Source of the DNA: Bdellovibrionia bacterium
GTDB lineage: Bacteria > Bdellovibrionota > UBA1018
Reading direction: 5' to 3'
Assembly (NCBI GenBank): GCA_045805065.1
Contig: JBJMMA010000090.1
Span: 1 to 53,807, forward strand
Length of the DNA stretch: 53,807 bases
The translations under genes and the position numbers were made by a program. Positions 1-53,807 of this stretch are shown here, piece after piece (positions within the stretch are counted from its first letter, which is position 1; every line of letters starts with the position of its first letter). Under the pieces are notes generated by a model. That model had not been told where the DNA came from and searched no databases. It saw only the letters and a program-made list of their open reading frames with translations.

Positions 1-132
1 AAACTAATACAATAAACCAATAACATCAAATCTAACGAACGAACTCCTCATCAAGAGTATGGAGACTTTGTTTTTCAGCCGATTCGCGATGCTGAGGGCG
101 AGGTTTATGCGATCATTGCTCAAGGCTATGAT

Positions 133-1296
133 GTGACAGAGAAGGCTCTGGCTCGTCAGGCCAGCGAGCATTCAAAACGAATGATCGAGATTGAGCGCCA
201 GAATTTCAGAAACCTTTTCAAGCAGACTCCTGAAATGGTCTGCATTCTTTACGGGCCGGATCATGTGTTTGAGTTCGTGAACGAGGCTCATATTCGGGCT
301 TTGGGATTTGATGCTACAGGAATGAGCGTCAGGCAGGCTCAGCCTGAATCCGTTGAAGTGCATGGGATTCTCGATAACGTCTATCGTACTGGAAAGACCG
401 CTGAGCTTTTTGAAATCCCTATTACCGTGACCGATCGCGTCCGTTATTTCAATCTGACCTTCGCCGCCAGACGCGATGAGCAAGGTCAAGTGAACGGGGT
501 CATGATCCTGGGAACTGAAGTGACTGAGCAGGTTCTGGCCCGCGAAGAGCTCAAGCATGCCGTTTCGGCTCGCGACACGTTCATGTCCATTGCTTCTCAT
601 GAGCTCAAAACGCCTCTCACTTCATTGAAGCTTCAGACGCAGTTCAGAGCCCGATCGATTCAGCGGGGTGAGTGGGAACGCTTTGCGATCGAAAAGCTTC
701 CTCGCCTTATTTCAGATGATGAAAAGCAGATCAATCGCTTGATTCGGCTCGTAGATGATATGCTCGATGTTTCGCGCATTCAGACGGGTAAGCTCACATT
801 GGTGGGTGAGCAGTTTGATTTCAGCGAGATGATTCATGAGACTCTGTCTCGGTTCTCCGCGCAAATCGAGATGCAAGGCTGTGAGGTTTCCCTCGACGTC
901 GATGGAGATCTCACTGGCGTATGGGATCGCTTCAGAATGGAGCAGGTCTTCACGAATCTTCTAACCAACGCGTTGAAATACGGCTGTGGAAAGCCGATCG
1001 AAGTCAAACTGTGTCGTGCCGGCGATCAGGTCATTCTCACAGTGAAAGATCAAGGGCTTGGTATTGCTCCGATCGATCAAGAGCGGGTTTTTGGTCAGTT
1101 TGAGCGTGCGATTTCAGCCAATACGATCAGCGGGCTGGGGCTTGGGCTCTTTATTTCCAAAAAGATCATTGAAGCCCATCACGGAAGAATTTCCGTCGAA
1201 AGCGAGCTTGAAAAGGGTTCGACTTTTACTGTCGAACTGCCAGTGGTCAGCATTCTTCAACAAGTTTCCAGAAGCGCTGAGAAGCCGGAAAATTAA
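133..1296 (+). CDS. PAS-domain sensor histidine kinase (PAS-HisKA-HATPase), probably 5'-truncated
   Basis: H-box ASHELKTPL, N-box NLLTNALKY, G-boxes DQGLGI and GLGLGL. The same frame continues upstream (DFVFQPIRDAEGEVYAIIAQGYDVTE, a PAC-like motif) to a stop at 13-15 within a G-poor window end. Confidence 0.9.
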   Translation: MTEKALARQASEHSKRMIEIERQNFRNLFKQTPEMVCILYGPDHVFEFVNEAHIRALGFDATGMSVRQAQPESVEVHGILDNVYRTGKTAELFEIPITVTDRVRYFNLTFAARRDEQGQVNGVMILGTEVTEQVLAREELKHAVSARDTFMSIASHELKTPLTSLKLQTQFRARSIQRGEWERFAIEKLPRLISDDEKQINRLIRLVDDMLDVSRIQTGKLTLVGEQFDFSEMIHETLSRFSAQIEMQGCEVSLDVDGDLTGVWDRFRMEQVFTNLLTNALKYGCGKPIEVKLCRAGDQVILTVKDQGLGIAPIDQERVFGQFERAISANTISGLGLGLFISKKIIEAHHGRISVESELEKGSTFTVELPVVSILQQVSRSAEKPEN

Positions 1297-2281
1297 AGTA
1301 CCGCGCGCGGCCACCTGAAGCTTCCGTAAGAACTTGTCCCAAGACCATAGCAAGAGCTGCCGGTGCCTCAAGTTGCGGGCTGTGCCCGGCCTTTTTTATA
1401 AGAATCGCGCGACAGCGGGCATTGTCCTGATTCAGTTTTTTTAAAAACAGGGGAATGCTTGCAGGAGGTGTCAACGTGTCATCTTCACCCCAGATCAGCC
1501 AGACCTTGGATCTGATTTTCTCAAGGCGGGTTTCATCAATCAGATGAGAGGGCTCAAAGGACTCCACGAATTTAGCGACTTCCTCAGAGCGGAAGAAGCC
1601 CGAGAAATGACCGGCCACCCAGCGAATCCAGAACGGCTCATGAGCAAAGACATGCTCGCGAATGGAGTTAAATCCGCCTTCTTCGCCCATGGCTTTGCGA
1701 AATTTATCCCGAAGATCGTTTGTCGCTGCCTCGTCGATGAAAACACCCGATGGATTGGCAAGGATCAAGTGATCGGGGCGCTGATAAGTGCTGGCAGGGC
1801 CCGCGGACTGGGTCTTGGGTCGAGTCCCTTCCTCGCACTCAACGGCATAAAGCGTGGAAAGCCAGCCGCCTAAGGAGTGGCCCATCAGGGTTTTAGGCGC
1901 CAGTGAATCCAGCACATCAAAGAAAGTGTTCTTCAAAAGCTCCATCGAATGGAATGCTTTTTCATGGGATAAAAAGCCCGAGAAGCCTGGAAAGTCGACC
2001 AGGACGATCTCATCGTAATGCTTCTTCAGGGTCGGCATGAGTAGCGTCAAAACGCCAATCCACGACATCGGCGTATCGCCAAAGCCGGGAGTCAATACAA
2101 GCTTACGCTGAGGTACGCCCGGAGTTGCACGAAGGCTTTTTCTCCAAAGACCGATCTTGAGTTCCCCGCTTCGTCTGAGCTCCCACCGATAGCCTGCTCG
2201 TCGCATGGCATGCGCGGCTGCCCAATGAACGGATTTTAAAACGGGAACTTTCTGAAGTACGGGTCGAATTGCTGGAAGCAT
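1247..2281 (-). CDS. alpha/beta fold hydrolase
   Basis: PGFG oxyanion region, DFPGFSG, nucleophile elbow GHSLGG, IWGEDD acid, GHSPQ His. Confidence 0.85.
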   Translation of the reverse strand: MLPAIRPVLQKVPVLKSVHWAAAHAMRRAGYRWELRRSGELKIGLWRKSLRATPGVPQRKLVLTPGFGDTPMSWIGVLTLLMPTLKKHYDEIVLVDFPGFSGFLSHEKAFHSMELLKNTFFDVLDSLAPKTLMGHSLGGWLSTLYAVECEEGTRPKTQSAGPASTYQRPDHLILANPSGVFIDEAATNDLRDKFRKAMGEEGGFNSIREHVFAHEPFWIRWVAGHFSGFFRSEEVAKFVESFEPSHLIDETRLEKIRSKVWLIWGEDDTLTPPASIPLFLKKLNQDNARCRAILIKKAGHSPQLEAPAALAMVLGQVLTEASGGRARYFNFPASQRFWKLVEEC

Positions 2282-2380
2282 CCTGAAGAAATCTTACCTG
2301 AAGCTTAGGTTTTTTTCATTCTCTTCCCTAGTAATCTTAGCAATCGGGATAGCAATCAGGAGCAAACGAGTTTACACTTC

Positions 2381-3343
2381 ATGCTCTGCATACTTATGAC
2401 GCACGGACTTGAGCCTTTTAAGCCATTTAAAATCGATCAGAAGCTGACGGACGTTTTGTCGCGCGGCCGCTTTACGCTTTCGGCTGAGGTTCTGCCGCCC
2501 AGAAATGGCTCAGAGCAACGTCAGGTTTTGGATCAGATTCATCGCTTGATTGGATGTGGCGCAGAATTTCTTGCCGTGACCAAGGGCGCCGGCGGAAGTC
2601 TTCGGGGTGGAAGCCTCCCTATCGCTCAGACTATCAAAGAACAGTTTGGTGTTCCCTGTATCGCGCATTTTACCTGCCGCGATCTCACGCCCGCGGATGT
2701 CGAAAATCAGCTCATGGATCATCATTACTTTGGGATCCGGAATATTTTGGCTCTTCGGGGTGATCCTCCGGATGGCCAGTCAGAATGGACGGCCCGGGAA
2801 GGCGGCTATCAGTACGCCTTCCAGCTCATTCGACAGATTCGTGACCTGAACGCTGGAAAGTATTTAAAGCGGGCAGGGGGGCCGGAAGTCAAAGAACAAG
2901 AACCTACCGACTTTTGTATTGGAGCTGCCGTTTATCCCGAGCATCCCAATGATCAGGAACGAATCGACTTCTTTAAACTGAAAGTCGAGGCGGGTGCTCA
3001 GTTCGGGATTTCAGATATGCTTTTTGACCCTGAAGTCTATGCGCGCTTTTTGGACCTCTGCGGCAAGAATGGAATCCAAGTTCCAATTCTTCCTGGAACT
3101 CGAATTCTGAAGTCTCAGGCCCAAGCCCGGCGAATGATGGCCAAGTTCCGCGTACAGGTTCCTGAATCGACTCTGAACGCTCTTCCTGAGCAAGATGGAC
3201 CGGATGCCCTGGCCAGAGGCCTTGAACTCTTTATGGGCCAAGTGGAGCGCTTGAAAGCCTATGGCGCTCCAGGAATTCATCTCTTTGTGATCGTGGATAC
3301 CGAAGGTGCCTGCCAGGCTCTCACGCGACTTTCACGACGCTAA
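2381..3343 (+). CDS. metF: methylenetetrahydrofolate reductase
   Basis: AEVLPP, VTKGAGGS, AHFTCRD, ILALRGDPP, YPEHP, KVEAGA and PGIHLF motifs; real start may be ATG 2396. Confidence 0.9.
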   Translation: MLCILMTHGLEPFKPFKIDQKLTDVLSRGRFTLSAEVLPPRNGSEQRQVLDQIHRLIGCGAEFLAVTKGAGGSLRGGSLPIAQTIKEQFGVPCIAHFTCRDLTPADVENQLMDHHYFGIRNILALRGDPPDGQSEWTAREGGYQYAFQLIRQIRDLNAGKYLKRAGGPEVKEQEPTDFCIGAAVYPEHPNDQERIDFFKLKVEAGAQFGISDMLFDPEVYARFLDLCGKNGIQVPILPGTRILKSQAQARRMMAKFRVQVPESTLNALPEQDGPDALARGLELFMGQVERLKAYGAPGIHLFVIVDTEGACQALTRLSRR

Positions 3344-3405
3344 GTCTTTGCAGAGTCATAAAATTCGGGTTAGAACATTGTCTCTACCGACTTTATCTCG
3401 CGTTT

Positions 3406-3494
3406 GCCCGGGTGGCGAAATTGGTAGACGCACAGGACTTAAAATCCTGAGTTCCGAAAGGGGCGTACCGGTTCGATTCCGGTCCCGGGCACCA
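3406..3494 (+). tRNA. tRNA-Leu(TAA)
   Basis: GCCCGGG/CCCGGGC acceptor stem, anticodon arm CAGGA-CTTAAAA-TCCTG, long variable arm, GTTCGATTCC T-loop, encoded ACCA. Confidence 0.97.
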
Positions 3495-3510
3495 TTACTG
3501 CGCCAGAACA

Positions 3511-3536
3511 AAAAACATCCCAGTGGGATGTTTTAT
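3511..3536 (+). terminator. intrinsic terminator after tRNA-Leu
   Basis: AAAACATCCC-AGT-GGGATGTTTT hairpin with T tail. Confidence 0.7.
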
Positions 3537-3736
3537 TCGAGTTTCCCATCTCGCACTCAGCAAACCCAAACTCAATCCTCTCTCTGTAGCTTTTATAACC
3601 TAAATTGTTAACGCTTTATGAATCCAGGCGTAACTGATTGATTTCAAAGCAGTTAGTGGATTGGATTTAGATTCATAATTAAACTATTTCGACCGATAAT
3701 TAATATACTAACTCAGGTATTCGCATCGAGAAGTAT

Positions 3737-4983
<1,247 letters not shown>

Positions 4984-4999
<16 letters not shown>

Positions 5000-6549
5000 G
5001 AACTCGCAATACTCTTTTCGCCGTGACTCTGACGTTGCTGGTTCCCATCACGTCAAAGGCTACGTTGTACAATCTCGGCGCTTTCTGGAAGCAACCCAGC
5101 GCAGGAAGCGGAGACAGTCTTGCCTTCACGTCATCCGCATTCAGCGGATTGACCACCTGGACCTGCGTAGGACCTGTCACGGTTCAATCTCAGACGGGTG
5201 GCGCTCCAAAAACGGTATCATCCAACACGACGGTCAATCTGACCGGCATTTCTGGAATGCATTTCTTTTCAGATTCAGGCTGCACTCAGGAAGTGACTTC
5301 TGCAACCATCCCGTCAGGCAGTTCATCTGCATCTTTTTACTTTTTGTCTGGGAAAAAGAGTTCTTTAGCGACTCTGAGCGCTGCAGCTTCAAATTATACG
5401 ACCGCCACTCAAAATCAGACTGTTACTGCTTACCTGGGATGCACCTGGCTGGGTGGAACCGCTGGCAACGCGACAACCTGGGAAACTTCCACGAATTGGT
5501 CCTGCGGTCATATGCCTACTTCTGCGGCCGGAGATATTGCGGTCTTTGATGCCAATTGTGGAAGTAATTGCACGCCTACAGTGCCCGCCAGTTCCCAGGA
5601 CTTATACGGACTCTATCTGACGAGAGATTACACAGGAACTGTGCAACAAGGAGCTAACGCACTTATTGTTGAGGTAGATGGAGGCTTCCGGATTGACGGT
5701 GGTACTTTCGTTCAATCGACTCAGAACATTGTTGATAAGGGGGTTTTCACGCAAACCGGTGGTACCTTTCAGGGCGGTTCAGGTTCCATTTCCCTTACGG
5801 GCGACGTGAGCGTCTCTGGCGGCTCCCTGACATTGACTTCCGGTCTTACCTTCGTAAATGGCACCTGGTCTGTCACTGGATCTGCCACCCTCAACGCGAA
5901 TGGCGGCAATCTCTATTTGCAGCCTAACAGTATAGCCGACATCGCCATCAATCCGGGAGCGGTTCACTACAATAATGTGAGTGTGTATCCTTCGCAAACG
6001 ATCGCTATCGATTTCGGTGGGGCGACATTTTACGTGGATGGAGATCTCGCCTTTGGCAATATATCCAATGTCGTGCTTGTCATGAGCAAAACAAAATCCA
6101 GCTCCCCGAGCGTCATGGGCGGGGGTTTCGGTGGTCCGATGAGCGGGGGAGGCATCCAAGTCAGCTCAGTCGCTCTGAATAATGTAACCTTCTCGGTGGG
6201 TGGTAACGTAGCATCAACTGACGGTGGGGCGATCGGATCCGCTCAATTCATTTTCAGAGGCGCAAGCCCGACTCTTAGCATCGATAATGGAAGTGTCGCC
6301 TTCCCAAGCGGTAATGTTATCGTGAGCGTTTCAGGAACTTTGGGATTGCTTGGAAATACCTACCTGGATGCTAATTTGCAAAGTGTGACCGTTACGAGCG
6401 GCGCTATCAATATGAACAATCATGATTTTACTATCGGTAAAGCATTAACCCTGTCTCCCGGTACGTCTGTGACCCGAGGAACTGGAACGTTGACTGTGAG
6501 CGGCGCCACGCTTGGTGCTGGCGCCTACAGCGGCGGGACGATTTACTAA
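4984..6549 (+). CDS. secreted Gly/Ser/Thr-rich beta-strand-repeat (adhesin/beta-helix-like) protein
   Basis: ATG 4984 overlaps the fibre gene end; signal peptide then LGAFWK; W.G...WETSTNWS and [12 protein letters not shown] repeats. Confidence 0.7.
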
Positions 6550-6553
6550 AAGC

Positions 6554-6592
6554 AAAAAGCCTGCACCAGAGTTTCTCCGATGCAGGCTTTTT
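6554..6592. terminator. bidirectional intrinsic terminator
   Basis: AAAAAGCCTGCA...TGCAGGCTTTTT between convergent genes. Confidence 0.8.
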
Positions 6593-6612
6593 GATGGCTT
6601 TTGAGCTATCGC

Positions 6613-7146
6613 TTAGTTAGCGCAAGCAGGAACGGTGAAGCTCTTATAGAACGCGGTCGAAGCATAAGCTTCGCCACTTCCGTACATGACTTCGATGTTC
6701 ATTTTGGCTGGAAGATTGTAGGCGACATCAGCCCATTCCAGGCAATCTGGGTAATGAGCTTCGCTCATGTCCTGGCGAACGCAGGTGTGTTGCGTGCCGC
6801 TGCGAGGCATGGAGGTGATCTTCTTTTCATTCTTCACGCACTCATAGGTGCCTGGATAGTTGGATTCGTTCGTTGCTGGGACGTATGTGTATTGAACGCA
6901 AACGTCGACTGGAGAAATGGCGCGGAATTCAGTCTCAGTCGCGCAAGCATTGAAAATGCCCGCAGGTCCAAACGTGCCCGTATACGGAGTGTTGACGAGC
7001 AGGTACGAGTCAGCCAGAATTCGGGTCCAGCTGTCGTTTGCGCTCGTTGCGGTGGCAGCGAAAGTGCCGTTAGAAAGGCTGAAAGTGGCAATCGCTGCTA
7101 AAGCGACAAGTAAAGTTTTCTTAAATGTTTTCTTAAAGGTTTTCAC
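6613..7146 (-). CDS. secreted Cys-containing hypothetical protein
   Basis: GTG start after GGAGA; Lys-rich n-region plus hydrophobic signal ending AFA; 6 Cys in the mature part. Confidence 0.75.
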   Translation of the reverse strand: MKTFKKTFKKTLLVALAAIATFSLSNGTFAATATSANDSWTRILADSYLLVNTPYTGTFGPAGIFNACATETEFRAISPVDVCVQYTYVPATNESNYPGTYECVKNEKKITSMPRSGTQHTCVRQDMSEAHYPDCLEWADVAYNLPAKMNIEVMYGSGEAYASTAFYKSFTVPACAN

Positions 7147-7298
7147 GGGGATCTCTCCTGATCAGATTTTAAAGAGACAAAGTTTAAATAAGTCATGATG
7201 CCGAGTCTAAAGAAGCACAAGCAGCGCAAAAATATTTTTGAAAGAGCTTTGGCGCAATACAATTTCAGCGCGTCAGAGTCGTGCGATTTGAAATGAAT

Positions 7299-7342
7299 AA
7301 AAAAAAGCGCGTTTTTCCCGAAGATTTTAGGGAAAAACGCGC
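7299..7342 (-). terminator. intrinsic terminator of the 7407-7751 gene
   Basis: GCGCGTTTTTCCC...GGGAAAAACGCGC stem followed by a T-run on the minus strand. Confidence 0.7.
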
Positions 7343-7406
7343 AGGTGATGAGAGAAAAAATCTGATCAACGCACCGATTAAAACGGTGACATTGTGTATC
7401 GTAAAA

Positions 7407-7751
7407 TCAAGGCTTCCAGAGAGCAAGCCCTGCAGCAAGGCCACCTAAGGCGATGATCAAGGAGAGAAAAGCTCCCAGTGGAAGGACTCTTCTTTTCGCC
7501 AAAGCGATGCTTGCGCCAAAGACAAGCCATACCGCGAGCTTTCCAATGGCCCAGCCTGGAAGCGCGCCATGAATTCCAAGTCGCGCCAGCATGCCGAAGC
7601 CTGCGACCAGGATCAGAACCAGTGAGATTCCATGGACAGGGGCTGTCCAGCGGCTTTGAGACTTTTCCATCACGGCTGCGCAGCCTAAGGACAGAAAGAG
7701 CCCGAAAATCGAAATCAAGTGAACGAGTTTGTAGACATTGTAACTGATCAT
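7407..7751 (-). CDS. small 4-TM membrane protein (SirB2-like)
   Basis: MISYNVYKLVHL...HGISLVLILVAGFGML...W...KL pattern; AGGAG upstream of ATG 7751. Confidence 0.7.
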   Translation of the reverse strand: MISYNVYKLVHLISIFGLFLSLGCAAVMEKSQSRWTAPVHGISLVLILVAGFGMLARLGIHGALPGWAIGKLAVWLVFGASIALAKRRVLPLGAFLSLIIALGGLAAGLALWKP

Positions 7752-7889
7752 GAACGGATATCTCCTGATTGCCTGATTTTGAAATGACACCCCAGAGCTA
7801 TCACTGCTTAAGGCTCAGGTCTAGTAAAGAGCTGCTTGCTTGCTGCGGTTTGTCATTGCGCGAAGAAGCAGCTCTCGGTTTAAATACCT

Positions 7890-9014
7890 TTGATGTATCA
7901 GGCAAAGCATTCCCGAATAGCGCTCTTGGCCCTGTTGCTGGCAGGGGCCTCTGGTCCTGTTTCTACATGCCTTGCGGACGCAAACGTGCGCGATCCATCC
8001 GTTAAATATCTTCAAATCCTATCTCATCCGGAAATGGCCTGGGGGGCTCGTCGCTCCAAGAAAAAGCAGGACAAGGATCCTGAACTTCCGGCAAGCGATG
8101 ATCGAATCCGTAAGGAACTCGAGAATCTTCTCAAGACTTATGCGCCCCTCGTGTGGCTGCACTCCCAGGAGCCTTATCCGCCGAGTGATCCTCTGGAATT
8201 CATCGAGCATAGCTCGCTCCATTACCGTGGTCCCTCGGGTCGTGATCAAATCCTTTCGCCTGCAGGAAGGATTGAAGCAGAAGCGCTCGCTCAATTATCA
8301 AAGTCAGGTGCGGTCACCCGGCCTTACCAGTCGGGATTTGCACTCAATGGCTCAGGCTACTTTCTTAAGCTTGAGGATGTTCGCCCGGCTACGAGAGCGG
8401 TTGCGGCGCTTGAGCATGTTCCTATGTTCTGGCGCTTAGGAGAGGGTGAGTTTGCAAAGACTTTGATGCAAGAGGGGGCTCGACTCGGAAAGAAGCGAAT
8501 CGTGATCGAGTACTGGTATCATACGCCGTACAATCTGGCGACTCGTGTTGGGATAGGAAACCATCAGGGCGATTGGGAAGGTGTTGCGATGCTCATTGAG
8601 CTCGAAGACTCCCGCGGCACGCTTGAACATCGGCTTTTGGCGAGCTTCTATGCCGAGCACGAAACAGGGACCTGGCGTTGCGCGGGAGAGCTCAGTCGAG
8701 CCAGCGACGGCTCCCATATTGAAGCCTTCTCTGCGATCGGAACTCATGCGACTTATCCGGAGCCCGGCTCGCATCGAAGCGCTGTGTTTACGGATAAAAC
8801 CGAAAGAGGAACGCCTTGGCAGAGCTGGGAAAATCTCAGACCGCTGGCGCTTGAGCCTTATTATGGCTATTCGGGCGCGTGGGGTGAGCCCAGGTTCTTC
8901 TCGTTCATGACGGGACCTCTGGTCCCTGGTCCAGGCTACAAGTCTTTGCCCCGGGAAACGAGCGCAAGTGAAAGTCTCAAAACTTTGACTTTGCTCTTGT
9001 CCAGATGTCACTAG
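7890..9014 (+). CDS. secreted Vps62-related (DUF946-like) protein
   Basis: YAPLVWLHSQEPYPP, IEYWYHTPYN, GNHQGDWE, GTHATYP and YSGAWG motifs; N-terminal hydrophobic stretch. Confidence 0.65.
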   Translation: MMYQAKHSRIALLALLLAGASGPVSTCLADANVRDPSVKYLQILSHPEMAWGARRSKKKQDKDPELPASDDRIRKELENLLKTYAPLVWLHSQEPYPPSDPLEFIEHSSLHYRGPSGRDQILSPAGRIEAEALAQLSKSGAVTRPYQSGFALNGSGYFLKLEDVRPATRAVAALEHVPMFWRLGEGEFAKTLMQEGARLGKKRIVIEYWYHTPYNLATRVGIGNHQGDWEGVAMLIELEDSRGTLEHRLLASFYAEHETGTWRCAGELSRASDGSHIEAFSAIGTHATYPEPGSHRSAVFTDKTERGTPWQSWENLRPLALEPYYGYSGAWGEPRFFSFMTGPLVPGPGYKSLPRETSASESLKTLTLLLSRCH

Positions 9015-9835
9015 GTTCCAAAGCGAGGAGGCGTTCTCGGAGATGGGCGAACGCTTCTTACCTGCGCCAGCGTGAGGGAAATTAAACGCTCTTCACGCTC
9101 TTGAATCGATCGGCGGATAAAACGCAGCCGGGCAATCGCTGAAAAGTTTCCAATCACGGCAATGATGGCGAGCGTGATCATCATGGGAAAAGGAAGTGGA
9201 GAGTTAGAGTGGCTGAGCGGAGTCAAGGTGAAGCCTAAAAGAAGGTAAGTCAATCTTTCGGTTCGCTGCATGCTGCCCCGAGGTAAACGCACTTCAGCGA
9301 TTTCAGAAAGTGCCGTGGTATAGCTCACCATAAAAGAGGCAAGAAGCGCCGCACAAACCACGGCCTGAACCCAAGGAAAGGGATGGTAAAAAATGATCAG
9401 CCCCGCAAAGAGAAAGAACTCGACGTAGCGATCCAGAGCGGAATCCAGGACTTTTCCTGCGTAATTCATCGTGCCTGTCGCACGTGCGACCATTCCATCC
9501 AAGGCGTCCATGGCTCCGCCTGCTAAACCCACTGCTGCGGCGATTCCAAAATGTCCCTGTGTCAATAACAGTCCGCAAAGCGCGCCTAAAAACACGGCAG
9601 TATAAGAAATCGCATTGGCGCTGATGTTCAAGTGAATGGCGAGACGTGAAAGCGGCTGAATGGCCCAGTATCCCATTTCCATAATGGACTTCGCTAACAG
9701 AGGGCTACCGCCTTGCCGCTCGATTCGTTCGTAATACGTTCGGCCTTTGATTCGTACTCGCAATAAATAAAGCGCCATGAGGAGTACGGTGCTGAGGAGG
9801 AGGACCTTGGATACGAGGATGTCCGTGTTTCTCAT
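9011..9835 (-). CDS. CDP-alcohol phosphatidyltransferase family protein
   Basis: DALDGMVARATG...GKVLDSALDRYVE signature. Confidence 0.9.
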   Translation of the reverse strand: MRNTDILVSKVLLLSTVLLMALYLLRVRIKGRTYYERIERQGGSPLLAKSIMEMGYWAIQPLSRLAIHLNISANAISYTAVFLGALCGLLLTQGHFGIAAAVGLAGGAMDALDGMVARATGTMNYAGKVLDSALDRYVEFFLFAGLIIFYHPFPWVQAVVCAALLASFMVSYTTALSEIAEVRLPRGSMQRTERLTYLLLGFTLTPLSHSNSPLPFPMMITLAIIAVIGNFSAIARLRFIRRSIQEREERLISLTLAQVRSVRPSPRTPPRFGT

Positions 9836-9862
9836 GAATCAGGTTCCTGAACCGTTCGCGAT

Positions 9863-9878
9863 TGCATAAAGCGGTCCA
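9863..9878 (-). promoter_or_regulatory. sigma54-type -24/-12 motif
   Basis: TGGACCGCTTTATGCA (GG-N10-GC) upstream of ATG 9835. Confidence 0.45.
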
Positions 9879-9908
9879 CGGGCGGGCGGCTGTGTTATCT
9901 CTTCAAGA

Positions 9909-9924
9909 CGGCCCAATCGTTGCC
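9909..9924 (+). promoter_or_regulatory. sigma54-type -24/-12 motif
   Basis: CGGCCCAATCGTTGCC upstream of ATG 9949. Confidence 0.5.
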
Positions 9925-9948
9925 CAATTGTTGCAGTACCTCACTCAT

Positions 9949-10224
9949 ATGTTTTTCACAGATATTGTGGTCGTGCTGGCCATTGTGCTGTTCATTGCTG
10001 CTGTGGCGATCGAATTGAGAAAAGACCGCGACAAGAAAATGTACGTCGGAGGTGAGGCGAAAACTCACCGCGACGAGAGCTCCGCACCCGTTCAGGGAGA
10101 AAGTCCTGTATCAGCACAAGGCGATAGTCATGTGCCAGTCGTTCGCCCAGATGCAGCGCCGCCAGTTGTCACCCAGGAAGAATTTAAAACGCCAGAGTTT
10201 AAGACGCCTAAGAAATCAGCTTAA
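9949..10224 (+). CDS. small membrane-anchored hypothetical protein
   Basis: One N-terminal TM helix and a low-complexity tail; fills the gap between two real genes. Confidence 0.55.
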   Translation: MFFTDIVVVLAIVLFIAAVAIELRKDRDKKMYVGGEAKTHRDESSAPVQGESPVSAQGDSHVPVVRPDAAPPVVTQEEFKTPEFKTPKKSA

Positions 10225-11507
10225 GATTTGAACGCTAACAGGTGGTACGTTTTCTTGCCCTTGCGTAGAACGATGTATCCACCGGCAATCAAGTCTTTTT
10301 GCGTAATCATGACCGCGGGGTCAGTGATACGCTCGTTATTGATATAGATACCGCCAGCGGTCACATCTTTGCGAGCAGCTCCCTTGGACTGGCAAAGGCC
10401 CGATTCCACTAAAAGATCAATGAGAGGGGCGCCGGCTTCAGGGAGCTGTTTCTGAGTCGATGGAGCGCCCTTCATGACGTCTAAGAGAGTTCTCTCATCG
10501 AGATCCTTGATGGCGCTCCCAAAGAGAGCTTGAGTGGCAGCTTCCGCGCGCTTGAGTTCCGCGTCGCCATGAACGAGGCGGGTCATTTCGCGCGCCAGCG
10601 TCTGCTGAGCTTCACGCTTTTCTGGAGCGGTGCGAGTCTGCTCTTCCAGGCGAGCGATCTCATCCAGGCTCAGGAAGGTGAAGTACTTCAAGTACGTAAT
10701 CACGTCAGCGTCAGCTGTCTGAATGAAGAATTGGTAGAACTCGTAAGGCGAGGTGCGGGATGGATCGAGCCAAACGGTTCCTGATTCGGATTTACCAAAC
10801 TTGGTTCCATCGGCTTTTGTGACCAGTGGATGGGTTAAGCCAAAAGCTTCAATGTTTTCTTCGCCACGCGCTGCGCGCATACGGCGGATGAGGTCGGTTC
10901 CTGCCGTGATATTGCCCCATTGGTCGGATCCACCGATTTGAAGCCTGCAGCCCTCTTTTTCGCTCAAGACGTAAAAGTCATAAGCCTGAAGAAGCATGTA
11001 GGAGAATTCCGTGTAGGAAATTCCGTGTTCACGATCTTCCAGACGTGCGCGAACCGACTCCTTGGCGACCATGTGGTTGACGGTGAAGTGCTTTCCGATA
11101 TCGCGCAGAAAATCGATAAAGCTCAGATTTTTGAACCAATCGCCGTTATTCGCAAGCGTTGCGGAGTTCTGACCTGTGAAGTCCAGGAATTTTGAAATGA
11201 CGTTTCGAATGCCAGCAACGTTTTTCTGAATGGTCTCTTCGGTGAGCAGGTTTCGCTCTTGGCTTTTTCCGCTCGGGTCTCCGATCATTCCAGTAGCGCC
11301 GCCTACGACTGCAATGACTTTGTGTCCGGCTTTTTGAAAGCGACGAAGTGTCATCAGGGGGAGAAGACTTCCGACGTGAAGACTGTCGGAAGTAGGATCA
11401 AAGCCGCAATAGAGTGTCATTGGACCCTGCTCAAGTGCTTTGGACAAAGCGGGGTCGGTGACTTGCTTGACGATTCCACGGGCTTCTAGCTCGGCAAAGA
11501 GTTGCAT
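10221..11507 (-). CDS. tyrS: tyrosine--tRNA ligase
   Basis: YCGFDPT.DSLHVG, QIGGSDQWGNI, KFGKS, C-terminal S4-like domain (LRKGKK). Confidence 0.98.
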   Translation of the reverse strand: MQLFAELEARGIVKQVTDPALSKALEQGPMTLYCGFDPTSDSLHVGSLLPLMTLRRFQKAGHKVIAVVGGATGMIGDPSGKSQERNLLTEETIQKNVAGIRNVISKFLDFTGQNSATLANNGDWFKNLSFIDFLRDIGKHFTVNHMVAKESVRARLEDREHGISYTEFSYMLLQAYDFYVLSEKEGCRLQIGGSDQWGNITAGTDLIRRMRAARGEENIEAFGLTHPLVTKADGTKFGKSESGTVWLDPSRTSPYEFYQFFIQTADADVITYLKYFTFLSLDEIARLEEQTRTAPEKREAQQTLAREMTRLVHGDAELKRAEAATQALFGSAIKDLDERTLLDVMKGAPSTQKQLPEAGAPLIDLLVESGLCQSKGAARKDVTAGGIYINNERITDPAVMITQKDLIAGGYIVLRKGKKTYHLLAFKS

Positions 11508-11558
11508 AGACTTCTATCAATCGCATATCGCCGCCGTTCGGGCAATACGCCAAAGATT

Positions 11559-12959
11559 TTACTGAATAAGTTTCAAGTCTGGCCAGCTCTCGCCCGTCTG
11601 GGCCTGATGGCGATCGCGAATCACATGATAGGCCTCGCCATAATCGCCCTGCAGTGAGCCTTGATTGACGTGGATATAGCCCACGAAATGAGCCGAAATC
11701 AAAAGCTGGGCAAACCAAAGAAGAAAGAGGGCTATTCTTCCTGCCTGGCGATTGGGATTATGCGAGAGCGCAAGTCTGACCAGCCAGATTTGCTCAAAGG
11801 GAAAGGAGACACGCATATAATAGCGCCTGATATTGACTCGTGTCGCGGTCAGCAAAATTCCATATCCCCAAAGGGCCGCCTTTTGTGCAAAAGCAGTCTG
11901 AGAGACTTTGCGGGCAAATAGCCATTGAACCCGCGCTTCACGGGCAAAGAGCTGCCTTCCCCGGCGAAAAAGACCCGAGAAAATAATCCAGCATCCGGAA
12001 ACAAGAGCCAGGGCGTGGGCGATTCCACAGAGGTACGTGGCAGTACCGCCGATCACGGGGTAGCGCACGAAATCGGATATCTGAGCCCAAACGGAGCCAC
12101 CTCGCATCAGTCCCAGCGGATTTCCAAGATGCAGGCCCAGGCTATCCGTTACCCAGAAAACCCAGAACTTGAACTGCAGGACGTCACCCCAGGTGCCTGA
12201 GAGTACCTGACCTGGAGGCGGGTTCTTAAGGACATGGAGGTACCAGGGAATCAGTGGCCAGGCACCCGCACAGGATCCGATGAACCACCAGAGCCAGCGA
12301 ACTCTGACTTTTGGAATCGCTTTCTGATCGAAGAGCGCAGTCCAGAGAAAGAGCGCTCCTTCTAAAAAGAAGCCACTCATATGAATCTGGCCCAGCATGG
12401 CTCCCACGCAGCCCCAAAGAAAGGCGCCCCAGGCCCGGTCACGCTTCCACCAACCTGCGATCATGAGTGTTGAGAAAAAAGGAAAAAAACCCTGAGGCCA
12501 GAGCTTACGATCAATGTAGACGCCAAACGGATTGACCATCGCAAACGCACAAGCCCAAAGCCAGGATTCTCGGTTATCACTTTGAGGAGAGGTGCCGCGC
12601 TTCACGAAATAGAGCGCAAAGGGAATCAAAAGCGCGATCCCAAGCCAGGCAAAAAAAGAGAGCGCTCTTTGAAGGGCAATCGGGTCGGTTGCACGCGCAA
12701 GCCTTGCAAGGCACACAAATACCCAGACACTCATTCCGGGATTGGCGAGGTAGACGCCGGAGTTCATGCCGGCCCAGGGCCACGGCCTGCTATGTCCGAT
12801 GAGCTGGGTTTGGACGAAGTCGTAATATTCGTCTTCTTTCCATTCCATATCCTCTGTGTAGATGAGGCGAAGGATCAGGCCAGAGAGTAGCGTAATGGCA
12901 AGAAAGAGCTTCCAGCGAGCGCTCAGGGATTCTTTGCGCCAGGGTTTGTGTAGGTTCAC
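11559..12959 (-). CDS. multi-pass GT-C glycosyltransferase (ArnT/PMT-like)
   Basis: LRL..(loop)..EDE acidic motif after TM1, NPG, many TM helices, QIHMSG; GTG start overlaps the upstream stop. Confidence 0.65.
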   Translation of the reverse strand: MNLHKPWRKESLSARWKLFLAITLLSGLILRLIYTEDMEWKEDEYYDFVQTQLIGHSRPWPWAGMNSGVYLANPGMSVWVFVCLARLARATDPIALQRALSFFAWLGIALLIPFALYFVKRGTSPQSDNRESWLWACAFAMVNPFGVYIDRKLWPQGFFPFFSTLMIAGWWKRDRAWGAFLWGCVGAMLGQIHMSGFFLEGALFLWTALFDQKAIPKVRVRWLWWFIGSCAGAWPLIPWYLHVLKNPPPGQVLSGTWGDVLQFKFWVFWVTDSLGLHLGNPLGLMRGGSVWAQISDFVRYPVIGGTATYLCGIAHALALVSGCWIIFSGLFRRGRQLFAREARVQWLFARKVSQTAFAQKAALWGYGILLTATRVNIRRYYMRVSFPFEQIWLVRLALSHNPNRQAGRIALFLLWFAQLLISAHFVGYIHVNQGSLQGDYGEAYHVIRDRHQAQTGESWPDLKLIQ

Positions 12960-15793
12960 AGGTGAGCTCCGTCAGAAGGCCTGAGCATTCTAAGAACACG
13001 GTATTCGAGGACTCGGCCGTCGGTGTAGGGATCAGGAATGGAAAGACGAGTGAGATCGTTGCTTCGCGCCGGGTGGACGATGATCTCAGAGTCTGGATTC
13101 TTCATGAGTGCTGCGCGAAGCTTTCCAGGGTCTAAAAAATGAGCATTTTGCGGGTAAAAGCAAGGAAGCGATCGAAAGCCAAGTGACTTGAGCCGGCTTG
13201 CTGCCCAAAGAGACAGGATGTTGAGAACCGCTTTTGGCGTGAGCCAGAGCGATGGATCATAAGGGCAGCGAATACAAGAGATGCCTTCAGCTTTGATCAG
13301 ATCGGAAACCGAATCAATCAATCCTGGAGAAAGGTGAATGTGATGGTGTCCGTCCAGATAATGAATCGGGATCTGAAGGGATTTGAGTTTTGCAATCTGA
13401 GCTTTAAACTCGGCTCGAGCATGCTCACGCAGAGCTTTTTTGTCAGAAAGAGGGCTCATCCATTGGAGAAGGACTTGCCCAGGAGAGCAAATTCCATAGG
13501 TCAGATCAAAGTGCAGGCCGAGCTCTACTCCGGGCACTTGAAGAAGTTCATTCAAGCCATGAGTGATATGAGCTGAGCGCGCCATGATCGAGACTCTTCG
13601 GATGACACCGGCGCGAGCGAGTTCAAGGATCCCTTGATTGACTTCGGGCGTTAGTCCCCAGTCATCTGCGGTAAACGCTTGAGTGAGTTTCAGTGGCTCA
13701 TAAAAACCTGCGCGGTAACGCTTGGCAAGCTTTGGCAGACCCCAGAGAATGCTGAGCGCTTCAAAGCCCATTCTTCGACGGCTCTTTTCTTCAGCCAAAA
13801 TCAAAGTAACAGGCAGGTCTTTTTCTTTGTGCGAATGAGACTTTGCAATCAGCGCAAGCTCAAGATCAAAGAGAAATCCAAGAGAACTCTGGAGCGTGAA
13901 CGCTTGCAAGGCAAGCGAGCGATTCATGGCAAGCGTTCCAGAATGCGTATCGGTGGTTTCAATGGGCAGGAGCATGCGCACTAACTTATTAAACCGCAGC
14001 CCCAGGCGATGGCGCTGATACACGATGGGAAGCAGCCTGACAGGAATTCTAAACCGGGATTCAGGGTGACGACGATTTCCTCTGACAAAAGAATAGCCTG
14101 AGGAAATCTCAGAGAGAGCGTTTTGATAAAACTTAGGATCACAGGGCTGTTCCAGCTGTGCTGTCAGGATGACTCTGCCACGAGAAAGTGCAAAGGATTC
14201 CCTGAGAGCCGCATTTCTTGTAGGAAAGTGCTCCGCGGGGTTTCTTAAGTTCAAGAGCTTGATTTGTGGTGACGCGCTTTCAAGTTTCTTCAATTCGATC
14301 CAGGCGGGATTGTGCTCACTTAAGCGATCACCATAAGGCTGGATCAGGATTTCATATTCTCGCGAGACCTGATCAAAAACCTGGCGCGCTTCTTTGATGA
14401 AGCTCACGACGGCTTCGGCATCCAGTGAGGTTGCCGATTGCATGGGAATGGGCGCAAGAAGCGAGAAATCAAGACCGGCTTTCTGTTGCTCCTGTTCCCA
14501 CGGAAGAACTTGACGGCTTCGAGCCAGCGATTTCAGCTCGCGGGCAAACCACGAGGGCCGCGAGTGGCGATAAGCAAGCTGCGCGGTCGCAAATCCCAGA
14601 AAAAAAGTCGCAAGAAGGGGAATGGATGCTTTTTGTGATCCAAAGAAGAGAAAGTCACCTGTGAGGTCTTTCCCGGCAAGGGACAGGGTCAGTGCTCCAA
14701 AAATCAAAGCGAAGAGCGCAAAGCGGTTTCTCTTCCGAGAAGGAGTCTGGATCTGATCAGACACCAGCAGCGCGACCGGGATCGCAAGGACAGTCAGCGA
14801 ATACTTGAAAGTCTCAGGCATCACCCAAAGGTAGGGAAAAATGCCAAGCGCGAAAAAGGACGCGCGTCCCATGGATCTGCGTGGAAAGCGAAGAAGCCAA
14901 AATAAAAGGACCGAACCGCAGATGAAGATAGCAAGTGCTGCGTAAATTTCCATGGCAAGCGCGGGCGTGAGCCAGTGCCAGTTGACCATTCTCAAGAGCG
15001 CGCTTTTGATCGACTGGCTCCCATAGTGAGAAGCATCATAGTACTGGGAGTCCGCGGTCACCATCAGGGCCCACCGGCTCCAAAGCATCTTAACGCGATC
15101 CCATGGGCCAATCCAGAACGTGGTCAGCGCAAGGGTCACGAGAAGAGTCACAAGCGGCGCGACGATCGCACGAAGCTTGGCCTTGGGACGACCATGCAAA
15201 AAGAGTGGATAGAGAAAGCCCGGTCCGATTTTCACTAAGGTGGGGATCAGAAGAGCAGTCGATGCCTTGCCGCTTTGCCAGGAGACCCAATAATAAAAGC
15301 TTGCGCAGAACGACAGAAAAAGAAGGCTTGAGATCTGCCCGATCGTAAAACAATCCAGACAAAAACGAACAATGAAGAGCAGCGCTACTGCTGTTGGAAA
15401 TGCCGCCAGAGAGCGCGGTCTGCTCACTCTTTGGAGCGTCAGAAAGATGAAACCCATGCCCAGACCAAACCAAAGATACTGAAGAAAATACCAGACGAGT
15501 TTTGCCGATGCTAAAGAGAGCTCAGCAAATGGCCTGAAGAAAGGGATTGTCGGCGGGGCGTAGCGAAAAGGGGATGCACCATCTTTGAGGGAATAGACTT
15601 CTTCCCAATTCCCTTGAGCCGCTCTGAGTGCGGAGCGGTAATAAACTTCAAAATCCGTGTAGTCCGTCTTGATCCATACTTTATAGGCATAAAGAGGCAG
15701 GACGATTGCAGCGGCAATCCATGCGAGCGCGATGACGGCTTTTTGAAGTTTAGGCTTAGGCGTTTTTTCTGCAAACATAGAGGATATCGGCAA
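12956..15793 (-). CDS. triple fusion: GT87-like GT-C + degenerate GT2 + YdjC/ChbG-family deacetylase
   Basis: N: DFEVYY, FRYAPP, GQIS, VKIGP and many TMs. Middle: paralogue of the adjacent GT2 with DAD replaced by QLE. C: TADDWG, GLHFDLT, LDGHHHIH, IIVHP. One uninterrupted 945-aa frame. Confidence 0.8.
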   Translation of the reverse strand: MPISSMFAEKTPKPKLQKAVIALAWIAAAIVLPLYAYKVWIKTDYTDFEVYYRSALRAAQGNWEEVYSLKDGASPFRYAPPTIPFFRPFAELSLASAKLVWYFLQYLWFGLGMGFIFLTLQRVSRPRSLAAFPTAVALLFIVRFCLDCFTIGQISSLLFLSFCASFYYWVSWQSGKASTALLIPTLVKIGPGFLYPLFLHGRPKAKLRAIVAPLVTLLVTLALTTFWIGPWDRVKMLWSRWALMVTADSQYYDASHYGSQSIKSALLRMVNWHWLTPALAMEIYAALAIFICGSVLLFWLLRFPRRSMGRASFFALGIFPYLWVMPETFKYSLTVLAIPVALLVSDQIQTPSRKRNRFALFALIFGALTLSLAGKDLTGDFLFFGSQKASIPLLATFFLGFATAQLAYRHSRPSWFARELKSLARSRQVLPWEQEQQKAGLDFSLLAPIPMQSATSLDAEAVVSFIKEARQVFDQVSREYEILIQPYGDRLSEHNPAWIELKKLESASPQIKLLNLRNPAEHFPTRNAALRESFALSRGRVILTAQLEQPCDPKFYQNALSEISSGYSFVRGNRRHPESRFRIPVRLLPIVYQRHRLGLRFNKLVRMLLPIETTDTHSGTLAMNRSLALQAFTLQSSLGFLFDLELALIAKSHSHKEKDLPVTLILAEEKSRRRMGFEALSILWGLPKLAKRYRAGFYEPLKLTQAFTADDWGLTPEVNQGILELARAGVIRRVSIMARSAHITHGLNELLQVPGVELGLHFDLTYGICSPGQVLLQWMSPLSDKKALREHARAEFKAQIAKLKSLQIPIHYLDGHHHIHLSPGLIDSVSDLIKAEGISCIRCPYDPSLWLTPKAVLNILSLWAASRLKSLGFRSLPCFYPQNAHFLDPGKLRAALMKNPDSEIIVHPARSNDLTRLSIPDPYTDGRVLEYRVLRMLRPSDGAHL

Positions 15794-16421
15794 AAAGCTT
15801 GCTGCTGCAGCGCTCAGATGTCACCTGAAATCCAACCGACTCAAGCGCCTGAATCCAGCCTGACGGAGCTCTGAAGTGGAGGCCTGGTTTTTCGGCCCGG
15901 GTAAAACCAGTCATAGTTGCGACTTTTTCGTAAAAACGATTGAACCAGGAGGCAAGCCCTCCGCCTGCTGGATCGACTTCTCGGACAATCAGGCATCCCT
16001 GAGGATCTAAAGCATCAAAAGCCTGTCGGAAGATCTTTTCCTGAAGCTTGGGCTCAAAGTAATGCATGACATCGATCATAGCGATGCCTTGGTAATGGCC
16101 GGGAGGTGGATCCAGGACGTTACCTTTTTGAAATTTCAAATTCGGAATTCCTTGAGACGCGGTGTTGGCGGCCTCAACTCGTGCGGCATCATGATCAATG
16201 CCATGAACTTGCCGGTCGGAGCTCTCCAGCGCTAAGGCAAGAGCCAGGAGGCCATGACCACAACCCAGATCAAGGATCTTGCCCTGACGAGGTAGATGTC
16301 GAGCCATCGCAAGATAAGGCGTCAGTTTCCAGCGCAGAGTGAGAAACGCGCGAGTTCCCAATGAAATGCCTTGGTAACGGGACAGGTAGCCAACAAAGCT
16401 GGGTGCATGAGCAGTATTCAC
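15756..16421 (-). CDS. class I SAM-dependent methyltransferase
   Basis: ILDLGCGHG, GIDHD, IDVMHY. Confidence 0.9.
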   Translation of the reverse strand: MNTAHAPSFVGYLSRYQGISLGTRAFLTLRWKLTPYLAMARHLPRQGKILDLGCGHGLLALALALESSDRQVHGIDHDAARVEAANTASQGIPNLKFQKGNVLDPPPGHYQGIAMIDVMHYFEPKLQEKIFRQAFDALDPQGCLIVREVDPAGGGLASWFNRFYEKVATMTGFTRAEKPGLHFRAPSGWIQALESVGFQVTSERCSSKLFADILYVCRKNA

Positions 16422-17221
16422 TGAGCGTAAACTCCCTTGAGTTGACGAATGAAAATTCGGGATAGCCAGTAGGCGGCAAGAAAAGACTCGCGGATGATCC
16501 GGACCGTGCTTTTCTCGGTATTTAGAAAAAGAAGAACGGGAAGATCCGTTTGCTTCATTTTCTTTGCGCGGGCTGTGAGAAAAATCTCAAGATCGAAAAA
16601 GAAACCGGGACACTCCAGTCGGGAGAACGCTTCACGCGCAAGCTCTCGAGACATCGCTTTGATGCCCGCTTGAGTGTCAGTAGTCTCGACGGGGAAAAAC
16701 AGGCGCACGACCCGGTTAAAACCAAGGCCCAGTCGATGACGTCCATAAGCCACATTCAAAAGTTCGACCGGGATGTCAAACTGGCTCGATGCCATTCGGC
16801 GATTTCCTGTGACCAGGTGATAACCTTCCTGAAGCTTTGCGTGAGCTCTTGAGAAAAACTCCAAATCATAGGGAAGGTCGGCGTCCGTAAAAAAGATCAT
16901 CCGCCCGCGCGCCCGCTGAATCCCTGTTCTGAGAGCCGCGCCTTTGCCTGGGGCGCCTTCATGAAGGACGACTTTGACTTCAGAAAAGCGCGCGCTCAAC
17001 TTGTTTGCGATTTCCGTGCTGAGATCGTTTTTGTCGTTTCCGGGATTAGGGATCAGGATGATCTCGTAAGAGTCAGAAAAATTCTTTCCAAAGAACTCTC
17101 TCGCCTCAAGCACCGTGCTTTCCAGCGCGTGGGCTGAGTTTTTGGCGGGAATGAGGAGCGTCACCTCAAGTGAGGAAGCATCCGCCAAAATATGCGGCAG
17201 AGGAGAGAGCCTTTGAGGCAT
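16418..17221 (-). CDS. GT2 glycosyltransferase, polyprenyl-phosphate sugar synthase-like (DPM1/ArnC group)
   Basis: LLIPAKN, GKGAALRTG, FTDADLPYD, GNR, DTQAGIK, FFFDLEI. Confidence 0.88.
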   Translation of the reverse strand: MPQRLSPLPHILADASSLEVTLLIPAKNSAHALESTVLEAREFFGKNFSDSYEIILIPNPGNDKNDLSTEIANKLSARFSEVKVVLHEGAPGKGAALRTGIQRARGRMIFFTDADLPYDLEFFSRAHAKLQEGYHLVTGNRRMASSQFDIPVELLNVAYGRHRLGLGFNRVVRLFFPVETTDTQAGIKAMSRELAREAFSRLECPGFFFDLEIFLTARAKKMKQTDLPVLLFLNTEKSTVRIIRESFLAAYWLSRIFIRQLKGVYAQ

Positions 17222-18285
17222 CAGCGATTCCTCTTGAATGATGTTTCACAGAAATCGCGAAACTCAAGAAGGAGCTCAAGGACAAGATCCGCGTCTGCTA
17301 CCGTGTGTAGCGCAAGGCCGCAGGCCGGCGTATAGATCGCCTGAGTCAGGATTCTCCTGACGAGCTCAGAGTTTGCCCCGGAAGATTGAAATGCGTTCAA
17401 AAGTTCAGAGAAAATCGGTTCTGGCTCAAGCGATTGAAGAACGGAAGAGCGAGCCGTTGGAATCACTCCCAAAGAAAGTCGACCTCCTGAAAGAACAAAG
17501 TCCTCAATGGCAGGCAGTCTGGATGGCGTCAGAAGTGCTCTGAGAGAGAGTGCGGTATCGAGTGATAAAACCTGGATTCCCAGACCAAGAACCGCGTCCC
17601 AATCCGTATTGCTGCAGCAATGAAGCCCGACTTCGACTCCATCTTTCTTCAGGGTCTGAATCATGAGCTTCAGCTCCTGGAGTCCTAAGTGGAACTTGGT
17701 GCTTGAGGCCATCAGCCCAAAAAGACCGGGCTCATCGATATACAGAAGTGGCTGGATTCCCGAAGCCTGAAGCCGCCTGCTCATGGCAAGCGCTCGCGCA
17801 AGAACCAGGCGGTAGATCTGCATCGCGACTTCCGGATTGCGATCCAGCGTATGCCCCTCTTTTGTTTTTACTGACCATTGAGAGGTCAAAGGGCCTGCGA
17901 TCTGGATCTTGGCCTTCTTGACTCCTCTTTCTTCAAGCTCCCAGACAAACGGTTGCCAGCTTGAGGAAATGGCAGTGGAGGGCTCAAAGGCTTCAAATGC
18001 GGCAAGATCTGAATCCGCACGCTCAAAAGCGCGGGTCAGCTCTTGATCGAGCTTCGCGCTTCGGCTCTCCCATACGGCGACGTTCAGTGTAACGGTTCCA
18101 TCGCTTTCAGCCTGAAGACCTGGAAGTCCTTCCAGAGCCTGCGCAAGCATGTATTCCCAAGGATTGCGGATAGGAGTCTGAGGCAAAAACGGGATGCTGG
18201 TGCTGAAAGCAAATTGAAGAGCCGAATCCACATTGTGATGCGGAAGACTCCCGATGCCCGTTGTTTGAAACTCAGCGTTGATCAT
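17221..18285 (-). CDS. stand-alone 'core' methionine synthase-like protein (MetE C-terminal domain homologue)
   Basis: TTGIGSLPH, K.QIAGPLT, IDEP, Zn-ligand HCC and TPACGL; no MetE N-terminal half; GGAGG precedes ATG 18285. Confidence 0.75.
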   Translation of the reverse strand: MINAEFQTTGIGSLPHHNVDSALQFAFSTSIPFLPQTPIRNPWEYMLAQALEGLPGLQAESDGTVTLNVAVWESRSAKLDQELTRAFERADSDLAAFEAFEPSTAISSSWQPFVWELEERGVKKAKIQIAGPLTSQWSVKTKEGHTLDRNPEVAMQIYRLVLARALAMSRRLQASGIQPLLYIDEPGLFGLMASSTKFHLGLQELKLMIQTLKKDGVEVGLHCCSNTDWDAVLGLGIQVLSLDTALSLRALLTPSRLPAIEDFVLSGGRLSLGVIPTARSSVLQSLEPEPIFSELLNAFQSSGANSELVRRILTQAIYTPACGLALHTVADADLVLELLLEFRDFCETSFKRNR

Positions 18286-21200
18286 CTTCAAGTCCTCCGC
18301 GGCCTACGGAGAAGTAAGTCGCTTGCGGATGATGGAAGACAAGGGCCGAAACGCTGGACTCTGGATCCATCATGAAGCCATCCGTGAGTTGCACGCCGAT
18401 TTGCTGAGGCTCAAGAAGCTTCCAAAGAAGGGCTTGATCATCCAGTCTTGGGCACGCAGGGTATCCAAAGGAGTAGCGCTTGCCGCGATACTTGGCTTGA
18501 AAGCGTTCCATCATGGTCATTTCAGGAGCATCAGGATGGCCCCACATTTTGCGAAGCTGCGAATGCAGAAGTTCCGCATAAGCTTCGGCGCTTTCAAGCG
18601 CAAGGGCTTGCACGATGTGAGACTTGAGATAGTCCCCGCGGTTTTTCAGATTTTCTGCAAGTTCTCGCACTCCCTTGCCAACTGAGACGACAAAGAGCGC
18701 GACCGTGTCTTGCGGCATGCTGCCCAGAGTGTTGTTTTGAAGCGGATTGGTATAGTCGGCCAGGCAAAGGCCATCCATCTTGCGCTGGCGCGGGAACTCA
18801 AAGCTCGTGAGTTTTTCACCCTGGCCAGAGAATAGATGTAGATGATTGCCTTCGCTTCCCGCGCGGAAGAACTGATAGACGGCAGAAGGCGCAAGAATCG
18901 GCGTATCCTTGTAAGCTTCTTTCACTTCCTGTACGGCTTGCCAGATTCCCAGGGCTTTCGGATCCTTCTCCTCAAGCTCAGCCAGCGTCTTTTGATCCTT
19001 ATCGAACATGCGGACGCTTGCGCCTTTGATTCCAAGATGGCGCCCATACAGCATGAGAGGATTGACGTATTTCCAGATCTGCTCAATGGGTGTGTTTTTC
19101 AGAATGTGACGCTCAAAGTCCGGAGGTGTCGGAACCTCTGAAAGTACATCTATTGCTGAGTTTCTCTGCGTGATGATCTCAGCGGCAGTCACAGGAGCTG
19201 CGCTTTGAGTCTGCGCAAGTTTTGCGCGACGCTCAGAGAGATCGCTTTTGAGTTTAGCAAAGCGCGTAGGGTCCACGATCTGCTTGGCAAGCTCAAGCCC
19301 ATTCATCGCGTCCGACGCATAAGCGACTGTGCCCGTGGTGTAGGCTTTTGCGATCTGCTTATCGACAAAGTTTGCAGATAGTGCTGCTCCACCGACCAGA
19401 ACCGGCGTATCAATGCCTGCGCGCGCAAAGTCGTCGGCAGTCACAACCATTTGCTGAGCGGATTTTACCAGAAGACCTGAGAGGCCCACGATATCCGGTT
19501 GATGCTCACGAACTGCCTGGATCAAGGTCTCTGGCAGAACTTTGATACCAAGATTGACGACTTTGAAGCCGTTATTGGAAAGAATGATTTCGACCAGGTT
19601 TTTGCCGATGTCATGAACGTCACCTTTAACAGTGGCAAGCAGAACTTTGCCGCGCGTGGAGCTGTCGGATTTCTCCATGTAAGGCTCAAGATGCGCAACT
19701 GCTGCTTTCATGGCCTCGGCGGACTGCAGAACTTCCGCAACGATCAGTTGATTGGTGTTAAAGAGACGTCCCACTTCGTCCATGCCTTGCATGAGAGGGC
19801 CGTTGATGATCTCAAGAGGTCTCATCGTTTTGAGCGCCTCGTCGAGATCAGCCTGAAGGCCATCTTTTGAGCCCTCAATGATGTAGCGTGGAAGTCTTTC
19901 CATGAGAGGAAGCTGCTCTTGAGAGGACTTCGATTTTCTCGAAGCGCCGGTCATGTTTCTGAAATGCGCCGCAAAAGCGGCCACTGGATCCGCGCCGCGG
20001 TTATAGAGAAGATCTTCCGCAAGCTTCACTTCTTCAGCAGGAATGCTTGCAAAGCGCTCGAGTTTTTCCGAATTCACGATTGCAAGATCAAGTCCTGCCT
20101 GAACGCAGTGATAGAGAAAAACGGAATTGAGAACTTCACGTCCTGCGGGAGGAAGACCAAAGCTGACATTGGAGATCCCAAGAATCGTCTTAGTACGTGG
20201 AAATCGCTCCTTGATGAGTCGGATGCCTTCGATGGTTTCAACGGCCGAACCAATGTACTGCTGATCTCCAGTAGCACATGGGAAGACGAGCGGGTCCCAG
20301 TAGATATCTTCGGGAGCAACACCATACTTCTCCGTGAGAAGGGCGTAGGAGCGCTCAGCGATCTCAAGCTTTCTTGCGCGGGTGACGCCCATTCCTTGCT
20401 CAGGATCGTCATCAATCGTACCGACCACAAGGGCTGCGCCGAATTGTTTTGCAAGAGGGACGACTTTTTCGAAGCGCTCTTCGCCATCTTCAAGATTCAC
20501 GGAATTGATAATGGCTTTGCCTTGCGAATAGGTCAGAGCCATTTCGATGACCTTCTCGTCAGTCGAATCGATCATCAGAGGCGCGCGAACCTTCTTGATC
20601 GCGAACTCAAGGAACCTTCGCATATCCTCAATCTCATCGCGATCCGGATTTGCCAGGCACATATCGATGATCTGCGCGCCGCTCTTGATTTGTGCCCGGG
20701 CAATCTCCGAGGCCTCTTCATATTTTTCATCACAAATCAGGGTCTTGAATTTCTTGCTGCCGATGACGTTCGTGCGTTCGCCCACGATCACAGGGCGCAT
20801 TTCATCGGTGATTTCGAGATAATCGACTCCCGAAAGAAACGAGCGTGAGGTGGTTTGCGGGACACGAGGCTTTCTGCCTGCGACAAGCTCAGAGAGCGAA
20901 TGAATGTGGCCATGGTGCGTGCCGCAGCATCCGCCCACCACATTGATCCAGCCGTTCTCGATGAAACGCTTGAGAACGCCCGAGACCATTTCAGGAGTCT
21001 CCAGATAGCATCCGTTCTCATCCGGAAGTCCAGCGTTCGGAACGCAGGCCACGCGAAAGCGAGAAAGCGCCGCAAGGGATCGGATCGGATCCGTCATGAA
21101 CTCAGGACCAGTCGCGCAATTGAGTCCGATGTAAAGAAGATCAAGATGGGAGAGTGAGGCAAGAAGTGCTTCGATGGATTGACCCGCCAGCATGGTTCCC

Positions 21201-21808
21201 ATGGGTTCAATCGTTCCAGAGACAGCGATCGGTATCTTGTAGCCCGCTTCAGCGAAAAGTTTGTCGATGGCCAGGATCGCGGCTTTGACGTTTCTTGTGT
21301 CCTGGCAAGTCTCAAGAAGAAAGTAATCCACGCCGCCTTCGAGGAGTGCTTTGGCTTGAGCGTAGAAGTTCTCCTGCAAGGATTCGAACGTCACGCCGCC
21401 GGTGACAGATATCGCTTTCGTCGTTGGTCCGATCGAGCCCGCGACAAAGCGTGGCTTGTCGGGAGTGGAATAGCGAGCGGCTGCCTCGCATGCAATCCGC
21501 GCTGCTGCCAGGTTGATCTCATGAGCGCGAGAGCCCAGTCCATACTCGTCCAAAACGAGGGGAGTGCCGCCGAAGGTATTGGTCTCAATGATGTCGCAAC
21601 CGGATTTCAGATATTCCTCATGGATATCTCGCACAACGTCCGGGCGGCTGATCACGAGATACTCGTTACAGCCCTCAAGATCTGCTCCTCCGAAATCCGA
21701 AGCAGTGAGGTTACGGTTTTGAATGGCTGTTCCCATGGCACCATCGAGGACGAGGATGCGTTGATCTAAAGCGCTGATCAGCTGCGCAGTGCGTTGCGTT
21801 TGTTTCAT
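18272..21808 (-). CDS. metH: cobalamin-dependent methionine synthase
   Basis: DGAMGT, GLNCA, GGCCGT, GERTN, GDVHDIGKN, SGLL, RYSFGYPACP; all modules present. Confidence 0.97.
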   Translation of the reverse strand: MKQTQRTAQLISALDQRILVLDGAMGTAIQNRNLTASDFGGADLEGCNEYLVISRPDVVRDIHEEYLKSGCDIIETNTFGGTPLVLDEYGLGSRAHEINLAAARIACEAAARYSTPDKPRFVAGSIGPTTKAISVTGGVTFESLQENFYAQAKALLEGGVDYFLLETCQDTRNVKAAILAIDKLFAEAGYKIPIAVSGTIEPMGTMLAGQSIEALLASLSHLDLLYIGLNCATGPEFMTDPIRSLAALSRFRVACVPNAGLPDENGCYLETPEMVSGVLKRFIENGWINVVGGCCGTHHGHIHSLSELVAGRKPRVPQTTSRSFLSGVDYLEITDEMRPVIVGERTNVIGSKKFKTLICDEKYEEASEIARAQIKSGAQIIDMCLANPDRDEIEDMRRFLEFAIKKVRAPLMIDSTDEKVIEMALTYSQGKAIINSVNLEDGEERFEKVVPLAKQFGAALVVGTIDDDPEQGMGVTRARKLEIAERSYALLTEKYGVAPEDIYWDPLVFPCATGDQQYIGSAVETIEGIRLIKERFPRTKTILGISNVSFGLPPAGREVLNSVFLYHCVQAGLDLAIVNSEKLERFASIPAEEVKLAEDLLYNRGADPVAAFAAHFRNMTGASRKSKSSQEQLPLMERLPRYIIEGSKDGLQADLDEALKTMRPLEIINGPLMQGMDEVGRLFNTNQLIVAEVLQSAEAMKAAVAHLEPYMEKSDSSTRGKVLLATVKGDVHDIGKNLVEIILSNNGFKVVNLGIKVLPETLIQAVREHQPDIVGLSGLLVKSAQQMVVTADDFARAGIDTPVLVGGAALSANFVDKQIAKAYTTGTVAYASDAMNGLELAKQIVDPTRFAKLKSDLSERRAKLAQTQSAAPVTAAEIITQRNSAIDVLSEVPTPPDFERHILKNTPIEQIWKYVNPLMLYGRHLGIKGASVRMFDKDQKTLAELEEKDPKALGIWQAVQEVKEAYKDTPILAPSAVYQFFRAGSEGNHLHLFSGQGEKLTSFEFPRQRKMDGLCLADYTNPLQNNTLGSMPQDTVALFVVSVGKGVRELAENLKNRGDYLKSHIVQALALESAEAYAELLHSQLRKMWGHPDAPEMTMMERFQAKYRGKRYSFGYPACPRLDDQALLWKLLEPQQIGVQLTDGFMMDPESSVSALVFHHPQATYFSVGRGGLEDDQR

Positions 21809-21850
21809 TGTGCTCCCAATGTAGCAAAGAAATCCTGTGAGAACAAAGAC

Positions 21851-22306
21851 TCAAACGCGATCTTGATCAGTTCCTGGCGACTGACTGCCGTCTTCGTTTT
21901 CGGGTGGGAGTGCCCCTTTTTTGATCAGATAAACTTGAAGGGCGTAAGCTCCGGCAACAAGTAGGGAGAGCGCGCAGGCTGCCAAAAGCAGATACGCGTA
22001 AAAGCTGTAATGAAGGTTGGGAGGAACCAATGTGGCTGGGAAAAAGCCTCGGGTATCCACAACAATGCAGGACGTGAAAAACGCAAGAAGGGCTGAGCAG
22101 AAGAGTGCGGCGGAAACCCAGAGCCAGTTGTTTCGGATTTGACTGAAAGAGGCTTTTCCTTGCCTGGAATCGCCGGTCAAGAAATCGTCGACATTATCGT
22201 AAGTTTTTCCATCCGAGCTTTCCTGAAGCTCCAGGGCTCGATATTTCTCGCCGAATTTGTCTTTTACAGAGTTGTTTTGTGACGGGTCGTCTCCGTTGGT
22301 AGGCAT
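21851..22306 (-). CDS. hypothetical 2-TM membrane protein
   Basis: 151-aa ORF with two hydrophobic helices, co-oriented with neighbours. Confidence 0.6.
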   Translation of the reverse strand: MPTNGDDPSQNNSVKDKFGEKYRALELQESSDGKTYDNVDDFLTGDSRQGKASFSQIRNNWLWVSAALFCSALLAFFTSCIVVDTRGFFPATLVPPNLHYSFYAYLLLAACALSLLVAGAYALQVYLIKKGALPPENEDGSQSPGTDQDRV

Positions 22307-22354
22307 GGCAGATAAAATGCTAGCGCGCCTGGAAGCTTACGTCGATAATTTTAG

Positions 22355-22819
22355 CTAAACATCCAATACAACTGTTGCCATCCATTCGGAAACGCCATTC
22401 GTGACCAGCTGCTTTACTTCGAATTGATGCTGAGTCACGGCCTTCACGTCGGTCAGAAGTTCCTGCTTTTCGGGATCGATTCGCTCACCCACAAGGTGCG
22501 CTCGAAGATGCCATTGGGAAGGGGATTTCTTTTCGACCTGAAGCTTATCCACGCGCAATAGTAGCTGATCGGCGTCCTTGTGGAAAAGAAGCTTTTCCAG
22601 AAACTCATGCAAGAGCTCGCCTATTGCTTTATCGGGGTCAGAGTTGTCTTGTGTGAGATCAATCAGGCGGGTCTCCAGTGCTTGGAGCCGTTCAGGCTCT
22701 TGAAGCATGACAGAGAGCGTTGCCTGAGCGGCATCTTGAAAAAGCCCCTCCAGGGTTTTGTTCCGTGCTTCGAAGGCCGTGTCGGCCCAGGTGATGTGAT
22801 CGAGGTACTGGTAGCCCAT
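22355..22819 (-). CDS. archease
   Basis: YQYLDH..AD, DVKAVT.H, terminal VLDV; directly downstream of rtcB. Confidence 0.92.
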   Translation of the reverse strand: MGYQYLDHITWADTAFEARNKTLEGLFQDAAQATLSVMLQEPERLQALETRLIDLTQDNSDPDKAIGELLHEFLEKLLFHKDADQLLLRVDKLQVEKKSPSQWHLRAHLVGERIDPEKQELLTDVKAVTQHQFEVKQLVTNGVSEWMATVVLDV

Positions 22820-22828
22820 GAGTGCCCC

Positions 22829-24277
22829 TCAGCCTTTTACATTGCCTACAGGAATAAAACGGCAGACGGGTTCACTGATTCCGGCCTTTTTGGCGGCCGC
22901 AACCACCTCATCAATGTTCTTGTAGGCATCGCCTGCTTCTTCTGACAAGGCAGCGTAAGAAGTGCTTCGGACGTAGATTCCATTTTTCTCCATTTTCTTA
23001 GCAAGCTCCCTGCCTGGAAACATCTTTTTGGCCTGATGTCTGCTCATCGTGCGGCCGCTCCCGTGGGCGGTGCTGAAGAAGGTCGAAGCGCCCGAAGGTG
23101 TTCCGGCTAGAAGATACGATCCGGTTTCCATGCTTCCACCGATGATGACGGCTTGTCCAAGGGATCGGTGCGCAGAAGGAATATCGCTCGCTCCTGGAGC
23201 AAATGCGCGAGTCGCGCCTTTTCGATGCACGAGAAGCTTCCGCTTGTTTCCATCGACTTCATGCTCTTCGAGGCGTGCCGTGTTGTGGGCGACGTCATAG
23301 ACCATCCGGAGACCGAGATCCTCAGGCGATTTGCCGAACTGATCGGAGAAAACTTCCCGGATCCGGTGAAGAATGACCTGCCGATTGGCAAAGGACATAT
23401 TGATCGCGCATTTCATCGCCGAGAAATAGGCCTGACCTTCTGGAGATTCAAAGGGGGCGGCGGCAAGTTCTTTGTCTTTTACTTGAATGTCATATTTCTT
23501 TTCCATGACTTCCAGAAAGAGCTTTAGATAATCGCTGGCGATCTGGTGGCCAAAACCTCGGCTTCCGCAATGAAACATGATGACCACTTGGCCAGGAAAT
23601 ATGCCAAATGCCTCGGCAAGTTTCGGGTTATAAATGTTCTCGGGCTTGACGACCTGGATCTCAAGATAATGGTTTCCTGATCCAAGGGTTCCCAAGTGAC
23701 TCATGCCGCGCTTCCAGGCAGTTGCGCTGACGGAGTCGGGGTTTGCTCCTGGCGTGCATCCTTGGTCTTCGGTAAGTTCTAAGTCTTCTTTCCAGGCATA
23801 ACCCTTCTTTGAGCACCATCGGGAGCCAGTGGCTGCAACTTCGCGGAACTCATCCTCTGAGAGTCTTACAAAGCCTGAGCTTCCAACGCCCGCGGGCACC
23901 CGCTTGAAAAGCCTATCGACCAAATCTCTGAGTTTGGGTTTGACCTCATCCCAGTGAAGATTGGTTTTAACAAGCCTCATTCCACAGTTGATATCAAAGC
24001 CGATCCCACCAGGAGAGATCACGCCCGATCTCACATCCATGGCTGCTACGCCTCCGATCGGAAAGCCATAGCCTGAGTGCGCATCCGGCATGCAGTAAGC
24101 GGCGCCCACGATCCCAGGCAACGTGGCAACGTTTGTAATCTGATCGATGACTGCGGCGTCCAGATGGTCCAAAAGTCCCGGTGTGCCGACCAGGCGAGCA
24201 GGAACTCTCATTCCTGTTTTATAAGATGTGGGAATTTCCCAAAGCGTATCTGATATTCTTTTGCCTGCTGTGATCAT
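22829..24277 (-). CDS. rtcB: RtcB RNA ligase
   Basis: MPDAH.GYGFPIGG, GFDINCG, GSGNHY.E, HCGSRG, HRKGAT, HGSGR, EEA..AYK. Confidence 0.96.
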   Translation of the reverse strand: MITAGKRISDTLWEIPTSYKTGMRVPARLVGTPGLLDHLDAAVIDQITNVATLPGIVGAAYCMPDAHSGYGFPIGGVAAMDVRSGVISPGGIGFDINCGMRLVKTNLHWDEVKPKLRDLVDRLFKRVPAGVGSSGFVRLSEDEFREVAATGSRWCSKKGYAWKEDLELTEDQGCTPGANPDSVSATAWKRGMSHLGTLGSGNHYLEIQVVKPENIYNPKLAEAFGIFPGQVVIMFHCGSRGFGHQIASDYLKLFLEVMEKKYDIQVKDKELAAAPFESPEGQAYFSAMKCAINMSFANRQVILHRIREVFSDQFGKSPEDLGLRMVYDVAHNTARLEEHEVDGNKRKLLVHRKGATRAFAPGASDIPSAHRSLGQAVIIGGSMETGSYLLAGTPSGASTFFSTAHGSGRTMSRHQAKKMFPGRELAKKMEKNGIYVRSTSYAALSEEAGDAYKNIDEVVAAAKKAGISEPVCRFIPVGNVKG

Positions 24278-24319
24278 GAAAGCTTGCCTCGATTGAAAGG
24301 CAACTCATGCAAGAAGAAT

Positions 24320-24871
24320 TCACGCCTTGGGGGCAACCCAGGGAACGTCGGGTACGTTGGCCAGATAGTTCGCATAGCGAGCGCTCACAAAAAGATAATC
24401 GCTCAGTCGATTGACGTACTTCAGGACGGCTGGTCGGCAGGGCTCCGCACGATGCAGGCCAGTCAGCTCACGCTCTGCCCGGCGGCTGACGGTGCGAGCA
24501 AAGTGAAGTGTGGAGGAGAGCTTGATGCCGCCCGGAAGAACGAATGTTTTCAAAGCGGGCATGCGGCTTTCCATTTCATCGATTTCCTTTTCAAGACTTT
24601 CGATGTGGCTGTCTTCAATCAAAGCCGTAGGCACTGACTTCTTTCGAGGTGTCGCAAGCTCCGCGCCCAGCTGGAAAAGCTCTCCTTGGAGTCTTCGAAT
24701 GCGCGTTGCAAGTTCACTGGGAACGCCTGGCTCAGAAAGAGCCATCCCCAGGACAGCATTGAGCTCATCAATCGTTCCGTAAGTGCGGATGCGATGGTCA
24801 TCTTTTGGAACGCGAACGTTTCCAAAGAGTCCAGTTTCGCCAGCATCGCCCTTCTTCGTATAAATTTTCAT
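24320..24871 (-). CDS. cob(I)alamin adenosyltransferase, PduO type
   Basis: KIYTKKGD.GET, YGTIDELN, RTVSRRAER, NRLSDYLF. Confidence 0.95.
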   Translation of the reverse strand: MKIYTKKGDAGETGLFGNVRVPKDDHRIRTYGTIDELNAVLGMALSEPGVPSELATRIRRLQGELFQLGAELATPRKKSVPTALIEDSHIESLEKEIDEMESRMPALKTFVLPGGIKLSSTLHFARTVSRRAERELTGLHRAEPCRPAVLKYVNRLSDYLFVSARYANYLANVPDVPWVAPKA

Positions 24872-24956
24872 AATAATCTCGGACCAGCTGCGCCGGTCTT
24901 TACTAAGGGACAGGCCAGGCCTGTCCTGGTCATCAAGCCCCCGCCTACTTTATGAC

Positions 24957-25826
24957 CTAACGTTTCCAGTGATACAAGACCATTCGTTTTTTCAGGCCGG
25001 AGCCTGCGACGCCCAGCACAAAAAAATCGGAAATCGAAGGATTGTCAGCAGATACCTGAGAGTTTGCAAGATAAGCGAGCCCTTCAACCTCAACGATTTC
25101 GTCGTTAAGATGAATGATTTTCTGAACTTTTCCGCTCATCAAATCCATATCGAAAATCGCATGCCCACCCATTGGATCATTGGCAGTCATGTACAGATGA
25201 TTATTGAAGTACTTTCCGCCCTGGATTAAGTCCAGCATGTCAGACATCGGGATCTGTCTGAGAGCTGCGCCCGTTCGCATATCGTAGAGGTTAATTCGCG
25301 TGGTCTTGTTATACTGAGCGGTAATGAGAGTTTGATGTTCCAGATCTGCCGTAATCCAGGGGATACCGTCTGGCAACCATTCAGGTGATAGCTCTAAAAG
25401 TTTCACAAGCTCAAGATCACTGCCTGTGTAGATACCCACAAACGGGCGTTGGTATTTTGGGCCATCCTCGATGGGCGCAAAGACGAAGCCGGAGACGACA
25501 TCAATATCACCAACATGATTTTCTCCCAGGCGCTTGAGCTCTTCCGGAATCGGATCGGAGTTTGTCGCTTTTGTTGAGCCTGTGAAACCTTTGACCCGAA
25601 TCATGTTCTGGTTTGCTGAATACCAGACATTTCCTTGCTGATCGGTGGCCAAGCCTTGGGTTCTTTGTAAGCTTTCAAAAAAGCCAAAGCGGCGAGCTTC
25701 TACTTCCACCCAAGGAGTTTCCTGCGAAAAGACAGGCCGTGAAAAAAGCAGTGAAGCTTGCAGGAAGGCTGAAAAAAGAAGAGCAAGCGAGCGCGAGCCA
25801 GTGGAAAACCGAAAATTGCCCATCAT
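24957..25826 (-). CDS. secreted beta-propeller-like hypothetical protein
   Basis: Signal peptide; repeated blade motifs QGLA, HVGDID, IQG, EVEGLA. Confidence 0.6.
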   Translation of the reverse strand: MMGNFRFSTGSRSLALLFSAFLQASLLFSRPVFSQETPWVEVEARRFGFFESLQRTQGLATDQQGNVWYSANQNMIRVKGFTGSTKATNSDPIPEELKRLGENHVGDIDVVSGFVFAPIEDGPKYQRPFVGIYTGSDLELVKLLELSPEWLPDGIPWITADLEHQTLITAQYNKTTRINLYDMRTGAALRQIPMSDMLDLIQGGKYFNNHLYMTANDPMGGHAIFDMDLMSGKVQKIIHLNDEIVEVEGLAYLANSQVSADNPSISDFFVLGVAGSGLKKRMVLYHWKR

Positions 25827-25876
25827 GAATTCCTCCCTGAAATTCAGCTTTTTTAAACAGACTTATTTAATTGTAG

Positions 25877-25892
25877 AGCAAGGTCAGGGCCC
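25877..25892 (-). promoter_or_regulatory. sigma54-type -24/-12 motif
   Basis: GGGCCCTGACCTTGCT upstream of the RBS-bearing ATG 25826. Confidence 0.5.
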
Positions 25893-25942
25893 AAGGCTAA
25901 TGAATTGCCGGGCTTAAAAATTCGAAGTTTAAAAATTCGAAG

Positions 25943-26800
25943 ATGGGCAGAAGTTGCCTGCGAGGTTCAAACTCCTTGCGCGGCGAGTCGGGTCTGAGTA
26001 GCATGACCTTCATGCGGACGCCTGATTTTAAGTCTTTTTGCGCACTTGGATGGATGGGGCTTTTAATTACCGCGCTGACGGTTCAAGTGGCAGGTGCCGC
26101 TCAAACAGCCGAGATTATCCAGCTTCACTATGCGGATCGGCCACCGTACGCGGTATCAGGCGCGAGTGACGAGCCTGAAGGGGCTGTCGCAACGGTAACA
26201 GCAAAAGTTTTCCGTCAGGCAAATATTCCTTTTGCCTGGGAAAAAACACCAGTGAACCGCCAGTTTGCGATTCTCAAGGAGAACAAAGGTCTTAATTGCG
26301 CCATTGGATTTGAGAAGACGGAAGAGCGCGAGCGCTTTGGAAAGTTTACAAAACCCGTGTATGTCAGTCAGCCCCTGATTGCGATTACAAGCCTGAAGGT
26401 AAATGAGAAGAACGGGGTGACGCTCACTCATATGCTCTCGAAGTACACGATTCTCGTCAAAGAGAATTACACGCAAGGAGCGATCATCACGAAGTTGATC
26501 GCAAACAGCTCAAATAAATATGTGACTTCGGTGGAGTCGCCGCAAATGGTTCAGATGATTGCACGTGCTCGAGCGGATTTCATGCTTCTCTCAAACGATG
26601 AGCTTGAATATTACGTGAAGCACGGGGTGATTGATTCTCACGATATTCATGTTCTGATGTTATCGGATGTGAATTTGCGCTTCAGTCGTCGCATCATGTG
26701 CAGCAAATCAGTCAGTGACCAGGTGATTGAAAAACTTGATCGAGTGATCGCGACTCTGCATGTTCAGCCTGCGCCGTACAAGAGTGTTGTCAAGCCTTAG
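25943..26800 (+). CDS. periplasmic substrate-binding protein (SBP family 3-like)
   Basis: RPPY, P.NR, KTEERE....FTKP, MIARARAD; real start probably ATG ~26003-26012. Confidence 0.75.
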   Translation: MGRSCLRGSNSLRGESGLSSMTFMRTPDFKSFCALGWMGLLITALTVQVAGAAQTAEIIQLHYADRPPYAVSGASDEPEGAVATVTAKVFRQANIPFAWEKTPVNRQFAILKENKGLNCAIGFEKTEERERFGKFTKPVYVSQPLIAITSLKVNEKNGVTLTHMLSKYTILVKENYTQGAIITKLIANSSNKYVTSVESPQMVQMIARARADFMLLSNDELEYYVKHGVIDSHDIHVLMLSDVNLRFSRRIMCSKSVSDQVIEKLDRVIATLHVQPAPYKSVVKP

Positions 26801-26810
26801 CCAGTAAGCG

Positions 26811-28370
26811 TCAGTCGATGGCTGCTTCTTCGATCGCGATCTGTTTCTTAGGGATGCGGATCACGAAAGATGTGTGCGCGGCCTTATCATCCAGAACCAG
26901 CTCGCCATGGTGAGCGCGCAGGATTCCAAAAGAAATGCTGAGCCCTTGGCCCGTACCTTTGCCGATTTCCTTGGTCGTGAAGAAAGGCTGAAAGAGTTTT
27001 CTTTGAACCTCGGCAGGAATGCCTGAGCCGCTGTCTGTCACTCGGATTTCGACCTTGGAATCGAGATCGCGCGCGGTGATCCTGATCCATTTCTCCTGTT
27101 GTTCGTCCTCTTGAGCAATCACCGCATCATAGGCATTATTCAGAAGGTTTAATAAAACCTGGCTGAGTTCCGTTTCGCGCCCCTCAAAGCAAAGCTCGCT
27201 TGAAAGCGGGTCAATGATCAAGGAAATCTCATGCGCCTTGAATCGCTCCGCGCAGAAACCCAGAGTACTCTCAATGAGATGATGGACTTTGATTTCCTCA
27301 ATCGGGTCATGACTTGCGTCGCGAGAGAAGTCCCGAAGACCCTGGATGATTCGCGCGATGCGATCGGTTAACTCGATCATGGATGAGATCATGCGTTTGA
27401 ACTCATCTCGGTCGTAGTGCTCGTTGCTGAGGGTTTTACTCATCAGATAAGATAAGCCCTGGATTGCGGTCAGGGGATTATTGATCTCGTGAGCCATTCC
27501 TCCCGCCATTTCACCTAATGCGGATAATTTGGCTGCGGCAATTAAAACGTTTTGTTGCTCAGTAATGATCCTTTGCGACTCGCGAAGCTGGTGTGTGCGC
27601 TCTTCAACTTTGTTTTCAAGTTCCTGATTGAAGGTGTTGAGCTTCTCGTAGGATTGATGAAGGTTTACCTTCATTCGATTGATGGCGTTGACGAGGACAT
27701 CGAGCTCGTCGGTTGCATTCAAGGTGCCAGGCGCTTTCTTATCCCGGGAAAGCTTAAGGTCAGGCGTAAAGCCAGAGAAGTCGAGCTTCTTTAAATAGTC
27801 TGTGATCGTAATCAGGTGGCGGATGAGAAGGTGACGAATGACTAAGAATAGAAGTGCCGAAACAATCAGCGTTTTGATCAATTGAGCAAAGAAGATGAAA
27901 ATCAGTGTCTTTTGCAACTTGCTGTAGATGTGATCGAGCGTAGCGACGACTCGCATCTGTCCCAGGAAAACGACCTCGGTGCGATTCTGGTAATTCAGTG
28001 GGAATGTTTGTGTCAGCGTTTTTCCAGAGGCAGGTTTGCCCGCGCTGAATAGGATTTTCTCACCTTCAGTGATTTCAACATACTGGACACCCGGTACGTG
28101 AAGAATTCCCCTGAGAGCGGCCCGGATCTGGGGGGCGTTCATCTCCCATATGGATTGAGTCAGACCGGCAGAATAGCCCTTTTCAATAAGTTCCAGGTCC
28201 TCACGTAGATCTCGAACTTCATCGTGGTAATTCAAACTCAGCTGCACGCTGGTTGTGATGAGAGTCATTCCGGAAATGATGATCAAGACCGCCGATAAGA
28301 GCTGGATCGAAACCGACGTGCGGTACCGATCAGCGATCGAGCGTAATTTTGATTTTAGCCAGTTGCCCAT
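26811..28370 (-). CDS. membrane sensor histidine kinase (2 TM, HAMP, HisKA, HATPase)
   Basis: LGEMAGGMAHEINNPL, NLLNNAYDA, DSGSGI, FFTTK, GTGQGLSIS. Confidence 0.92.
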   Translation of the reverse strand: MGNWLKSKLRSIADRYRTSVSIQLLSAVLIIISGMTLITTSVQLSLNYHDEVRDLREDLELIEKGYSAGLTQSIWEMNAPQIRAALRGILHVPGVQYVEITEGEKILFSAGKPASGKTLTQTFPLNYQNRTEVVFLGQMRVVATLDHIYSKLQKTLIFIFFAQLIKTLIVSALLFLVIRHLLIRHLITITDYLKKLDFSGFTPDLKLSRDKKAPGTLNATDELDVLVNAINRMKVNLHQSYEKLNTFNQELENKVEERTHQLRESQRIITEQQNVLIAAAKLSALGEMAGGMAHEINNPLTAIQGLSYLMSKTLSNEHYDRDEFKRMISSMIELTDRIARIIQGLRDFSRDASHDPIEEIKVHHLIESTLGFCAERFKAHEISLIIDPLSSELCFEGRETELSQVLLNLLNNAYDAVIAQEDEQQEKWIRITARDLDSKVEIRVTDSGSGIPAEVQRKLFQPFFTTKEIGKGTGQGLSISFGILRAHHGELVLDDKAAHTSFVIRIPKKQIAIEEAAID

Positions 28371-28526
28371 CGAGTTTTGAACCTGAGTTGTACCAGAGTT
28401 GAAAACGAGTTCAGGCTTTGTTTGAACCAGCGAGCTAAATCGAGACGAGCAAAGCCGTGCTCTGTATACTCAATTTCATCAGCTTTAGTGAGAAAAAGGC
28501 TAGAAAAAAGAGAACTTGGGGAAGAA

Positions 28527-28603
28527 TGGAGCGGGCTAAGGGGTTCGAACCCTCGACCTCCACGTTGGCAACGTGGCGCTCTAGCCAACTGAGCTAAGCC
28601 CGC
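28527..28603 (-). tRNA. tRNA-Gly(GCC)
   Basis: Reverse complement GCGGGCT...CCACG-TTGCCAA-CGTGG...GTTCGAACC...AGCCCGC-TCCA; 77 nt. Confidence 0.97.
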
Positions 28604-28709
28604 ACTCCAAAATCGAGAGACCTTTCTTTAAACATGGGTCAGTTTTTGGGTCAAGCAACTTTTCAAAGAAAGCGGCTAAAAGATTAAAATTCTTACCCGA
28701 CTGGTAAGA

Positions 28710-29471
28710 TTAGGCTCTGGGCCGATGGGCTTTTGCGGCAAGTCTCGCGGCCCGAGCTGCGCGTCTGGCCTCGCGAGCGAGTCTTCTTTCCTTTTGGCGA
28801 TGCTTTCTTTGCTCCTTAATGGCTCTAAAGAAATCGACAATATAGGACTTCGCCGACCATAAGCTAATGGCCAATGAGATATAGAGCAGTACCATTCCGA
28901 CAGGGTAAAGAGGGAGTCCCAGAAGCTTGCGGTTTTGATCGCAGGCCATGATGAGAGGAATAGCGACCATCTGGGTGCCGGTTTTCCATTTTCCGCCGCC
29001 AGAGGCATCAATGATGACGCCCTCAGCACTCGCCAAGGCGCGAAGACCTGTAATGGCAAGCTCACGACAAATCAGCAAAATGACAACAACCGGATGAATC
29101 CGGCCAAGTTCCTGAAGCATGATCAGAGCCGAGACGACAAGAAATTTATCGGCCAGCGGATCCAGTAGCTTTCCGTAAACGGTGACCACTTTGCGTGTCC
29201 GGGCAAGATATCCGTCGAAATAGTCCGTGATGCTGGCAACAGTAAAGGCCAGTGCCGCAATCAGATCAGCTGTCGGAGTTTTGATAAACAAAAGCCCCAC
29301 CACGATCGGCACAAAGGCGATGCGGATCATTGTCAGCCAGTTTGGCGTCGTATTGAATGTGAGCTCGTCGTGACCCGTTGGTTCGCCCGATGAATCACCC
29401 GACGGATCACCAGACGAATTGGGTGACGGCGTAGAAGAAGTGTTCAGCTCTGAAGGGGGTTCGACGGCCAT
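28710..29471 (-). CDS. pgsA: CDP-diacylglycerol--glycerol-3-phosphate 3-phosphatidyltransferase
   Basis: PNWLTMIRI, TDYFDGYLAR...GKLLDPLADK, RE..ITGLR, GKWKT..Q; followed by tRNA-Gly. Confidence 0.93.
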   Translation of the reverse strand: MAVEPPSELNTSSTPSPNSSGDPSGDSSGEPTGHDELTFNTTPNWLTMIRIAFVPIVVGLLFIKTPTADLIAALAFTVASITDYFDGYLARTRKVVTVYGKLLDPLADKFLVVSALIMLQELGRIHPVVVILLICRELAITGLRALASAEGVIIDASGGGKWKTGTQMVAIPLIMACDQNRKLLGLPLYPVGMVLLYISLAISLWSAKSYIVDFFRAIKEQRKHRQKERRLAREARRAARAARLAAKAHRPRA

Positions 29472-29541
29472 CTCTCCTTAAGTTTTATGAGCGACACTAG
29501 GGGTTTGTCCAGTTAGAATCAAAGCAGGGAAGATAAAAAGA

Positions 29542-30330
29542 ATGCGAAGACTCGCTCGTCATCACCTCTGGATAGTCGTTGGAGCGATCGGTGCTCTTGC
29601 CGCTGTCTGCCATGTCTTCGCTCTTGCTGCGCCGCAAGCGAGCACGAGTGCTCCTTCAAAACAGAGCGCAGTGAGTCGAGAAACTCCACCAACGATCCAA
29701 TCTCTGTTGAAGCCTGAAGTCTATCAACGGGTGCTGAAAGATCGAGGCATTGCCACTTACGCAAATCTGAAAGCCGTTAAAGACCCAGATCATCAAGGCG
29801 ATAAAGAATATTCATTCTATGCCGTCATGCAGACTCGCGCTGGAATCACTCGCACGCGCCAGGTTTTGACGGATTATCAGCTCTATTCAAAGCTGATTCC
29901 TTATGTCGATGAGGCATCTTACCAGCCCTCGACACATCTCCTGACACTTCAGGGAGGGATCTGGAAATGGAAACTTCGCTCGATTCTTCGCTTTGAAGAA
30001 AAGAGCGATCGATGGATTCACTTTCAAATCGTCGGCGGCCACTTCACCGGTATGACAGGTGATATTTTCTTTGAGCCCGGCGCAAGCTCTCAGTCCGGCG
30101 CGAGCGGTATTCCGGGAACCTTGGTCTTTATGCGAGGAAATCAGCAGGGAAGTCACTGGCCTCCCACGTTTATTCTTGAGCAGGGCGCACAGATTGTCTT
30201 TGAATTTACCGCCAAACGCATGCGATCCTATCTCGAGTCAAACCCAGATATCTCTCAAGAGAATTCTAAAGATAATAGATCAGGAAGATCTCAAAATGAC
30301 GAAATCCCCAAGCCTCGAAGTCATCTCTGA
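29542..30330 (+). CDS. secreted SRPBCC/START-like protein
   Basis: Signal peptide; VLTDY..Y..LIPYV and I.F....GHF pattern. Confidence 0.6.
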   Translation: MRRLARHHLWIVVGAIGALAAVCHVFALAAPQASTSAPSKQSAVSRETPPTIQSLLKPEVYQRVLKDRGIATYANLKAVKDPDHQGDKEYSFYAVMQTRAGITRTRQVLTDYQLYSKLIPYVDEASYQPSTHLLTLQGGIWKWKLRSILRFEEKSDRWIHFQIVGGHFTGMTGDIFFEPGASSQSGASGIPGTLVFMRGNQQGSHWPPTFILEQGAQIVFEFTAKRMRSYLESNPDISQENSKDNRSGRSQNDEIPKPRSHL

Positions 30331-31036
30331 TAATTCACAAAAGACTCCAGATAGCCGTGAAAAGAGAAAAAAACCTCGTATTCACCTGTCTTCTGAGCAG
30401 TTTCGGGTGGATCAGACGGGGAAGCTTTTTTCCGTGGTGGATCTTTCCATGGATGGCGTGGCGTTTCGGATTTTGGATCATGCCGATCAGGTCATGGTTC
30501 CAATTGCCTCTGAAATCGCCGGGATTTTGAATCTTCGCGGCGTCAAGCTTCCGGTCCGGGTGCAGGTGAAGAATATCCGCTCTCAGGTCGTGGGTTGCCA
30601 ATTTATTGACTTAGATGCCTCGGCGCGTACGGCGCTTGAGAAATTTTTAGATCCTGCCGAGCTTGGACGTGAGCTAAAACCCATTCCTACGGCTCAGGGA
30701 GCATCCCTTTGGTATCACGGCCCCGGTGGAACGGATCTTCTGTTCTCGCGTGCTCTGGATGGGCGCTATCATCGTTTTACGCTCTTTGTCCTGGGGAGCT
30801 TCATTCAGTGGGATGAAGAAAGCGGCGCGACAACTGGGCGCGCGGTGTCATCCGAAGATCGGCGCGATCAGCGGAGCGAGGAGTGGGGCGCTGTACAATT
30901 TGAAACTATCGTTCTTGACGCTGATACTCAGCCGGATCGTGACAAGTTGAGCATTGCAAAAGACCTCATCCTGAGTTCTAACCTACCTCAGGATTTGAAG
31001 AAATGGTGCGCGAGGCAGCTTACCCTGCCTCAATAA
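30296..31036 (+). CDS. PilZ domain protein
   Basis: RKKPR (RxxxR) and DLSMDG (DxSxxG) c-di-GMP motifs; ATG 30296 follows AGGA. Confidence 0.8.
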   Translation: MTKSPSLEVISDNSQKTPDSREKRKKPRIHLSSEQFRVDQTGKLFSVVDLSMDGVAFRILDHADQVMVPIASEIAGILNLRGVKLPVRVQVKNIRSQVVGCQFIDLDASARTALEKFLDPAELGRELKPIPTAQGASLWYHGPGGTDLLFSRALDGRYHRFTLFVLGSFIQWDEESGATTGRAVSSEDRRDQRSEEWGAVQFETIVLDADTQPDRDKLSIAKDLILSSNLPQDLKKWCARQLTLPQ

Positions 31037-31098
31037 GCTCCGGGCCAATTTCACGGAGCTCAAGCGCACGTAAATGCGCACCCCATAAGGAGCTCAAC

Positions 31099-32049
<951 letters not shown>

Positions 32050-32083
32050 TCGCTACAATTGAGAGACAAAGGGGAATCCAATC

Positions 32084-32506
32084 ATGGCTCAAGCCGAATT
32101 CCATGAAGTCTTTCCAGTCGATCTCAATAAGCTTTTTGCGGTCATTACTCGTTACGAAGATTATCCTCAGTTTGTGACAGGCTGTTCTGGCGTTAAAGTC
32201 GAGCGCAAAGCCCCAGGCAAAGCGCGCGCAACTTATAACGTCAACATGATGAAAGAGATTTCCTATACTCTGGATCATGTCGAAGATCAGGCCGCAGGCA
32301 CGATTGAGTGGAATCTTGTTGAGAGCGATTTCATGAAAGCAAACAAAGGTCGTTGGGTGCTCAAGTCTTTGGGCCCAAATAAGACCGATGTTCGTTACGA
32401 GCTTGAAGTCGAGTTCAAGTTTCCAGTTCCAGGTTTGATTCTCAATCGCCTGGTCAAAGGAAGCTTGGGTCCGATGGTGAAAAGCTTTGTGGAGCGCGCG
32501 AAGTAA
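32084..32506 (+). CDS. SRPBCC (RatA/Coq10-like cyclase) protein
   Basis: YEDYPQFV.GC, N.G.W.L, F.ERA. Confidence 0.85.
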   Translation: MAQAEFHEVFPVDLNKLFAVITRYEDYPQFVTGCSGVKVERKAPGKARATYNVNMMKEISYTLDHVEDQAAGTIEWNLVESDFMKANKGRWVLKSLGPNKTDVRYELEVEFKFPVPGLILNRLVKGSLGPMVKSFVERAK

Positions 32507-32511
32507 CCCTT

Positions 32512-32889
32512 ATGGCAAAAGATCTTCCGCCTAAAGATGATGAAAGTGAAAATCAGGACGAGAACGAGTCGGGATCTACTCGGCGCGCAAGCTCGTTCAT
32601 GAAGAAAGCGCTCACCGTTGGTGTGGGCGCGCTCTTTCTTACTGAGGAAGGTCTGCGAAATCTGATGGGAGAGGTGAAGCTTCCCAAAGAGCTCATTGGG
32701 GGGATCTTGGATTCCGCCAATAAGACCAAGAGTGAGTTTCTTCAAAACCTCTCCCGCGATGTTCGTGAGAAAGTCATCGAGAAGATCGATCCGTTTGCGC
32801 TGGTTCAGGAATTTTTCACGCGAAACGAAGTGGAGTTCACCGTGCGCGTAAACGTCAAGCCTAAGAAGAAGCCAGAAGACAAAACCTAA
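32512..32889 (+). CDS. conserved hypothetical protein (phasin-like helical)
   Basis: KKALTVGVGALFLTEEG...LPKE; coupled to the SRPBCC gene. Confidence 0.65.
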   Translation: MAKDLPPKDDESENQDENESGSTRRASSFMKKALTVGVGALFLTEEGLRNLMGEVKLPKELIGGILDSANKTKSEFLQNLSRDVREKVIEKIDPFALVQEFFTRNEVEFTVRVNVKPKKKPEDKT

Positions 32890-32910
32890 GTAATATCCGA
32901 TGATAAGAAC

Positions 32911-33594
32911 ATGAGGGTTGCTTTCCATTATTCGCTCCTTTCATTGTTTCTTGGAGGATTTATCGGGATTTCAATTCCTGCAATTACCTACGGTAGCGAG
33001 CCGCGTTCATCCTGCGTAAAGAACTCTCTCACAAGCAAGCTCTCAGAAACAAAAACATCAATTGCCTATCATGCCAGCCCCATAGTTGGATTAACACGGC
33101 TAGATCCCGCGTTTTCGAGAAACACCAGTCGATATGGTCCTGGCGCCTATTTCTATTTTGACCGCAAATTGGCGGAAAAGCATGCGGCAAGCATTCAAGC
33201 CGGGCAGATCAAATACGATCACGCGAAACGTTCCGCCAAGATCTACGCGGGCTATGTTGACATAGAGCATACCTTGGATGTGGAGCGTGTCTATTCCCTG
33301 TCCGAGCTTCAAGCTGTTATCAGCCGAGTCAACAAGCTTAAACCCGGGCGTCTAAATGATCTCCCTGAAAAAATAACGGGAGAGGAGTTTTACAATCGGT
33401 TAACTCATGCGTTCCAAGGCTCAAAAGGGGTATCCCTGAGCCGTGGTACCGTGGGAGAGATAGATTCCAAAAGTTTGGCGAATCAGGCACTCATCGACTC
33501 GGGGATTCAAACGATCATCGGGAGAATCCCAGATCCAGATACTCGTGAGTGGAACCGTGCCGCCATCTCTCTTATACCCGTGCAGGTACAATAG
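32911..33594 (+). CDS. secreted protein with ADP-ribosyltransferase-like motifs
   Basis: Signal peptide; AYHAS...F...YGPGAYF...IY..Y...E pattern. Confidence 0.5.
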   Translation: MRVAFHYSLLSLFLGGFIGISIPAITYGSEPRSSCVKNSLTSKLSETKTSIAYHASPIVGLTRLDPAFSRNTSRYGPGAYFYFDRKLAEKHAASIQAGQIKYDHAKRSAKIYAGYVDIEHTLDVERVYSLSELQAVISRVNKLKPGRLNDLPEKITGEEFYNRLTHAFQGSKGVSLSRGTVGEIDSKSLANQALIDSGIQTIIGRIPDPDTREWNRAAISLIPVQVQ

Positions 33595-33655
33595 CGCGTA
33601 CATACATTCGCGACTCCAAGGAAGAGGAGCTTTATTTGTTTTGCCTGGATTTCTT

Positions 33656-34468
33656 TCAGGTGCGCTCTTTCTCGCGGTGAGGATAGGTCCTGCGATTGAG
33701 TCCAAAAAATCCAGACCATTCGGTCTCATGATAATCCAAGCCCAGTAGCCCTTTTGGCTCAACAGAATCCGCATCCACATAAGTACCAAACAGGCGGTCC
33801 CAGATACTGAAATAGAGCCCATAGTTACTGTCTGTGTATTGAGCGATAGGATGATGATGTACAAAATGCATTCTCGGAGTGACAAGCAAGTATTCCAGCT
33901 GCTTCGCAAATTTGATGCGCACGTTGCTGTGGCAGAATTGCTGGTTCAGAATATCAAACACAATGAACCCGAACGCTGGCCAAAATCCAAGTCCATTCAT
34001 AAACAAGTGATTCGCTAAAAGAGTCGGACTGACAATAACCACATAGTGTATCGGTGTTCCTCGCACGCCTGAGAGCCAGTTCACCGAAGTGGTACTGTGG
34101 TGTAAGGAATGAAACCTCCAGGCCAAGCAGGAATGCATAAATCGGTGCGCAAAATATCCTAGAAAATCCGCCACCAGGACAAATTCAAGCCATCTCAATG
34201 CCACTGACTGCTGTGAAGCCCACGCTTGTATCGACAAGATAGAGTCAGCCAGTCGTGGCCATAGAGCTAGTATTTGTGACCCTGCCCATGGAGCCACATA
34301 ACTGCTATGAACACCAATCAACGCGATTGCTATAATAAAATACCAGCGGTCAAAAGAGTGAACGGGTTCAGTGCGATATTCCACCATGGGGAAAAGATAA
34401 GACAAGTACCAGGCAAATACGCCGAAGATTATGAATGTCGAAAATTGAACAATCGCCAGGTAGTCCAT
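33656..34468 (-). CDS. sterol desaturase / fatty acid hydroxylase family protein
   Basis: His boxes HRFMH, HSLHHS, HSN, HFVHH; NYG...WDRLFGT. Confidence 0.92.
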   Translation of the reverse strand: MDYLAIVQFSTFIIFGVFAWYLSYLFPMVEYRTEPVHSFDRWYFIIAIALIGVHSSYVAPWAGSQILALWPRLADSILSIQAWASQQSVALRWLEFVLVADFLGYFAHRFMHSCLAWRFHSLHHSTTSVNWLSGVRGTPIHYVVIVSPTLLANHLFMNGLGFWPAFGFIVFDILNQQFCHSNVRIKFAKQLEYLLVTPRMHFVHHHPIAQYTDSNYGLYFSIWDRLFGTYVDADSVEPKGLLGLDYHETEWSGFFGLNRRTYPHREKERT

Positions 34469-34543
34469 AGAGGCTCTCCTCAGTCACTCATTCATCATAC
34501 TGTCTATTTGGTAATTAACTAGCCCTTTAGAGCAGGCTCATTC

Positions 34544-35521
34544 TTAGCGAGATTGCTGGTATCGAAGTTCTTCGTCTTCGGTGAGCCGGCGGCTTAAAAC
34601 GCGAAGGATGCGATTCATGTCTTTCTTCGTATATCCTAAATCGCTTAGAACTTTTCGGGTTCGCTCTTCAGTCGGGTCACCCACGGGGAGGAGGTCTGAA
34701 AATAGAAAGCGAATCTTCTGAGGCTGGGTATTGTCGCGGATGATTTCCGCGGTTGACTCGAGCCGGATGTAATTGATCAGGTCTTCAGGAACAAACATGT
34801 CACCCCGATCCTGGTTTCGAATCATGAACCACTTATTCACCGCAACTGCCTTGATCTCTTCGTCTGTGAGTCGGCGTCCCAGTGTTTTGGAGTAAAATCC
34901 CAGATGAGTCAGCGCCTGGGCGAGTTTCGTATTGAGGATCTCATCAGCGACGATTTCAAGATGGGTGAGTTCCGGATGCTGAGCTGCGATTGCGTGAGCT
35001 CCTTCGTAAATGCCTGTGAGAACCTTGGCCAAGCTGGTTTTCAATCCATCAGTCTCGGTGTTGAAGCCGTGAAACTCTCCGTCGGGCCCTTTGATGATGA
35101 CGTTCCGAATCACCACCCTTAAATTGTCCCGGGTTCTGATCACTTTCCCTTGAGCGTAGAGTCGGCCTGCTCTTACTTCGAACTTTCCGCCTTGGGTCAG
35201 GGCGTTTCGCATGGCAACGGTTTCGGGAGATGCTCGAAATCTGGCCATGCTTTTCTCTGAAAACAGCTGACGCAGGAATTTGTATTGGGCGTTTCCACTG
35301 AAGGCTTGGGCTAATTCATCATCTGTGGCGCGATACTGAGCGGGGACTTCAACCGCACGCGAACTGTTCTTGGTAAAGCCTTGGATGATTCGGCGAAGAC
35401 CGTTTTTTAGGCTATCCGCAATGCATGAGCGCGAGCCTGTAGCTGCCGCTGAAGCGGTGCTGGCGACCAATAGCGCCAGAAAGGCGCATAGAATGGAGGT
35501 ACTCCGGGGCGATAGACCCAT
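34544..35521 (-). CDS. secreted hypothetical protein
   Basis: Signal peptide ending ASA, then SRSCIADSL; 325 aa. Confidence 0.7.
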   Translation of the reverse strand: MGLSPRSTSILCAFLALLVASTASAAATGSRSCIADSLKNGLRRIIQGFTKNSSRAVEVPAQYRATDDELAQAFSGNAQYKFLRQLFSEKSMARFRASPETVAMRNALTQGGKFEVRAGRLYAQGKVIRTRDNLRVVIRNVIIKGPDGEFHGFNTETDGLKTSLAKVLTGIYEGAHAIAAQHPELTHLEIVADEILNTKLAQALTHLGFYSKTLGRRLTDEEIKAVAVNKWFMIRNQDRGDMFVPEDLINYIRLESTAEIIRDNTQPQKIRFLFSDLLPVGDPTEERTRKVLSDLGYTKKDMNRILRVLSRRLTEDEELRYQQSR

Positions 35522-35527
35522 AAGGTC

Positions 35528-35555
35528 TTATCGGCAATCGTCCAGAGAACGTTGA
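35528..35555 (-). promoter_or_regulatory. sigma28 (FliA)-type promoter
   Basis: TCAA-N16-GCCGATAA; -10 element ends 6 nt before ATG 35521. Confidence 0.5.
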
Positions 35556-35569
35556 CAGAGCGATTCAAA

Positions 35570-35588
35570 GATGAGAATGAGTCTCATT
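35570..35588. promoter_or_regulatory. Fur-box-like inverted repeat
   Basis: GA-TGAGAAT-G-AGTCTCA-TT (7-1-7) just downstream of TTGACA (35552) and upstream of the 35612 gene. Confidence 0.65.
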
Positions 35589-35611
35589 ATTATAATTAAT
35601 GAGGGAATCTT

Positions 35612-36121
35612 ATGAAATTTGTGATGACCGTATTGTCCTTTGGATTGGCAGCCACCGCGCAAGCTGGCGAAACTTTCACTTATCCTGTTTTGAACGAGTA
35701 TCAGGCTCAAGCTGAAAAAGTTCTCGCGCTATCAAAAGTGGAGCGTGCTCAGCTCAATATCGCTGAACTCAAGCTCGAAACCCAGACTCTGATCGGTCTT
35801 GGCGAAGAGATTGCGCGTCTTTATATCGCTAAAAATCCTGTCTGCGCCGAGCAAATCAACACATTTCTTTCGGCGCTTCCTAAAATGACTGAGATGCCGC
35901 TGAGTGACGTGAATGAGAAATTTCATGCCGGCAAGGGGCTTCCACAGGCGCCTCGCCATTGTTACTTTGGGCGCTCTGAAATCGTGCATCCTGTGATGAA
36001 TCAGATTCGTCTCAAGGGTGAGCTCACCGATGAAATGCTCTCGCAAATTGAAGATGATTTTGATGAAGTGATCGAGCATCTGTCGCGCATTCAAAAGAAT
36101 CTGGATAACCCGCTCAACTAA
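35612..36121 (+). CDS. secreted helical protein, candidate iron-regulated
   Basis: GAGGGA RBS; signal peptide AQA; motifs FH.G..LP, HCY....IVHP, EVIEHL. Confidence 0.75.
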   Translation: MKFVMTVLSFGLAATAQAGETFTYPVLNEYQAQAEKVLALSKVERAQLNIAELKLETQTLIGLGEEIARLYIAKNPVCAEQINTFLSALPKMTEMPLSDVNEKFHAGKGLPQAPRHCYFGRSEIVHPVMNQIRLKGELTDEMLSQIEDDFDEVIEHLSRIQKNLDNPLN

Positions 36122-36324
36122 TAGCCTGCGTCGCAGGTCCCGTTGAGGCAAGCAGTGAGCGTAGGATAGCAGTAATAGCGAGTCACGCTGATCCCAATAG
36201 CGCAAGAGCTTGGATCGCTTTGTTCGCAGCAATAAATGGCATTTACGGGAGCATCCGTTAAGGACAAGATCGCGATGGTTAGTGTCAGGGCTGCGATCAG
36301 GTAGGTGCGCGTCTTGCTGCTCAT
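36118..36324 (-). CDS. secreted 6-Cys miniprotein
   Basis: Signal peptide (..VNA) plus 39-aa mature part CC-x7-C-x10-C-x6-C-x4-C. Confidence 0.65.
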   Translation of the reverse strand: MSSKTRTYLIAALTLTIAILSLTDAPVNAIYCCEQSDPSSCAIGISVTRYYCYPTLTACLNGTCDAGY

Positions 36325-36565
36325 CTCCTCTTCATTCTACACAAACGAATTCGTTTACGACAATGGCCTGGCAAAGATTTTCGCTAGGGGTGTGTATTGG
36401 CCTATGTCCGGAAAGACACCTGCCTATTCTTTAGACAGCACTGGGGCAAAGGGGGATTAGCCTGATTCTGAGGCCTCATTTGCAAGACATGAGAAGGATT
36501 AAGTATTTCTGATTAAGTAGAGACTATGTATCTCAATGAATGGCGCTGAAAGGCGGATAACGCGC

Positions 36566-36581
36566 TGGCACTCTGATTGCT
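36566..36581 (+). promoter_or_regulatory. sigma54 promoter (consensus match)
   Basis: TGGCAC-TCTGA-TTGCT. Confidence 0.75.
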
Positions 36582-36677
36582 TTAACTCAACTCGTGAATA
36601 TGTCACCCCAAGTCTTCAGATGAGAATGGGTGACTCAAGCAGAGTGGAAGTTGAAAGCAGAAAGAGAGAGAAGTCCT

Positions 36678-37094
36678 ATGTCAGCCAACCGCGATACGAG
36701 CCAAAAGACGACCTTCGTTTACTCCAACCTTTACCAGCTTTACCGCAAGGGCAAAGAGGCAGCAGAGCAAGCACCAGCAACTACCCCTGAGGCACAAGCT
36801 TCAAGTCAGGCTATTTTCCAGCTCCCAAATCCAATGGGAACCCTGGCATCTGAAAAGAACGTTTTAAAGACCGGCGATCTCAAGGCAGAAGCTGCTCCGG
36901 CCGTGAGCGCTTACCAGCCACCGAGCCTTCTCGCAAAGCGCATTGTCGATAAGCCTCAGGCTTTGAAGCAACAGCCGATGCCTGCGCAAAGCGCTGCGAT
37001 TGAAAGCCTCAAGGCTAATCTCAAGACCTTGAATGATCTTCATTCACGCTTGAAGTTCATGCTGGAAGAGCTTCAAGAGCTCGTCAAAGAATAA
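36678..37094 (+). CDS. conserved hypothetical protein with C-terminal coiled coil
   Basis: FVYSNLYQLYRKGK N-motif, disordered linker, LNDLHSRLKFMLEEL. Confidence 0.7.
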   Translation: MSANRDTSQKTTFVYSNLYQLYRKGKEAAEQAPATTPEAQASSQAIFQLPNPMGTLASEKNVLKTGDLKAEAAPAVSAYQPPSLLAKRIVDKPQALKQQPMPAQSAAIESLKANLKTLNDLHSRLKFMLEELQELVKE

Positions 37095-37111
37095 TTCTTT
37101 TTACTTATCCA

Positions 37112-38347
37112 TCACTCTTTTACGAGTGTGCTTGAGCCCCGGGTTGCGGAGACTTCACCTTTGGACGTCGCCTCGTCTCCGACATGGGGAAGATTTGCCG
37201 GAAAGTCAGGCTTTTGAACCTGCGCGCGCGCTGGTTTCATCTTGTGTGGGTGATATTCATTGGCAATGAGCTTTTTTGGAACCGTGACAATGACCTGATC
37301 GCCGCGGAACTCGTGAGTCATCATCCGAGACTCAACAGCCTGCGCGAATGGAAAGCTCTCCATAAAGGATTGGTAGCTGCTAGTACCTTTTTGATGGCCG
37401 GGCTCAACTTCCACTCTCTCTTCGTTTCGCCGCGTGCCTGATAAGACGATCTGATTGCCTCGGATCGCGATGGAGACGTTCTTTTGCTCATGCTCAGGGA
37501 CTCGCGCGGTCAGAACGTATTTATCGCCCTGATCGTCGAATTCGGCCTGAAGATCCATGAGCTTATAGAAGGGGTCTTCCTGACGCTCACTGTAAGCAGA
37601 AAGTTTCTTGGAGGTGTCGAGTCTTGCTCTCTGAAGCTGCGAATAGGTCTCGTTATTGAGACGTGCAAGCGTTTCCTGATGGGTTTGGGCGATCTGCCGG
37701 TAATTGTTGTCGAGCTTCTCGGTGGATTGCTCGATGGCCATCTGCGTGGCTTCGTGCTTTTTCTCGTAAAGATCGTGAGCCTGCTTTTCGGCCGTGGCAA
37801 CTTGCAGGTCACGGTCTGCCTGGATCTGCTCGATCTCAACTCTTTTATCGTGCTTGAGCTGCTCTGCGGCCTTGTTGCCTGACTCAAGTTCGAAGTTGAG
37901 TTGCTGCGTGTTCTTGGATTCAGTGGTCCTAAGAAGTTCATCGCCGCGTTGCGCGGCCTTGTATTCGGCGTCGCGATAGTAGTCGTTCAGTCTGGCAAGC
38001 TCGGCTTCGCCTTCGCGTTTGATGCGAGCTTCTTCTTTGTTCTGGGCGCGCTGAATTTCTCTGAGCTTCTCGTAGCCTTGGGTTTTCTCGCTGGCAAGCT
38101 GCGTCTCCTGGCGAGAGGACTCGGCCAGGGCTTCGCGCTCGTAGTTCTCCCTGAGCTGATCCACTTGGGTCTGGCCTTCGATCGCAACTTGCTTGGCCTG
38201 CTCCTGGAGCTGTGTGACTTTGTTCGCCACATCGGCCTGAGCCTCGCGGATCTTGCTTTGATCCGAGCTTGAAGAACGAGCGGTTTTTCTGGGTCCCGAA
38301 GGCCCTACCGATGGTCCAATCGGAGGAGGGGATCCAATCGATGGCAT
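37112..38347 (-). CDS. long coiled-coil + Hsp20/alpha-crystallin-like domain protein
   Basis: ~230 aa of Q/E/K heptads, then Y.L...VP...V.I......LSG.R...F..SF.F...VTVPK. Confidence 0.75.
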   Translation of the reverse strand: MPSIGSPPPIGPSVGPSGPRKTARSSSSDQSKIREAQADVANKVTQLQEQAKQVAIEGQTQVDQLRENYEREALAESSRQETQLASEKTQGYEKLREIQRAQNKEEARIKREGEAELARLNDYYRDAEYKAAQRGDELLRTTESKNTQQLNFELESGNKAAEQLKHDKRVEIEQIQADRDLQVATAEKQAHDLYEKKHEATQMAIEQSTEKLDNNYRQIAQTHQETLARLNNETYSQLQRARLDTSKKLSAYSERQEDPFYKLMDLQAEFDDQGDKYVLTARVPEHEQKNVSIAIRGNQIVLSGTRRNEERVEVEPGHQKGTSSYQSFMESFPFAQAVESRMMTHEFRGDQVIVTVPKKLIANEYHPHKMKPARAQVQKPDFPANLPHVGDEATSKGEVSATRGSSTLVKE

Positions 38348-38703
38348 CAGTGACGGACCTCTTGTTGGGTTTCAAGAAGGTTTGTCTCAATGATGTTGAA
38401 ATAAGTTTTCACAACCCAGGCATAGGTTTTGAGATCGCGTGCACCCAGCGCTTCAAGATAAGCGCGCTTGTGCGCAAGCGTGGGTTGGCGAATGAGAGTC
38501 TCAATATGCTCTTCGATTCCCATGGCGTCTTCTTCCGAAAGCGTTTGATTCAGTTCATCGGCCCAACTCGGGCTGAGAACCTCGCGAAGAAGTTTGTCAT
38601 CGAAAAGGAAATGATGACCGCGCATGGATTGTTGAATCAGATATTCAACTTGTCCAAGAAGTTCTTTTGGGATTTCAGATGATGGTGAAGATGCGTCGAT
38701 CAC
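38347..38703 (-). CDS. conserved hypothetical protein
   Basis: GGAGG before GTG; stop overlaps the next start (TGATG). Confidence 0.7.
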   Translation of the reverse strand: MIDASSPSSEIPKELLGQVEYLIQQSMRGHHFLFDDKLLREVLSPSWADELNQTLSEEDAMGIEEHIETLIRQPTLAHKRAYLEALGARDLKTYAWVVKTYFNIIETNLLETQQEVRH

Positions 38704-39007
38704 AGTGTTCCCCTCCTTGGGAATGAACTGAGAATGAACTGTTGGAAGACTTAGCAGCTAGCCACTCCTCGACTCGCTGGTTTTAATTCTAATCGATCTG
38801 GGCGGCGTTGCAAGACGAGCCGCATGCAAAACCTGACTGCTTCTTATAGGCCCTTGGGGGTGCGTCAAAAAAGTGTGACTGTGTCAGTTTTGACGCTCGG
38901 CGAATTTGACTCCTTGCGACCGCTACCGGTACACTAGGAGCAAGGGGACTAAGGATAGGTACCCGAGGCGCTCCTAGCAGTCGTGACAAGAAGTTACCGA
39001 GGTTAAA

Positions 39008-40117
39008 ATGAAAAAAGGCCCCACCAGGACTAAATCGAATGAACGGCGCCGTACCGAGCGTTCCTCGCGCCCTAATGCTAAGCCGGCCTCAACTAAGCTG
39101 GATACCCATAAGCTTGGCCGCAATAAGCTGGAAAAGATGGCAAAGGCCGCAAAACCGATAGAACCCGATCATGCGCCTGCTCCTGCCCGTTCACAGCGGG
39201 CTGAAGTGAATCCGGACGCCTGTTATCATTGCGCAAGGGGTCTGTCCGGAGACCAGGAGAGAGCTCTTTTTGTTGAGGAAGAAGTCGGCAGAATTTTCTG
39301 CTCAGAAAGCTGCATTGCCGCATACTTTACGCCTGAAATTGAGCGCCTGGAGAAAGAGTTTTTCCGTCGTTTGACGCCGAGTGATCTGTCGCCAGAAGAG
39401 CGTGAGAATCTTGCGCATCTGCGTTGGATTACGCTTCAAGAGCCTGACGAAGTCTGGCGCGAAAAAACGCTCACGGGCGATTATCGTTATACGCTGATCT
39501 CTGAATTCAAGCCGGGTGCGAAAAAGATTTGGTCGATCTGCATCTGCTTGTTTTTGCGTGGCGAGCCAAGTTTTCTCTATCTTGCGTTCCCGACTAAGAA
39601 TGCTGCCATGGCGAATCAATATCGCCGCGGTGAGCAAGTCGAGTGGGTTCGTCCTGCGCAAAGCAGCGCCCCAGTGAACGGTGTGGATTCAGAAGGCCAA
39701 GAAGGGGATTCTCAATCCGGAGAAGAAAAGCTGGATCGTCTGGCAGACTCCTGGACTGAGGATGAAACCGTTCTTGCTCAGCTCAACAAGGGTCGAAGCA
39801 AGGATGATATTCCTCCTGCCGATTATGGCCATTATCAGGCTTGCCTTGAGGAAACGCTTGAGGCTCCGGATGAGGTCTGGAGTCATGAGAGTCAGGGCGA
39901 AGAGCCGACGAAGCTCTATCACTTCATCAAGCATTATCCTGATGAAAAGCCAGGTGTCTGGTTTGTGATTGTTGCGCGTGAAACCGATGAGGAAGAGCAA
40001 ATCGAGATCATCGATGCTTTCCCAACTCGCGACTCACAACTGGTTGAACACTATCGCCGGGGTGAGCAAGAAGTGGGGCAGCTTGAGTCCAAGGCTACGC
40101 CTCGCGTGGTTCACTAA
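39008..40117 (+). CDS. Zn-finger + tandem PBECR2-like nuclease-fold protein
   Basis: CYHC...FCSESC; duplicated TL..PDEVW...FPT.......YRRGEQ units. Confidence 0.65.
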   Translation: MKKGPTRTKSNERRRTERSSRPNAKPASTKLDTHKLGRNKLEKMAKAAKPIEPDHAPAPARSQRAEVNPDACYHCARGLSGDQERALFVEEEVGRIFCSESCIAAYFTPEIERLEKEFFRRLTPSDLSPEERENLAHLRWITLQEPDEVWREKTLTGDYRYTLISEFKPGAKKIWSICICLFLRGEPSFLYLAFPTKNAAMANQYRRGEQVEWVRPAQSSAPVNGVDSEGQEGDSQSGEEKLDRLADSWTEDETVLAQLNKGRSKDDIPPADYGHYQACLEETLEAPDEVWSHESQGEEPTKLYHFIKHYPDEKPGVWFVIVARETDEEEQIEIIDAFPTRDSQLVEHYRRGEQEVGQLESKATPRVVH

Positions 40118-40147
40118 TCCGCGTTAGCGGAATTTGCCACCTGAGCG

Positions 40148-40720
40148 TTAGCGAAACTTACCATACGAATAGAGTGGGCATCCACCCGCATTCGCATTGG
40201 CCAGGCACATCTGCATCATGTCTTTCGATGTATCATCGACGATAAAGACAGCGTTGAAGCTGATGCCTGAGAACGTGAGCTCAATTCCTGAACTCGAAGA
40301 GCTGATGGTCGAGCAGTTGGCCATTGGAAGACCCGTCGAAAGATCGGGCTTGAAATAGACGTGTGCGCTATCGATGTATTGGACGGGAAACACGCAGATC
40401 CCGTTCGATCCCATCGTGGTTCCGTGAATCTTGATATTGGCGATGTTGCTCGTTTGCGAGCAAACCGTATATTTACCCGCGTTGCTATAAGCCGCAGAAT
40501 CGCTGTTTGAGAGCACATTAGCGGTATTAGGGCAGGTGTAGTTCCCGTCAGTCATCGTGCCGCTTCCGCTGAGTCCTGAGAGGTCAGCTGTGGCGCCGTA
40601 ATGGACTCCGTTGGTAGTAATACGGCCTCCGCTGCTTCCCATGTAGTTTCCACAGGAAGTCGCCAAGAGGGCAATGAGTCCGCAAAGTGCGGTGATACGG
40701 GGACTTTGGAGCTTCATCAT
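40148..40720 (-). CDS. lipoprotein, Cys-rich
   Basis: Lipobox LATSC; further Cys in the mature domain. Confidence 0.75.
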   Translation of the reverse strand: MMKLQSPRITALCGLIALLATSCGNYMGSSGGRITTNGVHYGATADLSGLSGSGTMTDGNYTCPNTANVLSNSDSAAYSNAGKYTVCSQTSNIANIKIHGTTMGSNGICVFPVQYIDSAHVYFKPDLSTGLPMANCSTISSSSSGIELTFSGISFNAVFIVDDTSKDMMQMCLANANAGGCPLYSYGKFR

Positions 40721-40732
40721 GACCTGATGAAA

Positions 40733-40748
40733 AGCAAAGCATGTGCCG
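40733..40748 (-). promoter_or_regulatory. sigma54-type -24/-12 motif
   Basis: CGGCAC-ATGCT-TTGCT, 12 nt before ATG 40720. Confidence 0.65.
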
Positions 40749-41134
40749 CTGCTGACACCAGGAAAAACGCTGTATTTTCGTGATTGATTGAGGCTTGAAC
40801 TGTCTAATCTTTAGGCAGTTGCAAAATGGCCTCACTGGCGGAGCGGGATAGTTTCGATGCTTTGCTCGTTGCTGGAAATGATCAAGAAGGCAGGGCCAAT
40901 CATTCCATGAGTATTGCTGCGAATAGATTCACTGAGTGATTCTTGGCGAACAGAGCTCAGCTCTCATTGTTTTTGTGCTCAACGTGAAAAAGTTTGAGGG
41001 TGTCATATTTGATGTATTCCTAAAGAAATAAAGATCTTCTATCGTGAAACACATCGAGCTTATCTAGCGGTGCAGAGGGAGAAGGAATCGCCACGGAGCC
41101 TTGGGCGAAGCAAGATGAGCAGAAGGTAGCGCGT

Positions 41135-42874
41135 ATGCGGTTAGTTCGTGCGTTTCAAATCTTAGAACTTATAAGCTCTTTAGTTTTGCTACAGAGTTAT
41201 CCTGCAGTGGCGTCGCAGACAAGAGTTCTTGATCCGATGAAGTGGGTTCAAGAGACAGGAGGACCTTATTGGGGGTATGGTTATCTCGGCGACAATGCAA
41301 AAACCGGGGCCTATTTAGGGGCATTTACGCCAATACAGCCTAGCTTCTCTCCGGCGGGGATTGTCATTGGGCTCCCACCGCTTCCTGATAATCTTCCACC
41401 CGGCGCAAGTCCCTATGCTGAAAACGCGGTAGGTTTCAGCATAGACGGGGCTTCGATCGATGTGATTTTGACTACGACTTCAACCGACAATCTCTACTGC
41501 CATGCTGGTGCTGGCGGAATTACTGTTCCTAACGTCAAAGTGACCTATTCTCCTATAGAGCTCAGCACTCTTTCAAATTCAGGACCGGGTGGCGCAGAAA
41601 TTGTGTGCTGGAACTTGGGCAAATCTTATATTTTTATTACTATCTCGCGCTTCTCGATCACCTATCATCCAGATGTCTTTGTGGGAGCTCTTCAAATTTC
41701 GCAGCCCGATTCCGTGAGGGGTTCGGACGGGCTTCTTCAAGTCAAACCTGGCGTTCCAATACAAGTGCGGGTGCCTGTAGGCGGGGATGTGGGACTTATT
41801 GATTCGACGAACCAGACAACTACTGTAGTGCTTCAGGTTGGGTCTCAGCCTCCGCAGACTCGGATCATTCGTGCTGAGGAAATAGTGGGAGGATTGTTAG
41901 TCCCTTTTGAGGTGACTTTTAATGAAAGCGAAAAAGGTGCGCAAACGATCTCGGCGACTGTGTCACCCAATAATATATTTCAAGAAAGCTATCTCTCGAA
42001 TAACACATTGAGCGCTCAAGTGACGGTCGGACCTCCGTACAAACTGACCTTGTCGCTCTCACAGGAACAAGTTTATCCTGATATGTCAGATATCGGCCAA
42101 ACCCCCGGAAGCACTGATGCGATCGTTACGGCGAAATTGACAACAACTTCTGGTTCGCCAGTATCGGGCAAAATGATTCAGTTTTCCATAACGCCGAAAG
42201 ATGGTTCGGGTGGACATGCGCACGCAGACGGGCGGCCGATTGGGGATTTCAAGAACGACGAAGACTCTTGTACAACGCTGAATGATGGCACTTGCACCGT
42301 CACCTACACGGCTTCACAGTTTGGCGGAATAGAAACAATCTTAGGAGTTCTCGCCAGCAGCCCCACGGTAAAAGACTCTAAGGACTTGACAGTTCGGATC
42401 CCTGGATTGTCTCCACTTTCAGGTGGGCCGTATACATTCAAATGTGTTGTATTCCCAAATGCTCCAGCTTGTCTTCCAAGCTATGGGCACTCCAGCACAT
42501 ATAACGTGATCTCGTCCGTTGACTCTGCCATGTTCGCGATCGGCGCGGTATATAACAACAATTATCCAGATGCTTCGCCGTTGATAGTGAATGATGCTAG
42601 TCTTGCCTTTGGAGGCCTTTATGACAAAAACAGTGATTGGCAGACGCCGCACACCTATCACAGGGCCGGAACTGACATAGACATTAGAAGCCTTACGACA
42701 ATTGGCCACTATGGCATTCCGCAAGATAATCGGCGTGGTTTTAAATCGGCTGTATGTTTTGCGGGTGGTTATCCCAAGCTGGAATACAGCGGTGATTCGC
42801 AAAACGAACACTATCACCTATACTTCAAAGCGTATAAGCCAAGCATTTCTGAGTTATGCTCTAACGAGGAGTAA
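41135..42874 (+). CDS. secreted Ig-like-domain protein with C-terminal MepA-like (LAS) Zn peptidase domain
   Basis: Signal peptide; CARDB-like (ESYLSNN) and Big_1-like segments; DASL.FGG...PHTYHRAGTDID...EHYH. Confidence 0.65.
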   Translation: MRLVRAFQILELISSLVLLQSYPAVASQTRVLDPMKWVQETGGPYWGYGYLGDNAKTGAYLGAFTPIQPSFSPAGIVIGLPPLPDNLPPGASPYAENAVGFSIDGASIDVILTTTSTDNLYCHAGAGGITVPNVKVTYSPIELSTLSNSGPGGAEIVCWNLGKSYIFITISRFSITYHPDVFVGALQISQPDSVRGSDGLLQVKPGVPIQVRVPVGGDVGLIDSTNQTTTVVLQVGSQPPQTRIIRAEEIVGGLLVPFEVTFNESEKGAQTISATVSPNNIFQESYLSNNTLSAQVTVGPPYKLTLSLSQEQVYPDMSDIGQTPGSTDAIVTAKLTTTSGSPVSGKMIQFSITPKDGSGGHAHADGRPIGDFKNDEDSCTTLNDGTCTVTYTASQFGGIETILGVLASSPTVKDSKDLTVRIPGLSPLSGGPYTFKCVVFPNAPACLPSYGHSSTYNVISSVDSAMFAIGAVYNNNYPDASPLIVNDASLAFGGLYDKNSDWQTPHTYHRAGTDIDIRSLTTIGHYGIPQDNRRGFKSAVCFAGGYPKLEYSGDSQNEHYHLYFKAYKPSISELCSNEE

Positions 42875-42876
42875 CA

Positions 42877-43791
42877 ATGAAAAAGAATTTAATTAGATCC
42901 TTGCCTGCAGTCCTGATTCTATTAGTTCCACCAGTCGCGTGGTCTCAGCCGGAGCCGGTGAGTGGTTCTTACGATACCAAGAACGACTGGTTTGTATTCC
43001 AATGGACCGAGCCTGGTCATGGAAATATGACTTCAATTCTTGATCCTTCAAACAAGGTGAAGCCATCCATCAATGCGAGCGTTCTGTCGGATTCAAGCTC
43101 TGGACTCTACACCTATAGTTTTAAGGTATCGAACCTTGCTGGTGCCGTTCAGATGCTTCAAGAGATCTATATAAGTCATCCGTCGGCGGTTTCGCAAGCT
43201 AGTGCACCAGCGGATTGGCAAAGCGGAGAATACCGTAATAAAGGCGTTTGGGGATGGGTAAAAACCAAGGGCTCCATACATGGCATCTCTGCAGGTCAAT
43301 CGGTAAGTGGGTTTTCATTTAAAAGCACAGGAATTCCAGGCATTGTTGATGCCAAGTTCGCCGGTGAAAGACGAGAGGAATTTACCACGCCGGGCGATGA
43401 TGCCACTGCGGACGTAGCTGCATCATTTGAGAGAATCTACGCGAATTTAAAAACCCAATATCCGGACAAATTTGGCAAGCAGGTCGCCTTGAAAACTATT
43501 GGCCCCGTTGATCCGCCGGCGGCATTCAACGCACAAAGCGTTATTAAAAATCTAATTACGCTAGTGAATCAGTCGAGGTCTCAAAGTTGGATCGACAACG
43601 ACGGGATCGCGAACAGTCTTCTTGCTAAGCTCAATACCGCGCTCTCGAAGGCTGTTAGTGATCCAAAGGCAGCCAAGAATGTGCTCAGCGCATTCCTAAA
43701 CGACGTGCAAGCGCAGAATGGAAAACATCTATCAAGCGAATCCTACGCGCTCTTGTATTTCAACGGAAAATACTTACTCGACCGTCTATAA
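42877..43791 (+). CDS. secreted protein with C-terminal FIMAH-like helical domain
   Basis: AGGAG RBS, 2 nt after the upstream stop; signal peptide; WIDNDGIANSL.AKL...AF.N.V.AQ.GKH. Confidence 0.7.
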   Translation: MKKNLIRSLPAVLILLVPPVAWSQPEPVSGSYDTKNDWFVFQWTEPGHGNMTSILDPSNKVKPSINASVLSDSSSGLYTYSFKVSNLAGAVQMLQEIYISHPSAVSQASAPADWQSGEYRNKGVWGWVKTKGSIHGISAGQSVSGFSFKSTGIPGIVDAKFAGERREEFTTPGDDATADVAASFERIYANLKTQYPDKFGKQVALKTIGPVDPPAAFNAQSVIKNLITLVNQSRSQSWIDNDGIANSLLAKLNTALSKAVSDPKAAKNVLSAFLNDVQAQNGKHLSSESYALLYFNGKYLLDRL

Positions 43792-45441
43792 ACCTGTCTG
43801 CGAATAGCGCTTATTTAAGGCCAGAATCAGGATCGCGCCTAAGACCAGCGCAAACTGGCCAAACCAATCTCCCCAGGCTTTCATGAGAGTCCAGGGTGAA
43901 TCCAGCAAGGGTACGCTCACATTGAGGATCTCAGGCTCAAAGAGATGACTCTTGGAAGCAATCTCGCCATCCTGCGTGACAAGCGCTGAAAATCCCGTAT
44001 TGGTTGCGCGAACCATCGGAAGGCGAGTCTCAATCGTTCTGAAAGTGCTCAGCGCCAAATGAAGATGCGGCTCTCCGTAAGGACCAAACCAGGAGTCGTT
44101 GGTGACGTTCAAGATGAAACGGCTTCCCTTGCGCGCGGCCTCGATGACGTAATTCGGGAAGAGCACTTCATAACAAATCGCAGGACTTGCCGGAATGAGC
44201 TTGGAGCCCGATAAAGTCGGGATCTGCATGAGCTCAGGGCCTGGGCCGCGGCCAAAGTTTGCGACTTGCGGAAAGAGTCTTCCGATTGCAGGAAGTGCGT
44301 CTTGAAACGGGATGTACTCACCAAACATCAAAAGAATGTTCTTATGATAGAACTGAAGACTTTCAGAAACCGATCCCAGCGTCGCGAGCTGGGGGGAGGA
44401 GACCGGAGAGAGCGCGAAAAGCGTGTTATAATCTTTTCCTTCGTCCCGGTCATAACTTCCAAAGACAAGAGGCGTGCGGGTGCTTTTGACCCAGGTTTCA
44501 ATTCTCTGATCGCGGCTGTAATCCCCTGTGGTCATGGGTTTTCCAAAGGTGGACGCGTAAGCAGTCTCTGGCCAGATCACGATATCAGGCTTTTTCGCGA
44601 GAGCGACCGCTTGATCGGAAAGTGAGAAATAATCGGCCAGGATTTTCTCTGCAGCTTGCTGCATCCCGCGCTCCGCTGCTACTTTCTCAAAGTCCCCGAT
44701 ATTTGCCTGAACGATAGCGGCCTGAAGATTTTCCTGGCCGGACTCTGGATGAGCAAGACGATCACGCCATAGATTTGCCCGCTGGTAACCAAAAACAGAA
44801 AGCCCGGCAATGAGGGCAAGTGGAAGCGCGATTCCAATGAGAGCTGTCTTTCGCATCTCACGGCTTCTTCTGGTTTCAATAAGAGCAAAGAGCGCCAGAT
44901 TGATCCACATGGCGGCAAAAGTGAGAAGATGCGCGCCACCGAGCTCTGCTGATTGCCTGAGCCATGGGGCCGAATAAAACGCATGCCCTAAAGTATCGCG
45001 GAAAAGCTTTGGGATCGCCCAATCGATCCCCGTATAGATCAAGGCAAGAGCCATCGTGGCCAGAAGGGCTGCCGGAGCCGTGAACTTGCTGCTGCGAGTT
45101 CTTACTACCGAAAAAACAGCGCCAAAAAGAAGAAACTGTGGCTGACCAATGAGCGAGTAAAGCCCAAGGCCGGTGATAGCGACAATCCAGGGCAGATCGC
45201 CAAATTGCTTCAAGACATAGGCTACCCAATGAAAGCCCATGAAGCTCATCAGGATGCTCAGCCAGAGGCCTTGCGTAACAGACTGTCGCCAGGTGCGGGT
45301 TTGCGAAAGCGCGTAAAGCCACGGGATTAGACAGATCCAGATGAGATAACGCAAATCCCAGGGAGGATAGGCTGCAACGATGAGGATACTGCTGAGCGCA
45401 GTTCCCCAATGAGGAAGCGGAATTTGACGCAGTTTTCGCAT
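43786..45441 (-). CDS. lnt: apolipoprotein N-acyltransferase
   Basis: Multi-TM N-terminus; nitrilase triad WPET, HK..L.MFGEY, ICYE; TNDSWF, RATNTG. Confidence 0.95.
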   Translation of the reverse strand: MRKLRQIPLPHWGTALSSILIVAAYPPWDLRYLIWICLIPWLYALSQTRTWRQSVTQGLWLSILMSFMGFHWVAYVLKQFGDLPWIVAITGLGLYSLIGQPQFLLFGAVFSVVRTRSSKFTAPAALLATMALALIYTGIDWAIPKLFRDTLGHAFYSAPWLRQSAELGGAHLLTFAAMWINLALFALIETRRSREMRKTALIGIALPLALIAGLSVFGYQRANLWRDRLAHPESGQENLQAAIVQANIGDFEKVAAERGMQQAAEKILADYFSLSDQAVALAKKPDIVIWPETAYASTFGKPMTTGDYSRDQRIETWVKSTRTPLVFGSYDRDEGKDYNTLFALSPVSSPQLATLGSVSESLQFYHKNILLMFGEYIPFQDALPAIGRLFPQVANFGRGPGPELMQIPTLSGSKLIPASPAICYEVLFPNYVIEAARKGSRFILNVTNDSWFGPYGEPHLHLALSTFRTIETRLPMVRATNTGFSALVTQDGEIASKSHLFEPEILNVSVPLLDSPWTLMKAWGDWFGQFALVLGAILILALNKRYSQTGL

Positions 45442-45464
45442 GCTCCCTCATCTTAGATGAGGAC

Positions 45465-46622
45465 TTATTGGGAGTCTAGCGGCGTAAACATCCGGATCAG
45501 CGAGATCGGGCGACTCGCAACCAGGTTGGGCTGTTTTTGTGGTTGAAAGTTGCCTGCCAAAGTCATGAGCGCATTGTAGGCGTTCACTTTTCCTGCAGTG
45601 GCAAGCTTACCGACAAGCTGTGGCTCAGGATCCACTGAGCGCATGATGATCTCGCGGATCTGCTTAGGCGTAAGCTTTGGATCCTTGGCAAGAAGCAGGG
45701 CTGCCATGCCGGAAACAAAGGCCGTTGCTTGTGAGGTACCCGACATATAGCCGTAGCGTCCGCCTGGAAGCGTGCTGTAAATGTTCTCGCCTGGAGCCGC
45801 GACATCCACCTTGTTCACGCCCCAGTTGGACGACGGAAGCAGGTTGTTATTGATGTCGATTGCAGCCACGGAAATGATGTTCGAGAGGCGATAGGCCGAT
45901 GGATAATAATAGTTTTCGACGAGGTCAGTGTTCTGATGCTCGTTGCCTGCGGCTGCGACAAAGAGGACGCCTTTGGCTTCGGCCTTTTTGATCGCAAGAT
46001 ATTCTTCTTCCGAGAACTCAGGGCCACCGCCGCTGTAATTGATGATGCGAGCGCCGTGTTCAACGGCGTAATTGATCGCTTTCACCGTGTTGCGTAGGTT
46101 GACGGAGCCTGGATTTGCGTCCGAGTAATATTTCACAGGCATGATTGAAACTTGCTGCGCAACGCCTGAGACGCCGGCTTCAAGATCGGTCACTGCGCCG
46201 ATGATGCCAGCAACGTGGGTTCCGTGACCGTGGTCATCGATTGGGTTCGGTTGATTGACAACGAAGTTCCAGCCGTAAACGTTTTTAGATTTCTCGTTTG
46301 GATCGTGCCAGACGTTCTTTGCCAAGTCCCTGTGACTTGCGTCCAGGCCCGTATCAATGACTGCCACAACGACCTTGGCGTTACCGGAAGTGATCTTCCA
46401 GGCATCCAGGGCACTGATATGGGATTTGATCTTATTGGCATTGATGATGCCCCAGTTTTTGATCTTCGCTGCAAAGGTCGCGTGCGGATCTTTAGCCTTC
46501 TGAGGGGCTGCAATCCCCATAAGCGCAACGCTGCATCCAAGAACAATTGATGTATAAATCGCAGGATTTGGCCAACGAAGCATAAGGGATCGCCTCTTTA
46601 GAATTCGCTTAGCTCTCAACAC
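45465..46622 (-). CDS. S8 subtilase serine protease
   Basis: VIDTG, HGTHVAG, AAAGN, GTSQA; start codon uncertain. Confidence 0.93.
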   Translation of the reverse strand: MLRAKRILKRRSLMLRWPNPAIYTSIVLGCSVALMGIAAPQKAKDPHATFAAKIKNWGIINANKIKSHISALDAWKITSGNAKVVVAVIDTGLDASHRDLAKNVWHDPNEKSKNVYGWNFVVNQPNPIDDHGHGTHVAGIIGAVTDLEAGVSGVAQQVSIMPVKYYSDANPGSVNLRNTVKAINYAVEHGARIINYSGGGPEFSEEEYLAIKKAEAKGVLFVAAAGNEHQNTDLVENYYYPSAYRLSNIISVAAIDINNNLLPSSNWGVNKVDVAAPGENIYSTLPGGRYGYMSGTSQATAFVSGMAALLLAKDPKLTPKQIREIIMRSVDPEPQLVGKLATAGKVNAYNALMTLAGNFQPQKQPNLVASRPISLIRMFTPLDSQ

Positions 46623-46691
46623 TCACTTTTGGCATTGCTGCCTCACTCAACCCGGAGAGCTGACCGGGAAAGGTCTTCAGCAGCCTGTTTC

Positions 46692-46707
46692 AGCAAGGGG
46701 CGTGCCC
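46692..46707 (-). promoter_or_regulatory. sigma54-type -24/-12 motif
   Basis: GGGCAC-GCCCC-TTGCT upstream of the subtilase. Confidence 0.65.
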
Positions 46708-46882
46708 AAGCGGCCAAAATTCTTGCTTAACTCGCTGCGACTAAAGCGTTGAAATTTCACAAGCTTGCAGAGGTGGTTTCATCTTGGCCCTGAAGGATTT
46801 TGAGGCGGGTGTGTCGACGAAATAGACACCTGTGTCAGGCTTGATACATGAGAAAAATTATCAAGAATTAGCCTGGATCTAT

Positions 46883-46909
46883 TGAAGCCTGGGTAAAACC
46901 TGCCGATAG
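46883..46909 (+). promoter_or_regulatory. sigma28 (FliA)-type promoter
   Basis: TGAA-N15-GCCGATAG, 6 nt before ATG 46916. Confidence 0.55.
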
Positions 46910-46915
46910 AGCTGC

Positions 46916-47821
46916 ATGACTCGCTTTTCGATCGCAGCACTCTGTCTGTGCCTGGGCCTCTGGTTTGCCCATCTGGAGCCTCCAGCCACTGCATCTGATG
47001 ATATGGCTCTGGAAAAGGTCCTGGCACTCCTGGAAAGCTCGCCGACGGGCAAATCCATGATCGAAAAAGCAATGCGGGTCTGGAATCTTCATTCGCGCGA
47101 TGAGCTTCATTCACGCATCAAGTGGGGATCGGCTTCAAAAACGGACGCAGTCTTGATCCGTCACTATGATGCGGAGACCGGCAAAGAAGTTCGCGAAAGA
47201 AAAGTCACGATCTATCTCAGGCACGATCAGCCATCCACAGATCTCATGCTGGATCTTGCGCATGAGCTTGTGCACGCAACCTCGAAACCCTCATGGGACC
47301 CTTACGATCCGATGCTCACGGCCGGAGGTTATATCCACGCCGCGATTGATGGCGAGGGCGGTGAAGTGGATGCGGTCCGTGTCGAGTGCCAAGTCAGTCA
47401 TGAGATCTTTGGAGATCGCTCGAGCTCTCCTTCGGCCGCGCGCTGCAAACACTATTCGCTCTTGGATCAGAAAGCCGCGACTGAAATGATTCGCAAGGAT
47501 TTCTACCGAGTAGGGCGTTGGATGAAGGATCTGAAGCAACAGCTGGGATCTGAAACCGGTCTTTTTCCTTATCTCTCAAAAGAGCGCCCCTCCCTTTATT
47601 CGTCAACTGGAGGCGCTCCCTATCCAGTTGCTCTTTATCAAGAGTACCGCCAAATGACAGCAGTTGCCTGCGAGAACACCCGGAGACGTGCCCCGGCTTC
47701 AGCACCTGAAAGATCTCCTAAGAGATCTCCTGAGAGATCTAATGAAAGATCAGATCTTGCTGAAGCAGACCTGGCGCACGAATCCAGCGTACGGCTTTTT
47801 CTGGCTCACCGTTGCAGATAG
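46916..47821 (+). CDS. secreted HExxH putative zinc metalloprotein
   Basis: Signal peptide; LAHELVHA...GEVDA. Confidence 0.65.
   Translation: MTRFSIAALCLCLGLWFAHLEPPATASDDMALEKVLALLESSPTGKSMIEKAMRVWNLHSRDELHSRIKWGSASKTDAVLIRHYDAETGKEVRERKVTIYLRHDQPSTDLMLDLAHELVHATSKPSWDPYDPMLTAGGYIHAAIDGEGGEVDAVRVECQVSHEIFGDRSSSPSAARCKHYSLLDQKAATEMIRKDFYRVGRWMKDLKQQLGSETGLFPYLSKERPSLYSSTGGAPYPVALYQEYRQMTAVACENTRRRAPASAPERSPKRSPERSNERSDLAEADLAHESSVRLFLAHRCR
47705..47752 (+). repeat. 4 x 12-bp imperfect coding tandem repeat (PERS/PKRS/PERS/NERS)
   Basis: cctgaaagatct cctaagagatct cctgagagatct aatgaaagatca. Confidence 0.85.
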
Positions 47822-47931
47822 TCAAAACTCTGCGCATATCCTTTGCACAAATGACAGCGACGTGTCGCGCTTCTTAAAACGAGCGTCTGATTCTGCGTCA
47901 TGCGTAGTCATCAACTAAGGAGATGCAAACG

Positions 47932-48225
47932 ATGAATATCTTAGGTTGGATTCTCTTCGGATTTGTAGTCGGTCTCATCGCACGTGTCGTTATGCCAGGA
48001 CGCGATCCGCTGGGTCTGATTGGAACGACGGTTCTTGGAATCATTGGCGCTCTGGCCGCAGGCTGGTTAGGTTCAGCTGTGGGCTGGTATCGTCCCGATG
48101 AAGGCGCAGGCTTTATTGCAGCAACCATTGGTGCAGTAGTAGTGCTTGCAATTTATCACATGGTGGTCGGTCGCAGCCGCCGCGGTGGTGGATCAATCGC
48201 TGATCGCACCAACCGGGCAGCTTAA
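47932..48225 (+). CDS. GlsB/YeaQ/YmgE stress-response membrane protein
   Basis: WI.FG.VVG.IAR..MPG...LGIIGA..AG...GA; AAGGAG 9 nt upstream. Confidence 0.92.
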   Translation: MNILGWILFGFVVGLIARVVMPGRDPLGLIGTTVLGIIGALAAGWLGSAVGWYRPDEGAGFIAATIGAVVVLAIYHMVVGRSRRGGGSIADRTNRAA

Positions 48226-48238
48226 GGCCTGATTGCCA

Positions 48239-48841
48239 TTAGGCAACATTGAATCCACTGGTGGTGCGCATTTGCTCACCACCATTTGGATTCTGAACGA
48301 CCTCTGGACGTGAGTCCGCATATTGCGGCTGGCGAAGGAGGTCGTCTCTCATATCCTGAATCTGCGCACCCAAGGGGGAGAGTTCTTCTTTGAGAAGCTC
48401 TTCGGCGGCAGGAAAAGTCAGTTGCTCTTCTTCTTCGATATGGGAGGTGATGAGCTGCTCAAGCTCTTCCATCCCTTCGCGAAAGTCGGTGCTATCAATC
48501 GGAAGCCTTCTGAGTCGCTGGATGAGTCCTTCGATTTCACGATGATCGCTGATGCTTTGATCAATCATCGCAGCGTTCAGTTCGACTTTCATTTTATGGA
48601 CTGGATGATGGCCCGAGCGATCGCCAGGTCTCTCGCTTGGAGCATTTAAAGCCGCAATAAGAGCAGGGTAGAAGATCTGCTCCTCGACAGCCGAGTGAAT
48701 TTCAATTTCCATGAAGATCTCAAGCGCCACTCCGTTTTTCATGACGTGAGCACGCTGGTCGACCGCTTCGATCTGCCGAAAAAGCCCCGTCAGTCGTTTA
48801 TGGTCGTCGCGTAGAATCTGAGTTGCAAGAACAGGTGTCAT
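48239..48841 (-). CDS. hemerythrin/HHE domain protein
   Basis: L..DH, H...EE.IFYP, DH..I, HIEEEE..FP; GAGGT RBS before ATG 48841. Confidence 0.85.
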   Translation of the reverse strand: MTPVLATQILRDDHKRLTGLFRQIEAVDQRAHVMKNGVALEIFMEIEIHSAVEEQIFYPALIAALNAPSERPGDRSGHHPVHKMKVELNAAMIDQSISDHREIEGLIQRLRRLPIDSTDFREGMEELEQLITSHIEEEEQLTFPAAEELLKEELSPLGAQIQDMRDDLLRQPQYADSRPEVVQNPNGGEQMRTTSGFNVA

Positions 48842-48875
48842 GGTGTTTTTACCTCGTTTCAACACGTCGCTAGTG

Positions 48876-48891
48876 TGCAAAAAGTCCGCCC
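48876..48891 (-). promoter_or_regulatory. sigma54-type -24/-12 motif
   Basis: GGGCGGACTTTTTGCA. Confidence 0.5.
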
Positions 48892-48960
48892 GATCAGGTA
48901 CTTGCCGCTTCCGTGTTCTCTCTTTCAGAAATCCGAGTTTTGGGGTAGGGAATACCCCAA

Positions 48961-50196
48961 ATGAGTTCCTCGGATTCAATGAATTCCAAAGATAAAACCG
49001 TAGCCAAAACTGTAGTGGTAGGCATGTCCGGAGGGGTGGATTCCTCTGTGGCAGCGCTACTGCTCCGTGAGCAGGGCTACCGGGTTATCGGGATGTTCAT
49101 GAAGAACTGGGAAGAAAAAGACGAAAGCGGCGTTTGCACGTCAGCCGAAGATTACCGGGACGTCGAGCGGGTCTGCGATAAGATTGGCATTCCCTATTAC
49201 TCCGTCGAATTCGTCAAAGAATACTGGGACAACGTTTTTACAGACTTCCTGAAAGCCTACGAGGCAGGTCTTACTCCGAATCCCGATATCCTCTGTAACC
49301 GTGAGATCAAGTTTAATCTGTTTTTGAAAAAGGCGATGGAGCTCGGAGCGGATTATCTGGCAACCGGGCACTATGCCCAAATCAGTCAGATCGGTGGCGT
49401 GCCTCATCTCCTGAAAGGCAAAGACCCGGGGAAAGATCAGTCTTACTTCATCTATACTTTGAAGAGCGAGATTCTCTCCAAAGTCCTTTTTCCAATCGGT
49501 CATATCCATAAGAGCGAAGTGCGCGAGATTGCACGTAAGGCCGGACTTCCGACGGCTGAGAAAAAAGACTCAACGGGTATCTGCTTTATCGGAGAAAGAA
49601 ATTTCACCAAGTTTCTAAGCCAATACATTCAAGCCAAGTCAGGCCCGATTCAGACTTTGGATGGAATCGAAGTCGGTAGACATCGCGGTTCGGCTTTCTA
49701 CACACTGGGCCAGCGTAAAGGTCTGGGCTTAGGGGGCGAAGGCGATCCTTGGTTTGTCGTTGCTAAGGATTCTCGCAGAAACATCGTGTACGTTGCACGC
49801 GGTGAGCGCCATACGGCTCTCTATTGTGATGAGCTTTTTGCTGAAGAGATTTCATGGGTCGCGGGCTCCGCGCCTGAAGAGCTTTTACGTGGCGAGAAAC
49901 TGAAGTGCCGCGCTAAGGCGCGTTATCGTCAAAACGATCAGGCTTGCACGATCAGTCTTGCGGGCTCGCGCTTAAGAGTGGAATTTGACGAGCCACAGCG
50001 CGCTGTCACTCCAGGCCAGGCTGTTGTTCTTTATCAGGGCGATATTTGTCTGGGGGGCGCAACCATCCAGGAATGCGGCCCCAGTTATTACGAGCAAGCC
50101 AGAGAGCTTCCAGAAGAATTTATCATGCGTGGGTTGAAAACTCAGTCTGCTCCAAGCGAAGTGGAGCTCTCCACTCATCTCGCTGTTGAATCTTAG
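48961..50196 (+). CDS. mnmA: tRNA 2-thiouridine(34) synthase
   Basis: [39 protein letters not shown]. Confidence 0.97.
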
Positions 50197-50210
50197 GCCC
50201 TGATTTCGCA
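50195..50210 (+). promoter_or_regulatory. sigma54-type -24/-12 motif
   Basis: AGGCCCTGATTTCGCA before the BON lipoprotein. Confidence 0.4.
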
Positions 50211-50224
50211 TCTCATTTTCGCCC

Positions 50225-51175
50225 ATGGTCTCGTTCATGATGAGGCGTCTTGCTGCAGCATTTGTTTTTGGGGCTTATGCGTTGCTTCTTTGGGGATGCT
50301 CCTCGGCATCCGTCCGGGATCGCACCATTCTTCCCTACGATGACGAGATCGCTGATGTCTCGCTTCCCATGCCTTTGCCCGCGCCTCGAAATGGACCTGA
50401 CATCAAAGATGGGACGGTTACGGCTTACAATCGCCCCGCCCAGGAAAAGCTCACTCCTGCGGGCACGCGGAAAATGGTTTCGGACAATCGCCTGCGCACC
50501 GATGTTCTTGCTGCCATTGTCGACGATCCAGCGGTCGATCCATTTCAGTTTCGCTATGTGGTTGAAGATGGAAATGTGGAAATTCGAGGACAGGGATCGG
50601 ATCGCCAAAAGAGGCGGGTAACGGAGACTGTGTCCCGCGTGCGAGGAGTTCGCGAGGTGCAAAGCCCAGTCAATCTTCCCGAAGGCGCTGATCCAAAATG
50701 GGCAGCTCCTGTCACGGACGAGGAAATTGAGCGCGCCATAGTCGATGCCATTGCCCGGGATCCAAACGCGGATATTTCCCATGTAGAGATTTATGTTCAA
50801 AACGGCGAAGTCGCTCTCCTGGGCAGCACTCCCAATATGAGAACGCGTCAGGCGATCGAAAAAAACGCGCACGCCATGCAGGGAGTGAAATCTGTACGAA
50901 ACCAGATTGAAGTAAAACCCAAGTACATTCGCGAGGACGACCGGCTTGTTCGCGACGTGAGAACGGCGCTTTCTTTTGAGCCGCTTTTGAATTCAACTCG
51001 AATCCAGGTCTCAGCTGATCGAGGCGTGGTGACATTGAAAGGCCAAGTCACATCTCCCTGGAAGAAAGAGCGGGCCACTGAGCTTGGAAGCGAGGTTTTT
51101 GGCGTGGTTTCGATAGAAAATGACCTGACAATCGCCAAGCTGCCTGCGTCAAATTCTGACGCAGTCTTAAATTAA
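50225..51175 (+). CDS. BON-domain (x3) lipoprotein, OsmY-like
   Basis: Lipobox LWGC; three D..I/L...V..G.V.L.G...GV..V.N units. Confidence 0.88.
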   Translation: MVSFMMRRLAAAFVFGAYALLLWGCSSASVRDRTILPYDDEIADVSLPMPLPAPRNGPDIKDGTVTAYNRPAQEKLTPAGTRKMVSDNRLRTDVLAAIVDDPAVDPFQFRYVVEDGNVEIRGQGSDRQKRRVTETVSRVRGVREVQSPVNLPEGADPKWAAPVTDEEIERAIVDAIARDPNADISHVEIYVQNGEVALLGSTPNMRTRQAIEKNAHAMQGVKSVRNQIEVKPKYIREDDRLVRDVRTALSFEPLLNSTRIQVSADRGVVTLKGQVTSPWKKERATELGSEVFGVVSIENDLTIAKLPASNSDAVLN

Positions 51176-51323
51176 TACACAGTGCAGCTAACGCGGGAGG
51201 GCTCGCGCTAGTTTTTAAACTTCGTTAAGGTATCTCTTACGTTTCAAATCAATAGAGAATGCCTGGGCAACCGCGAACACTGTCTTGAGCGACTTCTCAT
51301 TTGAGAGAGGATGAGGGACCTAA

Positions 51324-51515
51324 ATGGAACATGCTGAAGCCGTAAGTCTTTTGCGTAAGAACTTGAAGCTTCTTTTATTCTATCTTGCTCGTGGAACCGA
51401 GACTCCAAGTCAGGAGCTCGAGACCATTCTTCAGGAAGTGATTTTCGAGCTTTATACCGAGTCCAAGGCGGCGCTTGAGGAGAGGAAGAGTCATCTTAAG
51501 CTGGTCCAGGTTTAA
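51324..51515 (+). CDS. small hypothetical protein
   Basis: GAGGGA RBS; 63-aa helical ORF ending HLKLV. Confidence 0.5.
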   Translation: MEHAEAVSLLRKNLKLLLFYLARGTETPSQELETILQEVIFELYTESKAALEERKSHLKLVQV

Positions 51516-51526
51516 GATCGGCTCTG

Positions 51527-52210
51527 TCAATGAGCTTTGATCCAAAGCTCTAAAGGACCCCGGTAACACCACTCTGATACTTTTCGTTCAAAGCTTTCTG
51601 GAAATGCGCCTCCGAAGCCGTGATAGGTCACGACGCGGGCCCCTTTTTTCAGTGTTTCCAGTTTGGCAAAAGCGGCGATGACGTAGTCTCTGTAAATATC
51701 GCGGCTGAGCGGAACGGTATTATCAAGTCGTTGTTCCGGGGTCTTATTTTCCTGAAACGGATTGAAAAGATAGACGGCGTCGTAATTTACCCAGTCGATC
51801 TCCTTGAAATTGCCATGAATAAACGTCGTGCGCGGGAGTTTGTAGCGAGAGACCAAAGAGTTAGCAAGATCGACGTAATGCTTTCTCTGCTCAATTCCAT
51901 GAAAGCGGCCATCTGTCACCATGGCACCCACTAAACAGAATTTACCAACGCCTGAGCCAACATCCAAGACACGCGCGCCGGGGTGCTTAACCAGGAGCTG
52001 TGTGGCTCTTTTGATGACCTCAATCGGCGTCCAGTGGACGCGAGATAGCTTTCTGATCTCATCAGGGTAAATCTCATCAAAGGCCGCATCACTGATCGGT
52101 GCTCCGTGTTTTACGCGGGCGATCCATTGCTCCATCTTGCGGATGTCGCTCGTGTCTTCCTGACTGCTGTTTTGATTCTCTGATCTGATTCGATGCGCGA
52201 ACAGGCCCAT
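51527..52210 (-). CDS. class I SAM-dependent methyltransferase
   Basis: HWTP, VLDVGSGVGK, GIEQR, YLFNPF; start uncertain (52210 or 52222). Confidence 0.85.
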   Translation of the reverse strand: MGLFAHRIRSENQNSSQEDTSDIRKMEQWIARVKHGAPISDAAFDEIYPDEIRKLSRVHWTPIEVIKRATQLLVKHPGARVLDVGSGVGKFCLVGAMVTDGRFHGIEQRKHYVDLANSLVSRYKLPRTTFIHGNFKEIDWVNYDAVYLFNPFQENKTPEQRLDNTVPLSRDIYRDYVIAAFAKLETLKKGARVVTYHGFGGAFPESFERKVSEWCYRGPLELWIKAH

Positions 52211-52338
52211 TCCGGAAAGCAATGCAGGAAGGGTGCTAAGGAGGCGTGCTAGAGATGCGTGCTAAAGACTTCGGGGCCTATCAGACAATTCAGTCCAATA
52301 TTTTCCCGGTTTGGAGGCGCGAGCAGAGGAGTGTGAAG

Positions 52339-52354
52339 TGGTCTCCAATCTGCA
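52339..52354 (+). promoter_or_regulatory. sigma54-type -24/-12 motif
   Basis: TGGTCTCCAATCTGCA. Confidence 0.45.
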
Positions 52355-52387
52355 CGTTTTATCTGAGTGGATAGGAAGGAGGCACAT

Positions 52388-53158
52388 ATGATGTTCAATC
52401 GAGAAAAGGCGCTGACACGCTTTCAGGGAATGTCTGAGGGAACGCCTGTTTACACACAGGATAATGAGCGACTGGGAAAAATCACCAGCTTGGATGACGA
52501 CTCATTCACAGTGGAAAAGGGGATATTCTTTCCAAAGGATTTTGTCATTCGCTATGACGATATCCAGGATATCCAAGACAAAGGCATTTATCTCAATCTG
52601 ACAAAAGATGAGCTGAATGACTGGAAGAATGAATCCTATCAGGGTTGGTCACAGGTTGACGAAATCAACCAGGGACGTCTCAATGCTCAGCCTAAGGATG
52701 AGTACAAGGACAAGTATCAGGATCGTTATAGAGATCGGACCGCAAATGATACGAGCCAGGTCAGAGTTCCGATCGCTGAAGAAGAGCTTCAGGCAAGTAA
52801 GACCATTCACGAAGCAGGAAGGCTAAAATTACGTAAGCTCGTTCACACTGAGCTTCGTCACTTTACGATTCCTGTGATGCGCGAGGAAGTGCGCGTGGAT
52901 CGTGTCAAGGTGCCTGAAGGTCAAACGACAACCGCAAATAGGAATGCTGCAACTGACCAGGGATCATTCCGTGAACAGGAAGTGAATATCCCGGTCATGG
53001 AAGAGGAAATCACGGTAAGCAAGCGGCCCATTGTGAAGGAAGAAGTCCGCGTCAGTAAGGAGCGGATGACCGAGGAGCGACCAGTATCAGGTGAGATCAG
53101 AAAAGAAGAAGTCCGCATTGAGGGTGAAGATACTCTCAAACGGAAAAAATCAGCATAA
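52388..53158 (+). CDS. PRC-barrel-like + YsnF/AvaK (DUF2382) protein
   Basis: AAGGAGG RBS; V...D...LGKI...VEKGIFF; EEEL...K, IPVMREEV.V, KRP.VKEEVRV. Confidence 0.88.
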   Translation: MMFNREKALTRFQGMSEGTPVYTQDNERLGKITSLDDDSFTVEKGIFFPKDFVIRYDDIQDIQDKGIYLNLTKDELNDWKNESYQGWSQVDEINQGRLNAQPKDEYKDKYQDRYRDRTANDTSQVRVPIAEEELQASKTIHEAGRLKLRKLVHTELRHFTIPVMREEVRVDRVKVPEGQTTTANRNAATDQGSFREQEVNIPVMEEEITVSKRPIVKEEVRVSKERMTEERPVSGEIRKEEVRIEGEDTLKRKKSA

Positions 53159-53185
53159 GTCCCGAGCTTCTGTTGCGTTGATGGG

Positions 53186-53222
53186 GAGCGGTTGAATCGT
53201 GAGTTCAGCCGCTCTTTCTTAT
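53186..53222 (+). terminator. intrinsic terminator
   Basis: GAGCGGTTGAA...TTCAGCCGCTC followed by TTTCTT. Confidence 0.65.
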
Positions 53223-53287
53223 TTTGTCAGGGCTCATTTTGTAAGAGGCCTATCCGAAGCAGCATACGACTCATTCAGCATTGCGCA

Positions 53288-53303
53288 TGGTCTTCTGATT
53301 GCA
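53288..53303 (+). promoter_or_regulatory. sigma54-type -24/-12 motif
   Basis: TGGTCTTCTGATTGCA. Confidence 0.5.
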
Positions 53304-53359
53304 AAACCGGCTTTTGCACGTGGAGTGATGGGCGGCGGAGCAACGGAGGTCTCTTACTT

Positions 53360-53807
53360 ATGAAGTCTTTTCTCACATCATTACTTACACTGTTGGCCAT
53401 GCTGACAGCTGCAGCACTCATTGTGACATTCACCGGCATTTCACCGGGAATTCCAGGACTCTCGGGCGGTCTGGCCACAGCGCAAACGACGACAGGAGCT
53501 CAGCCGGCAGCCAATGCCACTCCAGCCGCGGGAGCGGTAACTCCTACGCCTTCTCCGACTGGTAACATCATTCAGACTATGGAGACATCTGGACAATTCA
53601 CTCAGGCGCTTGCCGCGATCTCGGCCGCTGGTCTCACGCAGACCTTGGAATCCGGCGGCCCTTACACGGTCTTTGCTCCTACGGACGCTGCCTTCACGCA
53701 AGTTCCACCTGCGCAGCTGCAAGCTGTTATCGGAAGTCCTGCTCAGCTGCAGCAGGTCTTGAGCTACCATGTTGTTTCAGGCGAATTCACCGCTGAGCAA
53801 CTTCGCG
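53360..53807 (+). CDS. fasciclin (FAS1) domain protein, runs off the window (absent from the ORF track)
   Basis: GGAGG RBS; MKSFLTSLL signal, P/T/A linker, GPYTVFAPTDAAF...VLSYHVV. Confidence 0.9.
   Translation, partial: MKSFLTSLLTLLAMLTAAALIVTFTGISPGIPGLSGGLATAQTTTGAQPAANATPAAGAVTPTPSPTGNIIQTMETSGQFTQALAAISAAGLTQTLESGGPYTVFAPTDAAFTQVPPAQLQAVIGSPAQLQQVLSYHVVSGEFTAEQLR

Follow-up and report, generated by a model that had tools for sequence, protein, structure and literature searches.

The galactosamine modification of lipid A in Francisella involves FlmF2, NaxD and FlmK, that is, a polyprenyl-phosphate glycosyltransferase of family GT2, a YdjC deacetylase of lipid-linked HexNAc and a GT-C transferase (PMC2233673 and PMC11279074); NaxD, the YdjC enzyme, deacetylates undecaprenyl-linked GalNAc (PMC11279074). 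In Bordetella, the lgmA-C genes are responsible for the glucosamine modification of lipid A and follow a comparable three-gene logic, which adds a free amino sugar (PMC4993483). We analysed a locus of this kind in a window of 53,807 nucleotides from a Bdellovibrionia bacterium (contig JBJMMA010000090.1; source genome G000, 94% complete). Its cassette contains two features shared with Lgm and Flm/NaxD, a GT2 with an intact DxD and a YdjC domain with its metal and catalytic residues. The lgmA-C products are assigned to the GT2, GT-C and YdjC families. To our knowledge, the known lipid-carrier amino-sugar routes (Arn, Flm/NaxD and Lgm) end at the free amine. The hopanoid enzymes HpnI, HpnK and HpnJ combine a GT2, a YdjC deacetylase and a SAM enzyme, and act through lipid-linked GlcNAc.

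The locus differs from each of these systems. Unlike HpnI/HpnK/HpnJ, it encodes a class I methyltransferase (MT) and not a radical SAM enzyme, and GT-C enzymes are present. With respect to Francisella, the MT lies beside the GT2 (the two are fused in relatives), and the YdjC domain is fused to a GT87 domain and to a second GT2 that appears to be dead. Two GT-Cs are encoded, and neither scores as a member of the ArnT/PMT family. The MT, the YdjC fusion and the two GT-Cs also distinguish it from the Bordetella Lgm system, for which the available text of PMC4993483 reports no methylation step.

Organization of the locus

An ORF check recovered all six overlapping minus-strand genes of the initial annotation, with the same boundaries. 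The overlaps measure 14 nt between metH and the MesB-like gene (ATG of the latter at 18285), 1 nt between the MesB-like gene and GT2 (TGATG), 4 nt between GT2 and MT (GTGA), 23 nt between MT and the fusion gene (ATG at 15778) and 4 nt between the fusion gene and the last GT-C (GTGA). In a crude ORF set from the G000 contigs of at least 10 kb, 395 of 1584 co-directional pairs overlapped or abutted; in the same set, used as a chance control, only 3 of 2294 runs were as long as six genes. The co-directional run is longer than these six genes. In fact, tyrS (10221..11507, minus strand), the downstream member of an older host cluster, which served as internal synteny control, lies 51 nt downstream, and a 151-aa ORF, archease, rtcB and pduO lie upstream. 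The last of these encodes a cobalamin adenosyltransferase (24320..24871, minus strand; TIGR00636) and is a loosely conserved neighbour upstream of metH; no counterpart of the 151-aa ORF, of archease, of rtcB or of the CDP-alcohol transferase gene next to the operon was seen at the genome loci of the relatives compared. A scan of the locus gave 6 promoter-like sites vs. 9.6 expected and 29 terminator-like sites vs. 21.5 expected (sd 5.2). No riboswitch was found between positions 9000 and 27000, where no Rfam family reached its gathering score.

Glycosyltransferases, deacetylase and methyltransferase

The active GT2 (16418..17221, minus strand; 267 aa) is a soluble protein of the polyprenyl-phosphate glycosyltransferase type (PF00535), without transmembrane helix (maximum hydropathy 1.15). 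Its DxD motif, D113-x-D115 (DAD), is kept in 93 of 93 aligned sequences, and its best PDB profile matches are GtrB and DPM synthase. The MT (15756..16421, minus strand; 221 aa) is a class I SAM methyltransferase (PF13649/PF13847), joined to the GT2 as one protein in most family relatives. Because it matches generic methyltransferase structures only (best E 1e-12 in PDB), the comparison does not narrow its predicted substrate. In its closest relatives outside the cassette, the fusion partner is an acyltransferase, MMPL or DUF2062 domain, and for this reason the MT might act on a lipid and not on the sugar.

The next gene encodes a GT87/GT2-like/YdjC fusion protein of 940 aa (12956..15778, minus strand; 107 homologues), the model of which (pLDDT 92.6) gave fold matches to PimE, to GtrB/ArnC/DPMS and to ChbG. 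When this protein was used as sole query, the scan of the genome contigs returned one locus only. The N-terminal GT87 domain, a PimE-like GT-C membrane domain (residues ~10-410; 14549..15751, minus strand), scored 41.1 bits against PF09594 (cut-off 25), and its top Foldseek match was PimE itself (9dm5; E 6.7e-7, TM by target 0.69). The likeness includes an invariant Asp after the first helix: D42, in the first outer loop, is conserved in 77 of 77 sequences, and we take it to be the equivalent of the PimE catalytic Asp. Unlike PimE, the GT87 of the window belongs to a Gram-negative lineage, is fused to a cytoplasmic GT2-like domain and to YdjC, and has an amino sugar, not mannose, as predicted donor.

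The middle domain of the fusion (residues ~436-693; 13700..14473, minus strand) is a DxD-less duplicate of the adjacent GT2, with which it shares 37% identity. In their alignment the DAD of the GT2 faces Q-L-E, and the DxD is present in 0 of 77 sequences of the duplicate; its conserved columns number 5 of 112 in the N-terminal half vs. 30 of 146 in the C-terminal half. Judging from these residues, the duplicate is probably a pseudoenzyme or a lipid-presenting domain. In a quick tree, which leaves open the fork with the family GT2s, its sequences form one long-branched clade (15 rows, SH-aLRT 99). The predicted complex between the duplicate and the GT2 scored 0.48, as compared to 0.01 for the best control, with runs agreeing on at least 92% of contacts and a partner pLDDT of 84; the mark it passed was also passed by 116 of 157 solved pairs vs. 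2 of 215 mismatches, and the passes at 0.60 or under comprise only 18 solved pairs, yet both mismatches. The modelling is thus faintly suggestive of a complex. As a separate observation, likeness to the solved GtrB and ArnC oligomers could by itself give rise to such a pass.

The C-terminal domain (residues ~700-932; 12983..13681, minus strand) is a YdjC/ChbG-type de-N-acetylase (PF04794, 114.6 bits, which exceeds the cut-off) and the only YdjC copy in G000. Its metal and catalytic residues (D705, D706, H756, D809, H811, H813, E898 and H902) are invariant in 77 of 77 sequences, and the domain aligned to ChbG (7vi8) with an E of 2e-20.

The last gene (11559..12959, minus strand; 466 aa) had been described as an ArnT/PMT-like GT-C. 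Its fold bears out the GT-C part of this label, since the structure aligned both with ALG12 (Z 20.3, rmsd 3.8, 310 aligned) and with ArnT (Z 17.8, rmsd 4.2, 353 aligned). At the sequence level, however, the protein matched no Pfam family, gave no sequence or profile match in PDB and had no PMT/PMT_2 match at E<=0.1; PMT_2 matches occur at five places elsewhere in G000. It belongs to a large family (1543 representatives at E<=0.001), in which D43 is invariant and E39, K41 and E44 are near-invariant (129 rows).

Fusions and recurrence of the cassette

The components of the cassette are found joined in several combinations. GT2-MT fusions account for 92 homologues, six of which also carry YdjC; this GT2-MT-YdjC arrangement was seen in G193, G158 and G222. 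Further fusions link GT87, the GT2 duplicate, YdjC and GT-C in a single four-domain protein (P0008) and YdjC with GT-C (P0107); in P0200, the partner of GT87 is an MT related to that of the cassette. Since these fusions connect all five activities, they were counted in favour of one pathway, and the gene order of the cassette is kept across the family. The four glycosylation genes are one pathway: the lipid-carrier route initially proposed (GT2, YdjC and two GT-Cs), including the MT, is supported by the GT2-MT fusions and by the conserved order.

The combination of MT, GT2 and YdjC, often with GT87, recurs in other Bdellovibrionota, in Gemmatimonadaceae and on Chloroflexota contigs. Both GT2 and YdjC were present at 34 of 58 distant MT loci, and at 24 of the 30 that are at least 5 kb long, many of the distant loci being short and closely related to one another. 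A convergent GT87 was found at 10 of 11 tested distant loci with GT2, YdjC and MT, and the metal and catalytic motifs of YdjC are mostly kept at distant loci as well. This GT2+YdjC+MT module, which distant bacteria have as well, is uncharacterised; no description of such a pathway appeared in literature titles and abstract openings, a source that leaves subscription journals mostly uncovered and is weak evidence of novelty.

Methionine synthases and history of the gene order

The metH gene (18272..21808, minus strand) encodes a B12-dependent methionine synthase of 1178 aa. Its initial naming was upheld: the protein is intact, scored 1177 bits against TIGR02082 (cut-off 1011), has all five MetH Pfam domains and contains the LNC, GGCCG and DVHDIG motifs. 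The product of the following gene (17221..18285, minus strand; 354 aa), first labelled as core MetE-like, is better described as a MesB-like core methionine synthase. The zinc ligands and the fold clusters agree with the original label, whereas the protein has no match in Pfam or NCBIfam. In MesB, the zinc ligands follow an H, C, D, C pattern (Price et al. 2021, PMC7857596); the window protein resembles it in being a single catalytic barrel with His-Cys-Asp-Cys ligands and a similarly placed conserved Ser and Asp, and H222, C224, D243 and C322 are invariant in 27 of 27 aligned MesB-like rows. Its Atlas structure matches were MetE C-terminal/archaeal-type clusters (TM 0.93); the profile comparison with MetE structures was non-significant (E 0.55), and phmmer against PDB gave nothing significant. 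Differently from MesB, the window gene lies beside an intact metH in a genome with no detected CdhD/AcsD. In particular, PF03599 (AcsC/AcsD, the Wood-Ljungdahl corrinoid protein) was not found in G000, the control being positive in 4 of 14; a Wood-Ljungdahl methyl donor for the MesB-like protein is therefore unsupported. The MesB-like gene adjoins metH in 32 of the 33 genomes that have it, and travels with metH rather than with the cassette.

The initial annotation proposed a coupled operon. In this reading the methionine synthases and the cassette are functionally coupled, and the operon would be kept because methyl regeneration then matches a heavy drain of SAM by envelope methylation. Inside the family the two are indeed linked in most relatives. 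Among informative family genomes, all incomplete assemblies, metH or the MesB-like gene adjoins the cassette in 21 of 27, and metH lies at its 5' end in 9 of 9 further ones, chosen by an MT match. The link outlasts loss of the MesB-like gene (G017 and G184) and replacement of metH (in G138 a divergent metH, with 41% identity, sits in the same slot). Within the family, metH is retained at the 5' end more often than tyrS at the 3' end. This retention, survival and replacement may reflect selection for co-expression, and the overlap of adjacent genes also speaks for coupling.

On the other hand, 17 of these 27 genomes also have tyrS linked to the cassette, and the metH-tyrS order, present without the cassette in five sister families (G039, G040, G041, G046 and G047), is probably the older of the two. 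A full cassette occurs with no metH or MesB-like match in G006 (92% complete) and G029 (94% complete), and metH stands beside cassette remnants, in which the MT was not found, in G008, G015 and G025. Moreover, metH or MesB-like genes were present at 0 of 58 distant MT loci and met genes at 0 of 5 out-of-family loci of the same phylum, and in G000 metK (contig C184) and ahcY (contig C207) are both away from the cluster. Functional coupling thus appears unlikely. The place of the cassette beside the methionine genes looks like inherited gene order, not a shared pathway, and the connection between methionine and the envelope is probably incidental. By parsimony on gene order, with no species tree, the cassette would have been inserted into an older metH-mesB-tyrS-metF cluster.

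Discussion

We consider it fairly probable that the locus is made of two modules, a lipid-carrier envelope cassette riding on an older housekeeping cluster. Both would be on one transcript, the insertion having presumably occurred between the MesB-like gene and tyrS in the family ancestor, and the cassette would draw on the general SAM pool, independently of MetH. The most likely product of the cassette is an amino sugar, deacetylated and methylated, which is built on a lipid carrier and then attached to the cell surface. At the cytoplasmic face, the DxD-containing GT2 would move an N-acetylhexosamine from a nucleotide sugar to polyprenyl (undecaprenyl) phosphate, the YdjC domain would then deacetylate it, and the lipid-linked sugar would be methylated by the MT. 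The chemistry we favour is N-methylation, at the amine set free by YdjC, although it falls short of an even chance; some other reaction is a lesser possibility, and O-methylation is the least expected. The GT2 duplicate, a putatively dead copy that keeps the half in contact with lipid and membrane, would probably dock the GT2 (or GT2-MT) and hand the lipid-sugar to YdjC. After crossing the membrane via a flippase presumably encoded outside the locus, the sugar would be transferred to a periplasm-facing acceptor by GT87, the most consistent partner, while the second GT-C may work on another acceptor or donor. Lipid A and another glycolipid or LPS glycan are, in equal measure, tentative candidates for the acceptor, and a protein is a slightly more doubtful one.

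A plain lipid A hexosamine pathway of the Lgm/Flm-NaxD type would leave the MT to act elsewhere, on a lipid or on an O-antigen or core sugar. The GT2, YdjC and GT-C do fit the logic of lgmABC and flmF2/naxD/flmK (PMC4993483 and PMC2233673). LpxK is present in G000, and some genomes keep the GT2 and the fusion protein with no MT beside the GT2 (G002, G012 and G026). However, the 92 proteins in which the MT is fused with GT2, or with GT2 and YdjC, and the association of the three across three phyla are at odds with an unrelated MT, and no PMT/PMT_2 score was obtained from either cassette GT-C. The trio is also found on contigs of Chloroflexota, described as a monoderm phylum (PMC10608941). A pathway limited to lipid A, with the MT apart from it, consequently seems improbable, more so than the coupling to methionine synthesis. 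Hopanoid side-chain tailoring, in which the GT2 and YdjC would act as HpnI and HpnK on bacteriohopanetetrol, was rejected as extremely improbable: G000 has a squalene-hopene cyclase and its YdjC domain is a weak HpnK match, but this match reaches 57 bits vs. a cut-off of 233, the cyclase domain was found in only 3 of the 14 genomes that carry all six cassette domains on a single contig and was not found in G004, G006, G010, G014, G029, G033 and G036 (all 92-95% complete), and we know of no hopanoid tailoring route that includes two GT-Cs.

Returning to the two-module reading, a broader proposal may be put forward, though we hold it with considerable doubt. GT2, YdjC and MT, usually with GT87, could form a cross-phylum route to a surface hexosamine that is carried on polyprenyl, N-methylated and possibly permanently cationic. 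In this Bdellovibrionota family, the route would be organised by a pseudo-glycosyltransferase into a membrane-anchored complex feeding two GT-Cs, one of them from the large unnamed family. The locus supplies a pathway context for that GT-C family, which has no Pfam model, and may illustrate how a GT2, once duplicated and inactivated, is retained as a probable scaffold. If the proposal is true, the conserved MT of the module would mean a new surface chemistry in Bdellovibrionota, in Gemmatimonadaceae and on Chloroflexota contigs.

Gene organization of the region

Six ORFs were found on the minus strand at 11559-21808, which confirms the six overlapping genes claimed by the initial annotation; in order from 21808, their stop and start codons overlap by 14, 1, 4, 23 and 4 nt. 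A crude gene set of the source genome (G000) contains 1584 co-directional pairs, of which 395 overlap or abut, and 2294 runs, of which only 3 are six genes long or longer; judging from sequence, this rarity makes the arrangement operon-like. Behind metH and the core MetE-like (MesB-like) gene comes the cassette, composed of GT2, a class I SAM methyltransferase (MT), a GT87/GT2*/YdjC fusion and a GT-C; tyrS starts 51 nt past the last ORF.

At 21851-24871, four genes lead into metH in the same direction: pduO, rtcB, archease and an ORF for a 151-aa membrane protein with two helices. The fetched relatives did not show the archaeal-style pair of rtcB and archease at this place. Between metF and tyrS (3737-6549, 7890-9014) lie genes for a collagen-repeat protein and a Vps62-domain protein, and a 560-aa ORF without assignment that overlaps the end of the collagen-repeat gene. 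The window holds two CDP-alcohol phosphatidyltransferases (9011-9835 and 28710-29471), the first scoring best, below cut-off, with phosphatidylinositol-phosphate synthase models. A penicillin-amidase gene recurs near the cassette across relatives (10 ORF matches, query included), indicating conserved synteny over the whole region.

Conservation and distribution of the cassette

Strong matches to the fusion (E<1e-45) were obtained in 26 of the 36 other genomes of the family and in none of 24 genomes drawn from the order's other families; those of its homologues that are named bear the labels Oligoflexia, Bdellovibrionota or Bdellovibrionales. Across a sample of 401 genomes of the phylum, MT was detected in 28 of the 58 other genomes of the family and in five genomes outside it: three of these five loci carry GT2-MT-YdjC fusions, one has a consecutive series of YdjC, GT2, MT and a PMT_2 gene, and in one MT stands beside a gene without assignment. 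GT2-MT fusions number 92 proteins, six of them also with YdjC; further fusions are GT87-GT2*-YdjC-GT-C (P0008), YdjC-GT-C (P0107) and GT87 with a related MT (P0200).

From a metagenome scan for MT, the best 80 of 400 relatives were kept, and 22 were set aside for scores like those of the family's own GT2, GT2*, GT87 or MesB-like profiles. Among the remaining 58 loci, which are non-independent samples and often short, GT2 occurs in 42, YdjC in 35 and both in 34; both are present in 24 of the 30 loci of at least 5 kb. A convergent GT87 was present in 10 of 11 distant loci tested. For the MT of the largest distant group, the named close relatives are labelled Gemmatimonadaceae or Gemmatimonadota (3 among the 120 matches listed). 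These fusions and distant co-occurrences argue that the cassette, MT included, is one unit, and this part of its initial interpretation as a lipid-carrier amino-sugar operon stands.

On two Chloroflexota contigs (L218 and L221, the flanking genes of L221 being so labelled and one cluster member being labelled Ca. Udaeobacter), GT2, YdjC and MT lie between pnp and uracil-DNA glycosylase, RNase J and ftsK; by gene content, the module has here, once more, been inserted amid housekeeping genes.

Properties of the encoded proteins

GT2 retains its DxD in 93 of 93 rows, has no transmembrane helix and matches GtrB and DPM synthase most closely. The structural neighbours of MT are only generic class I enzymes, including phosphoethanolamine N-methyltransferases (E 1.5e-11). 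In more distant MT relatives (P0201-P0216), the fusion partners are MMPL and acyltransferase domains in Bacteroidota or DUF2062 in Myxococcota, a hint that the wider family may act on substrates linked to lipid.

The model of the 940-aa fusion (pLDDT 92.6) contains PimE-like, GT2-like and ChbG-like domains. The YdjC catalytic residues and D42 of GT87 are invariant (77/77); model helices and the positive-inside rule would place D42 on the outer side, with GT2* and YdjC facing the cytoplasm. GT2* shares 37% identity with the adjacent GT2; in it Q-L-E stands in place of DAD, and DxD occurs in 0 of 77 rows. Highly conserved columns number 5 of 112 up to the DxD site and 30 of 146 in the C-terminal half; the latter level resembles that of YdjC (53 of 233). 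A predicted GT2*-GT2 complex scored 0.48 vs. 0.01 for the best control. Of 157 solved pairs, 116 reached the mark, as did 2 of 215 mismatches; with a score of 0.60 or below, only 18 solved pairs did so, along with both of these mismatches. With contacts agreeing at 92% or more and a partner pLDDT of 84, the model weakly supports such a complex, and resemblance to solved GT2 oligomers may be the cause of the score.

The last gene (11559-12959) gave no match in the family search; its family comprises 1543 representatives and is without a Pfam model. Its fold is GT-C (ALG12: Z 20.3, rmsd 3.8, 310 aligned; ArnT: Z 17.8, rmsd 4.2, 353 aligned). Fusions to TPR, GH39 or GDSL-like domains occur in some members of the family. 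A 40% identical paralogue lies on contig C64 of G000 (16818-18077), followed by a gene that we take, from its sequence, to be tolB-like. A second membrane glycosyltransferase-like cluster, with GT87, an Alg9-like GT22 and a 403-aa gene without assignment, was observed on contig C227 (8669-12543).

Proposed pathway

The following five steps are modelled on established GT2/YdjC/GT-C chemistry (NaxD, PMC11279074; FlmF/FlmK, PMC2233673; LgmA-C, PMC4993483). GT2 would load polyprenyl phosphate with HexNAc, YdjC would free the amine, and MT would methylate the lipid-linked sugar, most simply at that amine; a flippase encoded outside the operon would export it (two GtrA-family genes lie elsewhere in G000), and GT87, possibly also the second GT-C, would transfer it. 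The cassette would share its working logic with both Flm/NaxD and Lgm, a likeness that makes it at most a candidate member of that group: the last gene has an ArnT-like fold but gave no PMT/PMT_2 sequence match at E<=0.1, and lipid A is one possible acceptor. New features are its methyltransferase partner, the fusion of GT87, pseudo-GT2 and YdjC, and the GT-C family without a name; in keyword searches of an open-access library, no title or abstract opening listed described this gene set.

LpxK is present in G000, so lipid A would be available as acceptor. Chloroflexota are described as a monoderm phylum (PMC10608941). Since the MT, GT2 and YdjC trio occurs on Chloroflexota contigs, with no GT-C near it on the short loci L218 and L221, the core module seems to make the donor whatever the acceptor. 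In G000, a squalene-hopene cyclase gene lies with epimerase, PAP2, carotenoid-type membrane and phosphorylase genes (contig C63, 1147-6315); across the family, the cyclase domain has a patchy distribution (13/36).

Relation to methionine synthesis

Among G000-G036, the genomes of one family, 29 carry part of the cassette, and 27 were counted after dropping G016 and G023, whose contigs end at the junction. The neighbourhood survey found metH or the MesB-like gene directly upstream of a cassette gene in 21 of the 27 (not in G002, G006, G007, G018, G026 and G029) and in 9 of 9 further informative genomes chosen by MT match; within the family, the link is thus genuine. Downstream, tyrS lies within 3.5 kb in 17 of the 27 and is unlinked in 7; the other 3 gave no match to a tyrS of this type.

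On five lines of observation, this link is probably positional. Five other families have metH followed by tyrS without the cassette, via the MesB-like gene (G040, G046), directly (G041, G047) or after 1.2 kb (G039), with a metF-type gene next after tyrS in G046 and G047. The MesB-like gene occurs in 11 genomes outside the family, next to metH in every one, and none of them has a strong cassette match. G006 (92% complete) and G029 (94%) have a complete cassette and no metH or MesB-like match; in G029, GT2 lies, at the usual place of the metH start, 232 nt from a divergent pduO. In G007, metH has relocated together with metF. In G008, G009, G015 and G025, metH adjoins cassette remnants lacking GT2 and MT. 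No met genes were found in the 58 distant loci (from the best 80 of 400 relatives) or at the five out-of-family phylum loci, one on a contig of only 8.9 kb. In G000, metK, which makes SAM, and ahcY, which clears SAH, are on other contigs.

Metabolic coupling of the methionine synthases to the cassette, the part of the initial annotation that was not supported, is thus unlikely. It would fit the retention of metH at the cassette 5' end despite loss of the MesB-like gene (G017, G184) and the divergent metH filling the same slot in G138; however, dependence on a shared promoter accounts for this retention equally well, and metH-tyrS without the cassette, the cassettes without metH and the distant loci speak against coupling. 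The G138 copy (L126:3488-7102), only 41% identical to that of the window and in the usual slot before the MesB-like gene and GT2-MT, suggests replacement in place.

MetH and the MesB-like protein

MetH in the window is complete. The MesB-like protein gave no match in Pfam or NCBIfam; its Atlas model matched core-MetE clusters (TM 0.93). Residues H222, C224, D243 and C322, kept in 27 of 27 aligned rows, form the same zinc-site pattern as the His-Cys-Asp-Cys reported for MesB (PMC7857596). CdhD was looked for and not found in G000, and the protein is for this reason named MesB-like rather than MesB. Its gene adjoins metH in 32 of the 33 genomes having it, the remaining one being at a contig end. 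The MetH cobalamin domain may serve the MesB-like protein as donor or acceptor of methyl groups for a second thiol, and this partnership is possibly more interesting than the link of metH to the cassette.
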